Source: Candidatus Magasanikbacteria bacterium GW2011_GWA2_56_11 (lineage in GTDB: Bacteria > Patescibacteriota > Patescibacteriia > Magasanikbacterales > UBA922). Taken from it: a DNA stretch of 64,000 bases. Shown here in pieces: positions 1 to 64,000 of this stretch; position 1 is the stretch's first letter; each line of letters begins with the position of its first letter. Location: assembly GCA_001004885.1 (NCBI GenBank), contig LCRX01000001.1, positions 9,849-73,848 on the forward strand. Direction: 5' to 3'. The translations under genes were made by a program, and so were the position numbers. Under the pieces are notes generated by a model. It was not told where the DNA came from and did not search any database. It worked only from the letters and a program-made list of their open reading frames with translations.

Positions 1-2382
1 GTTTCCTACGTGCTCGGCATCACGACTGTGGATCCGCTCCGTTTTAAGCTGCCGTTCGAGCGGGTTTTGAATTCTTTTCGTCCCAGCCCGCCGGATGTTG
101 ACACCGACTTCGCCGACGACCGCCGCGATGAGATGATCGCCTACGTTACCCAAAAGTACGGCGCGGACAAGGTGGCGCAGATTATCACTTTCGGAACCAT
201 GGCGGCGCGCGCGAGCGTGCGCGATGTGGGCCGGGCGCTCGGACTGTCGTACTCGTTTTGCGACCAGGTGGCCAAACTCATTCCGCCGGGCGCCCAGGGG
301 TTCCCCATGACCATTGAACGGGCCCTCAAAGAGGAACCGGATCTGCGCAAACTCTACGAAACTAATCCGGAGGTTGGTCGTCTTTTGGATTTGGCCCAAA
401 AGGTGGAGGGCTGCGCCCGCCACACCTCGATCCACGCGGCCGGCGTCGTCATCTCGCCCACTCCGCTCACGGATTTTACTCCTGTCCAGCGCGAGGTCGG
501 CGGCGAAAAGATCACCACTCAATACGAGATGAAAGCGGTCGAAACCGCCGGCGTTCTCAAGATGGATTTTTTAGGCATCCGCAATCTCTCTATTTTGGGA
601 AAAGCGGTGGAGATTGTCGAGAAGACCACGGGAGACAAGATCGACATTTATACTTTGCCGCTCGACGACGAGGCGACGTTCGCCATGCTTACTCGCGGCG
701 AGACAATGGGTACTTTCCAGCTGGGGGGTTCGGGCATGACCCGCTGGCTCAAGGAATTGAAGCCGACTACCATTGACGATATTATGGCCATGGTGGCGCT
801 TTATCGCCCGGGCCCCATGGATTCGATTCCGGATTACATTCGGCGCAAACACAACCCGGCGGTGGTCGAGTATCTTGACCCCAGGATGGAGAAATACCTT
901 GGCGCTTCTTTCGGGCTTCTGGTGTACCAGGACGACGTGCTCTTGACGGCGATCGAACTCGCGGGTTACGACTGGATGGAGGCGGACAAGTTTCGCAAGG
1001 CTATCGGTAAAAAAATTCCGGAGGAAATGGAGAAACAAAAAATTAAGTTCTTTCAGGGATGCCGCGAGCACGGCCAGCTGCCGGAGGCCAAGATCGCCGA
1101 GCTGTGGCGGCAGATAGAGCCGTTTGCCGCCTACGGATTCAACAAAGCGCACGCGGCGAGCTACGGCATTGTGGCCTATCAGACATCTTTTTTAAAGGCC
1201 CACTATCCGGTGCAATACATGACCGCTGTGCTTCAGGCCGAAGCGAGCGACACGGACAAAGTGGCGGCCATCGTCCACGAGTGCCGGCGCATGAATATCG
1301 AGGTTTTGCCGCCGGACGTGAACGAGAGTTTCAAAAATTTCGCCATGGTATCCAAGCCGGGCGAACCCGGCCGTATCCGCTTCGGGCTGACGGCCGTCAA
1401 AAACGTCGGCGAACATATCGGCGACGTAATTTATCGCGAACGCAAAGAGCAGGGCCAGTTTGCCAGTTTGGAGCAATTTCTGGATCGTATTCCGGACAAG
1501 GATTTGAACAAAAAATCGCTCGAAAGCCTGATACAGGCCGGCGCCCTGGACTGCTTCGGCCACGACCGCGGACGGCTGCTTTCTAACATTGATAATATTC
1601 TGGGCTATGTGCGGCAGACGCGCGAGCGCGATCTCTCCGGGCAGAACTCTCTGTTTGCCGGCACGGCCATAGCGCTAGACAGCCAGGTAGTGCTCAAACC
1701 GGCGCCCGCGGCTACGATAGAGGAAAAATTGGTTTGGGAAAAAAATTTGCTCGGCCTGTACGTTTCGGCCCACCCGTTGGACCCCTTTTTGGCGTCCATG
1801 AAGGACGTGGCCACGCCCCTTTCCGAGGTAGAGACGCTGCCGCGCGACGGCTGGGTAGTGGCAATAGGCGTGGTCGAGGCGGCCAAGAAAAAGATTACCA
1901 AGAAAGGGGAGGTGATGATGTTCGTAACCATCCAGGATACTTCCGGCGGCATGGAGCTTCTGGTGTTTCCCAAGACCTACGAGCGCACCAAACATCTTTG
2001 GACGGAGCGCACGCCGGTCGCCATTGTCGGCAAAACGCCGCGCGAAGACGGGGATAACAAAATTTTTGTCGAGAACGCCTATCCGCTTACGATCGAAACG
2101 GCCCCTAACCTGGCCCGTCAGCTGTCGCTGGGGCGGTCCAAGCCAGACGCGGCCCAAGCCGGTCCGGAAAAATATATTCGGCTTTCGGTTTCGCCGGCGG
2201 AATTAAAGAAAAACGCCGCCGCCTTCAAACAGCTGTTTAGCGATTATCCCGGCGAGTTTGCCGTTTACCTCGATGTCGGCGCCAACACGATTAAAACGGG
2301 CGGCAAAATTCTCTGGAACGAAGAGGTCGAAGCCAAATTGTCCGCCCTGGTGGCGCCGGGCGGGATTCAGGTGCGCGGCTAG
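1..2382 (+). CDS. dnaE: DNA polymerase III alpha subunit, C-terminal ~790 aa (5' end outside window)
   Basis: ORF runs from window edge; motifs GFNKAHAASYGIVAYQTSFLKAHYP and OB-fold tail typical of DnaE. Confidence 0.9.
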   Translation, partial: VSYVLGITTVDPLRFKLPFERVLNSFRPSPPDVDTDFADDRRDEMIAYVTQKYGADKVAQIITFGTMAARASVRDVGRALGLSYSFCDQVAKLIPPGAQGFPMTIERALKEEPDLRKLYETNPEVGRLLDLAQKVEGCARHTSIHAAGVVISPTPLTDFTPVQREVGGEKITTQYEMKAVETAGVLKMDFLGIRNLSILGKAVEIVEKTTGDKIDIYTLPLDDEATFAMLTRGETMGTFQLGGSGMTRWLKELKPTTIDDIMAMVALYRPGPMDSIPDYIRRKHNPAVVEYLDPRMEKYLGASFGLLVYQDDVLLTAIELAGYDWMEADKFRKAIGKKIPEEMEKQKIKFFQGCREHGQLPEAKIAELWRQIEPFAAYGFNKAHAASYGIVAYQTSFLKAHYPVQYMTAVLQAEASDTDKVAAIVHECRRMNIEVLPPDVNESFKNFAMVSKPGEPGRIRFGLTAVKNVGEHIGDVIYRERKEQGQFASLEQFLDRIPDKDLNKKSLESLIQAGALDCFGHDRGRLLSNIDNILGYVRQTRERDLSGQNSLFAGTAIALDSQVVLKPAPAATIEEKLVWEKNLLGLYVSAHPLDPFLASMKDVATPLSEVETLPRDGWVVAIGVVEAAKKKITKKGEVMMFVTIQDTSGGMELLVFPKTYERTKHLWTERTPVAIVGKTPREDGDNKIFVENAYPLTIETAPNLARQLSLGRSKPDAAQAGPEKYIRLSVSPAELKKNAAAFKQLFSDYPGEFAVYLDVGANTIKTGGKILWNEEVEAKLSALVAPGGIQVRG

Positions 2383-3461
2383 CCGTATACTTCCCAATTA
2401 GGATTAACCACGATCTCGCTCCACGCCGTGAATTCTTTGCGTATGGCCCGGTAATAGCCGGCCGCGGCGATCATGGCGCCGTTGTCGGCCGTGTAGCGCA
2501 GGTGGGGTATTAGGACCGGGGTTTGCGCTGTCGTCGCGCCTATTGCGCGCGCGAGAGTCTCCCGCAGTTTTTTATTGGCGCTCACCCCGCCGCCGAGCAC
2601 GACGGTTCGGGGCCGGAATTTTTCGGCGGCCCGCAGCGTTTTGACTGTCAAAACTTCGACGATAGCCGCCTCGAAACTGGCGCAGAAATCGGCTACGGTT
2701 GGCGGCTCAGATCCCTGGCCCAAGTATCCGGCCGGAAATGACAGCGGATTCACGTGCGCCGCCGCCAGGCCATGATCGCGCAGCCAGTACAGCGCGGCGG
2801 TTTTGAGCCCGGCAAAGCTGAAGGCAAAAGTATTGTCGTTTAGCATGGGGCGGGGAAAGGGGATGGCGCCGGGGTTGCCCTGGGCCGCGCATTGCGAGAT
2901 GCGCGGCCCGCCCGGGTAGTCAAAGCCAATGAGTTTGGCCACTTTATCAAAACACTCGCCGGCGGCATCGTCGCGTGTTTTGCCGGCCAGCTCGTATCGG
3001 CCTTGTGCGGGCAGGTAGATAAGTTCGGTGTGGCCGCCGGAGACGACGAGCGCGAGCGCCGGGTAGGCGATCTCGCGCCGCGGCTCCGACGCGTCCGCCT
3101 TAATTTCGGCCGAGTGGATATGGCCGGCAATATGGTTGACGGCGATAAGCGGCACGTCCCAGAGGTACGACAGCGCCTTGGCCGCCTCGGCGCCGACCAT
3201 GAGGCCGGTAATCAGTCCCGGGCCGGTCGTAACGGCCACGGCGTCCGGCTTCTCTTGCCCTGCCATGACCGCCTCGACCACTGGAAAAATATTTTCCGCG
3301 TGCGCCCGCCCGGCCACCTCGGGCACGACGCCGCCGTATTTTTGGTGGATCGGTATCTGGCTGGCGGTTTTTTCGGACAGGACGACAAGTCCGCCTTCGT
3401 CCGCTTGGAGCAGGGCAACGGAAGTGTCGTCGCAGGATGATTCGATGCCGAGGAGGCGCAT
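2379..3461 (-). CDS. tsaD: tRNA N6-adenosine threonylcarbamoyltransferase TsaD (Kae1/Gcp family)
   Basis: N-terminus MRLLGIESSCDDTSVALL, HxxH metal motif region, 360 aa; 4-bp overlap with dnaE stop. Confidence 0.9.
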   Translation of the reverse strand: MRLLGIESSCDDTSVALLQADEGGLVVLSEKTASQIPIHQKYGGVVPEVAGRAHAENIFPVVEAVMAGQEKPDAVAVTTGPGLITGLMVGAEAAKALSYLWDVPLIAVNHIAGHIHSAEIKADASEPRREIAYPALALVVSGGHTELIYLPAQGRYELAGKTRDDAAGECFDKVAKLIGFDYPGGPRISQCAAQGNPGAIPFPRPMLNDNTFAFSFAGLKTAALYWLRDHGLAAAHVNPLSFPAGYLGQGSEPPTVADFCASFEAAIVEVLTVKTLRAAEKFRPRTVVLGGGVSANKKLRETLARAIGATTAQTPVLIPHLRYTADNGAMIAAAGYYRAIRKEFTAWSEIVVNPNWEVYG

Positions 3462-3636
3462 AGCTGCCGGGTAAATGGATAAACGTATCCGTGGCCGGGA
3501 GGAGCGATGTTACCGTTTGTGGTTCATATATTATACATACATTTAAAGAATAGAAAAGCGGCGGGCAATTTGACCGGCGTCCTTAAATCTGCTTAGATAT
3601 TGCCAGTTTCGTTCTTTAAATTATCCTGCAATCCTT

Positions 3637-5370
3637 GTGGAGCATAAGGCGCTGAATTTACTTCGGCGGCTAATGCCCCGCAAGGATACGACCATAGGGC
3701 GGGGGGAAAGCAGGTTACTCTTGGCCGCTTCAATCGCAGCCGCGCAAGACCTCGTCCGGCTCTTTGCCGGGTGGGGTCTGGCGTACCTCGATAGCCTCAT
3801 CCGGATCGACTCGTCGAGCGACGAGCGCTCCGGCACGGTTCCGAGCACGCCCGGGCAGCTGGCCCTTCTGGACTTCCTTCGCGAGGTCCTGGGGGGCTTC
3901 GGCTACCAGTGCGAGACCGACGCCTCCGGGGCGCTGCTCGCGCACGTCGGCGCCAACCTTCCGGCGGGCTCTACGTGCCCACCGGTGGCCTTCATCACGC
4001 ACATCGACAACTCTCTCGGCACCGTCTGTCCGGAGCGCCTCACGCGCGTCGAGCGGTGGGACGGGAGCCGCCTTGCCTACCCTGGCAACCAGCGGCTCAA
4101 CGTCTCGGTTGCCGCCTACCCGGCGCTCCAGGCGTTTGTGGGCCATGACGTCCTCCACGGCCCGGGCACCGGTCCGGTCGGACTGGACGACAAGCTCGGT
4201 GTGGCCGAGGTCCTGACGCTGGCCCGCTACCTGGCGGAACACCCCGAGATCCGGCACGGGACGATCGTCCTGTGCTTCCGGCCGGACGAGGAGATCGGCC
4301 GCGATGAGGCGGTCCAGTCGTTGGCCCGGCGGCTCGCTGAACTCGGCGTGACCCGGGCCTACACCGTGGACGGCCACACGGCGTTCGAGGTGAGCACCGT
4401 TTGCTTCAACGCCAGCGAGATGGCGATCCGCGTTCCGGCTCCGCCTCTCCACCTCACCGACAGCGTCGGGGAGCCCCAGTTCCGGTGCGCTCGCACCATG
4501 CGGCTCCGGATCCAGGGCGTTCGTACGCACGGGGCCACGGCCAAGGCCGAAGGGTACCGCAACGCGGTCCGTATCTTCACGGCCGTGATGAGCCGGATGT
4601 CTTCGTGGCAGCACGTCGTGCCGGTCGAATTCACGACCGATCCGGCGGACGAGACGGCGGCCGATGTCACGATGCTCATCCGTGGCCGCGATGAGTCCGA
4701 GCTCGACCGCTGGCAGAGCATCTTCGTCACTCAACTTGGTCAGGAAGTTGCGCCCCATGCGGAGAGAGGCGCTGGCCAGGAGGTGATGGGTACGGCCGCC
4801 GTCGCGCCGACGGACGGCCAGGGGTTCTCGGACGGCCTTAGGAAGATCATCACGATCATCGTTCTGTTCCAAAACACGCCTTCAGCTCGCCCTCTGTTCT
4901 CCGAGGACAGCGAGGGGTGGGAGGGGTACTCCAACCCCTTCACCATCACTCGTGATGGTGATCACTGGATCGTCCGCTTCCGTCTGCGGGATTTCGATCC
5001 CCGTGACCTGGCGAGGCGGGAGGACCACGTCCAGCGTGTGGCTCATTTCTCGGGCCTGCCCGAGGAGGCTGTCCACCATCGGCCGCAATACCGGGACATC
5101 AGCCCGCGGCTCGAGAGCTACCCGGAGCTCGTCGCCTGGGCCGAGGCGGCGGCCGAGCGCATCAGCGCCTCGATCCAGCGCCATCCGATCCGCGGCGGCA
5201 CTGGCGTCGGCCCGTTCCTGGATGCCGGCATCGGGGTCGCCAACCTCGGCACCGGCTACCACGGGCTCGAGAGCCCTACCGAGCTCACGAGCCTGGAGAT
5301 GATCGGGCGCCACGCCGAGTGGCTCGTCGCTCTCGTCGAGGTGGTCGCCGCGGTCCGCACCGGGTCGTAG
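3637..5370 (+). CDS. M20 family metallopeptidase, peptidase T-like (start codon uncertain, 3637 or 3673); ~68-70% GC island
   Basis: HIDNS..., GLDDKLGVAEV and FRPDEEIGRDE motifs match M20/PepT metal-binding signatures; GC rises abruptly at ~3700. Confidence 0.6.
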   Translation: MEHKALNLLRRLMPRKDTTIGRGESRLLLAASIAAAQDLVRLFAGWGLAYLDSLIRIDSSSDERSGTVPSTPGQLALLDFLREVLGGFGYQCETDASGALLAHVGANLPAGSTCPPVAFITHIDNSLGTVCPERLTRVERWDGSRLAYPGNQRLNVSVAAYPALQAFVGHDVLHGPGTGPVGLDDKLGVAEVLTLARYLAEHPEIRHGTIVLCFRPDEEIGRDEAVQSLARRLAELGVTRAYTVDGHTAFEVSTVCFNASEMAIRVPAPPLHLTDSVGEPQFRCARTMRLRIQGVRTHGATAKAEGYRNAVRIFTAVMSRMSSWQHVVPVEFTTDPADETAADVTMLIRGRDESELDRWQSIFVTQLGQEVAPHAERGAGQEVMGTAAVAPTDGQGFSDGLRKIITIIVLFQNTPSARPLFSEDSEGWEGYSNPFTITRDGDHWIVRFRLRDFDPRDLARREDHVQRVAHFSGLPEEAVHHRPQYRDISPRLESYPELVAWAEAAAERISASIQRHPIRGGTGVGPFLDAGIGVANLGTGYHGLESPTELTSLEMIGRHAEWLVALVEVVAAVRTGS

Positions 5371-5454
5371 CGATCGCGCCGAGGGCGTCGCGGAGGTGTT
5401 CCTGCCTGCCTCCGCTCACTGACTATCCTTTTTAGGTTTAGAAGGGATTGAAGT

Positions 5455-5484
5455 CGAAAAAAGAACCGCTGGGTTCTTTTTTTG
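5455..5484 (+). terminator. Rho-independent terminator-like hairpin (AAGAACC-GCTG-GGTTCTT + T-run)
   Basis: perfect 7-bp stem followed by TTTTTTT directly downstream of the M20 peptidase gene. Confidence 0.6.
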
Positions 5485-5732
5485 TTCGTTTCTCTGACTG
5501 CTTTCAAAATGTATGCGAGATAATTATCTTGGATCCAAGTTTCTAACGCAACAGCGTTATGAATTAATTAGCCGGTCGAAAACCTCATAGGGCGTCTGGA
5601 AATTAAGTGTCTTTCTCGGTCGTCCGTTCAAGAGGTGCTGGGCTCTTTTCACTTCGTATCTGGATACTTTAGTAAAGTCGGTTCCTTTGCAAGCACACGC
5701 CCGCCTGCCCCTAGTTCCTTTTTAAGGAGGGA

Positions 5733-5801
5733 CGCTGATTCGTTCCCCGTCGAATCAGCAACAAACAAAAAACACCACGCCAGTGGTGTTTTTTGTTTGT
5801 T
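5733..5801. terminator. Two consecutive perfect hairpins (GCTGATTCG/CGAATCAGC; AACAAACAAAAAACACCAC/GTGGTGTTTTTTGTTTGTT), bidirectional terminator-like
   Basis: 9-bp and 19-bp perfect inverted repeats read directly from sequence in AT-rich spacer. Confidence 0.5.
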
Positions 5802-5897
5802 GGTCGGTTAATAAGGACGTCTCGAGAGAGACGGGATATTGACCAGAATACGTATTTATGGTATGAAACAGTGGCCCTACTTACCAGGAGACTTCTG

Positions 5898-6236
5898 ATG
5901 AAAATGGTTTTTTTGATGTTGGCCCTCATGTTCCTCCTGCTCTTGCCGGTTTTGATCCGCGGCATCTGGCGGCGGCGCTTGGTGCGGCGGAAGCTGGTAT
6001 GGCGTGTGCTGGACGCCGAGACGGTCCAGCGCGAGCGGCGACGCTTGCGGGAGATCAAGCAGGATCTGCCGCCGGGAGACACCTACTGGCGCCCGGCCAA
6101 CAACGACTACCGGCACCTCCTGGCTGTCGAATTCGGAGCCGATGTGCTGGTAATGAAGATATCGGACGAGGGCGAGGACCTCTGGGAGGTGTTCCACCTG
6201 TGTGCGCGTCGCCATCTGCGCACGGTCAAGAGGTAG
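5898..6236 (+). CDS. Small hypothetical protein, N-terminal TM helix then Arg-rich region (112 aa); high GC
   Basis: AGGAG RBS 8 nt upstream of ATG 5898; hydrophobic MKMVFLMLALMFLLLLPVLI segment; ORF in 70% GC island. Confidence 0.4.
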   Translation: MKMVFLMLALMFLLLLPVLIRGIWRRRLVRRKLVWRVLDAETVQRERRRLREIKQDLPPGDTYWRPANNDYRHLLAVEFGADVLVMKISDEGEDLWEVFHLCARRHLRTVKR

Positions 6237-6516
6237 AGAGCGCCTGACACATCCTGTACCGGGGTGGGAAGCAACAGCCGCCCGACAACCTGCTTAGATT
6301 CTAAAGCATTGGAATTTGGGCAGGGAGAATCGGGCGGTTTTTGTTTGGATTAGATTTGCCTCGGGGTTCAGGCAAAAAATCGCTGTTTAGACGGTCTTTT
6401 ATCTGAAAATGGATTGGGGCACTTCGGTTTATCGGAGAACAGGTAACTGCTACCTAATAATATAAGGGAAAAGTACATATTTTGGCTAAATTTATATAAA
6501 TATTTGGACAAAACTC

Positions 6517-6545
6517 TTGACAGAGGGCTCTTTTTGTGGTAGACT
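6517..6545 (+). promoter_or_regulatory. Sigma70-like promoter TTGACA-N17-TAGACT
   Basis: consensus -35 with 17-nt spacer, ~150 bp upstream of ORF 6692. Confidence 0.45.
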
Positions 6546-6691
6546 GATGTGTCTAATTAAAGAGGGTAGACGTGCTCCTTACAAGAGAAGATGAATAAAT
6601 AGGCTGGGTTGGTCCCTGGCGAGTATTCGTACTCTCTACAGAGCAACCCAGCCGGTAGCCAACCCGGCATTGATGACAAGGAGATCGACCG

Positions 6692-7807
6692 ATGATCAGC
6701 GCCCAGAACCTCATGGCCTCCGTTCGCCCCCTCCTCGCCTCGATGATCACGATGCCGATGGGTCGCCTCAACGAGCTCATCGCTGACGTCGAGCGGTCCT
6801 TCCAGACCCCACAGGTGGGCCCGTACCACTGCGAGGGCCCCTTCATGGGCAGCCACCTCGTCGGCGTCGCGAATACCGTCGACGACGTGGGACGCGGTGA
6901 GTTCCACCCCAACGTCCCCTACGAGGTGCGGCCCTTCATGGTGGCCGCTGCGCGGACCCGTGCCGTCATCGCCGGCGCTCACGTGCTCCTGCACGACGTG
7001 GACAAGCTCACGACCATGACGTTCGTCTACGCGGACGGCCGCAAGGTGCCGGTCAGCTACGACGAGTGGGTCGCGCTGCTCGAGACGGACTCCGACGGCC
7101 CCGCGATCCGCGAGGGCGACGGCCCGGCGCTCGAGCGCTTCTGCGCGCGGCACGGCGTCACCCAGATCTCCTACTACCAGGAGGCCGAGGGTGGGAAGAT
7201 CAGCCACGGCAAGAAGGCGGCCGACCGGCTGCGCGACTACGCCGAGCTGCTCCTGGTCAACGGCATCGAGACCCACGAGGTCGCCTTCCTGTTCGGGGAC
7301 CGCGGCGGCATCAACTTGCCGCTCTTCCACGAGCACTTCGGCGACTGGAGCGAGGGCGACGTGGCCTACGCCTTGGTCGTCAACTACGCCGACCAGATGG
7401 GCTCGCTCAAGGCCGACGGGCAGCCTGACATCTCGGACTTCCGGTGGTTCGCCAGGACCTGGCGGGCCTACGTCGCCTTCCAGGTCGTCAAGGCGAACCT
7501 CGCCGGCCTGCGGCTCGACACGCACAAGGCGTCCCGCCTGATGGACGTCCTCTGGAAGAGTGCCGACGCCTTCCAACAGGAGACCGCCGATGACGTGCTG
7601 GCCCGCATCCGGGCCGAGTGCGAGCTCCGCTCGTTCTCCGAGGAGCGTATCCGCGCCGCGCTCATGCCGGTCGTCTGGCTCTCGTCCGAGCTCGCCGACG
7701 CCATCGTCGCCGACATGGTCCGCGACGGGAAGCTCTCGAGCGAGACGGGCAAGAAGCTCGGCGCGCACAACAAGCCGGTCCGCGCCGCGCTCGCCGGCCT
7801 CGCCTAG
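6692..7807 (+). CDS. Hypothetical protein with possible HD-domain phosphohydrolase motif (H...HD..K); high GC
   Basis: GSHLVGV...HVLLHDVDKL spacing resembles HD domain; otherwise unrecognised; 371 aa. Confidence 0.4.
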   Translation: MISAQNLMASVRPLLASMITMPMGRLNELIADVERSFQTPQVGPYHCEGPFMGSHLVGVANTVDDVGRGEFHPNVPYEVRPFMVAAARTRAVIAGAHVLLHDVDKLTTMTFVYADGRKVPVSYDEWVALLETDSDGPAIREGDGPALERFCARHGVTQISYYQEAEGGKISHGKKAADRLRDYAELLLVNGIETHEVAFLFGDRGGINLPLFHEHFGDWSEGDVAYALVVNYADQMGSLKADGQPDISDFRWFARTWRAYVAFQVVKANLAGLRLDTHKASRLMDVLWKSADAFQQETADDVLARIRAECELRSFSEERIRAALMPVVWLSSELADAIVADMVRDGKLSSETGKKLGAHNKPVRAALAGLA

Positions 7808-8071
7808 AGACTACCTACCAAACCATCTTCTCACCCCCCCCGGCCGCTCGCAGCACGCACTCGCGCGTGGCGGCCGGACTCCAACTAGTATCCTTAGGTT
7901 ATAGGGGTACTTGAGGAGGAAGCTCTTTCCAAATTACGACATGTCCCAATTGTGGGTACGTAGCTTTGTGTGGGCCATCTTTCCATGGCACATAAAGAGC
8001 TACGTACCCCCGGCTTGAAGTGGGGGTGAGATCGAAGTTCGTCCGATACGAGTACGAGACGAGGAGAACTC

Positions 8072-8602
8072 ATGAACACGTCCCTGACCACCGCCTGCGG
8101 CACCGGGATCAACCTGAACGCACAGACCCTGCAGCACCTCGAGGCGCACCCCGACGCGGCCGCCCTCCTGGAGGAGGCCATCGGCAAGATCACCATCGGC
8201 GAGCGGGAGTTCGTCCTCGAGGAGGTCGACATGGGGCGGATCGTCGCCCGGTCGTCCCTCGTCGACGCTCCGGCCATCGCGTCCGACCAGCCCACCGCGT
8301 TCGCGTGCCGCAAGGGTCGCGACATCGCCTCCCGGGTCCTCGTCGGCGCCGTGAAGCCGGACACCAACCTGTTCACCGTCATCGCCGGCAAGCAGGACGA
8401 CGGGAGCTGGTTGCTCTACTCCGGCTTCCCGGGCCCCTTGGCCCCGCGCGAGCCGCACGACCCCAACCTCAAGGGCAACGCCACCGAGCTGGCCTTCTGG
8501 TGCGAGCACGCGCTCGTCTGGGAGGACGGCTGGGAGCAGCCGTTCGAGTCCACCTGGATCGAGGTGATCGCGGCGGCCGCGGCCAAGCGCGCGGCGGCGT
8601 AG
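8072..8602 (+). CDS. Hypothetical protein (176 aa), high GC
   Basis: intact ORF with GGAG-like RBS region; no recognisable family. Confidence 0.35.
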   Translation: MNTSLTTACGTGINLNAQTLQHLEAHPDAAALLEEAIGKITIGEREFVLEEVDMGRIVARSSLVDAPAIASDQPTAFACRKGRDIASRVLVGAVKPDTNLFTVIAGKQDDGSWLLYSGFPGPLAPREPHDPNLKGNATELAFWCEHALVWEDGWEQPFESTWIEVIAAAAAKRAAA

Positions 8603-9134
8603 GTGACCCGAAGGTCGCCGGGGACATGTCGAACACTACCTTGATCGGCGCAAGCTGAGCGGGGTGTGTGAACGACGAGGCGGCGCCATGTGCGTCGCCT
8701 CGGTCCTCTAGCAGTAATACTGCTACTGATGAGTCCAGAGATTGGTACGAAGGACGAAAGGATCTAAAACACTCTTTATACGGGTGTTTTATTGTTCTCC
8801 TGTCTGCTTAAGTTGCTTAATCTGGTCATTTATAACGATCAATGTATCTATATTGATTTCGTGTTTCGAAGGCGCATTAAATTCGCTAAACACTATTTTA
8901 GTAGGCTTATCTAAACCCTGAAGCGGTCGGCCGTCTTATCCGGGCGCCGCCGCGCGCTTTGAGACAATTTTCTGCAGTCATCGCACTGTAACGCCCCCTG
9001 ATATTTGTCTTTCTTGGCAGTATTGCGAGATTGGCAAAAGGACATAACCTGATCTTTTGACCATGATTTATATCACAATTAAAAAAGCGCATTTCTGCTC
9101 TAGAGTTTAACAAAAAAGGACACTTTTACGTACC

Positions 9135-9143
9135 GGGGGGGGG
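9135..9143. repeat. G9 homopolymer tract flanked by GTACC / GGTACC half-sites
   Basis: cgtacc-ggggggggg-tacc read directly, ~105 bp upstream of ORF 9246. Confidence 0.7.
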
Positions 9144-9245
9144 TACCTTATGCCGGATATAAAAGCTGCCATCGAGGCGATTTTTATATTGTCTCAACAA
9201 CTGAACTGCTATATACTGAAGTCGATTAGATAACCATTACTATTT

Positions 9246-10238
9246 ATGAGTACGGATATATACCCTACTTACCGACCGCCTGAACCCGCCGTAAAGATTG
9301 AAGGGTCTTATTCTTTAGGACAATTCTTAACAGAAATTTCCCCGGAGGGCCGTAACATTTCTGCAGACCAGGAAGAGGGGTTACTTGGAGATTTAAGGAA
9401 ACGTGAGGCGGCGGTAGCCAACAAGGAATTATTGGAAGCATTAGAGGAATACGGTATTGACCCGCACTTGATTGAAGTTCGTCCCGATGGACGTATTCGT
9501 ATTGAAGTACGCAACCATTTTAGCAAAAAACATTTACCTGATGGGTACGCCTATAAAGGCGGGGCGGCCCGTGCTCTTCTTCTGCGCAGCCTGGGCAGTG
9601 TTTTGCAAGTTGAACCTCGCGATATTGATGTGGTCCGCCTAGCCCCCGAAGAACCGTATAAGGGCGCCGATACGGAGCTTGCCAAAGAGTTTATGCCTGA
9701 TGATTTCTCCGAAGGCTGGGGCGTAGAAATAATTAATTCAGAGGATCAATACTTTTCTACCCGTGATGTAACCGTCAACGAAGTTTTGGCCACCGATCAT
9801 GAAGTAATCGCTACCGAGCAATGCGTTATTGACGCCGTCCGTCATATTATTCGTTTAACCGAATTCGAACGTGGTTCAGACAAAGACATATATACTACTC
9901 CAGGTCCGAAAATGCTAGCGAAAATATTAAGGCTCTACTCTGAGTCTATCCATTATTTTGGTGAGGCGGAGATTGCTAATGTCGAAGGTTGGGAGTTTGA
10001 ACAAGCCTTTATTTCCCCATTTTGGCTGGCGTTGCAGCTTGATCATGCGTTTGAAAGGAGCCGTGAGATCGCCGCGCTCTATGTGGAGGAGCTCAAAAAA
10101 CATGGCCAGGTACCACCCCATATTGCTGGACCCGAGGAGGCAGCGATTTACCTGTCAAATTTGATCCGAGGCGAATTTTATTATCGGCACGCGCCCGTGG
10201 AACAGTTTGAATTGGAAGATGAGTGGATGGAAAATTGA
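9246..10238 (+). CDS. Polymerase-beta superfamily nucleotidyltransferase-like protein (PolyA_pol/CCA-adding head-domain-like motif); low GC (~45%)
   Basis: YKGGAARALLLRSLG...RDIDVV resembles the GGAVRDxLLG...DIDI motif of class II CCA/poly(A) polymerases; rest of the 330-aa protein unrecognised. Confidence 0.4.
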   Translation: MSTDIYPTYRPPEPAVKIEGSYSLGQFLTEISPEGRNISADQEEGLLGDLRKREAAVANKELLEALEEYGIDPHLIEVRPDGRIRIEVRNHFSKKHLPDGYAYKGGAARALLLRSLGSVLQVEPRDIDVVRLAPEEPYKGADTELAKEFMPDDFSEGWGVEIINSEDQYFSTRDVTVNEVLATDHEVIATEQCVIDAVRHIIRLTEFERGSDKDIYTTPGPKMLAKILRLYSESIHYFGEAEIANVEGWEFEQAFISPFWLALQLDHAFERSREIAALYVEELKKHGQVPPHIAGPEEAAIYLSNLIRGEFYYRHAPVEQFELEDEWMEN

Positions 10239-10395
10239 AGATAATTTGTTACTCGTAGACGACAAGGTTTTTGGCTGGAACACCCAGGAACCAGTTGTTC
10301 GACGGTGGATCGGGGCGTTTGTGTTTTTTGGGCTGGCGGTATCGATCGATAGGTTTTTCGGATGAAACAACGCTCCGGTCATAACGGTTACTTTT

Positions 10396-11205
10396 TTAAT
10401 CATCCCCTATATAGTGTTGTTTTTCCCAGGCGTCTCGTGTCATTACGCTAATGTTTTTGACCCCGCCTGCATCTAACATCTCGACGGCCATTTGCCTGTC
10501 CGACTCGCTACCGATCAAAACGGCAACACAATTTCCATCGAGAGGCGCGTCTGATATAGTCGGATACTGTAGCGTGGCGTCATAGCTGCCAAGCTCCATC
10601 ATTTTTGGCCCCATGACAAGGACGACTCCTTTGCCAGACGCACCTACCCCATGTGGGGTTAAACCCTTGTTAATAAGATCGCCATTTTTATCAAAAATAT
10701 CCCTCGTCATCATTACATCATCACTTGCTGACCACGCTGGCGGGTTAGCATCAGGGTTTCTTTTTTTAATTTCTGATCGCGATAAAAGTCCGCCGGCTTC
10801 AATGATTCTTTTAAAATTTTCAAAACTCGTTTGGTGATAATGAAATACTCTTTCGGGAGAATCAATGCGCCCCTTTGCGAATGAGCGTATTTCTGCCAAG
10901 ATAACGCTTGGCTCTACCCCTTTCTCTTTTGCTTTGTGGCGAATCATCCGGTCTTTGCCCCGATAACTTTCCATTTGGAGCCTGGCGAGGAATTGTTGTC
11001 TTTCGGCGGGGGTTAGGGCCGGTTTTTCTTTTTCAGGAACCAAAGCTACTGTTGAATCATAATTCGTATTACCATCCCACGTGGCGGCTTTCGATACGTC
11101 AAACGTACCATCTGCCCGCTGTGCCGCGCCAACAATATACTTTGGTTTTTCGGTGCATGCCCCGGTGGCATGATCCCTTCCACAAACTTTGCATCTTGAT
11201 TCCAT
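10396..11205 (-). CDS. Hypothetical protein with N-terminal CxxC...C zinc-ribbon-like motif (269 aa); low GC
   Basis: CKVCGRDHATGAC at N-terminus; convergent with the NTase-like gene. Confidence 0.35.
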   Translation of the reverse strand: MESRCKVCGRDHATGACTEKPKYIVGAAQRADGTFDVSKAATWDGNTNYDSTVALVPEKEKPALTPAERQQFLARLQMESYRGKDRMIRHKAKEKGVEPSVILAEIRSFAKGRIDSPERVFHYHQTSFENFKRIIEAGGLLSRSEIKKRNPDANPPAWSASDDVMMTRDIFDKNGDLINKGLTPHGVGASGKGVVLVMGPKMMELGSYDATLQYPTISDAPLDGNCVAVLIGSESDRQMAVEMLDAGGVKNISVMTRDAWEKQHYIGDD

Positions 11206-11597
11206 ACAGGAATTGGGTTTAGCAAGTCTAAGTAAGTTTCCTCGATTTTTTCCAGTGTTTCAGGTTGAATGAGGGCCTTTTACACATTTAAGTACAGTAA
11301 TTTCAACTACCATTACTATAGCTGTTTTTTGCAATAATGCAATTGGCAAGAGATCGCACGAAGCGTCTTAAGGAATTTAATTAAAACGAAGCGGAGAACA
11401 AGGAGCCACTAGCCAACTGCCTCTGTACTTTGAAACGATGCCGGGCTACTGAAAAGAAATGGAATACGCAGAAAAAATTAAATTCCAGAATTCGATTTTT
11501 TCTTAAAACCGCGTACCAATATCCGGAATTTGAACCCCCGAAATTTTCTCTTATCTTCCAACAAAAAAGAGAGCTTGCATGTGCAAACCCCCAGTTG

Positions 11598-11669
11598 TAG
11601 CGCCAAGGGGAATTGAACCCCTGTTCCCAGGATGAAAACCTGGTGTCCTAACCACTAGACGATGGCGCC
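11598..11669 (-). tRNA. tRNA-Glu (anticodon TTC)
   Basis: reverse complement GGCGCCATCGTCTAGTGGTTAGGACACCAGGTTTTCATCCTGGGAACAGGGGTTCAATTCCCCTTGGCGCT folds as cloverleaf with TTC anticodon; close to E. coli tRNA-Glu. Confidence 0.8.
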
Positions 11670-11780
11670 TCTTGGCCGCCCGGCTTTTGTGTCAGCGGCT
11701 CTGTCTATTGCCTAAAACGGGCTTAGTATACCTAAAGTGTTACCAGCCGTCAACACGGCAGAGCGTCTCCAGCCCGTCTG

Positions 11781-11962
11781 TTGACAGCCAGAAGTCGCTG
11801 TGGTACACTCTCCTCGTCATTAGATAACCGCAGACAGTAGCTCCCGTAACGGGTTAAATACGCTACCGAGGGGATCTACCTGCTTCTTCCCGGTTTAGCC
11901 GGGAAAGGTAAAGGTCGAAGAATCCTGGAGTCTGTGGTCTATACCACAGTTTTTGTTTATCT
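11781..11962 (+). promoter_or_regulatory. Promoter TTGACA-N17-TACACT plus structured 5' leader of the rplJ-rplL operon (L10 leader-like)
   Basis: consensus promoter at 11781-11809; ~150-nt GC-rich leader before rplJ start as in L10(L12)4 autoregulated leaders. Confidence 0.5.
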
Positions 11963-12484
11963 ATGGCCAAAACCAAACAAGTTAAAGCCGACGCGCTCAC
12001 TGACCTCGCGGCTCACATCAAAGAGTCCAAGTCGGTCGTGTTCGCCAACTTCCAGGGCCTCAAGGTCAAGGAGTCGGAAGATCTGCGCGGCAAGTGCCGG
12101 GAAGAAAACGTTTATTACGTGGCGACCAAAAAAACCCTGCTTAACAAAGCCCTGCGGGATGCCGGTTTGGAGATCGACATCAAAGGTTTCCAGGGTGGAA
12201 TAGCCGCCATCTTCGGTCTGCAGGACGAAGTCGCCCCGGCCCAAATCACGGCCCGGTTTGCCAAGACTCACGAGGTAGTAGGCATTTTCGGCGGCGTGCT
12301 CGAGGGACGCTTCATAGACGCGGCGAAAGTTAAGGCGCTCGCCGAGCTGCCGAGCAAGCAACAGTTGCTTGGCCAGTTGGTAGGTACCTTGAACGCCCCC
12401 ATCTCCGGCTTCGTCAACGTACTGGCCGGAAACATCCGCGGGCTGGTTACCGCCCTAAATGCTATCAAAGAGCAGAAAGCCTAA
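11963..12484 (+). CDS. rplJ: 50S ribosomal protein L10
   Basis: [35 protein letters not shown] typical L10 N-terminus. Confidence 0.9.
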
Positions 12485-12512
12485 CTCAAACCCTAATTTA
12501 ATTATTTCGCAT

Positions 12513-12914
12513 ATGTCAGAAGAGAAAACCGTAGTCGTGCCGGAGAAGTTTCAGGCGCTCGTCTCTGAGATCGAAAAGATGTCGGTCTTGGATCTCTCCG
12601 AGCTCGTCAAAGTGCTCGAGGACAAGTTCGGCGTGTCCGCCGCCGCCCCGGCCATGATGATGGCCGCCCCGGCCGCTGCCGCCGCCCCGGCCGCTGAGGA
12701 AAAGAGCGAGTTCAACGTCGAGCTCATTGATGCCGGCGCCAACAAGATTGCCGTCATCAAAGTTATAAAGGAAGTAACTGGTTTGGGTTTGGCGGATGCC
12801 AAGGCCCTCGTGGACGGCGCCCCGAAGATGGTAAAGGAAGGCGTCAAGAAAGAAGATGCCGAGGCCATGAAGAAGAAAATCGAAGAGGCCGGCGGCAAGG
12901 TGGAGTTGAAATAG
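12513..12914 (+). CDS. rplL: 50S ribosomal protein L7/L12
   Basis: MSEEK...Ala/Pro hinge...[31 protein letters not shown]...KVELK; ORF track start 12459 is upstream of the true ATG. Confidence 0.9.
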
Positions 12915-12926
12915 TTTCGTCTCCGT

Positions 12927-12966
12927 CAACTAAAATCCCGCGCCATATGGCGCGGGATTTTAGTTG
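12927..12966. terminator. Perfect 18-bp inverted repeat CAACTAAAATCCCGCGCC-ATAT-GGCGCGGGATTTTAGTTG, bidirectional terminator between convergent rplL and the 747-aa gene
   Basis: read directly; flanked by A/T runs on both sides. Confidence 0.75.
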
Positions 12967-12976
12967 AGGTTAATTC

Positions 12977-15220
12977 TTACAGAGACAGCCGGTAAATTTT
13001 GTTTGCATCCAGCACGTAGACGGTTTTTCCGCCGTCCTCAACCGCGATGCCAGAGGGGGATTGCCACTCCTCGGCGGTGTACTGGGTCTCAAAAGCGCCG
13101 GTTTTGTTCAGGACAACCAGGCGCCGGTTGGAGCTTTCGAGTATGAATATCTCCTTGAGATCGGCGTTAGTAACGATTTGCGTCGGCTGCGCCAGAGACG
13201 GCTCAACGCCGTTCACGGTAAAAGGCTGCTCTTCGCCGGTAAAATACTTTTTAATTTCGCCGTTGTTTTTGAGAATGAAGATTTCGCCGTCAATGGCGAG
13301 CGACCGGGCGTCTGCCAGGCTCTCGCTGGTTTGCTTTAGCCAGGCCGTGCCTTTGTCATAACCGGTCTGAGTCGGGCTGTGCTTGTAGATTTGCTTTTGG
13401 GCCGACACGGCTAAGTACAGTTTTCGGTTGTAAATCCCGGCCGCGTCTACCTGGGTGCCTTCGGCCGGCAAGCCGATAGTTTTGGCCAGGAAAACACCGG
13501 TTTTCGGATCGTATTCGGCGGCCTTGTAACCGCGCGACAAAAATACTACCTTGTCCTCTTCGGCCGGCACGAGGGCAAAGGCGAGTTCGGGGGCAACATC
13601 ATTGTTTTTGACCTTGATCTCCTTGGCGGCGAGACCGACGGCATAAAATTTGCTGTCCGCCGGACCGTAAGCGATAATTTCCCCGCCGATTTTGACGAGT
13701 TTTTCGGTGCGGGCTTCGGGGTAGGCCGCCCCAATGTCGGCGATAAGTTCGGCCGGCACGGTTTTCAGATTGCGCAATTTTTCAGCGACCTGGGCGAGTG
13801 ATGTCTTCAATTCCGCCGCCGTTTGCTGTTGGCCGGTTTTTTCTTGCGGGAGTCCGGCCGCCAATGCTTGCGCCTCGCGGATGAGCTCGCTGGCTTTTGT
13901 TTTGTCGGCGTAAATCAGACTGGCTTCGGCCGCGTCCTTTTTGTCGCGGATAGCCGCGATTAAATTCAGGTATTTTTGTTCGCTGGCGGTCCGTTTTTCC
14001 TGGACTTGGATATACCCTAGGCTGCCGACAAACGCCAGAGCCAGGACCAGCGTGCAAGAAAGAATTATTTTGCTGACCAGTGGCAGGCTCGTGAGCCACT
14101 GGCGCTTATCCGCGGCCGCCAGGCGCCAGTCGCGGATTATCCGGGCCCGGCCCCGGCGCCAATTGGTGGAGAGAACAAATACAATTTGACCGGCACGGAT
14201 AAGGCCGACGAACAGCCGGCGAACTATCTCTATGAGGCCGTGCACCAGGTAGATTACCGCCCGGCCGAGCATGACCAGAGATTGTCCGAGCACGCCCTCG
14301 CGTTCAGCCGGGCCATCTCCGTACCGATGGTTGGTTTCCACTGTCCGGACGCGTGCCGCGGGGTGGAGATTTTCGGCCGCAACCGTCGTGTCGGCCGCCC
14401 TTTTTTTGAGCAGGGACTTGAGATTTTTACCCACGTCCCCGAGCAGGGGCGGCGAGAGGGTTTCGGCCGTGGACCTGGCAGAAGCCATGAGCTTGTTGAG
14501 CGACTCGGCCGAACCGTTGTCCATAATCTTGGGCTGCGCTCCGGTGCGCGGGGTGTCCGTGTGGTCGGTAAGGTGGAAGAGAATGCCGCCGAACGAGTAA
14601 TCGCTGCCGAGGTCGGAAAGTACCTTTTGGATATGGGCCATGCTTTGGCGCGTGGTCCGCGATTCGGCCAGTTTGCGCACCCGGTCGGGCGTAAAGTGAT
14701 CGCCGACGTGCGGAGTGGCGACATAAATATAGTCTCCCGGTCCCATGCTTCCCTCGACGATTTCCGAGAATAGCGCCGTGCCGCTGTCCGTCGGCTCGGG
14801 GGAGATGATCTCGGTCGCTTCCAGGTGCTCGCCGCCGCTGTAGATAAGGGCGGCAATCGGCGCGCCGTGGTAGGCCAGGGCCACCGCTTGTCCGCGGATA
14901 GTGCCGACAATGCAGTGTATGGCGCTTCCCGGATAGTCCAGGAGAATGCCGCCTTTTTTGTTGATGTTTTGCAGCACCCGCTCCAACAGGTACTCGCGTC
15001 TTTCTTCCTTGGCGTAGAATGCAGTTTCCACCTCGTCGATGAGTTCTTGGAATTTTTGGATTTGTTCGGGCGAGCCCTGGGCAATTTCCACCAAGGCAAA
15101 CAAATAGCCCCGTTCTTTTTCGTGGGGCGCTGTGGGTTCGGCAATATGGAGCAGGACATGCGCTTTACCGGGGTCGCGGCCTTCAACAAAAAATTCCTGG
15201 ACTTCGAGGACACTGGGCAT
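12977..15220 (-). CDS. Large membrane protein (747 aa): N-terminal cytoplasmic domain, TM segment(s), C-terminal beta-propeller-like repeats
   Basis: hydrophobic segment LTSLPLVSKIILSCTLVLALAFVGSLGYI mid-protein; repeated ...G.IY... strand motifs at C-terminus; no family assigned. Confidence 0.5.
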   Translation of the reverse strand: MPSVLEVQEFFVEGRDPGKAHVLLHIAEPTAPHEKERGYLFALVEIAQGSPEQIQKFQELIDEVETAFYAKEERREYLLERVLQNINKKGGILLDYPGSAIHCIVGTIRGQAVALAYHGAPIAALIYSGGEHLEATEIISPEPTDSGTALFSEIVEGSMGPGDYIYVATPHVGDHFTPDRVRKLAESRTTRQSMAHIQKVLSDLGSDYSFGGILFHLTDHTDTPRTGAQPKIMDNGSAESLNKLMASARSTAETLSPPLLGDVGKNLKSLLKKRAADTTVAAENLHPAARVRTVETNHRYGDGPAEREGVLGQSLVMLGRAVIYLVHGLIEIVRRLFVGLIRAGQIVFVLSTNWRRGRARIIRDWRLAAADKRQWLTSLPLVSKIILSCTLVLALAFVGSLGYIQVQEKRTASEQKYLNLIAAIRDKKDAAEASLIYADKTKASELIREAQALAAGLPQEKTGQQQTAAELKTSLAQVAEKLRNLKTVPAELIADIGAAYPEARTEKLVKIGGEIIAYGPADSKFYAVGLAAKEIKVKNNDVAPELAFALVPAEEDKVVFLSRGYKAAEYDPKTGVFLAKTIGLPAEGTQVDAAGIYNRKLYLAVSAQKQIYKHSPTQTGYDKGTAWLKQTSESLADARSLAIDGEIFILKNNGEIKKYFTGEEQPFTVNGVEPSLAQPTQIVTNADLKEIFILESSNRRLVVLNKTGAFETQYTAEEWQSPSGIAVEDGGKTVYVLDANKIYRLSL

Positions 15221-15369
15221 AAAGCGGACTGGTTCTTTGACTTTGTACTATAGGGGAATTATACTATATTCCATACCGGAATCCAATACCGGCCAGTAGG
15301 CGGGTAAAAGACAGCTGGTTTATCCGCCAGCGGCGTCCGCTATTTTGTACCGGTTTTTTTATACCCATT

Positions 15370-15972
15370 ATGCTTGAACACCTCTTTGGTTCAAAGACCC
15401 GCGTCAAGCTTCTTAGGATCTTGTTTCGTTTTCCGGACAGATCATTTTTTGTGCGCGAGATGGCTCGGACGCTGGAGGTGCAGATAAATGCCGTGCGCCG
15501 GGAAATCGAGATTCTGATGTCCGTGGGGCTCTTGCGCGAAGTGGAAGAGAAAAAAGGCCCGGACGAAGAGATACAGGCGGGGGCAATGCTCCGGAAGTAT
15601 TACCGCCTAGACAAGGAGGCCACGCTTTATCCGGAATTGCATGCCCTGCTGGTCAAAGAACAGCTTTTGGGAGAGGAACAGTTCGTGAAGGATCTACAGT
15701 CGAAAATAGGCACGCCGGAATTGTTGCTTTTGACCGGCCGTTTTACCCACGACGACCGGGCGCCGTCGGACATACTTATTGTCGGCAGCGATATTAAGGA
15801 CAAAATCGTGGCCCGGCTGGTGGCCGATTACGAAAAGGACTTTGGCTTTCCGATCCGGTACACGATTATGGACCACCAGGAGTTTACCGACCGGCGGTAC
15901 GTAATGGACAAGTTTCTGTTTTCGCTTTTCGAGGCAAACCATGTGAAAGCGGTTAATGTTTTCGATTTGTAA
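15370..15972 (+). CDS. Winged-helix transcriptional regulator-like protein (200 aa)
   Basis: LFGSKTRVKLLRILF...FFVREMARTLEVQINAVRREIEILMSVGLL resembles ArsR/MarR-type wHTH. Confidence 0.45.
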   Translation: MLEHLFGSKTRVKLLRILFRFPDRSFFVREMARTLEVQINAVRREIEILMSVGLLREVEEKKGPDEEIQAGAMLRKYYRLDKEATLYPELHALLVKEQLLGEEQFVKDLQSKIGTPELLLLTGRFTHDDRAPSDILIVGSDIKDKIVARLVADYEKDFGFPIRYTIMDHQEFTDRRYVMDKFLFSLFEANHVKAVNVFDL

Positions 15973-16074
15973 GCTGTCCTGGTATTATGAAGCGGTGCAC
16001 GCGCGAGATGATCTACCGGCTGCGCCGGGAGGGGCCGGGCGAGCCGGGCGGACCGGGGCGCAGATAACTGGGTT

Positions 16075-16461
16075 ATGTTTCTTCTCATCAACACGGCCGA
16101 AAAAGGCCAGGTAGAGCTGGCGCTGTTCGACGCCGAACGGCTTGAACAAAAAAAATATCCGGCCGAAAACCGGGATGTTTTGACCAGCGTGGATGATTTT
16201 TTATCTTCCCTGGGAACGAGTAAAGATAATATTCAGGGCGTAATGGTCGTCGTCGGCGCCGGCGGGTTTACGAGCACTCGCATCGCGACGACGATCGCGA
16301 ATGGTTTCGCCTACGCGCGGGCGATACCCGTCATGGGGATCAGCATTGACCAGGTGCCGGAGGCGCAAAAGCTTATTCCCGCTCTTCTTTTCCGGCCGCG
16401 GGGGCAGTATGTGTCGGCGACGTATAGCGGCGAGCCGAATATTGGGAAAATTGAAAAGTAA
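16075..16461 (+). CDS. tsaB: tRNA threonylcarbamoyladenosine biosynthesis protein TsaB (short form, 128 aa)
   Basis: MFLLINTAEKGQVELALF... and GAGGFTSTRIATTIANGFAYARAIPVMGIS match YeaZ/TsaB N-terminal domain. Confidence 0.7.
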   Translation: MFLLINTAEKGQVELALFDAERLEQKKYPAENRDVLTSVDDFLSSLGTSKDNIQGVMVVVGAGGFTSTRIATTIANGFAYARAIPVMGISIDQVPEAQKLIPALLFRPRGQYVSATYSGEPNIGKIEK

Positions 16462-16464
16462 ATT

Positions 16465-17274
16465 ATGGGTCAGGAACAGTGGACATCGTCTGTTGCCGCC
16501 GAGTGGGGGATATTCCTGCCGCCGGCGCGGCCGTCGTTATCCGAACTGGTTGTAATCGAGACGCGGCTTTTCGAAAGAAAAAAGAATAATCCCGGCCTGC
16601 GGGTGGGTATTCTCGGCTCCACTCCGGAGTACCGTGATTTGTGCCAGACTTACGCGATTGATTACCGGTGCGTTGATTACCGCCAGGATAATTTCGACAC
16701 TCTCGGCCGCCATCTTCTTCACCCGGACGGCGCGGAGCGACTGATCGTATCGGACTGGAGGAAAATGGAATTTCCTGGCCAGATTGACGTTTGGCTCGGC
16801 GACTTGGCCACGACCGTGACGCCGGTTTCCGATCACCGCGTGATGTTCGAGAATATCCGCGCGCATTCCCGGCCGGGAGCGGAAGTGATTTTGAAGGTGC
16901 CGCTCCGGGCAGATAATACTGTCCTGACGCACGAGCAGATATTCGCCTTGTACCGCGCGGAACGCGCGCACCTTAATCCATTTGCCGCGGTTTGGATAGA
17001 AGTACTCCTGGCCGACTATGATTTCGCCGCTGACACCATGTATTGTCCGACCAGCCGGGCGAGGCTGGAGGAATCGTGTCGGCAGGGGATTGTCTCCGAA
17101 TTTGAATTTGGCGAATTTACCAAACGGTGGGACGTTTTGGGCGACTTTAAAATGAATATTCCGCTCCGGTCCGAGTTTGTGGCGCGCTTGAGAGAATTCT
17201 TTCCCGTTATCAAATTTACTTCGGGACAGGACTGGTACCGGGAGCAGGTGCCAATAATTATTGGCCGCTACTGA
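16465..17274 (+). CDS. Class I SAM-dependent methyltransferase-like paralog 1 of 8 (TPMT-like?)
   Basis: N-term W..PPARPSLSE; motif I-like VGILGSTPEYRDL; motif II DVWLGD; 4 bp after tsaB stop. Confidence 0.55.
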   Translation: MGQEQWTSSVAAEWGIFLPPARPSLSELVVIETRLFERKKNNPGLRVGILGSTPEYRDLCQTYAIDYRCVDYRQDNFDTLGRHLLHPDGAERLIVSDWRKMEFPGQIDVWLGDLATTVTPVSDHRVMFENIRAHSRPGAEVILKVPLRADNTVLTHEQIFALYRAERAHLNPFAAVWIEVLLADYDFAADTMYCPTSRARLEESCRQGIVSEFEFGEFTKRWDVLGDFKMNIPLRSEFVARLREFFPVIKFTSGQDWYREQVPIIIGRY

Positions 17275-17308
17275 TTATTTTTGGCTAATTATAGGTCAAA
17301 AGATCCCT

Positions 17309-17344
17309 AAACGCCTTGACAAGAGGCGTTTTTTAGTGTATATT
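17309..17344 (+). promoter_or_regulatory. Terminator-like hairpin AAACGCCT/AGGCGTTT+T6 overlapping promoter TTGACA-N17-TATATT
   Basis: read directly; lies between paralog 1 and the high-GC PLP gene. Confidence 0.55.
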
Positions 17345-17420
17345 CGGTTATTCCTCGGCCAGACTCGGCGCGGGGTGCATGCGTTCCCGGCTGGCGTCGG
17401 GAAAGGAGGGGTTACAAACC

Positions 17421-18575
17421 ATGGTACGACAAAGCGTCGGGCAGTGGCTGGAAGCCACCTGCCCGAATTATGACACTGCTCTGTCCCCGGTGAGCCGGGA
17501 GGCCGAGCGCGAGCTGGCCGCCAGCTTCGACGTCAATGTCCCGGACATCCCGTACGCGCGGTACGGGAACACGATCTCGCTGGCCGTAGCCAAGAACTAC
17601 GCCGACCGAGTCGGCGCGACGGGGCTCGGCTTCGAGGCTCGCCTCACCAACTGCGGCATGGCCGCGATCCGGGCGGTGTTCGAGACCGGCATCCGGTGCT
17701 ACGCTGACCATCTCGCCGCCGGGAAGGTCCTGTACGGGCTCACCGACGAGCTCTTCAGGACGGCGCCGGATCTCTTCCGGACCACGAAGCCACACCGCTT
17801 CAACGCCGTCCGCGGCCTCGGACCGGACGTGTTCCCCACCGGGATGCGGTTCATGGTGTTCGTCGAGACGATCGGCAATGGGATCCCCATGCCGGTCTTC
17901 GTTCTCGAGAAGTTCCTGCGCGAGCACTGGAACAACCAGGAGGTCCTCGTCGTAGACGGGACTTTCACCACCTGCGCGCTCCTGAACCCGTTCGGGGTCT
18001 ACGACCGGGTCAGGAGGGATTTCGGTCCGGGCACCATCAAGCTGGTGTACGTGGAGTCGCTCTCCAAGTACTACCGGACCGGGGACATCGACCACGGCAC
18101 GGCCGGGATCATCGTCGCGCCCCAGGTGTTCATCGCCGAGTGCGACAAGGTCCTGGCCCACGGCTTCGGGATCCAGTACCCGCAGCTCGCGGACTTCCCG
18201 GTTGACCTCTTCGGGGCCTGCGCCGAGGTCATGCCGCGACTGTCGTTCAACGCCAAGGCCGCGGCCGAGTTCCTGCGCGGGCATCCGCGCGTGAGGAACG
18301 TGTGGTACCCGGGCTGGGACTCGGAGCTGGCGCGGGGCGCCGGCGGCGTCCTCTACCTCGAGGTCGAGACCGATGAGCGCGGCGCGGGCGAGCGGCTCTT
18401 CGAGCCGGTCATCCCGTTCCGGGCCTCGTTCGGACACGCCCAGTCGACGCACGTCGACTTCGGGCAGTTCAACCAGAGCCTGCCGCCTGGCACCATCCGC
18501 CTCGCGGTCGGCACCCGGGAGACCCCGAGCCAGGTCGTCGCGAAGCTCCAGACGGCCCTCGGGCCGCGCCTCTAG
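17421..18575 (+). CDS. Cys/Met-metabolism PLP-dependent enzyme family protein (cystathionine gamma-synthase/beta-lyase/methionine gamma-lyase-like); ~68% GC
   Basis: YVESLSKYY (PLP-lysine motif S.TKY-like) and C-terminal IRLAVGTRE resemble the IRLSVGIE signature; AAGGAGG RBS before ATG 17421. Confidence 0.6.
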   Translation: MVRQSVGQWLEATCPNYDTALSPVSREAERELAASFDVNVPDIPYARYGNTISLAVAKNYADRVGATGLGFEARLTNCGMAAIRAVFETGIRCYADHLAAGKVLYGLTDELFRTAPDLFRTTKPHRFNAVRGLGPDVFPTGMRFMVFVETIGNGIPMPVFVLEKFLREHWNNQEVLVVDGTFTTCALLNPFGVYDRVRRDFGPGTIKLVYVESLSKYYRTGDIDHGTAGIIVAPQVFIAECDKVLAHGFGIQYPQLADFPVDLFGACAEVMPRLSFNAKAAAEFLRGHPRVRNVWYPGWDSELARGAGGVLYLEVETDERGAGERLFEPVIPFRASFGHAQSTHVDFGQFNQSLPPGTIRLAVGTRETPSQVVAKLQTALGPRL

Positions 18576-18654
18576 TCCTCCCACCATGGTTCTCTACGGC
18601 GCCCACCGGCGCCGCCCGCCCAGTCATCCGACTGGGCTTCTACATTTATATAGG

Positions 18655-18684
18655 TTGCAAAAAAGCTCTCACTGTGGCTAAAAT
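18655..18684 (+). promoter_or_regulatory. Promoter TTGCAA-N17-TAAAAT upstream of paralog 2
   Basis: near-consensus -35/-10 with 17-nt spacer. Confidence 0.45.
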
Positions 18685-18701
18685 ACTCCTGTTGAGCTTG
18701 A

Positions 18702-19535
18702 ATGGCTATGGAAAATACAAACTGGCGGACAGATTTCGCCGAACGCTGGGTGAAGTATTGGACCCCGCCCGCTCGCCCGACGCCGGGTTCGCTGGCTTTT
18801 ATTCAGGAGAAGCTGGCTGCCTATCCGAAAAAAGGTCCCCGTGTCCTAGTTCTTGGATCAACGAGCGAGTTCCGGGATATGTTGTTTGACCGGGGAATCC
18901 GGCCGGCCGTCGTCGATTTTAGCCGCGACAACTACCGCATCCTTTCGCAAGCGATGCGGCACAAAGACGAGTACGAAGACAATGAGCGGTATGTCGAGGC
19001 CGACTGGTGCGCGATGGATTTGGGAGAAGAGTTCGACATTATTCTTGGTGATGCGGTTTTTAATATTGTTCCGAAAGAGTCCAACGGGCGGCTGCTCGGA
19101 AACATTAAGCGGCACTTGGCTCCGGAAGGAATATATATCGAGCGGGTGCATGTCTTCCCGGAAAAATATCGCGGGTTTGATATCGCGGCCGAAACCAAGA
19201 AGCGCCGCGAGGACATCGCGCGGCATTCTTTTTACTACGTATTTGGCACGCCTTCATACCTGGCGGCGATGGAAAAAGACAACGAACCGATACCGTTAAA
19301 GAAAGTATCGAGTCTCGTCGACGGCATATATGCCGAAGGACTTATCACGCCCGGCCAGTACGAAGAGTGGCGGCGGCTCGGCAAGCACCTGACCGATTTT
19401 GTTTTCTTTCTTCCGACCGAACAGTTCGCCCGCGACCGGCTGGCGGAATACTTTGCGATCGCGGAGGTGCATGTTGATTACGATTTTCCGTTTTACCCCG
19501 AGTTCTACCCCAATTTTGTGTTAAAAAAATTCTGA
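18702..19535 (+). CDS. SAM-methyltransferase-like paralog 2
   Basis: WTPPARPTPGS; VLVLGSTSEFRDML; VVDFSRDN (post-I); FDIILGDAVF (II); LAPEGIY (III). Confidence 0.55.
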   Translation: MAMENTNWRTDFAERWVKYWTPPARPTPGSLAFIQEKLAAYPKKGPRVLVLGSTSEFRDMLFDRGIRPAVVDFSRDNYRILSQAMRHKDEYEDNERYVEADWCAMDLGEEFDIILGDAVFNIVPKESNGRLLGNIKRHLAPEGIYIERVHVFPEKYRGFDIAAETKKRREDIARHSFYYVFGTPSYLAAMEKDNEPIPLKKVSSLVDGIYAEGLITPGQYEEWRRLGKHLTDFVFFLPTEQFARDRLAEYFAIAEVHVDYDFPFYPEFYPNFVLKKF

Positions 19536-19538
19536 TCT

Positions 19539-20390
19539 ATGGCCCCGAGCACCGCGGTTCCGGAAACCTATGGCACGCCCTGGAAAAAGATCGCGGCTAA
19601 TTGGGCGAAACTTGGCGATGGTAACCATCCATCGCCTCACGATTTGGCTATTTATAAAAAGTACATGGATCAGGCGATCGCAAATGTGGCCGAGCCGCGC
19701 GTCGTGGTGTTTGGAGCGACGCCGGAGCTTCGGGATATGCTCGCGCGCGAGAGAGGGATTGCGGTGACGGTTCTCGATCTTAATTTAGAGATGATCCGGG
19801 CCATGACCGAGCTTATGACCGAGGCGCCGGACCGGGAGACCTGGATCGAGGGGAACTGGCTGGAAGCCCGGCTACCCAGCAACACTTATCAGGTGGTGTT
19901 TGGCGATCAAATTCGGGGCAATGTCCCGTTTGCCCGGCAAGAGGATCTTTACCGCACGATCCACCGAATTCTCGCCCCGGGCGGCGCGCATGTTACCCGC
20001 GATACCAGTCATTTGCCGGAGACCCGTATCCATGATCCGGAAGAGCTAATTGCCAAGTTCGCGGCCGTCCCCTCGACGAAAGAGACGCTGACCGAGTTCA
20101 TGAATACACTTCTCTTTTTGACTCATCGAAATCCAGAGTCAACGACCGATCGGATGTTCTCTCTCCTTGAAAGACATCTGGACCAGCCTTTTATCCGCTC
20201 GTACTACGAACAGATTACGGAAATTCTACCGCGCGGCCAGTCGTGGAATATCGGCCGAAGCTGGGACGAGGTTAGCCGGTCGCTGCTGCGGTATTTTGAA
20301 ATTGCCGACAAGGAACAGGACGATACCGTTTTTGCCGATACCACTTACGTCTATAACTTAAAACCGCGCGCGATAAGTAACTTATCTTGA
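19539..20390 (+). CDS. SAM-methyltransferase-like paralog 3
   Basis: VVVFGATPELRDML; TVLDLNLEMIRAM; YQVVFGDQIRGNV; LAPGGAHV. Confidence 0.55.
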   Translation: MAPSTAVPETYGTPWKKIAANWAKLGDGNHPSPHDLAIYKKYMDQAIANVAEPRVVVFGATPELRDMLARERGIAVTVLDLNLEMIRAMTELMTEAPDRETWIEGNWLEARLPSNTYQVVFGDQIRGNVPFARQEDLYRTIHRILAPGGAHVTRDTSHLPETRIHDPEELIAKFAAVPSTKETLTEFMNTLLFLTHRNPESTTDRMFSLLERHLDQPFIRSYYEQITEILPRGQSWNIGRSWDEVSRSLLRYFEIADKEQDDTVFADTTYVYNLKPRAISNLS

Positions 20391-20393
20391 TTT

Positions 20394-21203
20394 ATGGCCA
20401 TCGCCAACTGGCAACCGACCAAAGCAGAATTTTGGAAAAATCTTCCCGCCCCGGCGCGGCCGTGGCCGAGCGAAGTCGCATGGTTTGAAAAGTATATTCT
20501 CGAGAAGAAGGCCAACGGGCCGGTGGACGTCCTTATTTTAGGTTCGACTGTCGAATTTCGCTCTTTGTGCCACCAGCACGGCGCGCGCGTGCACATAGTG
20601 GATTTTTCCGATAAGTTCTATCGGATACTGTCCGAACAGCCGATGGAATATCGGGGAGAAGAGGCTTTTTACGAACAGGATTGGCGGACAATGGAGCTTG
20701 GTCGGCAGTTTGATCTAATTTTCGGAGACTGGGTGCCGGGGGTGCTCCACACCGTCGATTACGATGTATTTTTCAAACGCATCGTCGCGCATCTCAAAGA
20801 CGACGGATTATTTATCGCCCGCGAGTGCCTTCGCCCCGATCGCACGGTCGTCGATTTGGCCGCCGTGGTCAAGAAACACAACGCCGAATACGCCGACAAG
20901 TACTCTTTTTACGAAAGCTCAATGCAGTATGTTTACGGGTACCGCCCCGACCCGGTCACGGCGATGTGGGATATTCCCGCGGCCCAGTCGGCGCTCGATA
21001 AAGTCCACGCGGACGGTCTTCTCAAAGACAGCGACTATGATTTTTTTACCCGGGCGCTCGCGGTCGAGAAAAGTCCGGCTTCGATCATGGTGGCGGAGGA
21101 TTTTGACCGGGAGGTACAAGGGTACTTTGTTATCCAGGCAAAGCATTTCGGCAACGAGCCGTCGCATAATTGGTACCCTGTTTATGTGTTGAAGAAAAAA
21201 TGA
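20394..21203 (+). CDS. SAM-methyltransferase-like paralog 4
   Basis: LPAPARPWPSE; VLILGSTVEFRSLC; HIVDFSDKF; FDLIFGDWVPGVLH; LKDDGLF. Confidence 0.55.
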   Translation: MAIANWQPTKAEFWKNLPAPARPWPSEVAWFEKYILEKKANGPVDVLILGSTVEFRSLCHQHGARVHIVDFSDKFYRILSEQPMEYRGEEAFYEQDWRTMELGRQFDLIFGDWVPGVLHTVDYDVFFKRIVAHLKDDGLFIARECLRPDRTVVDLAAVVKKHNAEYADKYSFYESSMQYVYGYRPDPVTAMWDIPAAQSALDKVHADGLLKDSDYDFFTRALAVEKSPASIMVAEDFDREVQGYFVIQAKHFGNEPSHNWYPVYVLKKK

Positions 21204-22033
21204 ATATGCCGACCGCACTTTCGAGCACTAAAACCAATTGGAATTACGCCGAAATTTGGGACCAATTCCCGGTGCCGGCTAGGCCGACTCCGTCGGAGAT
21301 TAAACTTTTGGAGAGCGAATTAAAACGTCGCCTGGCCAAAAACAGCCGTCTAAAGCTGCTGATCTTGGGATCAACGATTGAGTACCGTTCGTTAGCCCGG
21401 CATTTGGGCGTTAAACCATACGTGGCGGATTTTTCCCGCGCCAATTACGAGGCCCTGACCGCCTTTTCGCGGGAAAAATTTCCCGGGGAGCATTTCATCG
21501 AAATCAACTGGCTGGATATTGCCGCCGACGGCACGTATGACGTCATAGTCGGACACCGGGTCATGAACGTTGTTAAACATACGGATCTGGTCCGCATGTT
21601 TGCTGTTATGCACCGGGCGCTCAAGCCTGAAGGCGTCTATTTTTGCCGAGGCAATGTCTGGCTGCCCAAAGACAAAGATCGGCTGGCCGAATTGGTGAAA
21701 GCCTACGCTTTTAAGAAACGCCGGCCGCACCCGCTGTTCACGTATTTGGAAGTCGCGTTGTATTTCCATTCGGCCGATCGCCGTGGGTATGTTAATTATC
21801 CGCTGGCTCGCCGCCTGGCGAAAGAGTGGCTGAAAGACGGTCGGATATCCCGCGCTGATTACGAACGGACGACCCCGCTCATTTCCATGCCCAAGGGCAC
21901 CAAGTTTCGCGGGTTAATTCGTCGCGAGGAGATAGTCGCTGCCTATACGGCCGCGGGTTTCAAGCAAGTTTCCTGGCTGTTCACCAGGGAAGATTATTGC
22001 CGGAATATGCCGATTATCAAGTTAAGCAAATAA
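21200..22033 (+). CDS. SAM-methyltransferase-like paralog 5 (ATGA start/stop overlap with paralog 4)
   Basis: FPVPARPTPSE; LLILGSTIEYRSLA; YVADFSRAN; YDVIVGHRVMNVV; LKPEGVYF. Confidence 0.55.
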   Translation: MNMPTALSSTKTNWNYAEIWDQFPVPARPTPSEIKLLESELKRRLAKNSRLKLLILGSTIEYRSLARHLGVKPYVADFSRANYEALTAFSREKFPGEHFIEINWLDIAADGTYDVIVGHRVMNVVKHTDLVRMFAVMHRALKPEGVYFCRGNVWLPKDKDRLAELVKAYAFKKRRPHPLFTYLEVALYFHSADRRGYVNYPLARRLAKEWLKDGRISRADYERTTPLISMPKGTKFRGLIRREEIVAAYTAAGFKQVSWLFTREDYCRNMPIIKLSK

Positions 22034-22036
22034 ATT

Positions 22037-22894
22037 ATGCCCGCAAAGGAAACGTTTGCCACGCCTTGGAAAGACCTCGCGAACCGTTGGGAAGCGTATT
22101 ACACGCCGCCGGGCCGGCCGTCGCCTGAAGATTGCCAGCTCTACGCTAAATACGTCCGTCGGGCCCTGGGAAAAAAGAAGTCTGGCCGGGCGCTCGTATT
22201 AGGCGCCACACCCGAGATCCGTAATTTGCTCCATAAACTGCCGGTCGAAGTAACGTCGCTCGACATCAATTTGGAAATGATACTCGCCATGAATCGCTTT
22301 GTCCCGCAGTGCGAGAAGGATATTTTGGTCCGCGGCAGCTGGGTGGATAATCCGCTCAAGAGTGGCTATTTTGACGCGGTTATCGGGGATTATTCGTGGT
22401 CGAATGTTCCCCGACGCCAGTGGACTCAGTTTAATGAGACGGTCGCGAGGCTTCTTACGCCAGCCGGGCTTTACGTCCATCGCGTTCATTTGGTGCCGGA
22501 CGGCTGGCAACGCGAATCGGCGTTGCCGATAGTTCAAGATTATGCCAGTCGGCCATACAGCCGGCAGCTGGCATTTGAATTGTTTTTTAAACTGCTCACT
22601 AATACTTACAACAAACGCGATCGCAGCGTATCGATGCGGCGAATTTGGGATGATCTGGCTTCATTTTGGCGCGCCGGGAAATTTGTGAGGGGGGCGTCAA
22701 TTCCAGGCGCCGGCCGGCTGTTGGCTGACCTGCATAAATTTTGGGGTACGACTGACAAAACGTGGCAGATTGGATATAAGAGCGATCTCCTGGCTGACAT
22801 CGGTCCCTATTTTCAACTCGGCGAAAGCGTCAAGGCAAACGATTATGACGATGCCGGCTGCGTCGAGATGTGGATATGCCGGAAAAGGCCGTAA
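22037..22894 (+). CDS. SAM-methyltransferase-like paralog 6
   Basis: YTPPGRPSPED; ALVLGATPEIRNLL; VTSLDINLEMILAM; FDAVIGDYSWSNV; LTPAGLYV. Confidence 0.55.
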   Translation: MPAKETFATPWKDLANRWEAYYTPPGRPSPEDCQLYAKYVRRALGKKKSGRALVLGATPEIRNLLHKLPVEVTSLDINLEMILAMNRFVPQCEKDILVRGSWVDNPLKSGYFDAVIGDYSWSNVPRRQWTQFNETVARLLTPAGLYVHRVHLVPDGWQRESALPIVQDYASRPYSRQLAFELFFKLLTNTYNKRDRSVSMRRIWDDLASFWRAGKFVRGASIPGAGRLLADLHKFWGTTDKTWQIGYKSDLLADIGPYFQLGESVKANDYDDAGCVEMWICRKRP

Positions 22895-22903
22895 ACTTTG
22901 CTT

Positions 22904-23770
22904 ATGGCTGGTTACATTGACCAAAAAAAAGACGAATGGAGCGGACAAGTCGCAGCCGCCCGGACAAAGGACCGGTCGCAGTACCCGGGCGGGCCGTCCG
23001 CGAGTCCGGCGATTTTGGCGACCTACGCGCGCCTGATCAACTCGGCTATCGCCGGCAAACAGGCATTCACGGCCTGCGTCCTCGGGGCAACGCCGGAACT
23101 CAGGGACATGGTTCTCGAACGCGGCGGCAATTTGACGACGCTCGACATCAGCGACGAGATGATAGCCAAATGCGCGCCGCTCATGCGCCACCAAGAAAAT
23201 ACTCGCGAAACCGTGCGGATCGCGAGCTGGCTTGATGCTTCGCTTCCGGCCGCCGCGTTCGATTTGGTCCTCGGCGACGGTGCGTCGAACAATATTCCGC
23301 CGGACAAACAAACCGAGTTTTTTGCCAACCTTCGCCGGCTGCTTCGTCCGGGCGGGACTTTGGTTCTGCGCGAGGGCGTTATTCATCCGGACCGCCCGGT
23401 CCGGACAGTGGCCGAGATCAGCCGGGAATTTGACGAAGGCGGCGCGCACTGGTTCGATACCTTTTACGACCTTTATTTGTACAGCGAACTTACCCCTCGC
23501 TACCGCGACCCGGAGACGAGCCGGACCAATCTGGGCGCCTTTTGGGAAGAAATCCGGCAAGCCCGTGAATCCGGCGGTCTTGGCCAGGCCGCTTTCGAGG
23601 CCATGTGGTGGTTCCGCGGTAAAATTATCCATACCATTTATCTGAAACCGGAGTTGGAGAAGTTGATGGCCGGTCATTTTTTCCTTTCTCCGGTGGCTCC
23701 CGATCCCGATCATCTGCGGATGACAAAGGATAGCTGGTTATTTTTCGCGGGCCGGCCGCGTAATCCATAA
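22904..23770 (+). CDS. SAM-methyltransferase-like paralog 7 (ATG 22904; TTG 22898 also possible)
   Basis: ACVLGATPELRDMV; TTLDISDEMIAKC; FDLVLGDGASNNIP; LRPGGTLVL. Confidence 0.55.
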   Translation: MAGYIDQKKDEWSGQVAAARTKDRSQYPGGPSASPAILATYARLINSAIAGKQAFTACVLGATPELRDMVLERGGNLTTLDISDEMIAKCAPLMRHQENTRETVRIASWLDASLPAAAFDLVLGDGASNNIPPDKQTEFFANLRRLLRPGGTLVLREGVIHPDRPVRTVAEISREFDEGGAHWFDTFYDLYLYSELTPRYRDPETSRTNLGAFWEEIRQARESGGLGQAAFEAMWWFRGKIIHTIYLKPELEKLMAGHFFLSPVAPDPDHLRMTKDSWLFFAGRPRNP

Positions 23771-24621
23771 TGTCAACCGCTATGAGTCAACCGCAAAGCT
23801 GGACGCCGATCGCGGACAATCGGGCGCGTCCCGGGAATCGTGTGCCGCCGTTCGCGCCTTCGAGCGCCGAGCTTGGCGTATATGCTAAGTACGTCGGAAG
23901 AGTCCGGGAAAACCCCAGTCTGCCGCCGCGGGCGCTCATCTTGGGGTCGACTCCGGAGCTGCGTGATCTCACGATAAGCGCCGGGCTCGAAGCGCACGCC
24001 CTGGATATCAGCCCCGAGATGCTGGTTAAATTTTCGGCTCTCATGGAGCACGCCGGAAGCGAGCTCGATAAACGCCATCTCGGCGACTGGCGGGCGACCG
24101 AATTTCCCGCCGGTTACTTTGGTTTAGTTTTCGGCGACGGATCGCTAATGAGTCTCGCCAGCCGCGAAGACAATGAAACTGTTGTCGGAAGGTGCGCGCG
24201 AAGTCTCTCGCCTGGGGGTTATCTGGTGGCGCGCAACAGTTGCTTTGTTTCGGATTACGACGGTTATCGCGATGCGTCTGCCCTGGTCGGGGATTACCGC
24301 GCGGGCAAATTGACCTGGAATGATCTTTTTATGGAGCTAAGGTTTTTCGTTTTTAAAGATCAGGCGTACAATCCGGCAAACTTCCAGTACGACGCCGGTG
24401 TGACTTTCCGGCGCATAGACGAGCTTCAGGCCGCCGGTCTTTTGCCCGACGGGGAGTACAAGCGCATCAATGAATTCAGGAATTCCATAATCAATACCGT
24501 TTACCCGGAGGCGGAATTCGTCTCCATGGTTGGACGCCATGGTTTCCGACTCGAGGAAACTTTTCACGACGGACCGGAGTTGTTTTTCCGCCATTTTTTT
24601 ATGCTGGCGTTTGCCCGGTAG
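23770..24621 (+). CDS. SAM-methyltransferase-like paralog 8 (TAATG overlap with paralog 7)
   Basis: ALILGSTPELRDLT; HALDISPEMLVKF; FGLVFGDGSLMSL; LSPGGYLVA. Confidence 0.55.
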   Translation: MSTAMSQPQSWTPIADNRARPGNRVPPFAPSSAELGVYAKYVGRVRENPSLPPRALILGSTPELRDLTISAGLEAHALDISPEMLVKFSALMEHAGSELDKRHLGDWRATEFPAGYFGLVFGDGSLMSLASREDNETVVGRCARSLSPGGYLVARNSCFVSDYDGYRDASALVGDYRAGKLTWNDLFMELRFFVFKDQAYNPANFQYDAGVTFRRIDELQAAGLLPDGEYKRINEFRNSIINTVYPEAEFVSMVGRHGFRLEETFHDGPELFFRHFFMLAFAR

Positions 24622-24636
24622 GGCCGGCTTATTTCT

Positions 24637-26184
24637 TTGCCTATGGACAGGCAGAAAAAATTAACCGTGGCTACGACCAACTACGAAGTCTCGATTTGGC
24701 CCCTGTGCATGCTGGTCGAGATGCTTTCCTCTGATTTTCATAAGCTCGCCGGAGAAAATTACGGCGGGATGAAGATCCAGGAGTGGCAGAACCGGACGAA
24801 CCGCGTTGCGGTCGATCCCACGGCGCATGAGCGGATTACCCGGCTCATGCTGAAAAAAGCCGGAGAGCGTCCGGCCTGGGCCCGAGGGATACTCAAAAGG
24901 ATCCCCCGCGAGTGCCGGACGCTGCTGGCATTCACCACCGGCGTGGCCCGGTCTGATTTGACTAAAAAAAGCAACCGCGAGCTTTATGGATTGTACCGCG
25001 AGTACGAAAAACGGTTTCGGCAGATGTACCTCTATTCCTGGTTTCCGAATTCTTTGGAGGGGCCAAACAACCTTTTGACGAAAAAACTGGGGGACTATCT
25101 TGGCCGCAAATTGAAAGCTCTTGATAAGCCGGAACAGGCGAGCTCATATCTGAGCGTGCTGCTTACTCCTACGCGTTTGAGTACCAGGCAAAAAGAAGAA
25201 CGCGATCTGTTACGCCTTGTCGGACGAATTCAAAGTTCGCGGGATGCCAAGCGACTGTTTATCAGGGGAACAGACACAATCGTAGCCCGTCTTGGCGTCC
25301 TTGATCCGGTCCTGCGGCGGGCGATCCGGCGTCATCACCGTGTTTATGCTTGGATGCCGTACAATTACGATGGCCCGGCGTGGGGGATTGAGTATTTCTT
25401 GGATCGTATTCGCAGTCTGATTATTCAAAAAAATTCTGTGGACAAACTCATGAGCGCTCTTGAGGCCGAACGGCGAGGACTCATGGCTCTCCAGCGTCGG
25501 ATGTCCCGGGAGTTGAAACTAAACGAAGATACGGAGTATCGTTTTTGGATTGGCCTCGCGCGCCAGGCGATGTATCTAAAGGATTACCGTAAGGATGCCC
25601 TTTTTAAGTCCTATTTTCACATGGACAGGCTCATCCGTGAGATCGCCCTTAGATTGTACCTGTCGCCAATTCAAGTAAAACACATTTTGCCCGAAGAGAT
25701 GGAAGAGATTTTGGAAAGCGGAGAGGTAGACGCGCATCAACTCAACGAGCGTCTGGCATATTCGGTGCTTGTGCGTGATAGCACAGGCCATCGGTTATAT
25801 ACCGGAGAACAGGCGCGCACGGTTATGAAACGATACGTGAAAGAAATCCCGACGCTGCATTTGTCCGAGCTTCGCGGCGAGGTTGCCTACTTTGGCAAAG
25901 CGCATGGCGAGGTCTGTATAGTGTTTACGACGGCCGATATGGCCAAGATGAAGCCCGGGGATGTACTGGTATCGGTCGCGACCAATCCCAACTTGCTTCC
26001 GGCCATGCGCCTCGCTGGCGCAATCGTTACTGACAGGGGCGGAATTACGAGCCACGCCGCTGTGATCGCGCGGGAATTGAAGATACCCTGTGTTACCGGA
26101 ACGAAGACAGCCACGCAGGTCTTTAAAGACGGCGATCTCGTAGAAGTCGATGCCGAAGCCGGTATTGTCCGGCGGCTCGGTTAG
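24637..26184 (+). CDS. Protein with unrecognised ~400-aa N-terminal region and C-terminal PEP-utilizing enzyme mobile (phospho-His swivel) domain
   Basis: C-terminus ...VTDRGGITSHAAVIARELKIPCVTGTKTATQ... matches PEP-utilizers mobile-domain TSHAA His motif; no ATP-grasp/PPDK N-domain recognised. Confidence 0.6.
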   Translation: MPMDRQKKLTVATTNYEVSIWPLCMLVEMLSSDFHKLAGENYGGMKIQEWQNRTNRVAVDPTAHERITRLMLKKAGERPAWARGILKRIPRECRTLLAFTTGVARSDLTKKSNRELYGLYREYEKRFRQMYLYSWFPNSLEGPNNLLTKKLGDYLGRKLKALDKPEQASSYLSVLLTPTRLSTRQKEERDLLRLVGRIQSSRDAKRLFIRGTDTIVARLGVLDPVLRRAIRRHHRVYAWMPYNYDGPAWGIEYFLDRIRSLIIQKNSVDKLMSALEAERRGLMALQRRMSRELKLNEDTEYRFWIGLARQAMYLKDYRKDALFKSYFHMDRLIREIALRLYLSPIQVKHILPEEMEEILESGEVDAHQLNERLAYSVLVRDSTGHRLYTGEQARTVMKRYVKEIPTLHLSELRGEVAYFGKAHGEVCIVFTTADMAKMKPGDVLVSVATNPNLLPAMRLAGAIVTDRGGITSHAAVIARELKIPCVTGTKTATQVFKDGDLVEVDAEAGIVRRLG

Positions 26185-26300
26185 TGTCCATCCGCTGTCA
26201 AAGCAGATTATTGAAGCGTATCTCTCCTCAAGACCGGACTCTTCCGGTATTCAGGATGGATTGCCGGCACAGAGTCGTGGAACTCGATGTACCGGCTTGG

Positions 26301-26858
26301 TCAGGGGTTGAAGACCTCGACAGCGGTTGTCGAGTCCGAGATTAGTTCGGTCGTCTGCGGATCGTGTATGAAGAGCACGGTCCCGGGCGCGAGCCAGCTC
26401 CGGTCTACCGGCTGCTCGACCCAGTCCCGGACGCCTTTCTGGATCGCGGTCCGGGAGGCGATTACGAGCAGCGCCTGCTCGCGGCTAGTTTGCCGCGAGC
26501 GCTCATTGCGTCTGCTGTCGAGCTCGCTGATGCGGTCGCCGACAACCTGGCCGGAGCTCTTGGCCGCGAGTTCACTCTGCGGGCCAAAAGTGGTTACCTC
26601 GATGCCCTGGGCGACCAGGGTGCCGGTCAAGATATCGGCCGCCAGCAGGTAGCGCGGCAGAGCGCCGTGAGCCAGGCAGACAGCGCGGACGCCGCGTTTC
26701 CGGCAGAGTTTGGCCACCAGCGCGGCAGAGCGCAGCAGACGCCGCCGCAGTCCGATACAGACAAAAAATTCCATCTGGTCTTCTTTCCGGGTCATCTTGA
26801 CCCCACAACGTTGGTCCCCTTGCTCCCTGCTTGGGAACCCATAACCGCGCCCGGACAC
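26301..26858 (-). CDS. Hypothetical protein; possible CX5R phosphatase-like loop (FFVCIGLRRRL); start uncertain
   Basis: minus-strand ORF has more protein-like composition than overlapping plus ORF 26364-27101; weak CX5R match only. Confidence 0.25.
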   Translation of the reverse strand: MSGRGYGFPSREQGDQRCGVKMTRKEDQMEFFVCIGLRRRLLRSAALVAKLCRKRGVRAVCLAHGALPRYLLAADILTGTLVAQGIEVTTFGPQSELAAKSSGQVVGDRISELDSRRNERSRQTSREQALLVIASRTAIQKGVRDWVEQPVDRSWLAPGTVLFIHDPQTTELISDSTTAVEVFNP

Positions 26859-27008
26859 TGGGTGAGATTATGGATTTTCAAGCTATTGAAGCCGGCGGCG
26901 TATAAAGAACAGGGAGCAGAAGATTGTATCTTCTTACCTTGCTTTTGTCAAGCGGCAACGGTATACTGGCTCATATTAGAACTCATAGCGAGTCTCTCCT
27001 TTCGCCTC

Positions 27009-27088
27009 AAACATAGACTGGTTTTCACGGCACCAAAACTCGCTCTTACAGGCTCAGACATTGGTGCCGCGAAAACCAGTCTATGTTT
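27009..27088. repeat. 28-bp imperfect inverted repeat (1 mismatch) with 23-nt spacer
   Basis: AAACATAGACTGGTTTTCACGGCACCAA ... TTGGTGCCGCGAAAACCAGTCTATGTTT read directly, ~50 bp upstream of acyP. Confidence 0.8.
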
Positions 27089-27139
27089 CGGCTCGGCTTA
27101 GGATAGAATTGCTAATAATTCACTACCAGTTCTTACTTA

Positions 27140-27460
27140 ATGACGCGCAAACGCCTTTTTCTTACGGTCTATGGCGACGTGCAGGGAGTCGGCTTCCGTT
27201 GGCACACGATGAAAAAAGCCGTCGAACTCCAGCTTACCGGCTGGGTGCGAAACGAACGCGACGGCAGCGTCTCGATTGCCGCCGCCGGAGACGAAGACAA
27301 GCTGCTTGAACTTCGAGCCTGGGCTCTTCGCGGTCCGCGGCCTGCGCGGGTGGAGCGGATAGAGGAGCGGTGGGAAGACGTTCCGCCTTTGGCCCCGGGA
27401 GCCGACCCGGCAGAGACCGAAGACCAGCCGGAGAGTGATTTCCGCATCAAATACTATTAG
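27140..27460 (+). CDS. acyP: Acylphosphatase
   Basis: VYGDVQGVGFRWHT...GWVRNERDGSVSI matches acylphosphatase signatures. Confidence 0.8.
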   Translation: MTRKRLFLTVYGDVQGVGFRWHTMKKAVELQLTGWVRNERDGSVSIAAAGDEDKLLELRAWALRGPRPARVERIEERWEDVPPLAPGADPAETEDQPESDFRIKYY

Positions 27461-27468
27461 ATTATAAC

Positions 27469-29010
27469 TTGATGCTCACCGATTACCAGCGTTACCGCCT
27501 CTACGAGATTCTGCCGGGATTGTCTGTCTGGGTAACGCTATTCGCGGCCCTGGCGTTGGCTTTCGTCCGGCCGCTCTGGATGATTTATTTTATCATCCTG
27601 TTTGATATTTATTGGGTGCTAAAGGTGCTCAATTTTTCTTTTTATCTTTTGGTCGCCTGGCGCCGCTTCCACGCGGTCGGCCGCACCGACTGGAAAACGG
27701 CGCTCAAACAGGAGCTCCGCAACTGGGAGGACAAGCGCCACGTGATATTTCTCACGCTCTACAACGAAGAGTGGAGCGTAGTCCGAAGCTCTATTGAGAG
27801 CATCGCGCGCGGAGTGTACGACCGGAGCAAATTTGTGATCGTAGTGGCCGGAGAAGAGCGTACGCGCGCGCACTTTGACGAGATCTGCCGGCTGGTGCGC
27901 TCCGAGTTCGGCGCTTCGTTCGCCGATATCCTCTGTACGCTCCACCCCCTGAATCTCGAAGGTGAAATTCCGGGCAAAGGTTCGAATCTGCACTACGCCG
28001 AGCGGGAGGTCAAAAAATACATTGATGCCAAAGGTTGGGACTACGACCAGGTCGTAATCACGATTTTCGATATCGATACGGTGGTGCACGAGCAGTACTT
28101 CGGCTATCTCACGTACGCTTACTGTACCAATCCGCGCCCCACGCGCACTTCATACCAGCCGATTGCGCTGTATAACAACAACATGTGGGAATCGCCGGCC
28201 GTGCTGCGCGTGATGGCTTTCGGCACCACGTTTTGGCTTTTTACCACGCTCGCGCGCCAGGACGCGCTGGTAACTTTTTCGTCGCATTCGATGAGCTTTC
28301 GCGCGCTCGTCGACGCCGGGTTCCACGATCGCCGGATAGTCAGCGAGGACTCGCGCATATTTTACCAGTGTTATCTCGCCTACAACGGCGATTACGCCGT
28401 TGTCCCGCTCTACATCCCCGTTTCCATGGATACGGTGCGCGATGATTCCTGGTGGAAGAGCCTGCGGAACCTGTATCGCCAGCAGCGGCGCTGGGCCTGG
28501 GGCGTGGAGCACGTGCCCTATCTTCTCTGGGAATTCCGCCGGAAAGGCAAGCTCATACCCTGGTGGAAGAAGTTTAAGTGGATATTTATCGAGTGGGAAG
28601 GAAAATGGTCGTGGTGCCTGGTCGCGCTTCTTATTACCATCCTCGGCCGCCTTCCCATGTGGGTCGCGCCCGAGTCGGTGCGCCAGAGCGCGCTCTATTT
28701 CAACGCGCCCCACATCCTGGAGGTGCTCATGACGATCGCCATGCTCGGCATGATTCTGTCGGCCATGTTCAGCCTGCCGCTTTTGCCCCAGAAACCCGAA
28801 AGCCATCCGCGCCATATGTACCTTATTATGGTTACGCAATGGCTGCTCTTGCCGGTAACATTAATTTTTGTCAGCGCCATTCCGGCGATTGACGCCGTAA
28901 CTCATCTGATGTTCGGGCGCTATTTGGGTTTTAACGTTTCGCAGAAAAAGCGGGGAGGAAATAAAAACCGGCCTTCGCTCCGGCCGATTACGTCTTTAAC
29001 AACGAAATAA
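27469..29010 (+). CDS. Membrane-bound processive family-2 glycosyltransferase (cellulose/chitin-synthase-like)
   Basis: DxD-type FDIDTVV and QQRRWAWG (QxxRW) motif; multiple TM helices both ends. Confidence 0.75.
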   Translation: MMLTDYQRYRLYEILPGLSVWVTLFAALALAFVRPLWMIYFIILFDIYWVLKVLNFSFYLLVAWRRFHAVGRTDWKTALKQELRNWEDKRHVIFLTLYNEEWSVVRSSIESIARGVYDRSKFVIVVAGEERTRAHFDEICRLVRSEFGASFADILCTLHPLNLEGEIPGKGSNLHYAEREVKKYIDAKGWDYDQVVITIFDIDTVVHEQYFGYLTYAYCTNPRPTRTSYQPIALYNNNMWESPAVLRVMAFGTTFWLFTTLARQDALVTFSSHSMSFRALVDAGFHDRRIVSEDSRIFYQCYLAYNGDYAVVPLYIPVSMDTVRDDSWWKSLRNLYRQQRRWAWGVEHVPYLLWEFRRKGKLIPWWKKFKWIFIEWEGKWSWCLVALLITILGRLPMWVAPESVRQSALYFNAPHILEVLMTIAMLGMILSAMFSLPLLPQKPESHPRHMYLIMVTQWLLLPVTLIFVSAIPAIDAVTHLMFGRYLGFNVSQKKRGGNKNRPSLRPITSLTTK

Positions 29011-29012
29011 GT

Positions 29013-30473
29013 ATGTCTCTGTTTCGCCGCCGCCTCTGGCCATACTTGCTCGCGGGCACCGGATTGGTTCTGTCCGTTTCCGCCCTGTCGGTCTACCGCG
29101 CGTTCAGGAATTTTCGCCCCGAGGCGCTTCTCGCCTCGCCGTTTGTCCAGAACGAGATCAAGCGCCGGGTCGGAGAAGACCACGCGCCTCTGTTCGCGCT
29201 CATGCCGGACCTGCTCGGATTTGGCCAGCCGCGCACTTTTTTGGTTCTTTTTCTCAATAACACCGAACTGCGTCCCGGCGGCGGATTTATCGGCGTATAC
29301 GCCGTCGTGCGCGCGGACCGCGGCCGGACGAGCGTACTGAAAATTGAAGGCACCGAAAACATAGACAATGCCGCGGCCAAAGACAAGCTGCCGGAGCCTT
29401 TGCCGGTCATGAAAGATCATCTGAAGGTTGACCGGTGGTATTTCCGCGACGCCAACTGGTCCCCGGATTTTGCCGCGAGCGCGCGGCAGGCGCTCGATCT
29501 TTACCGACGCGAGGGCGGCACGGCGGCAGCGGAGATAGATACCGTGGTGGGAGTAACGGCTACCGTTTTGGAAGAGCTCATGCGCTTGACCGGCCCGGTA
29601 AGCGTCCAGGGAGTCGAGTTTGCGGCCGGGACGGTGATCGAAAAACTGGAATACGAAGTCGAGTACGGCTACCAGGAAGACGGCATTCATCTGACTAAAC
29701 GCAAACAGATCATCGAGCCGCTTATGCACGCGGTGCTCGCGCGCTCGGGCGAACAGGTCATTGGGCGGAGCAAGGAGTATGTCGGCGTGCTCGACCGCTT
29801 GGCTCGCGAGCGGCATCTTATGCTCTACAGCGAAGACGAGACGTTCGCGGGCAAACTGCGGGATCTTGACCTAAGCGGTGCCGTCAAACCGGCTGCCGGA
29901 GATTATCTTTTGTGGGCGGACGCGAATTTGGCCGCTCTCAAAACTGACCACGCCATTGAACGCGGCTTGAATTATGAGCTCTTGCCGCTGCCGGGAGGCG
30001 GTTACGAGGCCCGCGCGAGCATGACTTACCGGCACACGGGCAAGTTCGACTGGCGCACGTCGCGCTACCGCACCTACGCGCGCGTTTTCGTGCCCCCAGG
30101 CGCCGAGCTTGTCGGCGCTGCCGGCGCCATGAAGTGGGACCGGACTGTCGGCGAGGGGCCGGTGGACACCGGCGAGGAGCTCAGCAAGCGCTGGTTCGGC
30201 GCGTTTATCGCCATCGAACCCGGGCAAACCAAAACTTTGACTTTCCGCTATAAATTGCCCCAGCCGACGGCCGATCAGATTGCCCAGGGTTCGTACAATT
30301 TGTCCGTGCAAAAACAGCTTGGCACGATCGCGCCCGGTTTGACTTTGGATCTCGATTTTGGCAGAATAGTAACCGGCGCCGCGCCGGCGGAAGAACCGGG
30401 CAAATGGCACGATGCGCGCTACCAAATCGCCTCTGACCTGCGCGAAGACAGAGAGTTCTCTATTCGTTTTTAG
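29013..30473 (+). CDS. DUF4012-like membrane-anchored protein
   Basis: N-terminal TM then FLNNTELRPGGGFIGVY motif characteristic of DUF4012 as I recall it; family call from memory only. Confidence 0.5.
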   Translation: MSLFRRRLWPYLLAGTGLVLSVSALSVYRAFRNFRPEALLASPFVQNEIKRRVGEDHAPLFALMPDLLGFGQPRTFLVLFLNNTELRPGGGFIGVYAVVRADRGRTSVLKIEGTENIDNAAAKDKLPEPLPVMKDHLKVDRWYFRDANWSPDFAASARQALDLYRREGGTAAAEIDTVVGVTATVLEELMRLTGPVSVQGVEFAAGTVIEKLEYEVEYGYQEDGIHLTKRKQIIEPLMHAVLARSGEQVIGRSKEYVGVLDRLARERHLMLYSEDETFAGKLRDLDLSGAVKPAAGDYLLWADANLAALKTDHAIERGLNYELLPLPGGGYEARASMTYRHTGKFDWRTSRYRTYARVFVPPGAELVGAAGAMKWDRTVGEGPVDTGEELSKRWFGAFIAIEPGQTKTLTFRYKLPQPTADQIAQGSYNLSVQKQLGTIAPGLTLDLDFGRIVTGAAPAEEPGKWHDARYQIASDLREDREFSIRF

Positions 30474-30478
30474 AAGTT

Positions 30479-31486
30479 ATGCTCATAAAAAAAGTCGCCA
30501 TTGACCTCGGTACCACCAATATACTGGTTTACCTTCCCAAGCGGGGTATCGTCGTCAACGAGCCGTCGGTGGTGGCGATCTCGCGCGAAGACAAAAAAGT
30601 GCTGGCGGTCGGCATGGAGGCCAAAGAAATGATCGGCCGGACCCCGGATACGATTATCGCCGAGCGGCCGCTCAAAGACGGCGTGATCGCCAGTTACAGC
30701 ACCACCGAAGCCATGCTTCGTTATTTTATTAATAAGGCCCTGGGCGGCGTGCGCTTGTTCCGGCCCGAGGTCATGATCGCCGTGCCGGCCGGCATTACCT
30801 CGACCGAACGGCGCGCGGTGATCGACGCGGCCATGGCGGCGGGCGCTCGCGCGGCCTACATTATCAAAGAGCCGATCGTGGCCGCGATCGGGGCCGACAT
30901 CCCGATCGGTTCGGCCTCCGGGCACATGATCATAGACATCGGCGGGGGCACGGCCGAGATAGCCGTCATCTCGCTCGGGGGCATAGTTTCGTGCGGCTCG
31001 GTGAGGATAGGGGGCAACCGTTTCGATCAATCCATTGCCGAGTACGTGCGGCGCAAATACGGTCTCGCCATTGGCGAGCGCACGGCCGAGGATGTGAAGA
31101 TCAGGATCGGTTCGGCTATGTTTATGGACAAACCCCTGTCGCTCGAGGTGAAAGGCCGGGACATGATAATGGGCCTGCCGCGAACGATTACTCTCTCGTC
31201 TGACGATACTACCGAGGCGCTCCAGCACGATCTCGAAGGCCTGGTAGAGGCGGTAAAGGAAGTGCTGCACAACACGCCGCCAGAGCTTTCGGCCGATGTC
31301 ATCGACAAGGGTATTATCATGTCCGGCGGGTCGAGCCAGCTGCGCAATCTGGACGCACTGGTATCCGAGGCCACGGGCGTGCCGTGCTACGTGGCCGACG
31401 AGCCTCTTTTGTGCGTGGCCAAGGGCACCGGCATAGCGCTCGAGAATCTGGAAAATTATAAGCGGAGCATTTTGGCGACGAAATAG
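30479..31486 (+). CDS. mreB: Rod shape-determining protein MreB
   Basis: KVAIDLGTTNILVYLPKRGIVVNEPSVVAI...; actin-like ATPase motifs. Confidence 0.9.
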   Translation: MLIKKVAIDLGTTNILVYLPKRGIVVNEPSVVAISREDKKVLAVGMEAKEMIGRTPDTIIAERPLKDGVIASYSTTEAMLRYFINKALGGVRLFRPEVMIAVPAGITSTERRAVIDAAMAAGARAAYIIKEPIVAAIGADIPIGSASGHMIIDIGGGTAEIAVISLGGIVSCGSVRIGGNRFDQSIAEYVRRKYGLAIGERTAEDVKIRIGSAMFMDKPLSLEVKGRDMIMGLPRTITLSSDDTTEALQHDLEGLVEAVKEVLHNTPPELSADVIDKGIIMSGGSSQLRNLDALVSEATGVPCYVADEPLLCVAKGTGIALENLENYKRSILATK

Positions 31487-31531
31487 GACCTGCTGACCAA
31501 AAATAACCTCCGGTTCATTTTTGGCCATTTA

Positions 31532-31601
31532 GGCGCCAGCAATGCCCGGATTTCGTCGCCATACCGCGAGTAGCCTCCTCAATCCGGAGATTGCTGGCGC
31601 C
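31532..31601. repeat. ~21-bp imperfect inverted repeat GGCGCCAGCAATGCCCGGATT / AATCCGGAGATTGCTGGCGCC with 28-nt spacer between mreB and ribA
   Basis: read directly; no clear FMN-riboswitch consensus recognised. Confidence 0.6.
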
Positions 31602-31668
31602 TGGCTGATCCAAAACTGACCCGGGGAATAATTTTTGGGAGTAGGCCCCAGTATTTTATCTTAGCGCG

Positions 31669-32268
31669 ATGGACAATTATCCGATAACTAAATCAGCCGC
31701 CTCAATACTCCTGACCGACTACGGCGAGTTCACGATAGAAATATACGTAGACCGCGAAGGACGCGAGCACGTCGTTCTGAGCCGGGGGCAGTTTTCCGCC
31801 CTGGAGCCAGTTTTGGTGCGCGTTCACAGCGAATGTATCACCGGCGAAGTGTTCCATTCCCGGCATTGCGATTGCAAAAATCAGCTGGATAAGGCGCTCC
31901 AAATGATTGGCGCGGCCAGCGCCGGAGCGGTGATTTATCTGCGCCAAGAGGGCCGCGATATCGGGCTCTCGAACAAAATCAAAGCCTACGATCTACAGCG
32001 CCAAGGCCTGGATACGGTCGTGGCCAATGAACAGCTCGGATTCCTTCCGGACGCGCGCACTTACGAGGTGGCCGCGGCCATTCTTGAGTCGCTTGGCATT
32101 CGAACCGTGCGGCTGATGACGAATAATCCCGACAAAGTGGAGCAGCTCTCCGCTTTGGGGATCACAGTTGCCGAGCGCGTGCCGTTGGCTGTGCCTCCAA
32201 ACGGGGTGGACGATGCGTACCTGGAGGCGAAGCGGATAAAACTGGGACACTGGCTGGAAACGATCTGA
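31669..32268 (+). CDS. ribA: GTP cyclohydrolase II
   Basis: VHSECITGEVFHSRHCDCKNQLDKAL...IYLRQEGRDIGL zinc-binding CxH...C.C motif. Confidence 0.85.
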   Translation: MDNYPITKSAASILLTDYGEFTIEIYVDREGREHVVLSRGQFSALEPVLVRVHSECITGEVFHSRHCDCKNQLDKALQMIGAASAGAVIYLRQEGRDIGLSNKIKAYDLQRQGLDTVVANEQLGFLPDARTYEVAAAILESLGIRTVRLMTNNPDKVEQLSALGITVAERVPLAVPPNGVDDAYLEAKRIKLGHWLETI

Positions 32269-32278
32269 TACGCTGCGT

Positions 32279-33400
32279 ATGCCACACAACCGCATGCGGG
32301 ATTACTTCATGGAATTAGCTTTGGCCGAGGCGCGCCGCGGTCTTGGTCTTACTTTGCCGAATCCTGCAGTCGGAGCGGTATTGGTTAAAGGCGGCCGGGT
32401 GGTTGCCGCCGGGTATACCCAGCCGGCCGGTCACAACCATGCCGAAGTCGAGGCGATCCGCCGGGCGGGAAAGCGGGCGGCCGGGTCAACTCTGTACGTT
32501 ACTCTGGAACCTTGTTGCCATTTCGGCCAGACGCCGCCCTGCACCGATGCGATCGTGGCCGCCGGCATCGTTCGCGTGATAGCGGGCATGAAAGACCCTT
32601 ACCCAAAAGTGAATGGCGGCGGAGTTAAGATTTTACGCCAGCGGGGGATAAGGGCGGAATTTATTCCGGCCCGCAGCCGGCTGGCGCGCCAGATACGGCT
32701 TATCAATCAGCCGTTTTTGAAGTGGGTGGCGACGGGCCTGCCGTACGTAGTGGTAAAAGCGGCCGTATCGCTAGACGGGAAAATAGCCACGCGCGCCGGA
32801 GATTCCAAGTGGATTACCGGCGAGGCGGCGCGGGCGGACGCCCGGCTGGAGCGCAGCCAGTGCGACGCGGTGATCGTGGGCGCCGGGACAGTGGCCGCCG
32901 ACAATCCGGAACTGGCGGCACACGGTCCGTACAAGCAGAAAAATTTGCTGCGGGTGATTATCGATCCGCGGCTGTCGTCGGATCTTGAAAAAAAGGTTTT
33001 TCGCGATGAGTTCGTGTTCGTGGCCGCTACCGGCGCGGCGCCGGCCGCCCGGCAGCGGACGTGGGCTCTCTCCGGCATTAGATACCATACATTCGGCAAG
33101 AGAAAAGTTTCTATCGCGAAGTTGCTGGCTTATCTGGCCGCCATGGGCGTAAGGAGCGTTTATGTCGAAGGCGGCTCGGGGGTGAATGGCTCCTGGTACG
33201 ACGCGGCGCTCAAGGACCGGCGGCTCATAGACAGAATCATTTATTACATCGCGCCCAAACTGATCGGCGGACAGGCGGCGGTTTCGGCCATCTCTGGCCG
33301 GGGAGCGGTTTCGGTAGAGGCGGGACTCGCCCTGAAAGATCCGGAATACACCATACTGCGGCCGGATATCAAGGTTGCCGGGTTCGTTAACTATTTTTGA
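32279..33400 (+). CDS. ribD: Bifunctional riboflavin biosynthesis deaminase/reductase RibD
   Basis: NPAVGAVLVKGGRVVAAGYT...HAEVEAI...TLEPCCHFGQTPPC CDA zinc motif plus C-terminal reductase domain. Confidence 0.85.
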   Translation: MPHNRMRDYFMELALAEARRGLGLTLPNPAVGAVLVKGGRVVAAGYTQPAGHNHAEVEAIRRAGKRAAGSTLYVTLEPCCHFGQTPPCTDAIVAAGIVRVIAGMKDPYPKVNGGGVKILRQRGIRAEFIPARSRLARQIRLINQPFLKWVATGLPYVVVKAAVSLDGKIATRAGDSKWITGEAARADARLERSQCDAVIVGAGTVAADNPELAAHGPYKQKNLLRVIIDPRLSSDLEKKVFRDEFVFVAATGAAPAARQRTWALSGIRYHTFGKRKVSIAKLLAYLAAMGVRSVYVEGGSGVNGSWYDAALKDRRLIDRIIYYIAPKLIGGQAAVSAISGRGAVSVEAGLALKDPEYTILRPDIKVAGFVNYF

Positions 33401-34551
33401 GATGGTTTTCAGTTATGATATTGGGTATAGACGCCTCGCGCGCCAACCACGAGCACAAGACCGGAGTGGAGTGGTACAGCTTTCATATTATTGAGGCCCT
33501 CAAACGCGTGGTGCCCAAAGACGTTCATGTTAGGCTGTACGCGGATACCAAGCTTTCCGGTCCGCTCGGTGACCTGCCGGACAATTGGACAGAAAAAGTA
33601 CTCAGCTGGCCGCCGCGGCGTTTGTGGACTCATCTCCGTTTGAGCACCGAAATGGTTCAGTCGCCGCCGGACGTGCTTTTTGTCCCGGCGCATGTGCCGC
33701 CGTTGATCCATCCGCCCCGGACTGTTATGACGGTCCACGACGTGGCGGCGGCGCGCTTTCCGGAAACTTATTCGGCCTTCGAGCGCCGGTACTCGCTCGC
33801 CGCGGCGCGTTACGCGGTTCGCCGGCTGTGGCGGATCGTTACGCCCTCGGAATTTACAAAAAAAGAATTACTGGATTTGTTCGCCGAGCGGCGGGCGGAC
33901 AGCCTACAGCCGGACAGAGATAATATTTTTGTCGTGCCACACGGCTATGACCGCCGGTATGATATGCCGGGCGCACAGACGGAGATTCGCCGAGTATTAT
34001 CAGTTTACGGTATTTATCCTCCCTACCTGCTTTCTGTCGGAAGGCTGGAACGCAAGAAAAACACGGTCGCCACGGTACGGGCCTTTACCCAGATTCAAGA
34101 CAGATTGCCCGGTGAGAATTTGCATCTGGTCCTCGTGGGGTCTCCAGGATACGGCTACGAAGAAGTGGTCTCGGCTATCGCGGAGAGTCCCTATCGCGAC
34201 CGCATAGCGACGCCGGGCTGGGTCGGCGCCGAGAATCTGGCCGCGCTTTACCAGGGCGCGGCCGCAGTGCTGTTTCCCAGTCTTTACGAAGGCTTTGGTT
34301 TGCCACTACTAGAAGCCATGGCCTCGGGCACGCCAGTTATCGCCGGAGCCGGCAGCAGCCTCGAGGAAGTGGGCGGCGCGGCGGCGCTGTATGTCGCCCC
34401 GGGAGATCCGGCGGCACTGTGCGCGGCCGGGGTGCGACTCCTCACGGATGCCGCGTTTAACCGCCTTTGCCGCGAGCGCGGGTTGGCGCACGCGCGCCAA
34501 TTTTCCTGGGACCGGGCGGCCCGCCATACCTGGCAAGTGCTGGCCGCCTGA
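33397..34551 (+). CDS. GT4-family glycosyltransferase (GT-B fold)
   Basis: EGFGLPLLEAMASGTPVIAG... canonical GT4 C-terminal motif. Confidence 0.8.
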   Translation: MRWFSVMILGIDASRANHEHKTGVEWYSFHIIEALKRVVPKDVHVRLYADTKLSGPLGDLPDNWTEKVLSWPPRRLWTHLRLSTEMVQSPPDVLFVPAHVPPLIHPPRTVMTVHDVAAARFPETYSAFERRYSLAAARYAVRRLWRIVTPSEFTKKELLDLFAERRADSLQPDRDNIFVVPHGYDRRYDMPGAQTEIRRVLSVYGIYPPYLLSVGRLERKKNTVATVRAFTQIQDRLPGENLHLVLVGSPGYGYEEVVSAIAESPYRDRIATPGWVGAENLAALYQGAAAVLFPSLYEGFGLPLLEAMASGTPVIAGAGSSLEEVGGAAALYVAPGDPAALCAAGVRLLTDAAFNRLCRERGLAHARQFSWDRAARHTWQVLAA

Positions 34552-34588
34552 ATTGCCTGGGCGGGCTAAAAATGGTATTCTGGTGTAT

Positions 34589-35536
34589 ATGGCAGAACTC
34601 ATCGGCCACGGCAGAATAATGGCGCTTTTTGATACCCTCATCGAACGCGGCGCCATAAACCACGCCTATTGTTTTATCGGCCAGAACTCAGTGGGCAAGC
34701 GGACGGCGGCTGTGCTGGTGGCCGCGCGTTTGCTGGGGGTTATTCCGGAAAAAATACACACCTCGCCGGATTACCACTGCGTGGAGCGCGCGACTGACGA
34801 AAATACCGGGAAATTAAAGAAAGATATCAGTATCGAGCAAATCCGTTCTCTGGTTTCGTCTCTTCGGCAGAGCGCCTTTAAAAGCGGCGGCTACCGGGTG
34901 GCTATTATTGACGGGGCCGAGTATTTGAACGCCCCGGCCGGCAATGCCCTCCTTAAAATACTTGAAGAGCCGGGGGGGAAGACGGTGCTCATACTCACCG
35001 TTCGGGATGAGTCCCAGCTTTTGCCCACGGTACTTTCCCGGATGCAGCGGATATACTTTGCCCTTGTGCCTGCCGCCGAGTTGGCGGAATATGCCGAGCG
35101 CCGCGGCCTAAAAAAGGCTGAGGCCGCGCTCCTGGCCGAAGCGGCTCGTGGCAGGCCGGGATGGATGTTAGACGCCCTGGCAGTACCAGAAGGCGAGAAA
35201 CAGAAACCGCTCGAGCAGGAACGTTTTTTGTCTCTTTTTGGGCGTCCATGGTACGAGAAGCTCGAAGCTGTGGACGGTCTTTTTGGGGATAAGACGGATC
35301 ATATCGCGGCGCGCGAAGAACTTATCTCGGTATTGGACGAGTGGCATGTGTCGCTGGCCCGTATCGTCCGCGAGCCGCTGGCCGATAAAGCCGGTACCGC
35401 TATCGGGTCCCGGGCCAAGCTTACGCCTCACGGGATCATCGCTCTGGATTACGCGCTGAGACAGGCCAAGGAAGAATTGGCGCGTAATGTCCACCCGCGC
35501 TTACTGGTGGAACGGGTGTTGCTTGCCATACCGTAA
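34589..35536 (+). CDS. holB: DNA polymerase III delta-prime subunit
   Basis: GHGRIMALFDTLIERGAINHAYCFIGQNSVGKRTAA... clamp-loader AAA+ motifs; ORF-track start 34391 is too far upstream (it runs into the GT4 gene). Confidence 0.7.
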   Translation: MAELIGHGRIMALFDTLIERGAINHAYCFIGQNSVGKRTAAVLVAARLLGVIPEKIHTSPDYHCVERATDENTGKLKKDISIEQIRSLVSSLRQSAFKSGGYRVAIIDGAEYLNAPAGNALLKILEEPGGKTVLILTVRDESQLLPTVLSRMQRIYFALVPAAELAEYAERRGLKKAEAALLAEAARGRPGWMLDALAVPEGEKQKPLEQERFLSLFGRPWYEKLEAVDGLFGDKTDHIAAREELISVLDEWHVSLARIVREPLADKAGTAIGSRAKLTPHGIIALDYALRQAKEELARNVHPRLLVERVLLAIP

Positions 35537-35602
35537 CAGCGGCGGGATTCGCGGACAGTTAGTTAAGAAATTTATTTGTTTATTAATTTCAGGCAAGATT
35601 AT

Positions 35603-36685
35603 ATGAAAATGCGGTTACCGGTTTGGTTTCTCGCCGGCATCGTGCTTGTCTTGGCCGGTCAGGGCTGCGTATCGCTCGATGGCGGCAACAAGAGCAGCAC
35701 CACCGGTCCGGCGGGCATGTTTTTGTCCGCTGACAAGGGTGAAAGCTGGCAGGCGATTTCCCTGCTGCCCCTGGCCGACGGCGTGAAGAGCCTGTCCGCC
35801 GTTGACGTCTATGGCGTGGTGGAGGATCCGCAAGACCCGCAATCGCTTTACTGGCTCACCCGCACGCAGGGGTTGCTGTACAGCTATGATGGCGGCCGCA
35901 GCTGGCGGCAATCGGTTGAGCCGTTTAATAGCGGTTTTGTGTACAGCGTTGCCATTCATCCCCAGGACAAATGTACGCTTCTGGCCACCAACGGCCGCCA
36001 AATTTTCAAGACGGTGGACTGCAATCGCAGCTGGACCGAGATTTACCGCGAAGCAGACGTCTCGCGCAGTATTCGCACTGTAGCCTACGCTCCTTTTTCT
36101 CCCCATGAAATTTTCGCGGCCGAGAGCAGCGGCGATATCTTGAAGAGTGAAGACTCAGGACAGAGCTGGCGGCTGGCTTCCGAGGTGGGCAATGAGCTCT
36201 CCCGGCTGTTTTTGGACACCAATGAAGCCGGACTCATGTACGCGGCCAGCTCCAAAAACGGCTTATACCGGTCGCGCGACGGCGGCAAGACTTGGGTGCA
36301 GATCAAAAACCAGCTGAAGCAGTTTCCCAAGGCTCTGGAGTACCGCCGGATGTACTTGTATCCGACTCGTCCCGGCCAGTTATACTGGGTGTCTCAGTAC
36401 GGCATTTTAGTTTCCCGCAACGCCGGCGACGACTGGGAGTCAATCAACCTCATCACCCCGCCCGGCGGAGTCAATATTTTCGGCTTTGCCGTCAACCCGA
36501 AAAATGATCAGGAGATGTACTATTCCGCGACTGTCGGCACCCGCTCGACGTTTTACCGCAGCATCGACGGCGGCAAAAACTGGGTTACGCGCAAAATGCC
36601 TTCGGGGCAAATTCCCACTTTTTTGCGCGTGCAGCCAGAAACCGGCGGAATTTATCTTGGGTTCAGCGTCCCGCCGAAGAAGTAA
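35603..36685 (+). CDS. Secreted/lipoprotein-like BNR (Asp-box) repeat beta-propeller protein
   Basis: signal peptide MKMRLPVWFLAGIVLVLAGQGC; six S.DxGxxW Asp-box repeats (SADKGESW, SYDGGRSW, SEDSGQSW, SRDGGKTW, SRNAGDDW, SIDGGKNW). Confidence 0.7.
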   Translation: MKMRLPVWFLAGIVLVLAGQGCVSLDGGNKSSTTGPAGMFLSADKGESWQAISLLPLADGVKSLSAVDVYGVVEDPQDPQSLYWLTRTQGLLYSYDGGRSWRQSVEPFNSGFVYSVAIHPQDKCTLLATNGRQIFKTVDCNRSWTEIYREADVSRSIRTVAYAPFSPHEIFAAESSGDILKSEDSGQSWRLASEVGNELSRLFLDTNEAGLMYAASSKNGLYRSRDGGKTWVQIKNQLKQFPKALEYRRMYLYPTRPGQLYWVSQYGILVSRNAGDDWESINLITPPGGVNIFGFAVNPKNDQEMYYSATVGTRSTFYRSIDGGKNWVTRKMPSGQIPTFLRVQPETGGIYLGFSVPPKK

Positions 36686-36731
36686 AAGTCGGCTGGCAGC
36701 GCCCTAAATTATTAATGAGTGAAATACAATT

Positions 36732-37283
36732 ATGAATATAGTCCAGCAAAATAAAGCCCAGTTTGACGCCGCCATAGACCACCTAAGGCATGATATTTCA
36801 AGTCTGCGCACCGGTAGGGCTACACCGGCCCTGGTAGAGGATGTGCTGATAGAGGCTTACGGCACGAAACAACCGCTAAAGGCAGTGGCCTCGATTTCGG
36901 TGGCCGATGCCAAGACGCTCGCCATTGAGCCGTGGGACAAATCACTAACGCCGGCCATCGAAGCCGGGCTTAGAAGCTCCTCGCTGGGCATTAGCCCGGT
37001 AAATGACGGCAAGGCTATCCGTCTGCCGCTGCCGAGCCTCACGCAGGAACGGCGGGCCGAGCTTATAAAGGTGCTGCACCAGAAGTTGGAACAAGCGCGC
37101 ATAGCGCTGCGTAAAATTCGCGAAGACATCCGTCGCGAGATAGACCAGGCGGAGACTGACAGTACGATTGGCGAGGACCAGAAGTTTAAGATGAACGATG
37201 AAGTGGAAAAGTTGGTGAAAGATTACAACGAGAAAATAAAAACCATCGGGGAAGAAAAAGAGGTGGAGATCACGACTATCTAG
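36732..37283 (+). CDS. frr: Ribosome recycling factor
   Basis: full-length alignment-like match to RRF (…AIRLPLPSLTQERRAELIKV…). Confidence 0.9.
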   Translation: MNIVQQNKAQFDAAIDHLRHDISSLRTGRATPALVEDVLIEAYGTKQPLKAVASISVADAKTLAIEPWDKSLTPAIEAGLRSSSLGISPVNDGKAIRLPLPSLTQERRAELIKVLHQKLEQARIALRKIREDIRREIDQAETDSTIGEDQKFKMNDEVEKLVKDYNEKIKTIGEEKEVEITTI

Positions 37284-37376
37284 AAAGTCGGCGGCGGTGG
37301 AAAGCTAATTTGGCCTCAGTCGGCATTAGTGCTATACTTGAGCTGTTTCAATTTGGCTTATTATTATTTTTTGGAT

Positions 37377-39059
37377 ATGTCCCAACATCGACTATCCCGC
37401 GCCGCTATCATCGGGGTAGCGTCTGCGCTGGCGCTAGGGTACGCCGTTCCGGCCAGCGCTTTTTATTTGGAGGTGCCGCAGGTGCTCAAAGAGCTGGCGG
37501 CCCGCTTTCGTCCGGCGGCGACAGTAAACGCCGACGAGAATGAAACCGTGGGTCCGGGTCCAGGGCCGGAAATGCCGCCTCCGCCCGTCTCTCCAGCCGC
37601 AGGCACGCCTGCGCAGGATCAGCCCCAACCCTCTCCATATAGGGCCGAAATGCCGCCGGCCATGCCGCTCGACGAGAGCCGGACTCCCAATCAGCCGCCG
37701 CGGCGCGAGTTTATGGGTGAAGGCGAGTTTCGCGGCGAACGCGGCGAACGCAGAGAGGGACTTCCAGACGAGGGTCGCCGCGAGGAGAACGGCGAGACGC
37801 GCCGCGGCCCGGAGATGCCGCCTGAGGGGGAATTTCGCGATGATTTTCGCCGCGGGGTAAAAGAAATGGACCGACAGATGAACGAAGTTGAGTTCATGAT
37901 CAGAAACGGCGAACGCAGCGGCCAGCCAGTGCCGAAAGAAATGCGCGAGCGCTATGAACGCGGAGAGCAGATGATGGACAATTTGCGCGAGGGGCGGGGA
38001 CCAGAAGACATGCGGGATTTTAACATGGATGAGTTTGGCGAAACGGTGGACGAGCTCGAGCAGGATCGGCGCCGTTTGGAGGAGGAAAAACGCCGTTTGT
38101 CCCAGCTTCAGCGCGAAGTAAAGAACATTGAACGCGGGCTGGCTAATTTCGAAAAGCAGGCGGCCAGGCTCCAGAGACAAAAATTGGCGGTTCCGGCCGG
38201 ACTGTCGGAGCAAATGGTAAAGATCAAAGAAGTGCTCGCGGCCGTAAAGGCGGCCAAAACATGGGAAGAGGCCGAAGCGGCCGGCGTTGAAGATATGCAT
38301 GACCTGATGCAGAGTCTGGACGAGTGGCGCCAGGAGCTGGAGATGCTCGCTCGCTGGCCGCAAACTGCCAAACAGATTGACCGCGAACTCTCGAAACTGG
38401 CGCAGGCAGTAAAGAAGGCCAAAACCCTGGCTGCCCGGTTGGCCAAAAAAGAAATTGACATCTCGGCCCAGCTCGCGGCGCTCGAAGACGGTTACAACCG
38501 GCTGAAAGACGTCCGCGCCCAGGCTGGCGCCCATGTCGCGGCCGGCAATTCGCAGGCAGCGTTTGATCTTCTCGAGAGCGATTTCTTCGGGCAAACGGAC
38601 GACATTTACGAGAATCAGCGCCTTATCGAGATGATGGGCAACCTGGGACGATTTAACAGCGATTTTACCCGGGGCGTGAAGAAGATCGAAAAAACGATTA
38701 CCAAGCTCAAGCGCCAGAAAGTGGACACGGCCGATATGGAAAGGATGCTGTCGGACATGAAATCCTCCGGCGCGGCGCTTCTCTCCATGATAAAGAATAA
38801 AGACTTCGATCCGGACGAAGTTTTGAGCTCGCTCATGGATCTTGAAAATTTGAAGCAGGAATTGGACGAGGCCATAGGCGCGGCCACGGGCGAAGAAGAA
38901 GAACTGCCGTGGCAGAAAGGCAAGGATCAGTTTAGCGCCCCGCGCCTGTCGTCGGAGTTTCAGCGTATCGTGCCGCGCCGCGAGCGTACCGATGAGCCGC
39001 CGGCTGATTTTGGACCGCCCTCCAAACCGCTCGACGAAGCGAGCGAAGCCCAAGGGTAA
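37377..39059 (+). CDS. Secreted low-complexity Pro/Glu/Arg-rich coiled-coil protein
   Basis: signal peptide MSQHRLSRAAIIGVASALALGYAVPASA; long charged coiled-coil-like stretches; start 37377 preferred over 37329. Confidence 0.5.
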   Translation: MSQHRLSRAAIIGVASALALGYAVPASAFYLEVPQVLKELAARFRPAATVNADENETVGPGPGPEMPPPPVSPAAGTPAQDQPQPSPYRAEMPPAMPLDESRTPNQPPRREFMGEGEFRGERGERREGLPDEGRREENGETRRGPEMPPEGEFRDDFRRGVKEMDRQMNEVEFMIRNGERSGQPVPKEMRERYERGEQMMDNLREGRGPEDMRDFNMDEFGETVDELEQDRRRLEEEKRRLSQLQREVKNIERGLANFEKQAARLQRQKLAVPAGLSEQMVKIKEVLAAVKAAKTWEEAEAAGVEDMHDLMQSLDEWRQELEMLARWPQTAKQIDRELSKLAQAVKKAKTLAARLAKKEIDISAQLAALEDGYNRLKDVRAQAGAHVAAGNSQAAFDLLESDFFGQTDDIYENQRLIEMMGNLGRFNSDFTRGVKKIEKTITKLKRQKVDTADMERMLSDMKSSGAALLSMIKNKDFDPDEVLSSLMDLENLKQELDEAIGAATGEEEELPWQKGKDQFSAPRLSSEFQRIVPRRERTDEPPADFGPPSKPLDEASEAQG

Positions 39060-39073
39060 GGAAAATTACAGCT

Positions 39074-39102
39074 CAAACACCCCGCAAACGCGGGGTGTTT
39101 TT
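39074..39102 (+). terminator. Rho-independent terminator ACACCCCGC-AAAC-GCGGGGTGT+TTTT
   Basis: perfect 9-bp GC-rich stem plus T-run after the coiled-coil gene. Confidence 0.75.
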
Positions 39103-39107
39103 GGTAC

Positions 39108-39290
39108 TTGACGATCAGCAGGCTTTGCGCTACACTGGCTATATCCGGCGCTGATGAGGGAAGGCACCCTTGGAGCCGGATGACAATTCGCTAAAGTGTT
39201 CCGGCTCGGCCGGGAAACTTGGGTGGAACCGCCCCTGGCGCGTCTGGCTTCAGGGACCCCGAGACTAATCTGTGTTAGTCTTTTTTTATT
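39108..39290 (+). promoter_or_regulatory. Promoter TTGACG-N17-TACACT followed by glycine T-box riboswitch-like leader ending in intrinsic terminator
   Basis: T-box-like AAACTTGGGTGGAACCGCC at 39214-39233 (UGGA complementary to tRNA-Gly UCCA end); GGC-containing upstream stem; terminator AGACTAA-TCTGTG-TTAGTCT+T7 at 39262-39287 immediately before glyS. Confidence 0.6.
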
Positions 39291-39357
39291 CTTAAGTAGG
39301 GCGGACGGCTGGTTGTCCCTAGCGCCGTCCCGGCCCATGGTTTACTAAAAACGTTCT

Positions 39358-40728
39358 ATGGCCTCAATGGAAGACATCATATCGCTTTGCAAGCGCCGCG
39401 GGTTTGTTTTTCCGGGTTCGGAAATTTACGGCGGCTTGGCCAACAGTTGGGATTACGGCCCGCTCGGCCATTTGCTCAAGCAAAACATCAAGGCCGCCTG
39501 GTGGAAATTTTTCGTGGCGGAGCGCGAGGATATGGTGCCGCTCGACACCGCGATTATTATGAACCCCAAAGTTTGGGAGGCTTCGGGACATATCCAGAAT
39601 TTTAGCGATCCTTTGGTCGAGTGCAAGTCCTGCCACCGCCGGTTCCGGGTAGACCACCTGCTCGAGGCGCGCGGCGCTGAGCCGGATTATGACAAGGAGA
39701 CGCCAATAGACATCCGGAATCTGCGCTGCCCGGAGTGCGGCGGCGAGCTGACAGACCCCAAGCAGTTTAATTTAATGTTTAAAACTTTTATCGGACCGAC
39801 CGAGGACGAATCCTCGGTCGCGTACCTGCGCCCCGAGACCGCGGCCGGAATGTTCGTCAATTTTAAAAATGTTCTCAATGTTACCCGTCGCCGTCTGCCT
39901 TTCGGCATCGCCCAAATCGGCAAGAATTTCCGCAACGAAATAACGCCGGGGAATTTTATTTTTCGCACGCGCGAGTTCGAGATCGGGGAATTCGAATATT
40001 TTATCCGCCCGCAGGGCTGGGAGGAGGTATTTGAAATGTGGCTCAAAGAGATCAGTCGCTGGTGGGGAGACGTCATGCGGATTAACCTGGATAACTTGGT
40101 GTGGCACGAAATTCCCGCCGCCGACCGGGCGTTTTACAGCCGCCGGACCGTGGATATCGAGTACAAGTATCCTTTTGGCGTAAAAGAGCTGCACGGCATT
40201 GCTTACCGGACGGATTACGATTTGTCCCGGCACGAAGAGCGGAGCGGACAGGACCTGCATTACACGGATCCGGTTACCAATGAACGCTTTATCCCGCACG
40301 TGATTGAGCCGACATTCGGCCTTGACCGGATGTTGCTGGTGTCCCTTTTGGAAGCCTACCGCGAAGAAGAGGCGCCGACGGCGGTCGAGGGCGAGACCGA
40401 AAAGCGCGTCGTACTGAAATTTCCCCGGCATCTCGCGCCGATTAAGGCGGCAGTTTTGCCGCTGTCCAAGAAACCGGAGTTGAACGCGGTGGCCAGGCCC
40501 TTGGCGCAGGCCCTGCGCCGGCGCTGGATGGTAGATTATGACGAAACCCAGAGCATCGGCAAACGTTACCGCCGGCAGGATGAGATTGGCACGCCTTTCT
40601 GCATCACGGTGGATTTCGATACCCTCGAAGACAAAAAAGTAACGGTGCGCGATCGGGATACGATGGAGCAGACTCGCCTGCCCATTGACGACGTGGCCCA
40701 TTATTTGTCCGAGCGTTTGGAGACCTAA
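39358..40728 (+). CDS. glyQS: Glycine--tRNA ligase (dimeric class II, GlyQS type)
   Basis: EDIISLCKRRGFVFPGSEIYGGLANSWDYGPLGHLLKQNIKAAWW... hallmark N-terminus; 456 aa. Confidence 0.9.
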   Translation: MASMEDIISLCKRRGFVFPGSEIYGGLANSWDYGPLGHLLKQNIKAAWWKFFVAEREDMVPLDTAIIMNPKVWEASGHIQNFSDPLVECKSCHRRFRVDHLLEARGAEPDYDKETPIDIRNLRCPECGGELTDPKQFNLMFKTFIGPTEDESSVAYLRPETAAGMFVNFKNVLNVTRRRLPFGIAQIGKNFRNEITPGNFIFRTREFEIGEFEYFIRPQGWEEVFEMWLKEISRWWGDVMRINLDNLVWHEIPAADRAFYSRRTVDIEYKYPFGVKELHGIAYRTDYDLSRHEERSGQDLHYTDPVTNERFIPHVIEPTFGLDRMLLVSLLEAYREEEAPTAVEGETEKRVVLKFPRHLAPIKAAVLPLSKKPELNAVARPLAQALRRRWMVDYDETQSIGKRYRRQDEIGTPFCITVDFDTLEDKKVTVRDRDTMEQTRLPIDDVAHYLSERLET

Positions 40729-40761
40729 AACTTTCGTTTTGTTATCTTACTTTGTCCGCCT

Positions 40762-42021
40762 ATGTACGAGCATTACCGCTTACCCAACAAGGCCAACGTC
40801 TATCTGGTGCCGTTTGACAGCACCAATTCGGTTACGGGCCTGATTATGTTTCCGGTCGGCTCCCGCTACGAACCGGAAAAGTTGAACGGAGTCTCACACT
40901 ATATCGAACACCTGATGTTCAAGGGCACGGCCAAGCGCAAGAGCACCTTGCTTTTGACCAGGGAAATCGACCGGCTTGGCGCTGAGTACAATGCCTTCAC
41001 GGGCAAGGAGACGACCGGCTACTATATCAAGGCTGACGCCCGCTACTCCGAGACGCTGGTGGATATTTTGTCGGACATGCTTTTCAACTCGCTCTTTGAC
41101 GCCAAAGAAATGGAGCGCGAAAAAGGCGTCGTGGTCGAGGAATTGCGCATGTACGAGGACAATCCGCTCATGAATATTGATACTATTTTGGAAAAGGCTC
41201 TCTACGAAGGCTGTCCGCTTTCCTGGGATATCGGCGGCACGCCGCGGCACGTGAAGAGCTATGAGCGCCAGGATGTTTTGGCTTTCCGCGATCGGTACTA
41301 TGATCCGAGCGCCATGACGATAGTTTTTGCCGGTTCTATACGCCCGGAAATGAAGCGGCACATAGCCCAGTATTTCGGATCCCGCGCTTCCGCGCGTCGC
41401 GTTTCCGGCGTCTACAAGCCGGGCCGGTTTGGTCCGGCAGAAAAGAGCCGTCGCCTCGTGGTCCAGCACAAAAAAAACGATCAGGCGCAGATGATGCTGG
41501 GTTTTCCCGCTTTCGCGCACCGGGACAAGGTTAGCCCGGTGATGGCGGTGTTAAATACGATTTTGGGCGGCAGCATGAGTTCGCGTCTGTTTATCCAAAT
41601 CCGGGAGCGCCGCGGCCTGGCGTACGTGGTCAAAAGCGGAGTCCAACCGTTTCGTGATATCGGACATTTTTACGTTCAGGCCGGCCTGGAGCCGAAAAAT
41701 ATCAACCGGGCCATCGTCTGCATCAAAGAGGAACTCGAAAAAATGGCGGCGCGGCCGGTAACGAAGCGCGAACTGGCGGACGCCAAGACGCATATCCGCG
41801 GCGGCCTTACTCTGAATCTTGAGGACTCGAGCAACCAGGCGGACTGGTACGCCCGTCAGGCTTTGTTTATGGACCGCATTTACACACCCGAGGAGCGCTT
41901 GGCGCAGATCGACGCGGTAACAGCCGAGGATATCGGAGCGCTGGCGAGAAAAACATTCCGTCTAAACGAAATGCGCGTGGCAATCATCGGCGACGTGCAG
42001 CGGGAGGCGGTAAAATATTGA
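40762..42021 (+). CDS. M16 family zinc peptidase (insulinase-like)
   Basis: inverted zinc motif HYIEHLMFKGT (HxxEH). Confidence 0.8.
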   Translation: MYEHYRLPNKANVYLVPFDSTNSVTGLIMFPVGSRYEPEKLNGVSHYIEHLMFKGTAKRKSTLLLTREIDRLGAEYNAFTGKETTGYYIKADARYSETLVDILSDMLFNSLFDAKEMEREKGVVVEELRMYEDNPLMNIDTILEKALYEGCPLSWDIGGTPRHVKSYERQDVLAFRDRYYDPSAMTIVFAGSIRPEMKRHIAQYFGSRASARRVSGVYKPGRFGPAEKSRRLVVQHKKNDQAQMMLGFPAFAHRDKVSPVMAVLNTILGGSMSSRLFIQIRERRGLAYVVKSGVQPFRDIGHFYVQAGLEPKNINRAIVCIKEELEKMAARPVTKRELADAKTHIRGGLTLNLEDSSNQADWYARQALFMDRIYTPEERLAQIDAVTAEDIGALARKTFRLNEMRVAIIGDVQREAVKY

Positions 42022-42022
42022 T

Positions 42023-42763
42023 ATGAAATATTTCTTTGCCAACTGGAAAATGTATTTAACCGCGGCCGAGAGCCGGAGCGCGGCGCGTTCCCTGGCCGGT
42101 TTTTCTCTTCCGGAGGGTATTAGGGCGGCTGTTTTCCCCAACACTTTGGCGTTTTCGGCAGCGGCCGATGAGCTTGGCGGCTCGTATTGGCAACTGGGAG
42201 CGCAGAACGTGGACTCTACTCCGCAGGGAGCCTACACCGGCGCTACCTCGGCTCTGATGTTCAAAGAAGCGGGCGCGGTCTACGCCTTGGTAGGCCACTC
42301 GGAACGGCGGCACATTTTCGGCGAGACCGATGAGGCCGCGCACAACAAAACCCAGGCTTGCCTGGATGCGGGGCTCATTCCGGTAGTGTGCGTCGGCGAA
42401 TCCGAGTCCGATCGGAAAGAGGACAAGCGCCAGTACCGGCTTAAAAAGCAGCTTTTCCAGGTTTTTACCGGCCTTAACTTGCCCTCCGGCGCGGCCTTGG
42501 TTGCCTATGAGCCGGTATGGGCGATAGGCAGCGGCGAACCGTGCGCGCCAGCCGACGCCGACGATGTCGCCGGCTGGATTAAGCTGGAGTTGTCCCAGTC
42601 CTTCGGCTTAACGGCGGCAGTGCTTTACGGCGGCAGCGTAACGCCCGACAATGTCGCGGGCTATCTGGAGCGCGAGGCGATCGACGGCGTACTCTCGGGC
42701 AGCGCCTCGACGCGTCCGGACTCAGTGGCCGCCATGCTGGCCGCCGTCGAAGGCAGCGGCTAG
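42023..42763 (+). CDS. tpiA: Triosephosphate isomerase
   Basis: ANWKMYLT, GHSERRHIFGETDE, AYEPVWAIGSG motifs. Confidence 0.9.
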   Translation: MKYFFANWKMYLTAAESRSAARSLAGFSLPEGIRAAVFPNTLAFSAAADELGGSYWQLGAQNVDSTPQGAYTGATSALMFKEAGAVYALVGHSERRHIFGETDEAAHNKTQACLDAGLIPVVCVGESESDRKEDKRQYRLKKQLFQVFTGLNLPSGAALVAYEPVWAIGSGEPCAPADADDVAGWIKLELSQSFGLTAAVLYGGSVTPDNVAGYLEREAIDGVLSGSASTRPDSVAAMLAAVEGSG

Positions 42764-42808
42764 TTTTTCGCGGCCGCTTTAACGGTTAACTTTTTTTACT
42801 GAACATTT

Positions 42809-43705
42809 ATGATGATTATTCTGCCGGCCATTTTGCTCGTTTTGTCTCTGGCAACGGCGGTGGCTGTCATCATCAGAAAATTTCCCCAATTGGTCCTGCT
42901 CGACGTAGAGAGCCTGCCGGAGGTAAAGCTGGCGCAGAAGAAAGACGAGTTTATCCGTAAGCGGGCCGAAGTGCAGGCCGCCATGCTGAACCAGAAGCTA
43001 TTGGGTTTTTTGGGACCGGTGTCGGCCTGGTACCGGCAGTGGCAGGCGAAATTTCGCCGTTATGTATCCGATCTCGAACGCCGCGTGGCCGACAAAGACG
43101 GGCGCAGCCGGTCGCTTATCAAAGAGCGGGACGAGGCAGCGGATAAGGAAGAAATTGCCCTTCATCTGGAAGAAGGCCGCAAGGCTCTCGAAGGCCGCGA
43201 TTTTGCGTCCGCCGAGCAGCACTATATCGCCGCGATTAAAATTGACGAAAAAAGCGTGCCGGCTTATTCCGGTTTGGGAGACGTGTACGCGGCGCAGGAG
43301 CATTTTGAAGAGGCCAAACAGACATATCGTTTCGTGCTGTATCTGAATCCGGTCGAGGAGCACGCCCTCTTGAGTCTGGCCGAAATCGCCGAAGAACAGG
43401 GGAGACTGGACACGGCCGTGCAGTATTATCAGGAGTTGATTTTGCATAATGAAAACATCTCTTCGCGGTTTGCGAAGCTATGCGATCTGTTGATGCAGCT
43501 TGGCCAGTACCCGACCGCGCTCGAGGCCATCCGCCAGGCCGTATACCTGGAGCCGCAGAACCCGAAATATCTTGACAATCTCATCGAAGCGAGTATAATG
43601 GTGGGGAATAAAACGCTGGCTGAAGAGGCTTACCGCGAGCTGCGCATGGTGAACCCCGAGAACCAAAAACTCGCGGTTTTCAAAGAGCGTCTCGACGCTC
43701 TCTAA
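42809..43705 (+). CDS. TM-anchored TPR-repeat protein
   Basis: N-terminal hydrophobic helix; tetratricopeptide-like repeats (AYSGLGDVYAAQEHFEEAKQTY...). Confidence 0.6.
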   Translation: MMIILPAILLVLSLATAVAVIIRKFPQLVLLDVESLPEVKLAQKKDEFIRKRAEVQAAMLNQKLLGFLGPVSAWYRQWQAKFRRYVSDLERRVADKDGRSRSLIKERDEAADKEEIALHLEEGRKALEGRDFASAEQHYIAAIKIDEKSVPAYSGLGDVYAAQEHFEEAKQTYRFVLYLNPVEEHALLSLAEIAEEQGRLDTAVQYYQELILHNENISSRFAKLCDLLMQLGQYPTALEAIRQAVYLEPQNPKYLDNLIEASIMVGNKTLAEEAYRELRMVNPENQKLAVFKERLDAL

Positions 43706-43781
43706 ACTAACGCGGCGGTTAAATAGCTTCGTCTCAACTCTCCGCGCAGGCTTGGCCTGCCGTAGCCGCGGGCGAAGGCAG

Positions 43782-43854
43782 GCCATCTTAGCTCAGCTGG
43801 TAGAGCAACGGTTTTGTAAACCGTAGGTCGCGGGTTCGAATCCCGCAGATGGCT
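43782..43854 (+). tRNA. tRNA-Thr (anticodon TGT)
   Basis: GCCATCTTAGCTCAGCTGGTAGAGCAACGGTTTTGTAAACCGTAGGTCGCGGGTTCGAATCCCGCAGATGGCT; perfect acceptor stem. Confidence 0.8.
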
Positions 43855-43859
43855 CACAA

Positions 43860-43943
43860 GGGTCGGTTCCAGAGCGGTCAAATGGGGCAGACTGTAAATC
43901 TGCTGGCTCTACGCCTTCGCAGGTTCGAATCCTGCCCGGCCCA
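43860..43943 (+). tRNA. tRNA-Tyr (anticodon GTA, long variable arm)
   Basis: GGGTCGGTTCCAGAGCGGTCAAATGGGGCAGACTGTAAATCTGC... close to E. coli tRNA-Tyr. Confidence 0.8.
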
Positions 43944-43951
43944 CATAATTT

Positions 43952-43978
43952 GAAAAGCACCCAGCGGGTGCTTTTCAA
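43952..43978. terminator. Hairpin AAAAGCACCC-AGC-GGGTGCTTTT after tRNA pair
   Basis: perfect 10-bp IR flanked by A/T runs. Confidence 0.7.
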
Positions 43979-44052
43979 ATCGGCCTCTAAGTTGCCTCCG
44001 GCTGAGCTTCCTGCTATACTAAAAGCGTTTTATTTACTTCTAATTAATCCCT

Positions 44053-44313
44053 ATGGTGAAAAGCCTGTGTGGCGTGCATAAGCTCGCCCTGGTGCTCTTG
44101 GTTGTCGGCGGTCTCAATTGGGGTCTGGTCGGCCTGTTCGATTGGAACCTGGTTACCGCCCTGTTCGGTTCCGTCCCGATGATCGAGCGCGCGGTCTACG
44201 TGCTTGTCGGCCTCTCGGCGGTGTTCATGCTTTTGAGCGGGATGTGCAAAAAATGCGGCGCCTGCTGCCAGTCGGGCGGGATGAAGGCGGCGGAGGGAGA
44301 AAAAAAGGCCTAG
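44053..44313 (+). CDS. DUF378 family small membrane protein
   Basis: LVLLVVGGLNWGLVGLFDWNLVTALFG...VYVLVGLSAVFML matches the DUF378 pattern. Confidence 0.65.
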   Translation: MVKSLCGVHKLALVLLVVGGLNWGLVGLFDWNLVTALFGSVPMIERAVYVLVGLSAVFMLLSGMCKKCGACCQSGGMKAAEGEKKA

Positions 44314-44334
44314 TATTCTGGATAAGAAATTAAA

Positions 44335-44364
44335 TAAAGCCCCCGCGTGGGGGCTTTATTTTGG
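44335..44364. terminator. Hairpin AAAGCCCCCGCGTGGGGGCTTT + TTTT
   Basis: perfect IR between convergent genes. Confidence 0.7.
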
Positions 44365-44418
44365 TCTAACCTGATAATGCGCTAGGGTTTCTGGGGAAAT
44401 TTACAGTTTTCAGCCGAT

Positions 44419-44991
44419 TTACCGCGCTACTATGCGCCTGATTCCGGCCTTGTGCTCGAGCGCGCCAACGCGTCCGTCGAGTTCATGGTAGTCAGTTTGC
44501 CAGGCGGTTTGCTGCAGGCTCAGTTCGATGCGTTCCTGGCCTTCTTTGAGGACTTGAATGTCGCTTTTCATTTCCCGCACGTCGCTTTTAATATCCGCTA
44601 CTTCGCTCTTTAACCCTTGTACGTCGCTTTTAAGGCCTTGTACGTCGCCTTTAATACCCTGTACGTCGCTTTTAAGGCCTTGTACGTCGCCTTTAATACC
44701 CTCTACGTCGCTTTTAAGACCTTTTACTTCGCTTTTGAGCCCCTGTACGTCGTCTTTAAGACACTGCACGTCGCCTTTCATTTCCCCCACATCGTCTTTA
44801 AGTCCTTGTACATCGCCCTTAAGACACTGCACGTCGCTTTTAATCCCCAGTATCTCTCCCTTAATTCCTTGGATTTCGCCTTTGACCCCGTGTAGTTCAG
44901 TGTTGAATTTTTCTGTTATTTCAGCAAAACCGCTAGCCACCATCACGGCCAAGTCGTCCAAAGTGATTTTTTTGCCCCCCATAAAAAACAC
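44419..44991 (-). CDS. Hypothetical heptad-repeat protein (~14 x [K-(G/S)-(D/E)-V-Q-G-(L/I)])
   Basis: translation ...KGDVQGLKDDVGEMKGDVQCLKDDVQGLKSEVKGLKSDVEGIKGDVQGLKSDVQGIKGDVQGLKSDVQGLKSEV...; no signal peptide. Confidence 0.55.
   Translation of the reverse strand: MFFMGGKKITLDDLAVMVASGFAEITEKFNTELHGVKGEIQGIKGEILGIKSDVQCLKGDVQGLKDDVGEMKGDVQCLKDDVQGLKSEVKGLKSDVEGIKGDVQGLKSDVQGIKGDVQGLKSDVQGLKSEVADIKSDVREMKSDIQVLKEGQERIELSLQQTAWQTDYHELDGRVGALEHKAGIRRIVAR
44560..44900. repeat. 21-bp tandem DNA repeat (~16 units; 42-bp higher-order unit GTACGTCGCTTTTAAGGCCTT / GTACGTCGCCTTTAATACCCT) encoding the heptad repeats
   Basis: read directly from sequence. Confidence 0.85.
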
Positions 44992-45130
44992 TTAAAAATA
45001 ATGGCGCGCTCTCGGTTCAGTATACCAGGAAAATAAGGGGCGTCAATTTTGGTTTTATAAACAAAAAAACGCCTGGGTGCGTCTTGGGGATGGGGTGTGT
45101 CACTCTCTGTGGGGGTATAGTCTCGCCCGG

Positions 45131-46724
45131 TCAGTCTCCGATGAGGCCGGCGAGCGTGAGGAGCGGCTTCGCGACGCCGCCGATGCCCTCGCCGACGATC
45201 GAGCCGACGGCGATGGTGGTGAGCGTCATCTCGGACCACTTCAGTAAGCGCCCCAGGACGACCCAGAGCAGGATGCCGCCCAGGAAGAACCCCAGGTCGT
45301 AGCCGATCGGCAGGATTAGGCCGATCCCGATCCCGATCGAACCCGGCAGCCAGCGCTTGAACTTCGTCTCCTCGAGAAGCGTGTAGGCGACGCCGATGAG
45401 GGCGCCGATCAGCAGGGCCTCGAGGGCGAAGTCGGGGAGGGGCTTCTTGCCCTCGAAGATGAGGGCGCTCGTGGCCCAGATCTTGGCCACCGGGGCCGGG
45501 AGCGTCCCGGTCTCGAAGTTGAGCGATTCGGCCGTCGCGATCTGGCCGAAGACGAAGGCGGCGATGAGCGCGCAGGGGATGATGGTCGCCGTCTGCAGCC
45601 AGAACTGGACGCCCGGCCGGACCTTGAACCATCGGCCGTAGGCCAGGTCGCCTGCAAGGTTGCCGGCTTGGGCGCCGCTGCCGGCGACCATACCGGCTCC
45701 GGTCAGCGTCGCGTCCGCGGCCGGCGCTCCGCACATGGCGGTAAAGCCTTGGAGGAGCACCCCCATCACCCGCGCTGGGTTGAACGCTGTCTGCGCCGCC
45801 GCCCGGGTGGCGATGATGTTTTGCAGAAGGCCGCCGACGACGATGAGGCCGATGACGAGCATTACCGAGAGCCCCCACCCGATGTGCAGGAACAGCACGG
45901 TGGCGAGCAGGCTCACGGCCGCGAACTCCGGCGTGAGGTCGAGCTATTGGAAGACAGCCATAAGCGTCCTGCATATCGGCGGGCAGGTAGCGCGCCATCA
46001 CGACGAGGACGATGGCGCCGACGAGGAAGCCGACGCTGGTGCGCAGGCCCATGAGGTAGGCGCCTCCGATCGCGAAGGGCGACCAGGCGATGGCCGCCCC
46101 GTAGGCCGCGAGCCCGAAGATCGCGAGCTCGGTGCTCTCGGGGACGAGGGCGAAGCCGCCGTCGCTGTTCAGGACCACGTAGCCGCAGCAGGCGACGAAC
46201 GTGGCCAGGAGGTAGTACGGCTGCCGGCGGTCGCCGCGCTCGGCCAGGGTCTCGATGATGCTCTTCGTGGCCACCGAGCTGGGCCAGGGCAGCTTGTCGC
46301 GCACGATGAGGAGCTCGCGCAAGAGCGGCACGAAGGCCAGGCCGACGAGGCTCGTGACGACGATGAAGGACACCATGCCCCAGAACGTCAGGGCGCCGCC
46401 CACCATGAACTTGGCCGCGAAGAAGTTCGAGACAAAGCCCAGACTCCCTCCGGCCGATCCCATCGTGGCCACGATCACGAGCTCGTGCGAGCTGATCTTG
46501 GTCCGCGAGAGGAAGAAGCAGGCGAAGAAGATGAGAGCCGCGATGGTCGGCCCTTCCTCGATCACCCCGAACGACAGGGTGAGGTAGGAGTTCATGGCGC
46601 ACAACAGGGCCGCGAGCACGAAGCCCGCGGCCACGCTCCGGAACGTCAGGGTCTGGGCCGCGGGCGCCGGGGAAACCGGCTCGGCCTGCGGTTGGCTTAC
46701 TTCCGCTACACTTGCACTCACCAC
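45131..46724 (-). pseudogene. OPT-family oligopeptide transporter gene, apparently frameshifted near 45930-45960; ~68% GC
   Basis: N-terminal 300 aa in one frame (…LCAMNSYLTLSFGVIEEGPTIAALIF…) and C-terminal 261 aa in another frame; junction …MQDAYG | LDLTPEFAAVSLLATV…. Confidence 0.55.
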
Positions 46725-46957
46725 TCACCTCGCTTGTACTAACAGAGAGTGACACTTCTTCTGTCCACCTCTCCGGGTCTACCAACTTTCTGCCGCTTCT
46801 GCGGCAGCATGCCCTTTCGAGATGGACATGTTTCTCCCTGTTAGCAGTTGAATTGTAGAGAACAGATTGGCAGAAGCTTATAGCGAAAGCAGCGGGTTTG
46901 TCAAGGCGGGATGGACAGGCGGTGGACGGCCGGGTACAATAAAAACGTTCTATTTTT

Positions 46958-47821
46958 ATGCCCGAATTACCCGAAGTCGAAACTATCCGCCGCGATTTGG
47001 CCGAGCGGATCACCGGCAAAAAAATCGCCGGGGTGTCGGTCCGCCATGCGAAAACCGTGCGCGGCGCGCCGGCTGTTTTTTCGCGGCGTTTGGTTGGCCG
47101 CTCGGTGCGGGCGATACACCGCGTCGGCAAGCTGCTTATATTTATCTTCGACGTCCCCGATTACCAGCTGCTTGTGCACCTGAAAATGACCGGCCAGCTC
47201 ATTTATCGCGGCCAGACGGCGTTAGTCGCTGGCGGACATTTCCTGTCCGGGGCGGTTTTGGAATTGCCGGGCCGCCATACGCGCGTGGTCATCTCTTTCT
47301 CCGACGGCGCCGAGTTGTTTTTTAACGATATGCGTTTGTTCGGGTACATGCATTTATCGGACCCGGAAACGGTAGACCGGGTAAAGAAAACTTACGGTAT
47401 CGAACCTTTGACTCCGGATTTTACCCTCGAGAGGTTCCAAAAAATTGTGCGGCCACGCCGAACGAGCATCAAGGCCGTGCTGCTGCGCCAGAACCTAATC
47501 GCCGGGCTGGGTAACATCTACGCGGACGAAGCCTGTTTTCGGGCCGGTATCCGTCCGGATCGTCCGGCTCGCGGTTTGACCCCGGAGGAAATCGTGCGGC
47601 TCCACCGGGCCTGCGAACACGTAATCCGCTTGGGCATTAAACATCGCGGAACGACTTTCAACAGCTTCGTAGACGCCGACGGCCGCAGCGGGGGGTTCCT
47701 TAGGCTGCTGCGAGTCTACGGCCGGGACGGAGAGCGATGCCTGGGATGCAAAACCGCCCTTATTAAAAAAATCAGGACAGCCGGGCGGGGTACCCATTTT
47801 TGTCCGGTGTGTCAAGTATAA
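46958..47821 (+). CDS. mutM: Formamidopyrimidine-DNA glycosylase
   Basis: MPELPEVETIRRDL N-terminus (Pro2 nucleophile), C-terminal zinc finger C..C...CPVCQ. Confidence 0.9.
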   Translation: MPELPEVETIRRDLAERITGKKIAGVSVRHAKTVRGAPAVFSRRLVGRSVRAIHRVGKLLIFIFDVPDYQLLVHLKMTGQLIYRGQTALVAGGHFLSGAVLELPGRHTRVVISFSDGAELFFNDMRLFGYMHLSDPETVDRVKKTYGIEPLTPDFTLERFQKIVRPRRTSIKAVLLRQNLIAGLGNIYADEACFRAGIRPDRPARGLTPEEIVRLHRACEHVIRLGIKHRGTTFNSFVDADGRSGGFLRLLRVYGRDGERCLGCKTALIKKIRTAGRGTHFCPVCQV

Positions 47822-47941
47822 TTGTGATAGGCTATTTTATAGCCGGGACAGCGGCCTGGGCAGAAAATCCCCGCCATCCGAAGCGTCCGAACGCAATTTC
47901 GCCGAAGCCTCCCCGCACGATCTTGCCTGCCCGACAAAATC

Positions 47942-47970
47942 TTGACACGTTTAGAACGTTTGGTTATACT
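47942..47970 (+). promoter_or_regulatory. Promoter TTGACA-N17-TATACT for tRNA-Val/Thr transcription unit
   Basis: perfect -35 and near-perfect -10 with 17-nt spacer. Confidence 0.55.
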
Positions 47971-48030
47971 AGACCCGTTTTACGGACAAGGCCTGCCTGC
48001 CGTAGTCCGCTAGCTTACGGACATAACTAG

Positions 48031-48104
48031 GCACGCCTAGCTCAGTTGGTTAGAGCATCTCGTTTACACCGAGAGGGTCGGGGGTTCGAATCCCTCGGCG
48101 TGCA
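48031..48104 (+). tRNA. tRNA-Val (anticodon TAC)
   Basis: GCACGCCTAGCTCAGTTGGTTAGAGCATCTCGTTTACACCGAGAGGGTCGGGGGTTCGAATCCCTCGGCGTGCA. Confidence 0.8.
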
Positions 48105-48149
48105 CACCTCCGCCCCGCTTTGGCGGGTTGCGGTACCAGGCAAATACAA

Positions 48150-48222
48150 GCCGTTGTAGCTCAGTTGGTAGAGCGCGTCCATGGTAAGGACGAGGTCACC
48201 GGTTCAATCCCGGTCAACGGCT
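48150..48222 (+). tRNA. tRNA-Thr (anticodon GGT)
   Basis: GCCGTTGTAGCTCAGTTGGTAGAGCGCGTCCATGGTAAGGACGAGGTCACCGGTTCAATCCCGGTCAACGGCT. Confidence 0.8.
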
Positions 48223-48226
48223 CGGG

Positions 48227-48254
48227 TAAAACTCCGCCCCCCTAGGCGGAGTTT
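48227..48254 (+). terminator. Hairpin AAAACTCCGCC-CCCCTA-GGCGGAGTTTT
   Basis: perfect IR with T-run after tRNA-Thr. Confidence 0.7.
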
Positions 48255-48322
48255 TATGTAATTGTAAATGCAAATAACGCTGGTGGACAGTAGGACCAAT
48301 TAAGATTTATAATTCTATCGAT

Positions 48323-48910
48323 ATGAAAATGACGTCCGCAGTTATTGAGATAATAACGCTTATTATCGTAATTTTAGGCTTACTTTTTTTTGATTTTGCC
48401 ACAAGCAATTACGTTGTCCTCATTTCAATTCTAGTTGTCGGTTCTCGACTGGGATGGCTCTTTTACAAAAGAGAATTAACCCTGAAAGCAAATATCCAGA
48501 AAGAAGGCAGAATTTTTTCCGGGTGGATGAGGTATGGGACAATACTGTTGCTAGCGTTCGGTTTGTTGTTTGTATTCCAAGATGACATTAAAGGTTTGCC
48601 TATCTGGCTTACCGACCAAGAGCCTGTTTGGTTTACCTTTTTTCATGTGGGGGCACAGGAGGCAATTTTTAGGGTTTACCTTTTAAGCAGACTACAGACA
48701 ATACTTGATAGCCGAGCTGTTATTGCGGTTCTAGGCGGTCTTTTGTTCGGAGTTGTCCATTTCATTTTACCCGGTGCTTTGATAGTCGTGGCCTTCACCT
48801 CCATCTTGGGTACCGCCTGGTGTTACGTTTATCAACGGTATCCTAATTTCATCCTTGTCTGGCTTTCTCACACTTTGTTAAATTTCGCAATTAAGAGTTT
48901 GGTACAGTAG
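48323..48910 (+). CDS. CPBP family intramembrane metalloprotease (CAAX protease/Abi-like); ~40% GC
   Basis: motifs QEAIFR (EExxxR-like), FGVVHF (FxxxH), SHTLLNF (HxxxN) in a polytopic membrane protein. Confidence 0.6.
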   Translation: MKMTSAVIEIITLIIVILGLLFFDFATSNYVVLISILVVGSRLGWLFYKRELTLKANIQKEGRIFSGWMRYGTILLLAFGLLFVFQDDIKGLPIWLTDQEPVWFTFFHVGAQEAIFRVYLLSRLQTILDSRAVIAVLGGLLFGVVHFILPGALIVVAFTSILGTAWCYVYQRYPNFILVWLSHTLLNFAIKSLVQ

Positions 48911-48973
48911 GTCAACCATTTTAGTATATAACGGACCAAGTGTTACCTGACTCGTAGGGGTGACACTAAGGCA

Positions 48974-49061
48974 GTCCTAACTTCATACACCAAACGGCTC
49001 GGGTTAAAAGATGGCTCATTTAACCATCTTTTTTCGTACCCTTTGGCCGGGTTTGAACTGC
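48974..49061. repeat. Intergenic repeat family copy A (GTCCTAAC...CCAAACGGCTCGGGTTAAAAGATGG..CCATCTTTTTT..CGTACCCTTTGGCCGGGTTTGAACTGC)
   Basis: shares ~88 bp with copies at 50056 and 51839 including terminator-like hairpin. Confidence 0.8.
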
Positions 49062-49104
49062 AGTAGATCATCTGTTATTATAAACCCAGCCATAAATTTA
49101 GCGT

Positions 49105-49575
49105 ATGAATAAGATTATAGTTATAAGAGGGCCACTAGGTGTGGGTAAAACGACTGTTTCAAAGCTGTTAGCTAAAAAGCTTGGAGCAGAGTATCTGTCG
49201 GTTGATAAAATTCTTAGTGATAACAATTTAGATAAGGACGACGATATCTCAGTTGAAAATTTTTTGAAAGCCAATGAAATAATTACTGGAATTTCCGATG
49301 GAAATAGAGGACCGTATGTTATTGACGGGAATTTTTACTACCAGAAACAAATTGACGATCTAAAAAATAGATTTAAAGATGGAGTGGCTATCTTTACTAT
49401 TACAAGTACTGTAGAGAAATGTATTAAGCGAGACGCACAAAGGGAAAAAGTATATGGCGAAGATTCTGTGAGGTATGTATACATGGTGGTGTCTAAAGTT
49501 AAGGCGGGTATTGAAATAGATAATACTGACCTAACAATAGAGGAGACTATTCAAACAATAATAGACAACTTGTAG
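49105..49575 (+). CDS. P-loop NTPase/kinase-like protein (156 aa); low GC
   Basis: Walker A GPLGVGKTT; size and layout like small nucleoside/shikimate-kinase-type or zeta-toxin-like AAA proteins. Confidence 0.55.
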   Translation: MNKIIVIRGPLGVGKTTVSKLLAKKLGAEYLSVDKILSDNNLDKDDDISVENFLKANEIITGISDGNRGPYVIDGNFYYQKQIDDLKNRFKDGVAIFTITSTVEKCIKRDAQREKVYGEDSVRYVYMVVSKVKAGIEIDNTDLTIEETIQTIIDNL

Positions 49576-49588
49576 CCCAAAGTAGTAT

Positions 49589-50056
49589 ATGGACGAAATC
49601 CATTTTTCAAAACTGACCGATGTGGGTGGAATTGAAGTACTACGCGGCAGATCTGGCCGGTATAATGACTTTGTGTACACGTATGAGAGACCTACGCTCG
49701 ATTTGCTGAAGAAAAATTTTTTTCTTCGGGATAGCCTTTATTTGGTAGCGGATAATGGAACCGTGTTTGTCGCCTTTTGTTCAATAGATAGGGACTGGTG
49801 GGAGAATAATTTTTTTATGATACGAGAAATTATCGTGGACCAAAATTTCCAAAAGCAGGGCATTGGGGAGACAATAATGCGGATGTGCATAGAGCATGCA
49901 CAAAGCAAGGGGGCAGCGGGGGTGGTGACAGAAACGGCCTTTGAAAATATACCAATGCAAAAATTGTGCATTAAGTTAGGTTTTAAAGTTTGGGATAATC
50001 CACAGTGGAAAGAGGGGGTAACCTATAAGTTACTATTCCAGGAGAGGCACAATTAG
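49589..50056 (+). CDS. GNAT family N-acetyltransferase (155 aa); low GC
   Basis: IVDQNFQKQGIGETIM... (Q/R-x-x-G-x-G/A acetyl-CoA motif). Confidence 0.7.
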   Translation: MDEIHFSKLTDVGGIEVLRGRSGRYNDFVYTYERPTLDLLKKNFFLRDSLYLVADNGTVFVAFCSIDRDWWENNFFMIREIIVDQNFQKQGIGETIMRMCIEHAQSKGAAGVVTETAFENIPMQKLCIKLGFKVWDNPQWKEGVTYKLLFQERHN

Positions 50057-50213
50057 TCCTAACGTGCTCCACCAAACGGCTCGGGTAAAAAGATGGCTTA
50101 AATGAGCCATCTTTTTACGTACCCTTTGGCCGGGTTTGAACTGCTTTTACGATTGGTGTGTGTTTTAATTTATAGATTAAGCTTAAATAAGCATTTTTAT
50201 CGCCCTACGAAAG
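50056..50213. repeat. Intergenic repeat family copy B (long form, carries TTGACA-N17-TAGGTT promoter-like motif at 50232-50260 just downstream)
   Basis: ~158 bp alignable with copy C; hairpin AAAGATGGCTTAAATGAGCCATCTTT + T5. Confidence 0.8.
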
Positions 50214-50307
50214 CGCCGATCGAACGGTTGACAAGCCCAACTTTATCCTGTAGGTTATACTATTCCTACCCGCAGGCAGGAATGGCAACCACAGGAGGAA
50301 ATCGTTC

Positions 50308-51235
50308 ATGAGAGTTTACGTTCTGAACACCGGCGGAACACTGGGCATGGTCGGAGATCCGCTCCGTCCGGCCAAGTCGGCGGCCGAGCTCCTCGAGGGG
50401 GTCAAGGTCCCCCCGGGCACCGAGCTCACGCTCGTTGACTTCAGGCTCCGCCAGGACTCGACCAACGTCATGCACCAGGACCGCGTGGCGATGGGCCGGG
50501 AGATTGAGACGGCCTATGAGGAGCACGACGCGTTCGTGGTTCTCCATGGCACCGACTCGCTCGCCGAGACGTGTGCCTTCCTGGCGATGTTGTTCAAGCA
50601 GTCGCTCCAGAAGCCGCTCTTCGTCATCGGCGCGCAGATGACGAAGGACGAGCCCGGTTCGGACGTGCGACTTCAACGCCTTCCACACGCCTGGACGCCA
50701 CCCTGTGGCCCAAGCCTGGCCGCACGTCATGATCAAGCCGGGCGTGCGCAAGAGGGACGGCGTCCTCGATGTGCAGGGGCTGCGCCTCGACACGGAGTTC
50801 GAGCAGCACGTCGCCTCGGTCGTGGTCTCGGCCGACACGCCGCCCTATGTCCTCATGGACATGGTCAGGGCTGGGCGCATCAAGGGCGTCATCCTTGAGT
50901 GCAAGGGCGCTGGGAATATCCCGGACCGGCCCTGGCAGATCGGCGAGGAGAGCTACTCGTGGATCGACGCCATCCAGGCGGCGACCGCAGCCGGCATCGT
51001 GGTCGGCATCGTCTCCCCGTTCGAGGACGGCCGTGTCATCCTCGACCGCTACGAGCTCGGCGCCAAGGCCAAGGCGGCTGGCGCGATCGGGCTTGCGAGC
51101 CTGACGCCGGCCATGGCTGACGTGAAGCTCCGCCAGGCGATCGCCATGCACCGAGGCCACCCCGACCGCATTCAGCGCTTCATCGAGACGAACCTCGTCG
51201 GCGAGCTCCTCGACGGCTACGAGGACGCGGCCTAG
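50308..51235 (+). pseudogene. Type I L-asparaginase/glutaminase family gene, apparently frameshifted near 50665-50680; ~70% GC
   Basis: N-terminal VLNTGGTLGM and VLHGTDSLAETCAF motifs in frame 1; C-terminal GVILECKGAGNIP domain in another frame (ORF 50705-51235). Confidence 0.55.
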
Positions 51236-51520
51236 GCCGACGACACCGTTCGGAACGAAACTCCACTCCGGCGAGGGCAACCGGCTAACCCTCATCCCAC
51301 TATCTTTTGTAGACAATTTAGAGAAGATTGAGGAACAAAAATCTCCGACACGCGCGGGGATTTTTGTTATAGCTGTTTGAGAGGTGTTTGTTTTAGCCGT
51401 TATTTATCAATTTACTTCAATAAATCAGAAGTCACAATGTATTCTAACCACCACCCAGCACCTTGACAAAACCTCAGTTATATGCTAGCTTGGGTACATC
51501 ACCCCGATAAGGAGTTGGAC

Positions 51521-51715
51521 ATGAAGAAATGGATATGCCGCCTCGCGGCGGCTGTGTTCACGGGCGCGTGCGCCGCGCCCATCCTGAGCGGTGTCGCCGC
51601 GGGCGAGGGTACTTGCTCCGGCAAGATCGCCTTCGTGGCTTTCTACGTCCTCACGTGCGTGCTTTCCGCCGCTACCCTCGCGAGTGCGGCGAATCAGGCA
51701 CTCACCAAGGCGTGA
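51521..51715 (+). CDS. Small (64 aa) Cys-containing secreted/membrane peptide; high GC
   Basis: AAGGAG RBS before ATG 51521; MKKWICRLAAAVFTGACAAPILSGVAAGEGTCSGKIAFVAFYVLTCVLSAATLASAANQALTKA: signal-like N-terminus plus second hydrophobic helix. Confidence 0.4.
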   Translation: MKKWICRLAAAVFTGACAAPILSGVAAGEGTCSGKIAFVAFYVLTCVLSAATLASAANQALTKA

Positions 51716-51799
51716 AGCGGTGCGGCGAGCGGGGGCGTGTCTCTGGAGAGCGCCCCCGAAACCTTCTTTTGTTAGTCATCTTGGCTGGAAGAAGAAGCA

Positions 51800-51830
51800 A
51801 CAAAAGCACCCGGACAGGTGCTTTTGTTTA
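51800..51830 (+). terminator. Hairpin AAAAGCACC-CGGACA-GGTGCTTTTGTT
   Basis: perfect 9-bp IR with T-run after the small peptide gene. Confidence 0.7.
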
Positions 51831-51838
51831 TCGTTGAA

Positions 51839-51996
51839 GTCCTAACGTCCCGCGCCAAACGGCTCGGGTTAAGAGATGGCTAAGATAGCCATCTCTTTTT
51901 GTATCCTTTAGCCGGGTTTGAACTGCTTTTACAATTGGTGGATAGCTTGTAATTTTCAGATTAAGCCTAAATAAGCATTTTATCGCCTTACAAAAG
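51839..51996. repeat. Intergenic repeat family copy C (long form; followed by TTGACA at 51999)
   Basis: hairpin AGAGATGGCTA-AGA-TAGCCATCTCT + T5 with compensatory changes relative to copies A/B. Confidence 0.8.
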
Positions 51997-52118
51997 TTGA
52001 CAAAATCATTTTTTTTCTGATAGGTTAGGTGAACTTGCACGGACAAGGACGGTTGCACTCAGGATGGCGGGATGGGCCCGTTAATCTTTGTGGAACCTCG
52101 AAGGAGCGTGAGTTTATG

Positions 52119-53447
52119 GGAAAAAGGAGAGTTCGAGGGGCGGTCGAAAGTGACCGTCAGTTCGTCTCTGACCTGATGGAAGGTGCGCTGAGCCCGTACT
52201 ACGACGGGAACCACCGTGCGCACGCCAACCGGATCTTCACCACCCACATCAACGGGGGTGAGGATCACAGGGGACACTTCTCCTCCGAGCAGAAGATGTT
52301 CATCCTGGAGGAAGACGAGCGTCCCATCGGCATGATCAACATCGTGCGCAAGAAGCAGGGCACGTGGAAGATCAGCCCCCTCATCATCGACCCGAGCCGC
52401 CGGGGCACGGGTGGGTGCGGTACCGAACTCCTCACCTACGCGGAGAACTACGCGAAGGAGCGGGGTGTGCGGCAGATGTACTGCACCGTGGCGCAGCAGA
52501 ACCACGCCGCGTTCGGCTTTTTCCGGAAGAAGGGCTACATCTGCGCGGGTCAGGCTTCGAGCCACTACAAGCCCGGCATCACCGAGCGGATGATGTACAA
52601 GATCTTCTTCACGCCCGAGGAGGTGGAACACTTCGATCGCGTCTCCATCTCGGTGCTCCCCATGACGGACGAGCACAAGCCGGAGGTGGAAGCGCTCATC
52701 ATCGAGAAGTTGTCGCATCACTTCAACGGCGTCGACGCGAGCTGGGTGCAGGCCCTGTTCGACGGTTACGACCGTCGCAACTCCGGCGAGGTCAATGATA
52801 AGTACAAGCTGATCTACGTCGCGACCGATCGGTCGGGCAAGGTCATCGGTGTCGCTGGCGCCACGCCGAAGAAGGGTGAGCCGATCAAGATCATGCCATG
52901 CGTGGCCTACACGGCACAGGCCTTCGCTGCGCTGATCGCGGACATCCCTCAGCACTTGCGGGAGTACGGACGGAAGCTCTACATCCACCTCGTGCCGAGC
53001 GTGGAGGAGACCATCATGCTCCAGCGTCTGGGCTGGTCCATCGAGGCCATCATGCCCGCCGCCTACAACGACAACTACTGCACCCAACAGTGGGGCATCG
53101 ATCTGGGGAGTACCTACATGAGGACCATGCGCGTGAAGGCGAACTTCCATCGCCTGATCATGTCCGGCGTCAAGCCCCTCGAGGTGCGGGTCGGCTACGG
53201 CAACATCAAGTCGATCCGGGTCGGTGAGAAGATCCGCCTGATGAGCCGTTCGCTCGACGGCGTGATCAGGGTGCTCGGCGTGCGCCGCTACGACACCTTC
53301 GCGGAGATGCTCAAGCACGAGGATGGTGGCAAGATCGTCCCGGGCATGGATGACCGGCAGGTGCTTCAGCTCCTGCAGGACATCTACCCGCCGCACAAGG
53401 AGCGTCTCGGTGTCTACGTCATCGAGGTCGATCCCGTCAAGAACTGA
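52119..53447 (+). CDS. GNAT acetyltransferase (possibly tandem GNAT) fused to C-terminal ASCH/PUA-like domain (442 aa); ~68% GC
   Basis: GAAGGAG RBS before ATG 52119; RRGTGGCGTELLTYAENYAKERGV acetyl-CoA motif; C-terminal MRVKANFHRLIMSGVKPLEVRVGYGNIKSIRVGEKIRLM resembles ASCH. Confidence 0.5.
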   Translation, partial: GKRRVRGAVESDRQFVSDLMEGALSPYYDGNHRAHANRIFTTHINGGEDHRGHFSSEQKMFILEEDERPIGMINIVRKKQGTWKISPLIIDPSRRGTGGCGTELLTYAENYAKERGVRQMYCTVAQQNHAAFGFFRKKGYICAGQASSHYKPGITERMMYKIFFTPEEVEHFDRVSISVLPMTDEHKPEVEALIIEKLSHHFNGVDASWVQALFDGYDRRNSGEVNDKYKLIYVATDRSGKVIGVAGATPKKGEPIKIMPCVAYTAQAFAALIADIPQHLREYGRKLYIHLVPSVEETIMLQRLGWSIEAIMPAAYNDNYCTQQWGIDLGSTYMRTMRVKANFHRLIMSGVKPLEVRVGYGNIKSIRVGEKIRLMSRSLDGVIRVLGVRRYDTFAEMLKHEDGGKIVPGMDDRQVLQLLQDIYPPHKERLGVYVIEVDPVKN

Positions 53448-53562
53448 TCCAACAGCAAGGAGGTGAGGAGGGGCGGGAGCAGCAGTGTTCCCGTACCCGT
53501 CTGAGTTCATATTGCATATAGCAGAACAATGTGAGTTGAGACGGTAAAATTTAACAATCAAT

Positions 53563-53886
53563 ATGAAAAGAGCTTTTAATGTACAAGAACCATATTTTAG
53601 TTCTATTAAAGAAGGAAAAAAAACTGTAGAGGGAAGATTGAACAAAGGAAAATTTGCTGATATGCAGCTGGGGGATACAGCTGTGATAAATGATGTTGTT
53701 GAGGTAGAAATTGTACGCACTAGAACATATGATTCTTTTCGAGATATGATTCAAAATGAAGGTATCGAGAAAGTCATCCCCGGTGCTCATTCTTTGGAAG
53801 ATGCGATAAATGTTTACTATAAATTTTATACAAGAGAGCAAGAAAAAAAATATGGGGTACGCGCGATAGAAATAAAATTGATTTGA
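53563..53886 (+). CDS. Stand-alone ASCH domain protein (107 aa); ~33% GC
   Basis: EPYFSSIKEGKKTVEGRLNKGKFADMQLGD matches ASCH (YqfB-like) N-terminal motif. Confidence 0.6.
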   Translation: MKRAFNVQEPYFSSIKEGKKTVEGRLNKGKFADMQLGDTAVINDVVEVEIVRTRTYDSFRDMIQNEGIEKVIPGAHSLEDAINVYYKFYTREQEKKYGVRAIEIKLI

Positions 53887-53939
53887 TTAAAAGATTAGTC
53901 TATTTTGTACATTACATTCAATATTTTTTTACAGTAGTG

Positions 53940-54300
53940 CATATTTTGCACATACTGTGGATGATGGAAAGAGATACCAAACTAAGTACTATAACCTCGA
54001 TGCCGTTATTTCGGTTGGTTACAGGGTAAACTCATCGCGAGCTACCAAATTTCGTATTTGGGCCACAAAAACACTTCGCGAGTACCTTGTTAAAGGCTAT
54101 GTTCTAAATAAGAAAACCATCCTTAAAAACTACAATCAGTTTATAAAAAAACGTTACATCTATACAAGCTCTTTTGCCAACACATGTTACTCTTGATCCT
54201 AAAATGGTTTTGGAGCTCGTAAAAGAATACGCAAGTACCTGGACCAAGCTCGATGCCTATGATCGAGATAATCTAAATTGGTACTTAACGGCGGATGTTT
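53940..54300 (+). pseudogene. Remnant of a RhuM-family (virulence protein RhuM-like) gene lacking N- and C-termini and changing frame
   Basis: 79-aa ORF contains KYYNLDAVISVGYRVNSSRATKFRIWATKTLREYLVKGYVLN, the conserved core of RhuM-family proteins (normally ~330 aa); downstream ...LDPKMVLELVKEYASTWTKLDAYDRDNLNWYL in another frame. Confidence 0.55.
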
Positions 54301-54369
54301 GAATCAGAACAGTAATTTTGCTATGCTTCAACCGTTGGATTTTTCTCCCTAATATTTTTATCTAGTGGT

Positions 54370-55242
54370 ATGGGTACCGAGAATAGAGACCAAGCTCCAG
54401 TATGCAGCCAATGTGGCGCGCCAAGTTATGCCGGCTGCCCGCACTCCACTCGCGAATCAGTGGCTGCCTCTTCGTCGGAAGTGGCCGAGCCTTCACCCGA
54501 AGAAGTGGTCGCTTTCAGCGAGGTTATCGGCCGCTTAGATCCTGAGGTGACCAGGCGTATAAGGGAAGATGGCTTCGATGTCGATGGAGACGCACCCGGA
54601 ATTGTGCGTCTCATGAAAGAGGGCATAGACGGATCAATACGCTTGGCCCGGGAAGCGGGCTACGCTATTGATACTTCGGCGGAACCGATGAAAGGACAGA
54701 CAAAAACTGTTTATTTGTTACCCGACCATAGGGTGCTGAAGCTGCAGCCATTAAAAGATTATCTCAACGAAGCGGCACTGGGAGAGGACGAAGTCTCATT
54801 TTATGATGCCGTCGAGAAAGCGCTCGGTGTTGACGTCCGGAAGATGGTCGCCGAGACCCGGCCAGCCGGCCAGGGAGTTCCGGGCGCGACCCAGGAGTTC
54901 GTGTTCAAGACAGCAAAAGCTATCGATTTAGCCAAAGCGCAGGGAAATTTAGCGTTAGCAGACAAACTTCTCGACGCCCACCGCTCCAATCCGTTGGCAA
55001 AAAATTATGTCTTTGAACAGAAAACAAGAAACACGGGCCTCGTGCGGCGTGAAGACGGAAAAATTTACGTAGTCGCTGCTGACACTTCAGGCGGTTTGCA
55101 TATTGAAAATGTTGAAGGCGGGTGGGGGACCCTACAGCATGACGTCGGCGGAATCGTTTCTATTGACCCGGCCGAACTTGAGTCTGTACCCGACTTAAAG
55201 GAGTGGTTAGGAACCGCTGCCGCTTCATCCGTACAGCGATAA
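54370..55242 (+). CDS. Hypothetical protein with N-terminal CxxC...C motif (290 aa)
   Basis: CSQCGAPSYAGC near N-terminus; no family recognised. Confidence 0.4.
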   Translation: MGTENRDQAPVCSQCGAPSYAGCPHSTRESVAASSSEVAEPSPEEVVAFSEVIGRLDPEVTRRIREDGFDVDGDAPGIVRLMKEGIDGSIRLAREAGYAIDTSAEPMKGQTKTVYLLPDHRVLKLQPLKDYLNEAALGEDEVSFYDAVEKALGVDVRKMVAETRPAGQGVPGATQEFVFKTAKAIDLAKAQGNLALADKLLDAHRSNPLAKNYVFEQKTRNTGLVRREDGKIYVVAADTSGGLHIENVEGGWGTLQHDVGGIVSIDPAELESVPDLKEWLGTAAASSVQR

Positions 55243-55423
55243 CGATTAATTGAAATTTGCGCGTATAGATTGCAAAAATGTGGAAAAAATTATTGTGCTG
55301 TGTGCAAAGATAAATTTCCTTTGGTTCCGGCAGATCCGGCCGAAATACCTCTCCCGGCCAATGGAATTCGGCCATAAACAAGCTTAATCGGCAGGAGCAT
55401 CCGTAATTGGCTTTACTTTTTTT

Positions 55424-56917
55424 ATGGAAGGGATCTCACGAGAAAAAATCCATCCCGTGTTGTCGCCCGAATACCGGCAAGAGGTGGAGCACCCGGAAAA
55501 GATAGCCCAGAGAGCGGCGCATAATATTTGGGGCGGCTGGGAGCTGCACAGACTGGATATTGTCCGAGCCGGAACAGCGAGTCGCCCGGAGCTGGAACAA
55601 TTTCACCGCGCCCGGCTGCGCGATGTCTGGGAGAATTTATTTTCCCACGATCATCAGGCCGCGCTTAAGCTGACCAAAGAAATTGCGGCCGACCAGGAGA
55701 TGATACAGGGATTAGCCGAGTACCTTCGGAATTCGGGACAGGAGATTGTCGAGCCGCCGACCGATAGGGCAATCTGGGAGGCGCTGTCCGGCCAGCCGGC
55801 GTTATGCCGCTCTCTGCCCGATTCGTTGGCCGAGCGGCTGACGCGCCGTCATGTTGAATACGTGAATGCCCGCCAGGAAGCATTTGAACAGCGGGAGTTG
55901 CCCGCCATCATGGCCGAAACTGACCGCCGGATGCGTTTGGCTATCGCCCGCGGCACTATTCCGGTAACCGAGGAACAGTGGGAAAGATTTCGAAGCGTTA
56001 CGCCGATTAGACTGCTTGACCCCTTGTTCGAGTATGAAGACCGCGGAGGCAGTTACCGCAGTCACATCGTGTTTCTTTCTTCTGAGGCCGATGTTGAGAA
56101 TAAAGTTTCTATTTTAGTCCATGAAAGCCTGCACGCCTTGAGCGGCCGGACCGTTGTCCAGGTTACCGAGACAGACGAGGAGTTCGGCGACGACACCTCG
56201 TTTGACAATCGGCGCCTGGGATTGCATTTTTCCTCGGATATTTGGGCCGGGCGACAAGAGAAATTTCGCTGGCTCAACGAAGCGGTAACCGAGGATTTGA
56301 CAGTGGAAATATCCGGCGGCGAAGACCATGGGGTATACCAGCATGAACGCCGCCTGTTGGATCAGCTGTCCGGAGCGCTGGGTCCGGGCGGTCGGCGACG
56401 ATTTCGAGAGGCGTATTTTGAAGACTATGACCCTCAACTTAATAACGAGGAGAGGATACCATTCTACCGCAAACTAGTCCGGACGGTCGGCGCTGAATTG
56501 GGACAGGATTTTTTGGTTAATTTGGATACTTTCATCCACTGGCAACGCACCGGCGACGGCCAACGGATGCACTGGATGGAAGGGGTGGAAATAGCGGCTG
56601 GGCAGTGGGAACGCCGGGGCGAAAAATTCCCTGAGTACGTCGGTAACTGGGTTGAACAGCACCACCGCCGGTTTCGAGGGGTGAGTAACTGGATCGTTGA
56701 GGAGCTTTATAAGGAGGATCCGGGTTTATTAGAGAGGGTTAATTTTTATGAATTAGAGCAACTCTATCCCAAATTGTGGCGGGACAGAATCAGAAATAAA
56801 ATTCCGCATCCGTCGCAGTATGAGTTGGCGGTTTACCGGGACCTGGTTTATGAGCGCCTGGTTAGAGATATAAGGAAGCAGAAAAGGAAGGCAGGCGATG
56901 AATCAACTGCCAATTAG
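55424..56917 (+). CDS. Hypothetical protein with HExxH zinc-metallopeptidase-like motif (497 aa)
   Basis: ILVHESLHALSG (HESLH); remainder unrecognised. Confidence 0.4.
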   Translation: MEGISREKIHPVLSPEYRQEVEHPEKIAQRAAHNIWGGWELHRLDIVRAGTASRPELEQFHRARLRDVWENLFSHDHQAALKLTKEIAADQEMIQGLAEYLRNSGQEIVEPPTDRAIWEALSGQPALCRSLPDSLAERLTRRHVEYVNARQEAFEQRELPAIMAETDRRMRLAIARGTIPVTEEQWERFRSVTPIRLLDPLFEYEDRGGSYRSHIVFLSSEADVENKVSILVHESLHALSGRTVVQVTETDEEFGDDTSFDNRRLGLHFSSDIWAGRQEKFRWLNEAVTEDLTVEISGGEDHGVYQHERRLLDQLSGALGPGGRRRFREAYFEDYDPQLNNEERIPFYRKLVRTVGAELGQDFLVNLDTFIHWQRTGDGQRMHWMEGVEIAAGQWERRGEKFPEYVGNWVEQHHRRFRGVSNWIVEELYKEDPGLLERVNFYELEQLYPKLWRDRIRNKIPHPSQYELAVYRDLVYERLVRDIRKQKRKAGDESTAN

Positions 56918-57046
56918 TGGCTGGTAATTTCGGTTGGCCCGTGTTTTGGCGAGATCAATAAGTCGTGATTTCGGGTAAAGGATCAGCTTAACGTAATTCC
57001 CCAAACCGGGCTGCTTCTACGGAGTCAAGTTTATACACAGCGTCGG

Positions 57047-58531
57047 TCACACCGGCCGGAGCGGCTTTTTCGCGGGTCCCCGCAGCACGCTGCCATCCTG
57101 GTTAAACCGGCTCCCGTGGCACGGGCAATCCCAGGTCTTTGCCTGCGTGTTCCAATTTACGATGCAACCCAGGTGGGTGCATACCGCCGACATTGCGCGT
57201 ATGTTCCCTTGCTCATCTTTGTACACCGCCACCTTTTGCCCTTGCCGGTTGAGAACCGCGCCTGAGCCGGCGCCAAGCGTCTGTACCTCCTCGCTGCCGG
57301 CGGTTTTCTTTCTTCCGGCCACCAGCTCTTTTAAAAAACGCGCATTCTGCTTTAGGGTTTCTTTTACGCCCTGGAAACGTTTCAGGCTGTAGAGTTCCTG
57401 CGCCGCATTCTTGCGTCCGAGGATTATATCCGCATTCAAAATACCGGCGAGCGTACCAAACGTCATGCCGTCGCCCGCATACCCGGTCGCGGAAAGCGTA
57501 TCCGCTGGGGTAACGATGGAGTTCCCGATGAATGGCAAACCGTCCACCGTATTTATCACCTGGCCGCTCCATTCGTTTGTGATCGCGTACGCGCCATCCG
57601 GCAATAATTTTTTCAAATATTGCCGCAGGCGTCCATGTCGCTCGTGCGCATCGCCGCCCTTGCCGGTTTCATGGTCCTCGCCGCCGAGGAGGAACCGGTC
57701 TTGTCCCGGCAGAGAATCCACCCGAAAATAGTGGTAGGGGTCTTCCGCGTCAATATACAGCCCTTCTTTTACGATTCCGCTTCGGCATGTGCCGCCGATT
57801 ACATAGGTCTGTGAGGGGAGAATGCGCGTGTGGATGTCGAACGCCCAGTTGTTGGGATTGTGCGTGGCGATCACGATATGCTCCGCCGTCACCGTGCCGT
57901 TTTTCGTTTTCACCGCGGGCCGGCCCGCATGTTCATAGTCGGTTACTTCCGTATCTTGAAAAATTTTTCCGCCCATGGCGGCAACTTTTTTGGACAACGC
58001 GTACAGATACTTGAGCGGATGAAATTTTGCGTTGTTTTCTATCCGGAGGGCAAACGGAAAAGAAAGTACGTTATTTTCCGCGGTAACCGGAAAATCTAGG
58101 GCGCGCATGAGATCGTATTCCTTTTGGAGGGATTTTTTTTCTGCGTCATCCATAGCGCAGTAGTGCAGGGGGCAGCGCGTGAATTCGCAGTCCAAGCGTT
58201 CTTCCCCGACAATTTTTTCAATCGCATCAATAGCCGCCTGCGCTGAATGCCATACAGCGGCCGCTTTTTCCTTGCCCAACGTATTTACGAGTTCCGAAAG
58301 ATCAGCGTCTGTGGCATAAGTGAGAAAGGCGGTAGTGTTTCTGCTTTCCCCCGAGACCAGCCGGTCCTTTTCAAGCACGACGACCTTTTTCCCTTGCTTC
58401 AATAACAGGTAGGCAGTGGTAAGGCCGGTAATGCCTGCCCCCACAATCGCCACATCGGCGTGGTAATCCCTGGATAAGGAAGGAAATTCAGGCGTCGGTG
58501 AATAGTCATTCCAAATAGATTGTTGGTTCAT
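57047..58531 (-). CDS. FAD-dependent oxidoreductase fused to C-terminal Rieske [2Fe-2S] domain
   Basis: N-terminal [15 protein letters not shown] (GxGxxG); C-terminal [10 protein letters not shown]...CPCHGSRF (CxH...CxxH). Confidence 0.75.
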
Positions 58532-58740
58532 ACCGGACTAATTAATTTTATAAAGGCAGCATAACAAACCAAATAAAGGATGGATAGATAGCTAACTAAC
58601 TTTACAACTACGCAGCGGATAGCGAGTTAGATGCAGCTGTGGGGCATCTTTTAATGTCCCCGTCAGACGATTCGCAGCAAAAAGACGGCTTGATAGGCCG
58701 TCTTTTTGCTGCGTCGGGGTTTAAAAATTTTGCCTGGCGG

Positions 58741-59994
58741 TTAATTGAACGTGTTCCACAAGCTATAGAAAGAGAAAAGGCCGAAGAACGAAAAGGCGAT
58801 AATGATCAGGATTCGCCGCGCCAAGTGCGGCTGGATTTCTGGCGGCAGCTCTTTGTAATTGAGCCAGTTTACGAGCCCAATATGCACGAACATGCACAGC
58901 GCGTTGATAACCGCCCCGATCACGAGCAGTGTTAGCGGTTCTTTGAAGCCGAACGCGAATACGCCGATGCCGAACAGGATTTGAGCATTATCCCCATGAT
59001 GACGGCAAATAGCGATCCGATGGCGGGGATTGTTTTTTGTCCGATTACCCGCGCTTCATTCAACACGAATTTTATCCCCTGCGCGTTTCCTTCCAGCCCG
59101 AACGTGGTTACGAAAGATAGCAGGGCCAGCAGCAGAATAGTGGTTATTCCCAGGCCGTAAAATACCAGGGCGTGCTCCCGGTTTACCAGCTTCCACCATG
59201 ATTTGAACAGGGCGACGTTCTGTTCGGTCGGCTGGAATTCAAAACCGTTTAAATCTATTTTTTGCTGTCCGCCGCTGAACAGGCCTTTTATTTTTTCCGT
59301 GTAGTGTCCCATGCCGTATCCCTTTTCTCGGATATAGCTCGATTGGGTTAAATTTAAATTGCCGCCGGCGCCGCTATAGGCAAACGCGGCCAAGAACGTG
59401 GCCAGTGGTATGCCTACAGGCAGAAATGAATAACCGCGCCCCTGCCCGACAATACCCCGCAGCAGTTCGCTCCAATCGGTTCCGGCGGCCAAATAAAGAG
59501 TCAGCAGGACGATCGACGGCACGCCAATTAGAATTATGGCTTGCGAAAAACGTTCAATGGTGGGGTAAATATATTTGCCGGTACTCAAGATTATGCCAAT
59601 AAGAATCAGAAGCGCGATCGCCACGGCGGTGCTGTCGCCGCCGAGGACCGAAGAAAAAAGAAAAGCAGACGAAGCGATGATGCCCGGCCAGCCGAAGCCG
59701 ATAATCGTGGAAAGAATCAGCCAATAAGGAACCCAAGCCCAGCGCCGGGCGAGCCCCACGAATACGCTTTCGCCCCGCGCGAGGCTGTAGCGTTCGATTT
59801 CCATGTTAATAAAAAACTGGAACGTGATGCCGAGAACGGCTCCCCACACGATGCCCAGACCCCAATTGGAAGCCAGGTAGGGCCACAGGATAACTTCTCC
59901 TGATCCCAAGCCCAGGCCAAGCAGGATAAAACTGGGACCGAGCAGAGCCTTGAACGGTGGCGGCGACGGGAGGAGTTTTTGCGCGCGCTTTAAC
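58741..59994 (-). pseudogene. mntH: NRAMP-family divalent metal transporter (MntH-like), apparent frameshift near 58925-58990
   Basis: MLKRAQKLL...GPSFILLGLGLGSGEVILWPYLAS... Nramp N-terminal consensus; last TM helices (MIGAVINALCMFVHIGLVNW...) are in a different frame. Confidence 0.5.
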
Positions 59995-60232
59995 ATATTT
60001 TGTGCTGGTACGATAAAAATATTTGTAAAGTATAGCACGAGATGCGGATGATTGTCTGCTCTAATTTGGTTGGACAGCCTCTCAGAGAGGTGTTCGAGGC
60101 CAATCCCCAACGTTCTGGTTGGGTTTTGCCATAAAAGACGGCGCTTGCGGTGAGCTTTTAGTACCCGTTGCCAGAGGTTGAATTTTAACAGTTTTGCTGT
60201 AGTATAGGTTTATGTTTTCTCGTTAAAAGAAC

Positions 60233-61084
60233 ATGACCTTAAGACGCAATTTCTCATTATTCGGGCCTCCTCTCCGGACCAGATCGCGGCTGCGGATTTG
60301 GGCGGGGACGATTTTTTTCTACTGTCGAAAGTATTTATACTGGTATTTTAGCCGGCATCGTTTTGCCCGCTCGCTCCTCGAACCCAGACAGGCGCAGGTC
60401 ATCGCCGAACACCGGACGCCGCTCTTAAGAAAACTGAATAACGTGGAAATGCAGTTGCAGTACAACAAGGTGCACAACCTGGGTTTGGCCATTCGGAAAT
60501 TAAACGGCCTGGCGCTAAATCCAGGGGAGATTTTCTCCTATTGGCGGCTTATCGGCCGGCCGACAAGCCGGGCTGGATACCGGGAAGGCGTGGTGCTCGA
60601 AAGGGGGCAGGTAATCGCCGGCATCGGCGGCGGCCTTTGCCAGCTCTCCAACCTCATTTATTGGCTGACGCTGCACACCCCGCTCATTGTAACCGAGCGC
60701 TGGCGGCATGGGTACGATGTTTTTCCGGATGCGGGTCGTACGCAGCCGTTTGGCAGCGGGGCCACCTGTTCGTACCCTAATATTGATCTGCAGATCAAGA
60801 ATCCGACCGCGCAGCCGTTTCAGCTTTCGCTCGAGCTGACCGCTACGCACCTTGTCGGCCGCTGGCTTTCGTCCGAGCCGTCTCCGGTGCGCTACGAGGT
60901 GTTTGAACGCGACCACCGGATAGAGGGCAATTGGGCCGGCGGGGATACCCGCCATAACCGGATATTCCGCCGGGTTATTGACTGTAAGACCGGTTTAGCG
61001 CTCCGGGAGGAGTTTGTTACTCAGAATCAGGCCCTGATGATGTACGAACCGTTGCTGCCGCCGTCCGGGGCGGCGGGGGATTAA
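60233..61084 (+). CDS. VanW family protein
   Basis: GIGGGLCQLSNLIYWLTLHTPL resembles the VanW GGGVCQVSTTLYNA core. Confidence 0.55.
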   Translation: MTLRRNFSLFGPPLRTRSRLRIWAGTIFFYCRKYLYWYFSRHRFARSLLEPRQAQVIAEHRTPLLRKLNNVEMQLQYNKVHNLGLAIRKLNGLALNPGEIFSYWRLIGRPTSRAGYREGVVLERGQVIAGIGGGLCQLSNLIYWLTLHTPLIVTERWRHGYDVFPDAGRTQPFGSGATCSYPNIDLQIKNPTAQPFQLSLELTATHLVGRWLSSEPSPVRYEVFERDHRIEGNWAGGDTRHNRIFRRVIDCKTGLALREEFVTQNQALMMYEPLLPPSGAAGD

Positions 61085-61085
61085 T

Positions 61086-61547
61086 TCAGAGATCAACCTT
61101 TTGACCGATGGGCGCGGCTGGAGGAGCCGTCTTATTCAGTTTTCTTCTTAGGATAAGAGCCAACTTGATGTCTGCCAGTATCAACACTGCGACTGCGGCC
61201 AGAGAGATATTTTGATATATCGGATCGGGGTCAGAAATGAGTCCGAGAAAAGTATATTCACCGTTGTCGATATCGCCGTCAACCATGAATAATGAAGCCG
61301 TGATCAGACTCATTTGACCGATTAAAAACCATCCCCGGCTGCGACTATCCAGAACAGATTTGTGCCGGGCAAATTTGAGGCTAAGTTTAAGATGCAAGAA
61401 TCTTACCGCGATATCGACTATGCCGGTCATGAACAGATATATAAAGCCGAAATTAACGATGCGGACAAAAAAGCTCAATATGGAAATGATAAACACGGCG
61501 GGTACGCTGGCTAGTAAATCAAATTTTTTGGAAGGGGCGCTGGGCAT
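61086..61547 (-). CDS. Hypothetical small membrane protein (153 aa); low GC
   Basis: three to four hydrophobic helices; no family recognised. Confidence 0.35.
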   Translation of the reverse strand: MPSAPSKKFDLLASVPAVFIISILSFFVRIVNFGFIYLFMTGIVDIAVRFLHLKLSLKFARHKSVLDSRSRGWFLIGQMSLITASLFMVDGDIDNGEYTFLGLISDPDPIYQNISLAAVAVLILADIKLALILRRKLNKTAPPAAPIGQKVDL

Positions 61548-61895
61548 ATATTTGAAAAAAATTTCATACCAGCCAGTATAACACAGTAGAACTTACTCCC
61601 AAAATAATTCTGAGTCAGTTTCGAGCCTTTTAAGCGAAAAATGTCCAGGATTGAGGAACCATAATGGTATCATGGCGACGAAATATGGACATTTTGCAGT
61701 CAACACCAGACGAAAATGAGCCAGAATTATTTTGGGAAGTAGGCTCTAATTGCTTGAATAAAATTTTACCAGTTTGGTTCGGCGTGGTCGCAAATGTTTC
61801 CGGCAAGAAGATGGCCGGTCCGCCGCCTTTTTGGCGGCACTGTTTAGATAGGCGAATTGGCTCCGCCTTCGTGGCGGCCGCTGTGTATAACCGTC

Positions 61896-61946
61896 TTGAC
61901 AGGCGGCGGAGGGGGGTATATTATGGACCTATACCTATGGTATAGG
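61896..61946 (+). promoter_or_regulatory. Promoter TTGACA-N17-TATTAT with overlapping CsoR-type operator palindrome CCTATACC-TAT-GGTATAGG
   Basis: perfect 8-bp IR at 61928-61946 immediately downstream of -10, upstream of csoR. Confidence 0.5.
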
Positions 61947-61972
61947 TTAATTACTCAGTCTAAACCAACCCT

Positions 61973-62248
61973 ATGGTGGACCCCTACGTTTCCAAGATAA
62001 AAACCAACCTCAAGAAAACCCAGGGACAGCTGCAGCGGATTCAGAAAATGATCGAGGAGGATAGGTACTGCATCGACATCGCCCAGCAGGTGAACGCGGC
62101 CGTGGGGCTCTTAAAACAGGTAAACAGCTACGTGCTTGAGAGCCACTTGCTCTGCTGCGGAGCGGAAAAATTGAACGCGAAAGATAAGAAAACCAAAGAA
62201 GACTTCGCCAAAGAGCTGGTGCAGGCTTTTAGCATTAAAAATAAATAA
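61973..62248 (+). CDS. csoR: CsoR/RcnR family metal-sensing transcriptional repressor
   Basis: …RYCIDIAQQVNAAVGLL…ESHLLCC… with conserved Cys/His ligand positions; 91 aa. Confidence 0.75.
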   Translation: MVDPYVSKIKTNLKKTQGQLQRIQKMIEEDRYCIDIAQQVNAAVGLLKQVNSYVLESHLLCCGAEKLNAKDKKTKEDFAKELVQAFSIKNK

Positions 62249-62257
62249 TTTGTAGTT

Positions 62258-64000
62258 ATGTACCGTCGTATCACACTCAAAATTAGCGGCATGCACTGCG
62301 CTTCGTGCGAAAAAATTATCCAAGGGAACCTGGAAGATATCGGGGTGCGTGTCATAGGAATAGACGCCAAAACGGGAATGGGCGAGATCGAAGCGGACGC
62401 GTCGATCCCGGATGAGCGGATTTTGCAGCTACTCGAAGACGCCACGTACAAATCCGAGATCGTGGCCAGCACTGCCCAGCCCGCCGATCCCGGCGCCGGG
62501 CATGAAGACAGCCCGCCGCAGAGCCAGGTCGATGAAGCCTCCGGGCAAATAAGCGTAGAGAAGAAAATCGTCGCGCCGGACGCTCGTTTTAAAATGAGAT
62601 TGGAATCCACGCTCGAGGCCGAAGGAAAGTTCACGTCCGAGGGAGACGCCCCCGCTTTCAAGGGAAAAATGACGCAAAAAAGGAAGGGCGAATTTGAAAT
62701 CCCTGACGGTAAGGAAAACGTGGACAGTTTCATCGACAGCATTTTGCGGTCGGCTAAATTTTCCCAATTGTTCCAAACGCTGCCCGGAGAAGCCTCCCTC
62801 GGAGCTGGGGCTGGCGCGGAGCGGCAGGCTGCCTCGGCCCCGGTGGCGGCGGACGCGGAACAGTCCAAGGGAGAGCAGCGGACCGACCTGGTAATCGGCG
62901 GCATGCACTGCGCTTCGTGCGCCAATATTATTGCCCGGGGGCTCAAGAAAGTTCCCGGCGTAAAAACCGCCCAGGTTAATTTTGCGGCGCAAAAAGCCAG
63001 CGTAACGTTTGACGCCGGCGTGGCCAGGATAGAAAATTTGATCGCGGCCGTGAAGAAAGCCGGGTACGAGGCAGACGTATACGACCCCAAAAATACCGAG
63101 GCGGACAGGCAGCGCCGGGAAAGGGAAATAAAAAAGTACTTTACCAAGTTCCTTTGGAGTTTGGGTTTGAGCCTACCGATGCTTTATTTCATGCTGCTCG
63201 ATTTCTTTGTTTTGCCGGGCAGAGCCCTTTCTTTGCCGTTTATCGGCATTATTTCTCTTATTCTGACGGCTCCGATACAATTTATCATCGGTTCCGGATT
63301 CTATAAGGGCGCCTGGAGCTCGCTGCGCATGAAAATGTTCAACATGGACAGTCTCATCGCGATCGGCACCAGCACGGCGTTCTTTTACAGTCTGTGGCGC
63401 TTTCTGGATTACGCGATTCGAAACCAAAGCGTAGTCGGCCTGGGAGGAGCCAAAATTCCGGATTTGTATTTCGAGACAGCCGCTTTTCTTATCACCTTCG
63501 TCATTCTCGGCAAATGGCTCGAAGCCAAAGCCAAGGGCAAAACCAGCGACGCGATCAAGAAGCTTATGGGGCTGCAGCCCAAGACCGCGCGGGTAATCCG
63601 CGGCGGCCAAGAAGCGGACATAAACATCGAGGATGTAGTCGTGGGAGATGTCATCGTGGTCCGGCCGGGAGAAAAGATTCCGGTCGACGGCGCGGTGGTA
63701 AAGGGCAGCTCGTCGGTGGATGAATCAATGCTCACCGGCGAAAGCATCCCGGTGGAAAAGAACGCCGGCGACGTGGTGATCGGCGCCACGGTCAACAAAC
63801 ACGGGAGTTTCGAATTTAAGGCGTCGAAAGTAGGCAGCGAAACAGCCTTGGCCCAGATTATCCGCCTGATTGAAGAGGCGCAAAACTCGCGCGCCCCGAT
63901 CCAGAATTTTGCCGACCGGGTGTCGGCGTGGTTCGTGCCGCTCGTCTTGGTTATCGCCGCGCTTACCTTTATTGTCTGGTTCTTCGTCTTGGGCGCCAGT
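62258..64000 (+). CDS. copA: Copper-translocating P-type ATPase, N-terminal part with two HMA domains (3' end outside window)
   Basis: two GMHCASC metal-binding motifs, then TM helices and TGES actuator motif (…[12 protein letters not shown]…); ORF open to window end. Confidence 0.85.

Follow-up and report, generated by a model that had tools for sequence, protein, structure and literature searches.

Rifampin phosphotransferase (RPH) is a single chain of 867 amino acids, of which residues 1–314 form the N-terminal ATP-grasp domain, and in RPH-Lm catalytic roles have been assigned to R666, E667 and K670, with Arg666-Glu667...Lys670 constituting catalytic block 9 (PMC4844700). Two-component small-molecule dikinases were characterised in 2025 from aromatic catabolism in Actinobacteria and Proteobacteria: HpeHI is a hydroxyphenylethanone kinase, CreHI a 4-methylbenzyl phosphate synthase, and PpsAB a phenylphosphate synthase (PMC12167813). 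The HpeH, CreH and PpsA components, which are ~45% identical to each other, combine a substrate domain resembling the rifampin-binding domain (RIF-BD) of RPH with a C-terminal swivel domain and have no ATP-grasp domain, the partner being a separate ATP-grasp protein of ~315–340 amino acids (PMC12167813). The swivel histidine of HpeH lies in the motif T/SxxGGxxxH, and the threonine two residues before the swivel histidine is a regulatory site in PEP synthase (PEPS) and pyruvate phosphate dikinase (PPDK) (PMC12167813).

Here we describe a 513-amino-acid protein encoded in a 64,000-nucleotide stretch of DNA (the window) from Candidatus Magasanikbacteria GW2011_GWA2, a member of the Patescibacteria with a tiny genome. 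We consider it likely, with a probability of about 0.7, that this protein is the 'H' component, that is, the substrate and swivel half, of a two-component RPH-type small-molecule dikinase.

The gene and its deposited record

The gene lies on the + strand in an uninterrupted open reading frame at 24637–26184. The ATG at 24643 is its likely start (gene coordinates 24643–26184), and the resulting 513 amino acids match the length of P0001 and P0182 (KKW43018.1), both of which are 100% identical to the window protein; a TTG at 24637 is the alternative. KKW43018.1 was deposited as 'Phosphoenolpyruvate synthase/pyruvate phosphate dikinase', which is a misannotation. One other open reading frame in the window, at 62131–63147, was judged to be spurious.

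A C-terminal swivel domain with an invariant histidine

PF00391, the phospho-histidine swivel (PEP-utilizers mobile) domain, was the sole domain found by Pfam in the 513-residue protein, at residues 439–509 (E 3.6e-24; 84.6 bits against a gathering cut-off of 23.1), with the match covering profile positions 2–72 of 72. The domain is placed at 25951–26163 on the + strand, and its best match among PDB sequences was the PEP synthase 8a8e (E 2.1e-24). A first-pass annotation made from the sequence alone had assigned such a domain to the C-terminus, quoting the motif GGITSHAAVIARELKIPCVTG, which is present in the protein, and the Pfam result confirms the assignment. The predicted phospho-carrier, His471 (513-residue numbering; codon CAC, 26053–26055, + strand), is intact and ends the segment T463-D-R-G-G-I-T-S-H471 (TDRGGITSH), a G-G-x-x-x-H loop with the catalytic histidine that also fits the HpeH motif. 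Conservation of this histidine across homologs had been put forward as a check, and it proved to be invariant in 16 orthologs, 7 paralogs and 133/133 members of the wider family. Within those 133 members T463, G466 and G467 were 93–100% conserved, as was T469, two residues ahead of His471, at 97%.

The same annotation had seen neither an ATP-grasp domain nor a PEP/pyruvate-binding TIM barrel, and this was borne out by Pfam, in which PPDK_N (PF01326, ATP-grasp) and PEP-utilizers_C (PF02896, TIM barrel) were unmatched. The NCBIfam models for PEPS, PPDK, RPH and Enzyme I (EI) matched only the C-terminal ~100–250 amino acids and scored far under their cut-offs: 112 bits against 598 for the PEP synthase model PRK06464, 98 against 740 for TIGR01418, 42 against 843 for TIGR01828, 62 against 999 for the RPH model NF041857, and 37 against 342 for the Enzyme I model TIGR01417, which aligned to residues 463–511.

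The N-terminal domain is modelled as an RPH substrate-domain fold

The N-terminal 400 amino acids had been called unrecognisable, and at the sequence level this stood: there were zero Pfam or NCBIfam matches, and a profile of the N-domain alone, searched against PDB sequences, found nothing even at E <= 10. At the level of the fold the statement did not stand. Structure prediction of the N-terminus, which had been suggested as a check, gave an AF2 model of the protein (pLDDT 84.8, pTM 0.81) whose top Foldseek matches in the PDB were the RPH-Lm entries 5fbu, 5hv1 and 5fbt (E ~3e-14; 466–577 aligned columns; TMq 0.49–0.57, all referring to the AF2 model and not to an experimental structure). RPH was the only near-full-length structural match found by Foldseek in the PDB, with a sequence identity of 14–18%, and for PPDK, PEPS, pyruvate kinase and EI the TMq was <=0.2, with the swivel alone aligned. 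The analogy with rifampin phosphotransferase drawn earlier is apt, and the model matches RPH-Lm over most of its length. A match of the N-terminus to the nucleotide-binding domains of PpsA or PPDK had been named beforehand as the outcome that would speak against the first-pass annotation, and no such match was found.

Positions 264–514 of the family profile align with RPH residues 611–866. On the basis of the predicted structure and of this profile alignment, which is anchored by the swivel, the mostly helical N-terminal domain (residues 1–403; 24643–25851, + strand) is modelled as the rifampin-binding (substrate) domain fold of RPH-Lm, not as a new domain, and would hold the acceptor-substrate site. 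The N-domain profile matched 2840 cluster representatives (clusters at 50% identity), and the architecture of N-domain plus swivel was found in 144 of the 165 collected family members.

Within this domain the motif K313-D314-Y315-R316-K317 (25579–25593, + strand) aligned with the catalytic R666-E667-Y-P-K670 of RPH-Lm. The equivalent of RPH Arg666 is a lysine in the window protein, and D314, the equivalent of Glu667, is conserved in the narrow ortholog group only. K313, R316 and K317 are invariant in orthologs and are conserved in 95, 92 and 88%, respectively, of the 133 wider-family members. Other conserved residues are H231, W237, E333, R337, E352 and R370.

Comparison with characterised enzymes

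In RPH-Lm (5FBS/5FBT/5FBU, 5HV1) the substrate domain is followed by the swivel domain in the same order as in the window protein, but RPH joins ATP-grasp, RIF-binding and swivel domains in one chain, and the window protein is without the first of these. With PEP synthase and PPDK it shares a highly similar swivel, including the regulatory threonine, kept as T469, but those enzymes have an ATP-grasp domain and a TIM barrel, of which the window protein has neither, and the fold of the third domain differs. Only the swivel region aligns with Enzyme I of the PTS, whose HPr-binding subdomain and C-terminal PEP-binding domain are missing here. The prodiginine ligases PigC, RedH and HapC, in which ATP drives a condensation reaction, belong to the same RPH-like dikinase superfamily. 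They are three-domain single chains of ~880 amino acids, and their NCBIfam models match in the C-terminal swivel region (E 1e-14 to 1e-17), with nothing else aligned.

The domain plan of HpeH, CreH and PpsA, a RIF-BD-like domain plus a swivel and no ATP-grasp, is also that of the window protein; this architecture is assigned because RPH was the only near-full-length match, the swivel is present and ATP-grasp is absent. The PRK08296 models (568–633 positions), which we presume to represent PpsA, align to the swivel only (residues 410–513), which would make the window protein no more than a distant relative. At 513 amino acids it is ~100 shorter than the known H components, the length of HpeH (~650 amino acids) being estimated from the 71.1 kDa reported for the tagged protein (PMC12167813). 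In HpeHI, CreHI and PpsAB the ATP-grasp gene adjoins the H gene and the context is aromatic catabolism, whereas at the window locus no ATP-grasp gene is adjacent and the neighbours, in a member of the Patescibacteria, are methyltransferases and a PLP enzyme.

The gene neighbourhood

Seven tandem, divergent paralogs of ~280 amino acids with a class I SAM-methyltransferase fold (Pfam, HMM and AF2/Foldseek) occupy 18702–24621 on the + strand (18702–19535, 19539–20390, 20394–21203, 21200–22033, 22037–22894, 22904–23770 and 23770–24621). The gaps within the series range from -4 to +9 nt, and a spacer of 21 nt separates the last of them from the gene for the dikinase. Pfam matches to Methyltransf_11/25 were weak, and a custom HMM gave E values of 1e-78 to 1e-93. 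For the protein encoded at 23770–24621 an AF2 model was obtained with a pLDDT of 92.6, and its top Foldseek matches were small-molecule methyltransferases. Further upstream, at 17379–18575 (+ strand), lies a gene for a divergent Cys/Met-metabolism PLP-dependent enzyme (PF01053, E 1.5e-12) resembling methionine gamma-lyase: its best PDB sequence matches are methionine gamma-lyases, and the SLSK lysine motif is kept at residues 227–230. Upstream of the PLP gene is an eighth methyltransferase-like paralog (16465–17274, + strand; custom HMM E 1.1e-79 and alignment). An acylphosphatase gene is located 1 kb downstream of the dikinase gene and is not conserved in other loci.

When the neighbourhoods of homologs were searched, PLP and methyltransferase genes recurred upstream of the dikinase gene, which always has 1–8 divergent methyltransferase paralogs and a gene for a PLP enzyme of the Cys/Met family ahead of it; this PLP gene was present in 14/14 orthologous loci with enough upstream sequence. 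Loci differ in how many methyltransferase and swivel genes they carry, and the two counts change independently of each other (8:1 to 4:5). For individual methyltransferase paralogs, the other loci contain orthologs at 47–50% identity, and 20394–21203 of the window aligns closely with L001:4762–5568. At its most compact (locus L017) the set is a four-gene cassette of the PLP gene, two methyltransferase genes and the dikinase gene amid ribosomal and glycolytic genes, and the gene content of the PLP-methyltransferase-dikinase cassette is kept across several lineages of the Patescibacteria. The conserved methyltransferase and PLP neighbourhood therefore points to an uncharacterised small-molecule pathway.

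Promoter and terminator scans gave signals that were not clearly above the shuffled expectation, and the GC content of the cassette was not atypical, with no trace of recent transfer. A reading of the locus as a defence system was dropped after PADLOC matched neither the dikinase nor the PLP enzyme and gave only a weak, generic match to mad2 for two of the methyltransferase paralogs. No account of these Patescibacteria clusters was found in the literature.

Relatives of the window protein also occur in arrays, in which as many as ~10 acceptor modules can lie within 21 kb, accompanied by genes for histidine phosphatases, LMW phosphatases and HAD proteins. Among the ~300-amino-acid array proteins with an R-H-G/E motif, one (L005:6249–7076) is a histidine phosphatase by Pfam (E 7.7e-5), and the others had no Pfam match. 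Toxin-antitoxin modules are interspersed in some of the paralog arrays.

A proposed ATP-grasp partner in trans

The first-pass annotation had reasoned that a stand-alone swivel domain needs a partner to load its phosphate, and that the protein may act with other genes of the locus. The need for a partner we judge to be right. The suggested location failed: the neighbours are the methyltransferase paralogs and the PLP enzyme, and no ATP-grasp gene was found in the 64-kb window and ~16 kb of flank (record positions 35331–114865 of a 115-kb contig). This search comprised Pfam on the 31 largest open reading frames of the window, the precomputed Pfam matches of the flanking genes, and the PPDK_N HMM on six-frame open reading frames of >=70 amino acids in window and flanks.

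A PPDK_N gene was found within 10 kb at 1 of 17 distinct orthologous loci. This locus (L013), that of a Moranbacteria ortholog, has a stand-alone PPDK_N gene for 315 amino acids at L013:2681–3625 (Pfam E 3.5e-98); 2.3 kb separate it from the PLP gene, which is downstream and in the same orientation. In the arrays L019 and L021, on two large contigs, a single stand-alone ATP-grasp gene occurs among 9–11 swivel-domain genes; such a ratio, with ~10 acceptor modules per ATP-grasp gene, is unlike the HpeH, CreH and PpsA systems. Stand-alone ATP-grasp proteins of ~315 amino acids are abundant and 72–88% identical across Patescibacteria, and they score best against PEP synthase models.

Fusions link the same domains. 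P0052 (829 amino acids) consists of PPDK_N, N-domain and swivel, P0089 in an HMM scan of PPDK_N, swivel, N-domain and swivel, and P0024 of four units with one PPDK_N. P0089 probably contains two substrate-plus-swivel units, the first N-domain being too diverged for detection. The window protein is 31–34% identical to the units of these three fusions over 434–517 amino acids, and the ATP-grasp domains of P0052 and P0089 are ~70% identical to the stand-alone Patescibacteria protein. P0052 aligns with RPH through the ATP-grasp and swivel domains only.

Proposed mechanism and alternative explanations

The assignment as an H component draws on domain composition, fold, residue conservation, a gene neighbourhood kept across loci, and relatives in which ATP-grasp is fused or adjacent; from these we infer a phospho-relay, a trans-acting partner in the host genome and a small molecule as acceptor. 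In the proposed reaction ATP would be bound by a separate ~315-amino-acid ATP-grasp protein from another part of the genome. His471 of the swivel would attack the beta-phosphate, with release of AMP and loss of the gamma-phosphate as Pi, and the swivel domain would then swing back to its own N-terminal domain, where the basic cluster of K313, R316 and K317 may orient the phosphate so that a hydroxyl or similar nucleophile of a bound small molecule can accept it. This acceptor is probably part of the pathway of the methyltransferase paralogs, which are predicted to be co-transcribed, and the methionine-gamma-lyase-like PLP enzyme.

Taken at face value, the deposited name would mean a PEP synthase or PPDK that has diverged or been truncated, and the swivel of the window protein is indeed closest to that of PEP synthase; with both PPDK_N and PEP-utilizers_C absent, a PRK06464 score far below the cut-off, an N-domain whose predicted fold matches RPH and not PEPS or PPDK, and a two-domain architecture kept throughout most of the family, this can hardly be correct. 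A more serious alternative, though still an unlikely one, is a self-sufficient phosphotransferase that dispenses with ATP-grasp and passes phosphate through His471 between two small molecules bound in turn by the N-domain, or takes it from an acyl phosphate or PEP. On its own, HpeH can phosphorylate acetovanillone with 4-phosphoacetophenone as donor, an exchange that has a parallel in phenylphosphate synthase, but in HpeH it is very slow, at 2.7 nmol/min/mg (PMC12167813). ATP-grasp genes are missing at 16/17 orthologous loci and from the ~80 kb around the window gene, which would suit such an enzyme, yet relatives are fused or adjacent to ATP-grasp domains. As for the donor, the acylphosphatase gene close by fits an acyl phosphate but has no counterpart at the other loci, and by Pfam a PEP-binding domain is absent.

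The remaining alternatives concern the role of the protein. Instead of a metabolite kinase, it could be a regulatory phospho-carrier or protein kinase whose targets are the methyltransferases or PLP enzyme encoded next to it. VadK, a PPDK-derived histidine kinase that autophosphorylates and interacts with metabolic enzymes, is a precedent, although VadK keeps its own ATP-grasp domain; the swivel also serves as an accessory domain in pyruvate kinase (2e28, 3t05; compare the C-terminus of Bacillus pyruvate kinase), and the tight spacing with the methyltransferase genes suggests translational coupling. Against regulation are the predicted small-molecule-binding RIF-BD fold of the N-domain with its basic catalytic cluster kept, and the independent variation of methyltransferase and swivel gene numbers, and we regard it as improbable. 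Inactivation of xenobiotics or antibiotics by the same chemistry, as for RPH, with the methyltransferases as parallel detoxifying enzymes and no part in biosynthesis or salvage, also seems to have little chance of being the function. RPH-family enzymes inactivate antibiotics, and for distant clades other substrates have been predicted (PMC4844700), and large arrays of divergent paralogs, some with toxin-antitoxin modules among them, would be in keeping with such a role. A cassette conserved across several Patescibacteria lineages, set in L017 among ribosomal and glycolytic genes, with methyltransferase orthologs recognisable from locus to locus, an ordinary GC content and no PADLOC match for the dikinase, argues otherwise.

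Implications for Patescibacteria

A hub-and-spoke organisation can be put forward tentatively for the Patescibacteria, in which one highly conserved, stand-alone ATP-grasp protein charges the swivel histidines of many divergent acceptor modules and the window protein is the spoke of a conserved four-gene pathway forming or acting on a phosphorylated, methylated metabolite. Besides the dikinase module, that pathway would comprise a PLP enzyme of the Cys/Met type and two or more small-molecule methyltransferases; as a speculative example, an O-phospho-amino-acid might be turned into a phospho-amine, whose N-methylation would yield a phosphocholine-like head group. Such an organisation would amount to modular phosphorylation of scavenged or pathway metabolites in genomes without conventional kinases.

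The annotations 'PEP synthase/PPDK' of KKW43018.1 and 'pyruvate, water dikinase', the JGI label of P0052, are to be corrected. Metabolic reconstructions of these reduced genomes would err in counting such genes as gluconeogenic, as the window protein lacks both the ATP-binding and the pyruvate/PEP-binding domain. Two-component dikinases are extended by a large uncharacterised family in ultra-small symbiotic bacteria and by a new organisation, with the ATP-grasp gene unlinked or shared, the acceptor modules multiplied, and the methyltransferase and PLP neighbours fixed. That very small genomes devote clusters of 10–20 kb or more to these genes suggests important small-molecule chemistry, and the four-gene cassette of L017 is small enough for reconstitution in vitro.

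Domain content of the proposed dikinase gene product

The dikinase open reading frame is uninterrupted on the forward strand (24637-26184), and its earliest ATG (24643) gives a protein of 513 aa, matching in length two database entries with 100% identity (P0001, and P0182, which is KKW43018.1). The sole Pfam domain was the PEP-utilizers mobile domain, or swivel (PF00391, aa 439-509, E 3.6e-24); its predicted phosphate carrier, His471 (codon 26053-26055, +), is the last residue of the motif TDRGGITSH. Pfam detected neither a PPDK_N ATP-grasp domain nor a PEP-utilizers_C TIM barrel, and the NCBIfam models for PEP synthase, PPDK, RPH, PigC and Enzyme I all matched the C-terminal part only, far under their cut-offs. 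The first-pass annotation, which had described a swivel with no ATP-grasp domain or TIM barrel, was borne out by these scans. KKW43018.1 was deposited as 'Phosphoenolpyruvate synthase/pyruvate phosphate dikinase' (Candidatus Magasanikbacteria bacterium GW2011_GWA2), an identity that the domain content contradicts.

Fold of the N-terminal domain

The first-pass annotation had called the N-terminal ~400 aa (N-domain) unrecognised. By sequence this held: the N-domain had no match in Pfam, and a profile of the N-domain alone found nothing among PDB sequences, even at E<=10. Searching 5.8 billion proteins by word index returned only 18 relatives, all with the same architecture and, where named, from Patescibacteria. 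His471, whose conservation the annotation had proposed checking, is invariant in their alignment, as are T463, G466 and G467 of the swivel; invariant N-domain residues include W133, P135, N136, H231, Y242 and G244, and further K313, R316, K317, R337, H347 and R370.

By fold, the domain did not remain unrecognised. An AlphaFold2 model built from the alignment of relatives was confident (pLDDT 84.8, pTM 0.81), and its best Foldseek matches in the PDB were six entries of the Listeria rifampin phosphotransferase, RPH-Lm (E 3e-14 to 6e-12; 466-577 aligned columns, TMq up to 0.57). The next matches, PPDK, PEP synthase, pyruvate kinase and Enzyme I (E >= 1e-7, TMq <= 0.2), represented the swivel alone. 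A full-length family profile lengthened the sequence alignment with RPH-Lm (profile 264-514 against RPH 611-866) and placed K313-D314-Y315-R316-K317 onto RPH R666-E667-Y-P-K670. Mutagenesis has shown R666 and E667 to be indispensable in the second phosphotransfer, and K670 is part of the same hydrogen-bond network (PMC4844700). The Foldseek match and the profile alignment over RPH 611-866 therefore indicate that the N-terminal 400 aa, as modelled, are a divergent substrate-binding 'RIF-binding domain' and not a new domain.

Relationship to known two-component dikinases

HpeH, CreH and PpsA each supply the large component of a two-component dikinase (HpeHI, CreHI and the phenylphosphate synthase PpsAB, respectively); they consist of a 'RIF-BD-like domain + swivel' and have no ATP-grasp domain; for HpeH, RPH is likewise the sole PDB structure whose alignment covers most of the length (PMC12167813). 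In these systems ATP is presented by a separate ~40-kDa ATP-grasp protein, the beta-phosphate is transferred to the swivel histidine with release of AMP and Pi, and the swivel then passes the phosphate to a phenolic substrate in the large domain (PMC12167813). The architecture and proposed chemistry of the window protein are already known from such dikinases, which explains the 'unrecognised domain'. The window protein shares their domain plan, but the relationship is at best distant, because the PRK08296 models, which we take to be PpsA-like, align to its swivel only.

Family size and ATP-grasp fusions

An exhaustive HMM search of 1.84 billion cluster representatives with the N-domain profile returned 2840 proteins (E<=1e-3), of which 1611 scored E<=1e-10 and 414 scored E<=1e-30. 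When 165 members were classified (the 150 best HMM matches and the 18 word-search relatives, 3 being common to both), 144 had the two-domain plan, about 12 were tandem multi-unit proteins, and three carried an ATP-grasp domain. These three were P0052 (829 aa; PPDK_N, N-domain, swivel), P0024 (four units and one PPDK_N) and P0089, which the HMM scan read as PPDK_N, swivel, N-domain, swivel and which probably comprises two substrate-plus-swivel units with the first N-domain undetected. Their units are 31-34% identical to the window protein over 434-517 aa. Judged from these predicted sequences, the fusions point to a functional tie between the family and an ATP-grasp partner. P0047 carries an added HAD phosphatase domain. 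P0019, P0024, P0028, P0031 and P0089 are predicted proteins of 1000-2309 aa in which the 'substrate domain + swivel' unit recurs 2-4 times in tandem, with a single ATP-grasp domain in some; they may be true fusions or gene-calling read-through.

A candidate ATP-grasp partner in trans

No ATP-grasp gene was found in the window (Pfam on the larger ORFs; a PPDK_N HMM of our own on every six-frame ORF) or in its flanks (record positions 35331-114865 of the 115,128-nt contig). Seventeen distinct orthologous loci were compared, from Magasanik-, Falkow-, Buchanan- and Moranbacteria and unclassified Patescibacteria; only one had a PPDK_N gene within 10 kb. In the orthologous Moranbacteria locus L013, a gene on the same strand and 2.3 kb upstream of the PLP gene codes for a stand-alone PPDK_N protein of 315 aa (Pfam E 3.5e-98), which shares 70% identity with the fused ATP-grasp domains of P0052 and P0089. 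Stand-alone relatives of ~315 aa number in the thousands (7811 of 8000 scored candidates at E<=1e-40); among the best 120 clusters identity is 72-88%, and those with names are from Patescibacteria. In each of two large Patescibacteria contigs, a single stand-alone PPDK_N gene shares a 21-kb array with swivel domains: 9 in L019 (1-20951) and 11 in L021 (1-20996). His_Phos_1 and LMW phosphatase genes occur in both arrays, and in L019 two genes of the S-adenosylmethionine cycle (MetK, SAH hydrolase) as well as a PfkB kinase are adjacent. Read most economically, these data suggest that a single conserved ATP-grasp protein, presumably encoded elsewhere in this genome, would act in trans on several divergent acceptor modules.

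The paralog arrays repeatedly contain ~250-320-aa proteins, histidine-phosphatase-like in appearance, that carry an N-terminal R-H-(G/E/A) motif (L001:13842-14801; L014:15961-16851; L013:13121-14071 and 4215-5087; L005:1696-2460 and 6246-7076, minus strand); only L005:6246-7076 reached Pfam His_Phos_1 (E 7.7e-5). L013 also has a HAD phosphatase gene (15567-16196). In some loci toxin-antitoxin-type genes (PhdYeFM-like antitoxin, PIN, AbiEi/AbiEii) are scattered between swivel-protein paralogs (L001:11645-12245, L001:16413-17082, L018:7688-8978).

The methyltransferase/PLP cassette

The dikinase gene is the final gene of a tight forward-strand run comprising a methyltransferase-like gene (16465-17274), a divergent methionine-gamma-lyase-like PLP enzyme (17379-18575; PF01053, SLSK lysine motif) and seven further ~280-aa methyltransferase-like paralogs (18702-24621; gaps -4 to +9 nt), the last of which lies 21 nt from the dikinase gene. 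A methyltransferase-like gene is directly upstream of the dikinase gene in 17/17 orthologous loci, and the PLP gene is present in all 14 with enough upstream sequence; L017 has a minimal form, PLP - MT - MT - dikinase, among ribosomal and glycolytic genes. The eight methyltransferase-fold paralogs (~270-290 aa) are only 15-25% identical to one another, and orthologs of individual ones occur in other Patescibacteria loci. The model of the last (pLDDT 92.6) has a class I small-molecule methyltransferase fold; its best structural matches, which include CysG, BelI, Plasmodium phosphoethanolamine methyltransferase, MitM, RebM and CmoA, all lie at E about 1e-9 to 1e-10 and do not discriminate between candidates. 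GC content of the cassette is typical for the contig.

The paralogs share an unusual LG(S/A)TPE(L/F)RD where a GxGxG SAM loop is usual, and D79, W107 and G-D123 are also conserved. Between the first paralog and the PLP gene, a terminator-like hairpin (9-bp stem, T-run) overlaps an 11/12 promoter-like site (17309-17344, +), which suggests a transcription-unit boundary, the whole scan not being clearly above shuffled expectation. Just upstream of the cassette, a 128-aa ORF (16075-16461, +) with a weak TsaD-family match (E 2.2e-6, ~55 residues) may be a TsaB-like fragment.

Proposed function and alternatives

The best-supported explanation, at a probability of roughly 0.7, is a split small-molecule dikinase of the RPH type, with the window protein as its H component. 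A trans-encoded ATP-grasp protein would load His471, which would then hand its phosphate to a small molecule held in the N-domain close to K313/R316/K317. Given the gene's fixed association with methyltransferases and a gamma-family PLP enzyme, the acceptor may be a metabolite that undergoes phosphorylation as well as methylation, or a substrate activated by phosphate for PLP chemistry. Alternatively, the protein could shuttle phosphate independently of an ATP-grasp partner, as HpeH alone does, slowly (PMC12167813); it could also be a VadK-like regulatory phospho-carrier or inactivate xenobiotics. In the literature searched we found no description of the large Patescibacteria N-domain + swivel family, of the invariant PLP/methyltransferase cassette beside the dikinase gene, of its separation from an ATP-grasp gene that, in related genomes, occurs once among many acceptor modules, or of one-ATP-grasp/many-swivel arrays of the L019 and L021 type.

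Other features of the window

The dikinase gene is followed, 1 kb downstream, by an acylphosphatase gene (27140-27460, +; PF00708, E 3.7e-24) that is not conserved in the other loci. The ORF between the two (26301-26858, -; 159-185 aa) had no match in Pfam or PADLOC; a strong promoter-like site, TTGACA-17-TACAAT, is on the same strand at 26951-26923. Low-GC patches occur at 48001-50000 (0.42) and 10001-12000 (0.47), against a window mean of 0.556.

Follow-up and report, generated by a model that had tools for sequence, protein, structure and literature searches.

The window, i.e., the whole stretch of 64,000 nucleotides that was analysed, contains a minus-strand ORF at 44419-44991, which we call the heptad-array gene. 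The gene order around it is TPR protein, tRNA-Thr, tRNA-Tyr, DUF378, heptad-array gene, frameshifted OPT, Fpg, tRNA-Val and tRNA-Thr. The elements of the gene and its nearest neighbours are the following:

43860-43944: tRNA-Tyr
44053-44313: DUF378 gene, convergent to the heptad-array gene and located between tRNA-Tyr and the heptad-array gene
44332-44361, minus strand: predicted intrinsic terminator (13-bp stem with 6 G-C pairs, T-rich tail) between the heptad-array gene and the convergent DUF378 gene
44419-44982, minus strand: coding sequence, 187 aa plus stop; start codon ATG 44982, selected because the starts of the paralog and the family align there
44422-44547, minus strand: C-terminal family module, residues 146-187, ERIELSLQQTAWQTDYHELDGRVGALEHKAG...
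44548-44883, minus strand: array of 16 heptads K-x-[DE]-[VI]-x-x-[LIM], residues 34-145, register e-f-g-a-b-c-d, the expanded part of the putative rod
44618-44702, minus strand: youngest duplication, an 85-nt stretch with a perfect 42-nt (two-heptad) repeat
44884-44982, minus strand: N-terminal family module, residues 1-33, motif KKITLDDLAxMVxxGF
45019-45046, minus strand: predicted sigma-70-type promoter, TTGACG, 16-nt spacer, extended -10 TGgTATACT (10/12 matches, TG present)
45066-45085, minus strand: terminator-like hairpin 3′ of the upstream OPT gene, separating the OPT and heptad-array transcription units

The original prediction had described a minus-strand heptad-repeat ORF of 190 aa without a signal peptide. 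The ORF as such is confirmed and contains 16 unbroken in-frame heptads, but its start was probably placed too far upstream: ATG 44982 (187 aa, MGGKKITLDDLA...) is more likely the start codon than GTG 44991 (190 aa, three additional residues), because it aligns with the start of a short paralog in the same genome and with the start of the protein family described below. The 187-codon frame is intact, and the protein begins with MGGKKITLDD..., ends with ...IVAR and is acidic (pI 5.2). Read by eye, its sequence contains neither a signal peptide nor a lipobox, a sortase motif or a membrane segment; the missing signal peptide agrees with the earlier statement. Since promoter and terminators lie on the minus strand and both protein ends match the paralog and the family, the minus strand is taken as the coding strand and the heptad-array ORF, judged from its sequence, is a genuine gene with its own predicted transcription unit. 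Plus-strand ORFs over the array are by-products of the repeat. No Shine-Dalgarno sequence precedes the gene, and the same applies to almost every gene checked in the window; its absence is therefore uninformative on the function of the gene.

The gene had been placed directly beside tRNA genes at the edge of an accessory region. It is indeed near tRNA-Tyr but not adjacent to it, as the DUF378 gene lies between, and it is located in a stretch that varies between related genomes. Within the same taxonomic family, the site 3′ of DUF378 is directly occupied by tRNA-Thr(ggt) in one genome (G023) and by a membrane protein followed by Fpg in another (G003), and the family gene is absent from the DUF378 site in the related genomes inspected. 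A comparison of 43782-48223 with four related loci (L051, L055, L057, L059) likewise gave a DUF378-to-tRNA-Thr(ggt) stretch that differs in each. This stretch appears to be a small variable region beside a tRNA cluster, and the heptad-array gene is, by this comparison of sequences, a lineage-specific occupant of it. The gene is not flanked by att-like direct repeats that would mark it as mobile. The neighbouring OPT oligopeptide transporter gene (45131-46724, minus strand) is split over two frames near 45916-45950, with both halves matching Pfam OPT (model residues 2-248 and 377-618), and represents either a pseudogene or a sequencing error. In genome G005, a convergent OPT gene follows DUF378, and the portion of it that this locus covers is free of frameshifts.

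Layout and age of the heptad array

At 44560-44852, Tandem Repeats Finder detected 14.0 copies of a 21-bp unit (score 199, 71% matches), and higher-order periods of 42 bp (76%) and 63 bp (76%) came out as well. This agrees with the 21-bp repeat and 42-bp higher order described originally. The repeat number of about 14 given at that time has to be corrected, however: counted in the register of the protein, 16 of 16 consecutive heptads are exactly 21 bp long, with zero indels. Position 1 (e) is Lys in all 16 units, position 4 (a) is Val (13) or Ile (3), position 7 (d) is Leu (9), Ile (5) or Met (2), and position g is Asp (12) or Glu (4). Gly is found at position c in 10/16 units, and Gly or Ser at position f in 14/16. 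The whole protein contains two Cys residues only, both inside heptads. They occupy position c (44774-44776 and 44837-44839; residues 53 and 74), exactly three heptads apart, and the units bearing them, KSDVQCL and KGDVQCL, are a pair differing by one base.

At the DNA level, the mean identity between 21-bp units amounts to 0.69-0.73 at every lag. Gly at position c is encoded by all four codons (GGA, GGG, GGT, GGC), and the codons for Leu, Val, Gln and Lys differ between units with the residues kept. Given units of about 70% identity with scrambled synonymous codons, we therefore read the array as old and its heptad pattern as being under purifying selection. Some younger steps overlie this old pattern: the units at residues 48 and 69 differ in 1/21 bases at an offset of 63 bp, those at residues 97 and 111 are identical in 21/21 bases, and the longest exact direct repeat measures 43 nt at offset 42. 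Slippage could plausibly occur only in the perfectly periodic 85-nt stretch 44618-44702. All duplication steps are multiples of 21 bp and, thus, never broke the heptad phase; since the unit is also a multiple of three, slippage cannot switch the reading frame. The GC content of the gene is 0.49 with a GC3 of 0.53, compared to higher values in the neighbours (GC3 0.67-0.80). With the frameshifted gene nearby, this may point to a decaying or a recently acquired copy. A degenerate DNA pattern for LQQxAWQxDY, applied to metagenome contigs, hit 8 loci, all by chance. It revealed neither an ortholog nor a strain variant of the long copy, and no ortholog was found elsewhere either.

The search of protein databases for the heptad unit, proposed as a check in the original prediction, was successful in that near-identical KxDVQGL units were found in Firmicutes and others. 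Small heptad-array proteins of these organisms (P0002, P0009, P0032, P0049) have a near-identical heptad and a size similar to that of our protein, but their N- and C-terminal regions are unrelated to its ends. As the likeness is confined to the repeat, it may be convergent. Near-identical KxDVQGL proteins (P0002/P0009, P0032/P0049, P0018/P0010) differ from each other by exactly 7 or 14 residues, with an identity of 97-100% outside the gap; some of them are labelled Lachnospiraceae. Read as alignments, these pairs directly show that heptads are gained and lost in a different family with the same repeat; for a variation of the repeat number in the protein studied here, their support is indirect only.

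A short paralog and a family of small coiled-coil proteins

The host genome (1.25 Mb in 23 contigs, 99% complete; relatives 0.7-1.4 Mb) encodes a short paralog of 84 aa at G000:C1:88953-89204 (= L002:1492-1746, minus strand), about 35 kb from the heptad-array gene and about 15 kb past the end of the window. It consists of the same N- and C-terminal sequences with only about three heptads between them. The N-terminal ends of both proteins are 52% identical (query residues 3-50) and the C-terminal ends 59% (query residues 144-184). The promoter of the paralog is composed of TTGACA, a 16-nt spacer and TGGTATACT, so that both genes have the form TTGAC[GA]-16-TGGTATACT in common, and a GAGCGCCATT block is found in the 5′ UTR of both. 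Because promoter hexamers and GAGCGCCATT block are common to both paralogs, their sequences suggest a duplication of the whole transcription unit. A promoter block conserved family-wide across genomes was not found. In a tree of 36 members, the sister relation of the two proteins was not recovered and most forks were unsupported; the long copy groups weakly with P0124 and P0127 (80/81). A separate hairpin terminator belongs to the short paralog, as does a perfect Shine-Dalgarno sequence, AAGGAGG, which nearly all genes checked in the window lack. The paralog has no match in Pfam or NCBIfam.

An exhaustive phmmer search with the paralog returned 253 cluster representatives at E<=1e-3, with a median length of 102 aa among the best 150 of them; most family members are 70-130 aa long. 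The clusters of ten proteins were looked up, and their sole label is “hypothetical protein”. In the ESM Atlas, the clusters nearest to the paralog fall in CPR phyla, and the host genome and its relatives have sizes in the range of CPR/Patescibacteria-type bacteria. From a sample of 301 genomes of the phylum, 73 contain matches to a family HMM built from 20 members, and many of these have more than one copy. The same HMM matched the heptad-array protein at positions 9-59 with the N-terminal part (E 1.1e-12) and at positions 29-94 with the C-terminal part (E 7.9e-16). In alignments of the family, the protein bears the N-terminal motif (K)KITLDDLAxMVxxGF, whose L, A, G and F hardly vary among 72 family members, and the C-terminal motif ExIxLRLxxxAxxxExxxLxxRVxxLExKxG with nearly invariant R and E. 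When it was aligned with 19 other members, its residues ~51-144 faced a gap in nearly all of them. By alignment, the protein is an ordinary member of the family whose middle is longer by about 100 residues. Other members have heptad arrays of their own, e.g., L017 with a run of about eight heptads of the RFEQID type and L036 with repeated ones of the GMEGRM type; since these arrays differ in length, a heptad middle of variable length is, as far as the sequences tell, a property of the family. A search for longer or fused family forms gave none; the long matches are pure coiled coils, including one trimeric autotransporter stalk. Neighbour clustering over 30 family loci gave no conserved partner (LemA at 3 loci, T2SS-F/PilC-like at 2).

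One structure can be connected to the family. PDB 7O97, released in 2022, is entitled [quoted passage not shown] and holds two chains. The family profile matches it from end to end (E 1.8e-10); for the paralog and the heptad-array protein, the E-values are 1.8e-5 and 3e-4, respectively, with the N-terminal module of the latter aligning to residues 5-69 of 7O97. Superposition on the model of the paralog gives an rmsd of 1.6 Å over 73 residues at 27% identity. Like the heptad-array protein, 7O97 has an N-terminal KxITLExLxxMVxxGF, a C-terminal RxxxxExKL and a long single helix, and these matches place it in the same family. However, it is a 93-aa engineered variant with few heptads instead of 16, and its title implies a non-canonical segment in the native protein which our protein does not have. 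The title fits the presence of a beta-layer motif in a minority of family members: TATKxD directly follows the GF motif in P0186, P0198, P0211, L029 and L035. Among the family representatives, the beta-layer motif occurs in only 5/147. The beta-layer motif [aliphatic]-A-T-K-x-[DE] is absent from the heptad-array protein and from the paralog, as read from their sequences.

Tcar0761 of Thermosinus carboxydivorans is a stand-alone coiled-coil protein with 14 tandem MATKDDIAN nonads (Hartmann et al., 2016, eLife, PMC4786415), and the beta-layer motif has been described for the DUF1640/CCDC90-like and DUF3782 families (PMC4786415). A family locus in genome G193 (L014:894-1169, minus strand) encodes three nonads, TATRADISN, MATKDDIAN and LATKAELAE, the middle one being identical to the beta-layer repeat of Tcar0761 (PMC4786415), which links the CPR family to alpha/beta coiled coils. 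The stalks of Tcar0761 and DUF3782 resemble the heptad-array protein as stand-alone prokaryotic coiled coils with an internal tandem array flanked by heptad segments; the repeat unit of our protein is a canonical heptad, in contrast to the nonad with beta-layers in Tcar0761. We treat the likeness in sequence as a lead on the oligomeric state rather than as a sign of family membership. DUF3782 (PF12644) had no match in the genome at E<=10. XhlA (PF10779) and DUF7310 (PF23991) matched neither the locus of the heptad-array gene nor that of the paralog in the genome search; DUF7310 is touched at E<=1e-3 by 17/72 other family members.

Predicted rod and competing explanations

AlphaFold2 predicted one uninterrupted helix for the monomer of the heptad-array protein (residues 7-178, mean pLDDT 94.7) and a single helix for the paralog (residues 7-75, pLDDT 89). 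At 0.1485 nm per residue, the predicted rods are about 26 nm (about 172 residues) and about 10 nm long, respectively. AlphaFold2 is prone to draw long helices with high confidence for heptad repeats of any kind, and two Gly per heptad, here at c and f, are unusual in a stable coiled coil. By established coiled-coil rules, a hydrophobic seam at a and d together with acidic g and basic e′ residues is typical of homo-oligomers with parallel chains in register, and g-g′ and e-e′ contacts would repel each other in an antiparallel arrangement. With Val/Ile at a, Leu/Ile/Met at d and Asp/Glu at g pairing with the invariant Lys e′ of the next heptad, we infer that the chains assemble in parallel and in register into a homo-oligomeric coiled coil. 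Dimers and trimers are both compatible with Val at a and Leu at d. Lpp is a trimer, and by analogy with Lpp and the trimeric beta-layer coiled coils a trimer is probably the more likely state. Foldseek found no match for the paralog model in the PDB, and a wide structural search with the same model returned generic long helices only (Z about 6.5), 7O97 among them; in the ESM Atlas, a DUF3782-containing cluster heads the list of its structural neighbours.

Taken together, we consider it likely that the heptad-array gene encodes a length-variable cytoplasmic homo-oligomeric rod of an unnamed CPR family, lengthened by in-frame heptad duplications. The middle of the protein grew from about 3 to 16 heptads when segments of 21, 42 and 63 bp were duplicated in frame; most of these duplications are old, and one 42-bp step is recent. 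The protein would stay in the cytoplasm, where its conserved ends may bind or cap and the heptad array may only set the distance between them, which would make it a rod, spacer or adaptor of variable length; such a cytoplasmic rod or adaptor role is our best guess. The acidic pI of 5.2 argues against simple DNA binding. A defence signal was not obtained, as PADLOC matched only the coiled-coil arms of SMC-like proteins. In kind, the feature is ordinary, namely an in-frame heptad expansion of a coiled coil.

The original prediction had suggested a coiled coil or fibrous scaffold and, further, a protein typical of surface/fibre or phase-variable proteins. The coiled coil is upheld by the a/d heptad seam and the AlphaFold2 helix, but the surface fibre is not, as export signal and anchor are missing. 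A protein exposed at the surface or forming a fibre, with a rapidly varying repeat number in the sense of phase or antigenic variation, would account for a tandem in-frame repeat with a perfect, 42-periodic 85-nt stretch, for the differences of whole heptads between near-identical KxDVQGL proteins of other families, and for the location of the gene in a stretch that varies between related genomes. It is at odds with the lack of signal peptide, lipobox, sortase motif, membrane segment and anchor; signal peptides are likewise missing from the paralog and from most family members, which are 70-130 aa long. Moreover, a 21-bp unit leaves the frame unshifted, and units of about 70% identity with scrambled synonymous codons point to an old array. 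We regard this reading as decidedly unlikely. That the gene is a decaying or non-functional copy, or a repeat assembly artefact, without a present role is quite unlikely. Its GC3 is low compared to its neighbours, the adjacent OPT gene is frameshifted, no ortholog of the long copy was found, and the related genomes inspected lack the gene at the corresponding site. On the other hand, all 187 codons are in an intact frame, 16/16 units are in phase, and core residues and Lys are kept despite synonymous divergence, which speaks for purifying selection. A near-consensus promoter and a strong terminator also argue against decay, and a missing Shine-Dalgarno sequence is normal in the window.

Three further readings assign the protein to a known group. 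A homolog of the Braun lipoprotein Lpp, tethering envelope layers, is suggested by database scores: Pfam LPP (PF04728) is the best-scoring Pfam model (51.8 bits, cut-off 29.1), NCBIfam PRK15396 matches at E 3.1e-17, and the Lpp chains 1EQ7 and 9RLD in the PDB match at E about 1e-3. Both proteins have the xDVQxLx register in common, which in Lpp (PF04728; 1EQ7) builds a parallel coiled coil. However, the Pfam score adds up over four stretches of one repeated heptad, the NCBIfam match is limited to the repeat and, at 62.6, stays far under its cut-off of 108, and the paralog with the same non-repeat ends matches no Pfam or NCBIfam family. Further, Lpp is a 58-residue exported lipoprotein of diderms with a lipobox and a C-terminal Lys. 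Our protein is three times longer, has neither signal peptide nor lipobox Cys and ends with ...VAR. Membership in Lpp was rejected on the missing lipobox, and we give the homology almost no credence. 

A membership in the membrane-anchored head-neck-stalk proteins (DUF1640/CCDC90-like) or in the DUF3782/Tcar0761 alpha/beta coiled coils has some points in its favour: some family members bear TATKxD or MATKDDIAN right after the GF motif, the DUF3782-containing cluster tops the structural neighbours in the ESM Atlas, and P0034, a homolog with a heptad array, shows a DUF1640-type layout with a C-terminal hydrophobic tail. It is very unlikely nonetheless: PF12644 is absent from the genome even at E<=10, DUF1640 (PF07798) reaches 26.4 bits in hmmscan and 12.7 bits in the genome search against a cut-off of 33.5, and the protein has neither a membrane anchor nor the beta-layer motif. 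That the protein is a structural component of a phage, for instance a head decoration, tail needle or fibritin-like protein, is highly improbable. The PHROG “minor head protein” does match at E 3.8e-21, tail needle and virion structural protein are matched as well, and a PDB match to T4 fibritin has an E-value of about 8e-4. Every one of these matches is confined to the heptad array, however, and the paralog has no PHROG match better than E 0.009. The neighbouring genes are cellular (DUF378, OPT, Fpg, tRNAs), and att-like repeats around the gene are missing.

For annotation, it follows that the Pfam LPP match is spurious and that the label “surface/phase-variable” should not be applied. On its own, the lengthened putative rod is a modest finding, a clean example of a coiled coil extended by in-phase DNA duplications. 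The pair of a short and a long paralog with identical ends constitutes a natural experiment on rod length. In a bolder and, in our view, unlikely version, the short (about 10 nm) and the long (about 26 nm) paralogs would be a matched set of rods, i.e., a tunable spacer or ruler, co-assembling via their ends into a filament or a fixed-distance bridge. If this were true, the family would provide ultra-small bacteria, and these specifically, with a cytoskeleton-like or distance-setting element, its rod length being tuned by gain and loss of heptads.

The family is named in no database, yet it is abundant in ultra-small bacteria and occurs in about a quarter of the phylum genomes sampled. The best-scoring match of the paralog is P0123 (NCBI KAL0232761.1, Eukaryota sp. 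GEM-RC1, 1859 aa; E 6.4e-23), a giant eukaryotic protein which is matched in 8 separate stretches; either the whole family unit is repeated there in tandem, or bacterial DNA may have contaminated that assembly.

Follow-up and report, generated by a model that had tools for sequence, protein, structure and literature searches.

Direct repeats between foreign gene modules downstream of tRNA-Thr in Candidatus Magasanikbacteria GW2011_GWA2_56_11: probable attachment-site scars of a tRNA-anchored island

The tRNA genes and the repeat units

The window analysed here, a 64-kb stretch of DNA, contains a tRNA-Val/tRNA-Thr unit on its plus strand, with the predicted promoter TTGACA-17-TATACT (47942–47970, promoter scan). 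The first gene of the unit is tRNA-Val(TAC) (48031–48105) and the second is an intact tRNA-Thr(GGT) (48150–48223), both identified by ARAGORN, with Rfam scores of 69.8 and 67.9 bits, respectively. Directly after tRNA-Thr, on the same strand, lies a terminator hairpin, AAAACTCCGCC...GGCGGAGTTTT (48228–48255), recognized by its sequence and by stem comparison. Further downstream the order is a gene for a CPBP protein, repeat A, a kinase gene and a GNAT gene, repeat B, an asparaginase gene and a small peptide gene, repeat C, a gene for a GNAT-ASCH protein followed by other genes, repeat D, and an Nramp gene.

Repeats A (48973–49061), B (50055–50213) and C (51838–51996) are direct repeats on the plus strand, and the window search yields only these three full copies. 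The pairs are 84–88% identical across about 89 nt (pairwise blastn, E from 1e-21 to 1e-24), while B and C are 83% identical across 161 nt (E = 6e-40). The three-copy repeat reported in the first-pass annotation is confirmed by these coordinates, by the blastn identity of 83–88% and by the occurrence of the same array in the contigs described below; every motif quoted there is found in the repeats.

All units have the same order of elements: AGTCCTAAC, an 8-nt spacer, CCAAACGGCTCGGGT, an 11-bp hairpin between an A-tract and a T-tract, and CGTACCCTTTGGCCGGGTTTGAACTGC, the latter with three substitutions in copy C. The core and the hairpin are located at 48993–49008 and 49006–49032 in A, at 50075–50090 and about 50087–50118 in B, and at 51858–51872 and 51871–51897 in C. 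Perfectly conserved blocks of 9, 15 and 16 nt adjoin the poorly conserved, strongly diverged spacer and the diverged loops. The spacer has no flanking inverted repeats, and the symmetry typical of core sites is absent. The AGTCCTAAC block, conserved upstream of the core, has no match to tRNA.

The length of the shared tract depends on the pair. It is 89 nt for A and B and about 160–200 nt for B and C, reaching as far as the -10 box: here about 70 more homologous nucleotides lead to a predicted TTGACA-17/18-TAGGTT promoter, located at about 50229–50257 after B (17-bp spacer) and at about 51997–52026 after C (18-bp spacer). In repeat A, TTGAAC from the right block is the predicted -35 box of the kinase promoter (TTGAAC-17-TATTAT, 49053–49081, promoter scan). 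The onset of repeat B coincides with the stop codon of the GNAT gene.

The repeat hairpin, with its 11-bp stem and T-tract, is predicted to form a stable stem-loop with the features of an intrinsic terminator, and copy C is detected by the terminator scan. The hairpin at 48228–48255 has the same design and a different stem sequence. Covariation in the stem had been taken as evidence of selection on the structure. For the three copies alone this was overstated, as they contain one compensatory pair and three one-sided changes with pairing held via G-U. However, in the set of six homologous hairpins 65 of the 66 pairs are kept, and six of the eleven stem positions show at least two pair types, which argues for structural selection.

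In separate metagenome assemblies from ENA, JGI and Logan, about 16 independent contigs carry the same array at 100% identity. They come from different samples and assemblers and span the repeats in the same order. An assembly artefact, which the first-pass annotation had listed as a possible refutation, in the form of related strains collapsed or joined into a chimera, is ruled out for all practical purposes: two internal indels outside the repeats do set the window apart from other assemblies, but the separate assemblies agree on the array, and copies that have diverged by 12–17% would not collapse in assembly. The suggested comparison of cassette content revealed no variation across these contigs, and none of them shows an empty site, a deletion, a circle junction or a rearranged order. 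The flanking Fpg gene is at most 62% identical in relatives, hence these are too distant to show an empty site.

A search for further unit copies yielded no true match in GTDB (one genome per species), JGI metagenomes, IMG/VR, plasmids and phages, and hence no second array with different cargo. Within the limits of these searches, a dispersed repeat of the REP or MITE kind was rejected, as all four copies in the window are confined to the region downstream of tRNA-Thr and the databases contain no true matches; the repeat is not a ubiquitous element.

Genes between the repeats

As measured by GC3, the GC content at the third codon position, the inter-repeat segments have values of 0.31–0.47 versus 0.80–0.92, with host genes at about 0.6–0.7 (~0.65); over all the enclosed DNA, values are 0.23–0.47 or 0.80–0.92. 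The first-pass description of cassettes of unrelated composition is borne out, and the repeats delimit compositionally foreign modules. The closest relatives of the cargo genes are found in other lineages of the candidate phyla radiation (CPR). Module sizes are 0.8–1.8 kb, with one module of 6.8 kb. Modules 1–3 are bounded by cores and contain cargo genes only, that is, putative attachment-site (att) flanks without integration or transfer genes. All module genes considered below are on the plus strand.

Module 1 encodes a CPBP/Rce1-like membrane protease of the CAAX type (48323–48910; PF02517; GC 0.41, GC3 0.44) and has its own predicted promoter, TGGACA-18-TATAAT (48284–48313, promoter scan). 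This segment beside the tRNA gene belongs to the array and was unseen in the first-pass annotation.

The cargo of module 2 (49105–50056, from Pfam and composition) consists of a P-loop small-molecule kinase (49105–49575, Pfam; GC3 0.31) and a GNAT (GCN5-related) acetyltransferase (49589–50056, Pfam; GC3 0.47). The kinase family is common in Patescibacteria, and the best non-self match is 66% identical.

Module 3 (50308–51715, from Pfam and composition) contains an asparaginase gene (50308–51235, Pfam; GC3 0.88–0.92), disrupted in the window by the loss of 125 bp, and a gene for a 64-aa hydrophobic peptide (51521–51715; GC3 0.80). Each has its own predicted promoter and terminator, that of the peptide gene being situated just before unit C (51799–51828, terminator scan). 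The closest relatives are from Kaiserbacteria and Parcubacteria (76–77%). In other CPR lineages the asparaginase gene occurs in an ordinary genomic context.

The proximal part of module 4 encodes a protein that combines a GNAT domain at the N-terminus with an ASCH domain at the C-terminus (52116–53447, Pfam; GC3 0.87). ASCH is a small fold, putatively RNA-binding. A low-GC insert follows (53563–54300, from Pfam, composition and sequence), with another ASCH gene (53563–53886; PF04266; GC3 0.23) and a truncated pseudogene of the RhuM family (53957 to about 54300; PF13310, profile positions 17–76 of 252 only), the latter being a sign of a decayed mobile element.

The recombinase that the first-pass annotation proposed to look for nearby was not found in the window. 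There is no Pfam match to an integrase among the neighbouring or atypical ORFs, and no XerD- or Hin-like ORF in six frames of the 64 kb, the latter by a rough test with approximate query sequences.

Similarity of the repeats to the tRNA-Thr end and its native flank

The core of repeat B is identical to AACGGCTCGGGTAAAA (48216–48231, plus strand), a stretch made up of the final 7 nt of tRNA-Thr and 9 nt of its trailer. This identity of 16 nt, situated 750 bp upstream of the repeats, had escaped the first-pass annotation. The 15-mer AACGGCTCGGGTWAA has exactly four exact matches in the window, the tRNA-Thr 3' end with trailer and repeats A, B and C, in one orientation and within a span of at most 3.7 kb. 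At the tRNA site the identity is sharply limited to 16 nt, and the sequences on either side are unrelated; in our judgement, a block of this length is typical of an att core and would not suffice for an exchange driven by RecA. Outside the core, the left arm of A, B and C shows a weak tRNA likeness (p about 0.01), and no partial tRNA is found there by Rfam at E up to 10.

The part of the repeats to the right of the core is related to DNA that natively follows tRNA-Thr. The flank of A and B aligns to the DNA downstream of tRNA-Thr in Magasanikbacteria RIFCSPHIGHO2_02_FULL_47_14 (locus L059). The covariance-model match at this locus (29.9 bits, E = 1.5e-4) is the sole real one among 61 loci and is positioned exactly at the tRNA end. 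The flank alone aligns with scores of 51 and 54.5, the shuffle maximum being 41.5 and the next-best flank-only score among 115 tRNA-Thr loci being 33. Repeats A, B and C resemble the native flank for 60–140 nt past the core. On the other hand, the flank that now touches tRNA-Thr has no significant similarity to the flank at L059 (p 0.04–0.27) or to the repeats, as expected if it was supplied by an incoming element.

The arrangement of tRNA-Thr followed by an A-tract/stem/T-tract hairpin is seen in many related genomes, at L059 and here. Since the right half of the repeat (hairpin, T-run and GTACCCTTTGGCCGGGTTTGAACTG) is homologous to native DNA downstream of tRNA-Thr, the hairpin appears to be the tRNA's own terminator, and its covariation would be compatible with a conserved tRNA terminator.

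The array runs on for another 6.7 kb to a degenerate fourth copy, repeat D (58641–58733, plus strand; covariance-model match of 19.6 bits, E = 0.012). It is roughly two-thirds identical to B and C, as counted on local alignments, whose scores (53.5 and 52.5) exceed the best of 2000 shuffles (about 41); the comparison with the tRNA 3' region gives p = 0.0015. The copy contains a T-arm-like remnant TTTTAATGTCCCCGTCAGACG, a hairpin AAAAAGACGGC...GCCGTCTTTTT, and then GGGGTTTAAAAA. Repeat D is likely the distal boundary of the island and, by prediction, likely a bidirectional terminator of the Nramp gene. In composition, however, the distal genes assigned to module 4 (290-aa and 497-aa ORFs, FAD/Rieske oxidoreductase) resemble the host and look native, hence D is perhaps no true island end. 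This copy also went unnoticed in the first-pass annotation.

Origin of the array

The array has an intact tRNA-Thr at one boundary with low-GC foreign DNA directly behind it, and direct repeats of the tRNA 3' end, namely, four exact copies of AACGGCTCGGGTWAA and the decayed copy D. With moderate confidence we consider the repeats to be att scars of a tRNA-anchored island, and our best reading is an island of about 10.4 kb on tRNA-Thr, grown by serial site-specific insertion. Since the repeat is a copied tRNA-Thr 3' end with terminator and native flank, it points to att repeats of a tRNA-targeted island rather than to a new kind of cassette array. Genomic islands of this kind are already known; the host in the present case is a groundwater bacterium on which little work has been done.

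Under the island reading, a unit consists of what decay has left of the tRNA-Thr 3' part (AGTCCTAAC and the 8-nt spacer), a core of 12–16 bp identical to the real tRNA-Thr end and trailer (AACGGCTCGGGTWAA), a copy of the intrinsic terminator of the tRNA (A-tract, stem and T-tract), and lineage-typical DNA after the tRNA (GTACCCTTTGGCCGGGTTTGAACTG), extended in B and C. Small circular DNAs with such a site would recombine at the core in the tRNA-Thr end, presumably by a site-specific recombinase encoded outside the window. Every insertion would restore the tRNA end, set a terminator directly behind it, and move older modules outward. The tRNA-Thr would then be the anchor on the attL side, and the hairpin at 48228–48255 the left end of module 1. 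The internal repeats would be hybrid att sites that may now serve as insulators, the hairpin ending upstream transcription and the right part providing the promoter of the next module. The earlier alternative of terminator or recombination site was near the mark, as both probably apply, the recombination role being suggested by the architecture. As the modules contain no recombinases, they would be movable in trans at best, like cis-mobilizable elements (CIMEs).

The repeats might instead be duplicated homology, produced by stacking or local duplication without a dedicated recombinase. In one variant, circular or linear DNA from related Magasanikbacteria, with its own tRNA-Thr end and flank, enters by a RecA-dependent single crossover of the Campbell type; in another, the flank is duplicated through unequal crossing-over and the genes behind the copies are replaced later. 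The dependence of repeat length on the pair would fit variable homology tracts, the likeness to the native flank extends further than is usual for an att identity block and could just as well stem from homologous recombination or duplication, and no recombinase was found in the window. However, the junction at the tRNA shares 16 nt only, too short in our judgement for a RecA-dependent exchange; the perfect blocks of 9, 15 and 16 nt beside diverged spacer and loops argue for a sequence-specific constraint and not for passive duplicates; and the cargo is highly varied in its composition and in the lineages it comes from. We regard this origin as unlikely. A purely regulatory repeat, a terminator with a promoter serving as an insulator and playing no role in gene arrival, is still less probable. 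It would account for the covarying hairpin, the detection of C as a terminator, the -35 box in A, the TTGACA promoters after B and C, and the predicted role of D at the Nramp gene, but a terminator needs neither invariant flanking blocks nor a copy of a tRNA end, and the peptide gene has a terminator of its own just before unit C. Moreover, the remaining intergenic terminators of the window show no sequence relationship to the unit, and the coincidence of units with composition breaks beside a tRNA gene would be left unexplained.

An integron-type cluster of attC sites without an integrase (CALIN), with units of about 88 nt folding as single-stranded DNA and recombined by an IntI-like integrase, seems very improbable, even though several features recall it. 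The unit is an imperfect palindrome from end to end: its ends, AGTCCTAAC and GTTTGAACT, pair at seven of nine positions, and there are nested helices, bulges, a variable unpaired stretch of 8 nt and a variable terminal stem. At the ends, ...AAC and GTT... are oriented as in attC and follow the ORFs, and the copies are 83–88% similar, as in sedentary chromosomal integrons. Yet the consensus fit is partial, TCCTAAC agreeing with RYYYAAC (R'') at six of seven positions and GTTTGAA with GTTRRRY (R') at five of seven, and one-sided substitutions hold pairing via G-U on the top strand only, whereas attC sites act via the bottom strand. Further, the 88-nt part folds on both strands, but the full B and C units fold as no single hairpin, and blocks of sequence are invariant, rather than the structure alone being conserved. 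Promoters are present in the cassettes themselves, the sequence common to B and C continues for about 70–110 nt past the would-be R' box (3' end), the unit, unlike attC sites, shows homology to a tRNA end with its native flank, and no IntI-like gene is present among the ORFs tested or, by a rough test, in six frames of the window. The first-pass separation of the repeats from integron attC sites is supported.

Among known systems, the tandem islands at ssrA, the tmRNA gene, in Dehalococcoides are several kb to tens of kb long, many with a serine-recombinase integration module; they have a conserved motif upstream of the repeat, unmatched in the target gene, and segments without integration genes are read as cis-mobilizable or fixed elements (PMC3146451). 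In the present array, too, one end is formed by an intact target RNA gene, short direct repeats of its 3' end part successive foreign segments, a conserved element-side motif (AGTCCTAAC) lies upstream of the core, and there are segments without integration genes. It differs in that its modules are small (0.8–1.8 kb, one of 6.8 kb) and none carries a recombinase, and the repeat bears a predicted terminator and promoter. Tycheposons of Prochlorococcus may form stacks parted only by partial tRNA copies, including those of tRNA-Thr(ggt); they are defined by a tyrosine recombinase and replication genes, and their mobility was shown experimentally (10.1101/2020.12.28.424599). Shared features would be integration at tRNA genes, including tRNA-Thr(ggt), with newcomers pushing older elements outward; degenerate remnants and extra partial tRNAs in a streamlined genome also recall the Prochlorococcus islands. 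In contrast to tycheposons, the array lacks the tyrosine recombinase and replication genes, belongs to another host phylum, and is known from sequence.

The CIMEs of Firmicutes derive by decay from integrative conjugative or mobilizable elements; they retain attL and attR but no longer have integration and transfer genes. A related resident element can mobilise them, and integrase-less elements accrete in tandem arrays when a new element integrates into an att site of the resident one (PMC5704250). The tandem array of modules with putative att flanks and without integration and transfer genes is similar, although no helper element of this kind is known for it and it contains no trace of conjugation genes. 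Integron arrays and CALINs likewise have small, mostly single-gene modules in one orientation, each followed by an imperfect-palindrome repeat, and accessory enzyme genes of diverse origin; here, however, the repeat is a tRNA end with terminator and flank, cassettes have promoters, and there is no IntI or attI in the window. Finally, the repeat hairpins are homologues, with compensatory changes, of the intrinsic terminators behind tRNA-Thr in Patescibacteria, but here they were copied four times with a tRNA end and flank and stand between foreign genes.

A bolder idea, to which we give little credence, is that the units are sites of a platform at tRNA-Thr capturing small cassettes in CPR bacteria. 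A unit of 90–200 bp would double as a recombination site and as an expression kit (terminator and promoter) for the next cassette. As a recombination site it would include the core together with the conserved blocks AGTCCTAAC and GCCGGGTTTGAACTGC and might be recognized in folded form, as a palindrome. Shuffling of the cassettes, about 1 kb in size and acquired from other CPR lineages, would depend either on a recombinase whose gene lies elsewhere or on the competence and RecA machinery. If true, CPR bacteria would have an integron-like cassette system built from a tRNA end. The homology between B and C ends at the -10 box, with different foreign ORFs behind the same promoter module, which would fit this idea.

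Repeat units and their hairpin

The three direct intergenic copies of the repeat are found where the first-pass annotation had placed them (unit A, 48973-49061; unit B, 50055-50213; unit C, 51838-51996), and the finding is real. The blastn identity over about 89 nt is 88% between A and B and 84% between A and C, while B and C are 83% identical over 161 nt; the E-values of these pairs range from 1e-21 to 6e-40. Each unit is formed by AGTCCTAAC, eight poorly conserved nucleotides, CCAAACGGCTCGGGT, an 11-bp hairpin bordered by an A-tract and a T-tract, and CGTACCCTTTGGCCGGGTTTGAACTGC. Units B and C have about 70 extra homologous nucleotides after the common part, leading into TTGACA-17/18-TAGGTT promoters, with the homology ending at the -10 box. 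The conserved TTGAAC of unit A is the predicted -35 box of the kinase promoter. No conserved coding potential is seen in the units, and no consistent minus-strand promoter for an antisense small RNA was found in B and C.

The same array order, at 100% identity, is present in about 16 contigs (ENA, JGI, Logan) that come from different samples and assemblers. Hence the array is not an assembly artefact, a possibility considered in the first-pass annotation. There are no structural variants of the array among these contigs; since the order is 100% identical in every contig that encodes the CPBP, Fpg, GNAT or GNAT-ASCH proteins, they allow no strain-to-strain comparison of cassette content. The 64-kb window contains no further full copy of the unit. 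Exact-pattern scans for the unit yielded zero matches in the GTDB species representatives, two chance matches in the JGI metagenomes and three in IMG/VR, and blastn found nothing in plasmids and phages.

The variation of the hairpin, described earlier as compensatory, is hardly so among the three copies themselves: their stems differ by one compensatory pair and three more one-sided changes, where pairing is kept via G-U on the plus strand. However, the claim holds for six homologues, that is, A, B, C, the decayed fourth copy D (58641-58733) and the hairpins that follow tRNA-Thr in this window and in a related genome (contig L059, below). Here pairing is retained in 65 of 66 stem pairs, and at 6 of the 11 positions at least two pair types occur. 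RNAalifold places the hairpin within additional helices (CGGCT/GGCCG and GGGT/ACCC). Since AGTCCTAAC and GTTTGAACT, at the two ends, form imperfect inverted repeats, the unit of 88 nt amounts to a long imperfect palindrome.

The tRNA-Thr gene and its downstream flank

The genes of tRNA-Val (48031-48105) and tRNA-Thr(GGT) (48150-48223) are situated directly upstream of the array. The 15-mer AACGGCTCGGGTWAA, which lies inside the invariant block of the units, matches the window perfectly at exactly four places: in each of the three repeats and at 48216-48230, a site that consists of the last 7 nt of tRNA-Thr and the trailer; the identity between the tRNA site and unit B reaches 16 nt. Beyond this core block, on either side, the tRNA site is not related to the repeats. 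At the tRNA and at every repeat, the core is directly followed by an A-tract/stem/T-tract hairpin, the stem behind the tRNA being different from that in the repeats (CTCCGCC/GGCGGAG versus GATGGCT/AGCCATC). Such hairpins are found behind tRNA-Thr genes in many related genomes. Judging by the sequences, the hairpin of the units is the predicted intrinsic terminator of the tRNA, copied together with the tRNA end.

The covariance model built from the three units was applied to 61 fetched loci, all with the same tRNA-Thr 3' end, and produced one real match (29.9 bits, E 1.5e-4). It falls exactly on the tRNA-Thr end and the downstream flank in L059, the tRNA-Thr contig of Magasanikbacterium RIFCSPHIGHO2_02_FULL_47_14. 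The flank of L059 can be aligned to units A and B even when the tRNA part is left out, the common layout being GTAAAA, hairpin, TTTTT, GTAC(T/C)C, TTGGC, TTGA(G/A)CTG. The flank-only scores are 51 for A and 54.5 for B, compared to the maximum of 41.5 in 3000 shuffles and the next-best flank score of 33 among 115 tRNA-Thr loci. The window sequence that now touches tRNA-Thr has no significant similarity to the L059 flank or to the units (p 0.04-0.27). It appears that the units carry the native tRNA-Thr downstream region of this lineage and that the tRNA itself now precedes something else; insertion at the tRNA end predicts both.

Among the loci with the same tRNA-Thr end, the flank common to the units is found in L059 only, and the CGGGT trailer is present in none of 120 loci with the identical 3' end. 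A weak covariance-model match in the L042 contig was rejected as an ordinary terminator. Rfam reports only tRNAs above the threshold in the window; over the units it gives no credible match, even when E-values of up to 10 are allowed.

In the L059 contig, 15 nt of the tRNA-Thr anticodon arm (CATGGTAAGGACGGG) also recur exactly at 4067-4081, 310 nt upstream of the tRNA and just before a small GIY-YIG nuclease gene (4090-4340). On the minus strand of L042 (about 3180-3300), from another Patescibacteria genome, the last 19 nt of tRNA-Thr (ATCCCGGTCAACGGCTCCA) are repeated about 75 nt later, with GC-rich hairpins between the tRNA and its partial duplicate.

Cargo modules and the decayed copy

Between the four cores lie segments of 0.78, 1.08 and 1.78 kb, and another 6.8 kb separate the last core from copy D. 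The gene calls of the first-pass annotation were confirmed by Pfam. While the GC content at third codon positions (GC3) is about 0.6-0.7 in the host genes, it is 0.44 for CPBP (a CAAX-type membrane protease), 0.31 for the kinase, 0.47 for the GNAT acetyltransferase, 0.88-0.92 for the asparaginase, 0.80 for the 64-aa peptide, 0.87 for the GNAT-ASCH protein and 0.23 for the second ASCH gene. The non-coding DNA around every foreign ORF is low in GC (0.42-0.47) and has consensus promoters and hairpin terminators. No recombinase was found by Pfam among the neighbouring and atypical ORFs, and no XerD- or Hin-like ORF in six frames of the 64 kb, the latter with approximate query sequences.

The kinase belongs to a family typical of Patescibacteria, with the best non-self match of 66%; PADLOC gives nothing beyond weak P-loop matches for it. 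Its homologues in other CPR genomes were rejected as parallels, as they are situated in small-gene arrays without such repeats. Related kinases in these genomes occur in arrays of small kinase, NUDIX, GNAT and HD genes. The kinase-GNAT pair (49105-50056) has weak, below-cutoff matches to antibiotic-modifying families, namely the Gar/GrdA gentamicin resistance ATP-binding protein and the streptothricin and arsinothricin acetyltransferases.

The asparaginase is 76-77% identical to Kaiserbacteria and Parcubacteria proteins, and in a Kaiserbacteria contig its homologue has an ordinary genomic context. A truncated RhuM-family gene, from 53957 to about 54300, is the trace of a decayed mobile element. 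The asparaginase gene of the window is 125 bp short at 50668/50669, which produces a frameshift, relative to all re-assembled metagenome contigs (e.g. L008), where it is intact and encodes 350 aa. At 45927-45962, 36 unrelated nucleotides replace 170 bp of the OPT transporter gene of these contigs. Both differences are inside high-GC genes, and either the original assembly has errors here or it represents a minor variant.

Copy D is a weak match (19.6 bits, E about 0.01) of the unit covariance model applied unfiltered to the whole window. Its homology is confirmed by local alignments with B and C, which score 53.5 and 52.5, higher than all 2000 shuffles (maximum about 41); the mismatches are mostly transitions. 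On the left, TTTTAATGTCCCCGTCAGACG is similar to the T-loop and T-stem of tRNA-Thr and to its acceptor end (p = 0.0015). Copy D adjoins the 3' end of the Nramp transporter gene on the opposite strand; it may represent both the island's distal boundary and the terminator that was shared originally. The Nramp ORF (58932-60110, minus strand) seemingly continues in another frame as a 60-aa hydrophobic ORF (58741-58923), pointing to a frameshift or sequencing error close to the 3' end.

Origin of the array and other loci

The locus is well explained as a tRNA-Thr-anchored island, in which very small recombinase-less modules are situated between att-like copies of the tRNA end, terminator and flank. 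The reasons are the intact tRNA, the directly repeated core between foreign segments, the decayed partial tRNA at the far end, and the conserved element-side motif just upstream of each core, which has no match to the tRNA. Units A, B and C are read as hybrid att sites that today double, by prediction, as terminator and promoter insulators. Given that the homology of the units to the native flank runs 60-140 nt past the core, local duplication would also suit, as would a Campbell-type, RecA-driven insertion of DNA from related strains. However, the units and the tRNA junction have just 16 nt in common, and the invariant 9-, 15- and 16-nt blocks of the units, adjoining diverged spacer and loops, point to sequence-specific constraint. 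The description of the units as integron attC sites fails: the end motifs fit in part only, the conserved pairing is that of the top strand, the cassettes come with promoters of their own, the units derive from a tRNA, and no IntI was found within the 64 kb with approximate queries. The whole B and C units, considered as attC sites, do not fold as a single hairpin.

This architecture is that of tandem islands which arise by site-specific insertion at a tRNA or tmRNA gene. The arrangement of the tRNA-anchored island is like that of the Dehalococcoides islands at ssrA, the tmRNA gene, including the conserved motif upstream of each repeat and the integrase-less segments (PMC3146451). The array also resembles tycheposon islands, where stacked elements are separated by partial tRNAs alone, tRNA-Thr(ggt) among them (10.1101/2020.12.28.424599). 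The modules, with att-like ends and no recombination genes, are read as similar to CIMEs, cis-mobilizable elements that have accreted, kept their att sites and lost recombination genes (PMC5704250). Thus the kind of island is known, and the twists are modest: its modules are cassette-like in size, its repeats combine a predicted terminator with a promoter, and it occurs in this host phylum.

Patescibacteria (CPR) have tiny genomes and depend on other organisms, and to our knowledge their mobile elements and routes of gene gain are poorly known. The locus would represent a textbook mechanism, insertion at a tRNA gene and stacking of modules, in a Magasanikbacterium, with the cargo (a Kaiserbacteria-like asparaginase, small kinases, GNAT and ASCH enzymes) coming from other CPR lineages whose base composition is very different. 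The small size of the modules is unusual, none of them has a recombinase, and each att-like scar is also a predicted terminator and promoter. If this combination is general, tRNA-Thr flanks could be used as markers for accessory-gene hotspots in CPR genomes. The seemingly new "cassette repeat" would be accounted for by the adjoining tRNA gene.

According to NCBI, the flanking Fpg protein is that of Candidatus Magasanikbacteria bacterium GW2011_GWA2_56_11, a groundwater CPR member. Its nearest homologue is only 62% identical, and the synteny downstream of Fpg is lost; hence there are no close relatives for comparison and no empty site can be defined.

The tRNA-Glu gene (11597-11669, minus strand) has a partial T-arm copy, GGGGTTCAAATTCC, about 60 nt downstream (about 11525-11540); the stretch after this copy is low in GC (0.47) and contains two ORFs without Pfam matches. 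The region 9246-11669 may be a second tRNA-linked insertion in the window. An M20 peptidase ORF (3637-5370, GC3 0.85) and a PLP-dependent enzyme ORF (17379-18575, GC3 0.92) occur singly among host-like genes, the latter preceded by a consensus promoter, TTGACA-17-TATATT (about 17317-17345), in low-GC DNA. Foreign ORFs within host-like expression signals seem to be common in this genome. Finally, 12 tandem copies of a 21-nt sequence (44524-44880) lie inside a coiled-coil ORF (44419-44991, minus strand) and encode a heptad-like protein repeat.
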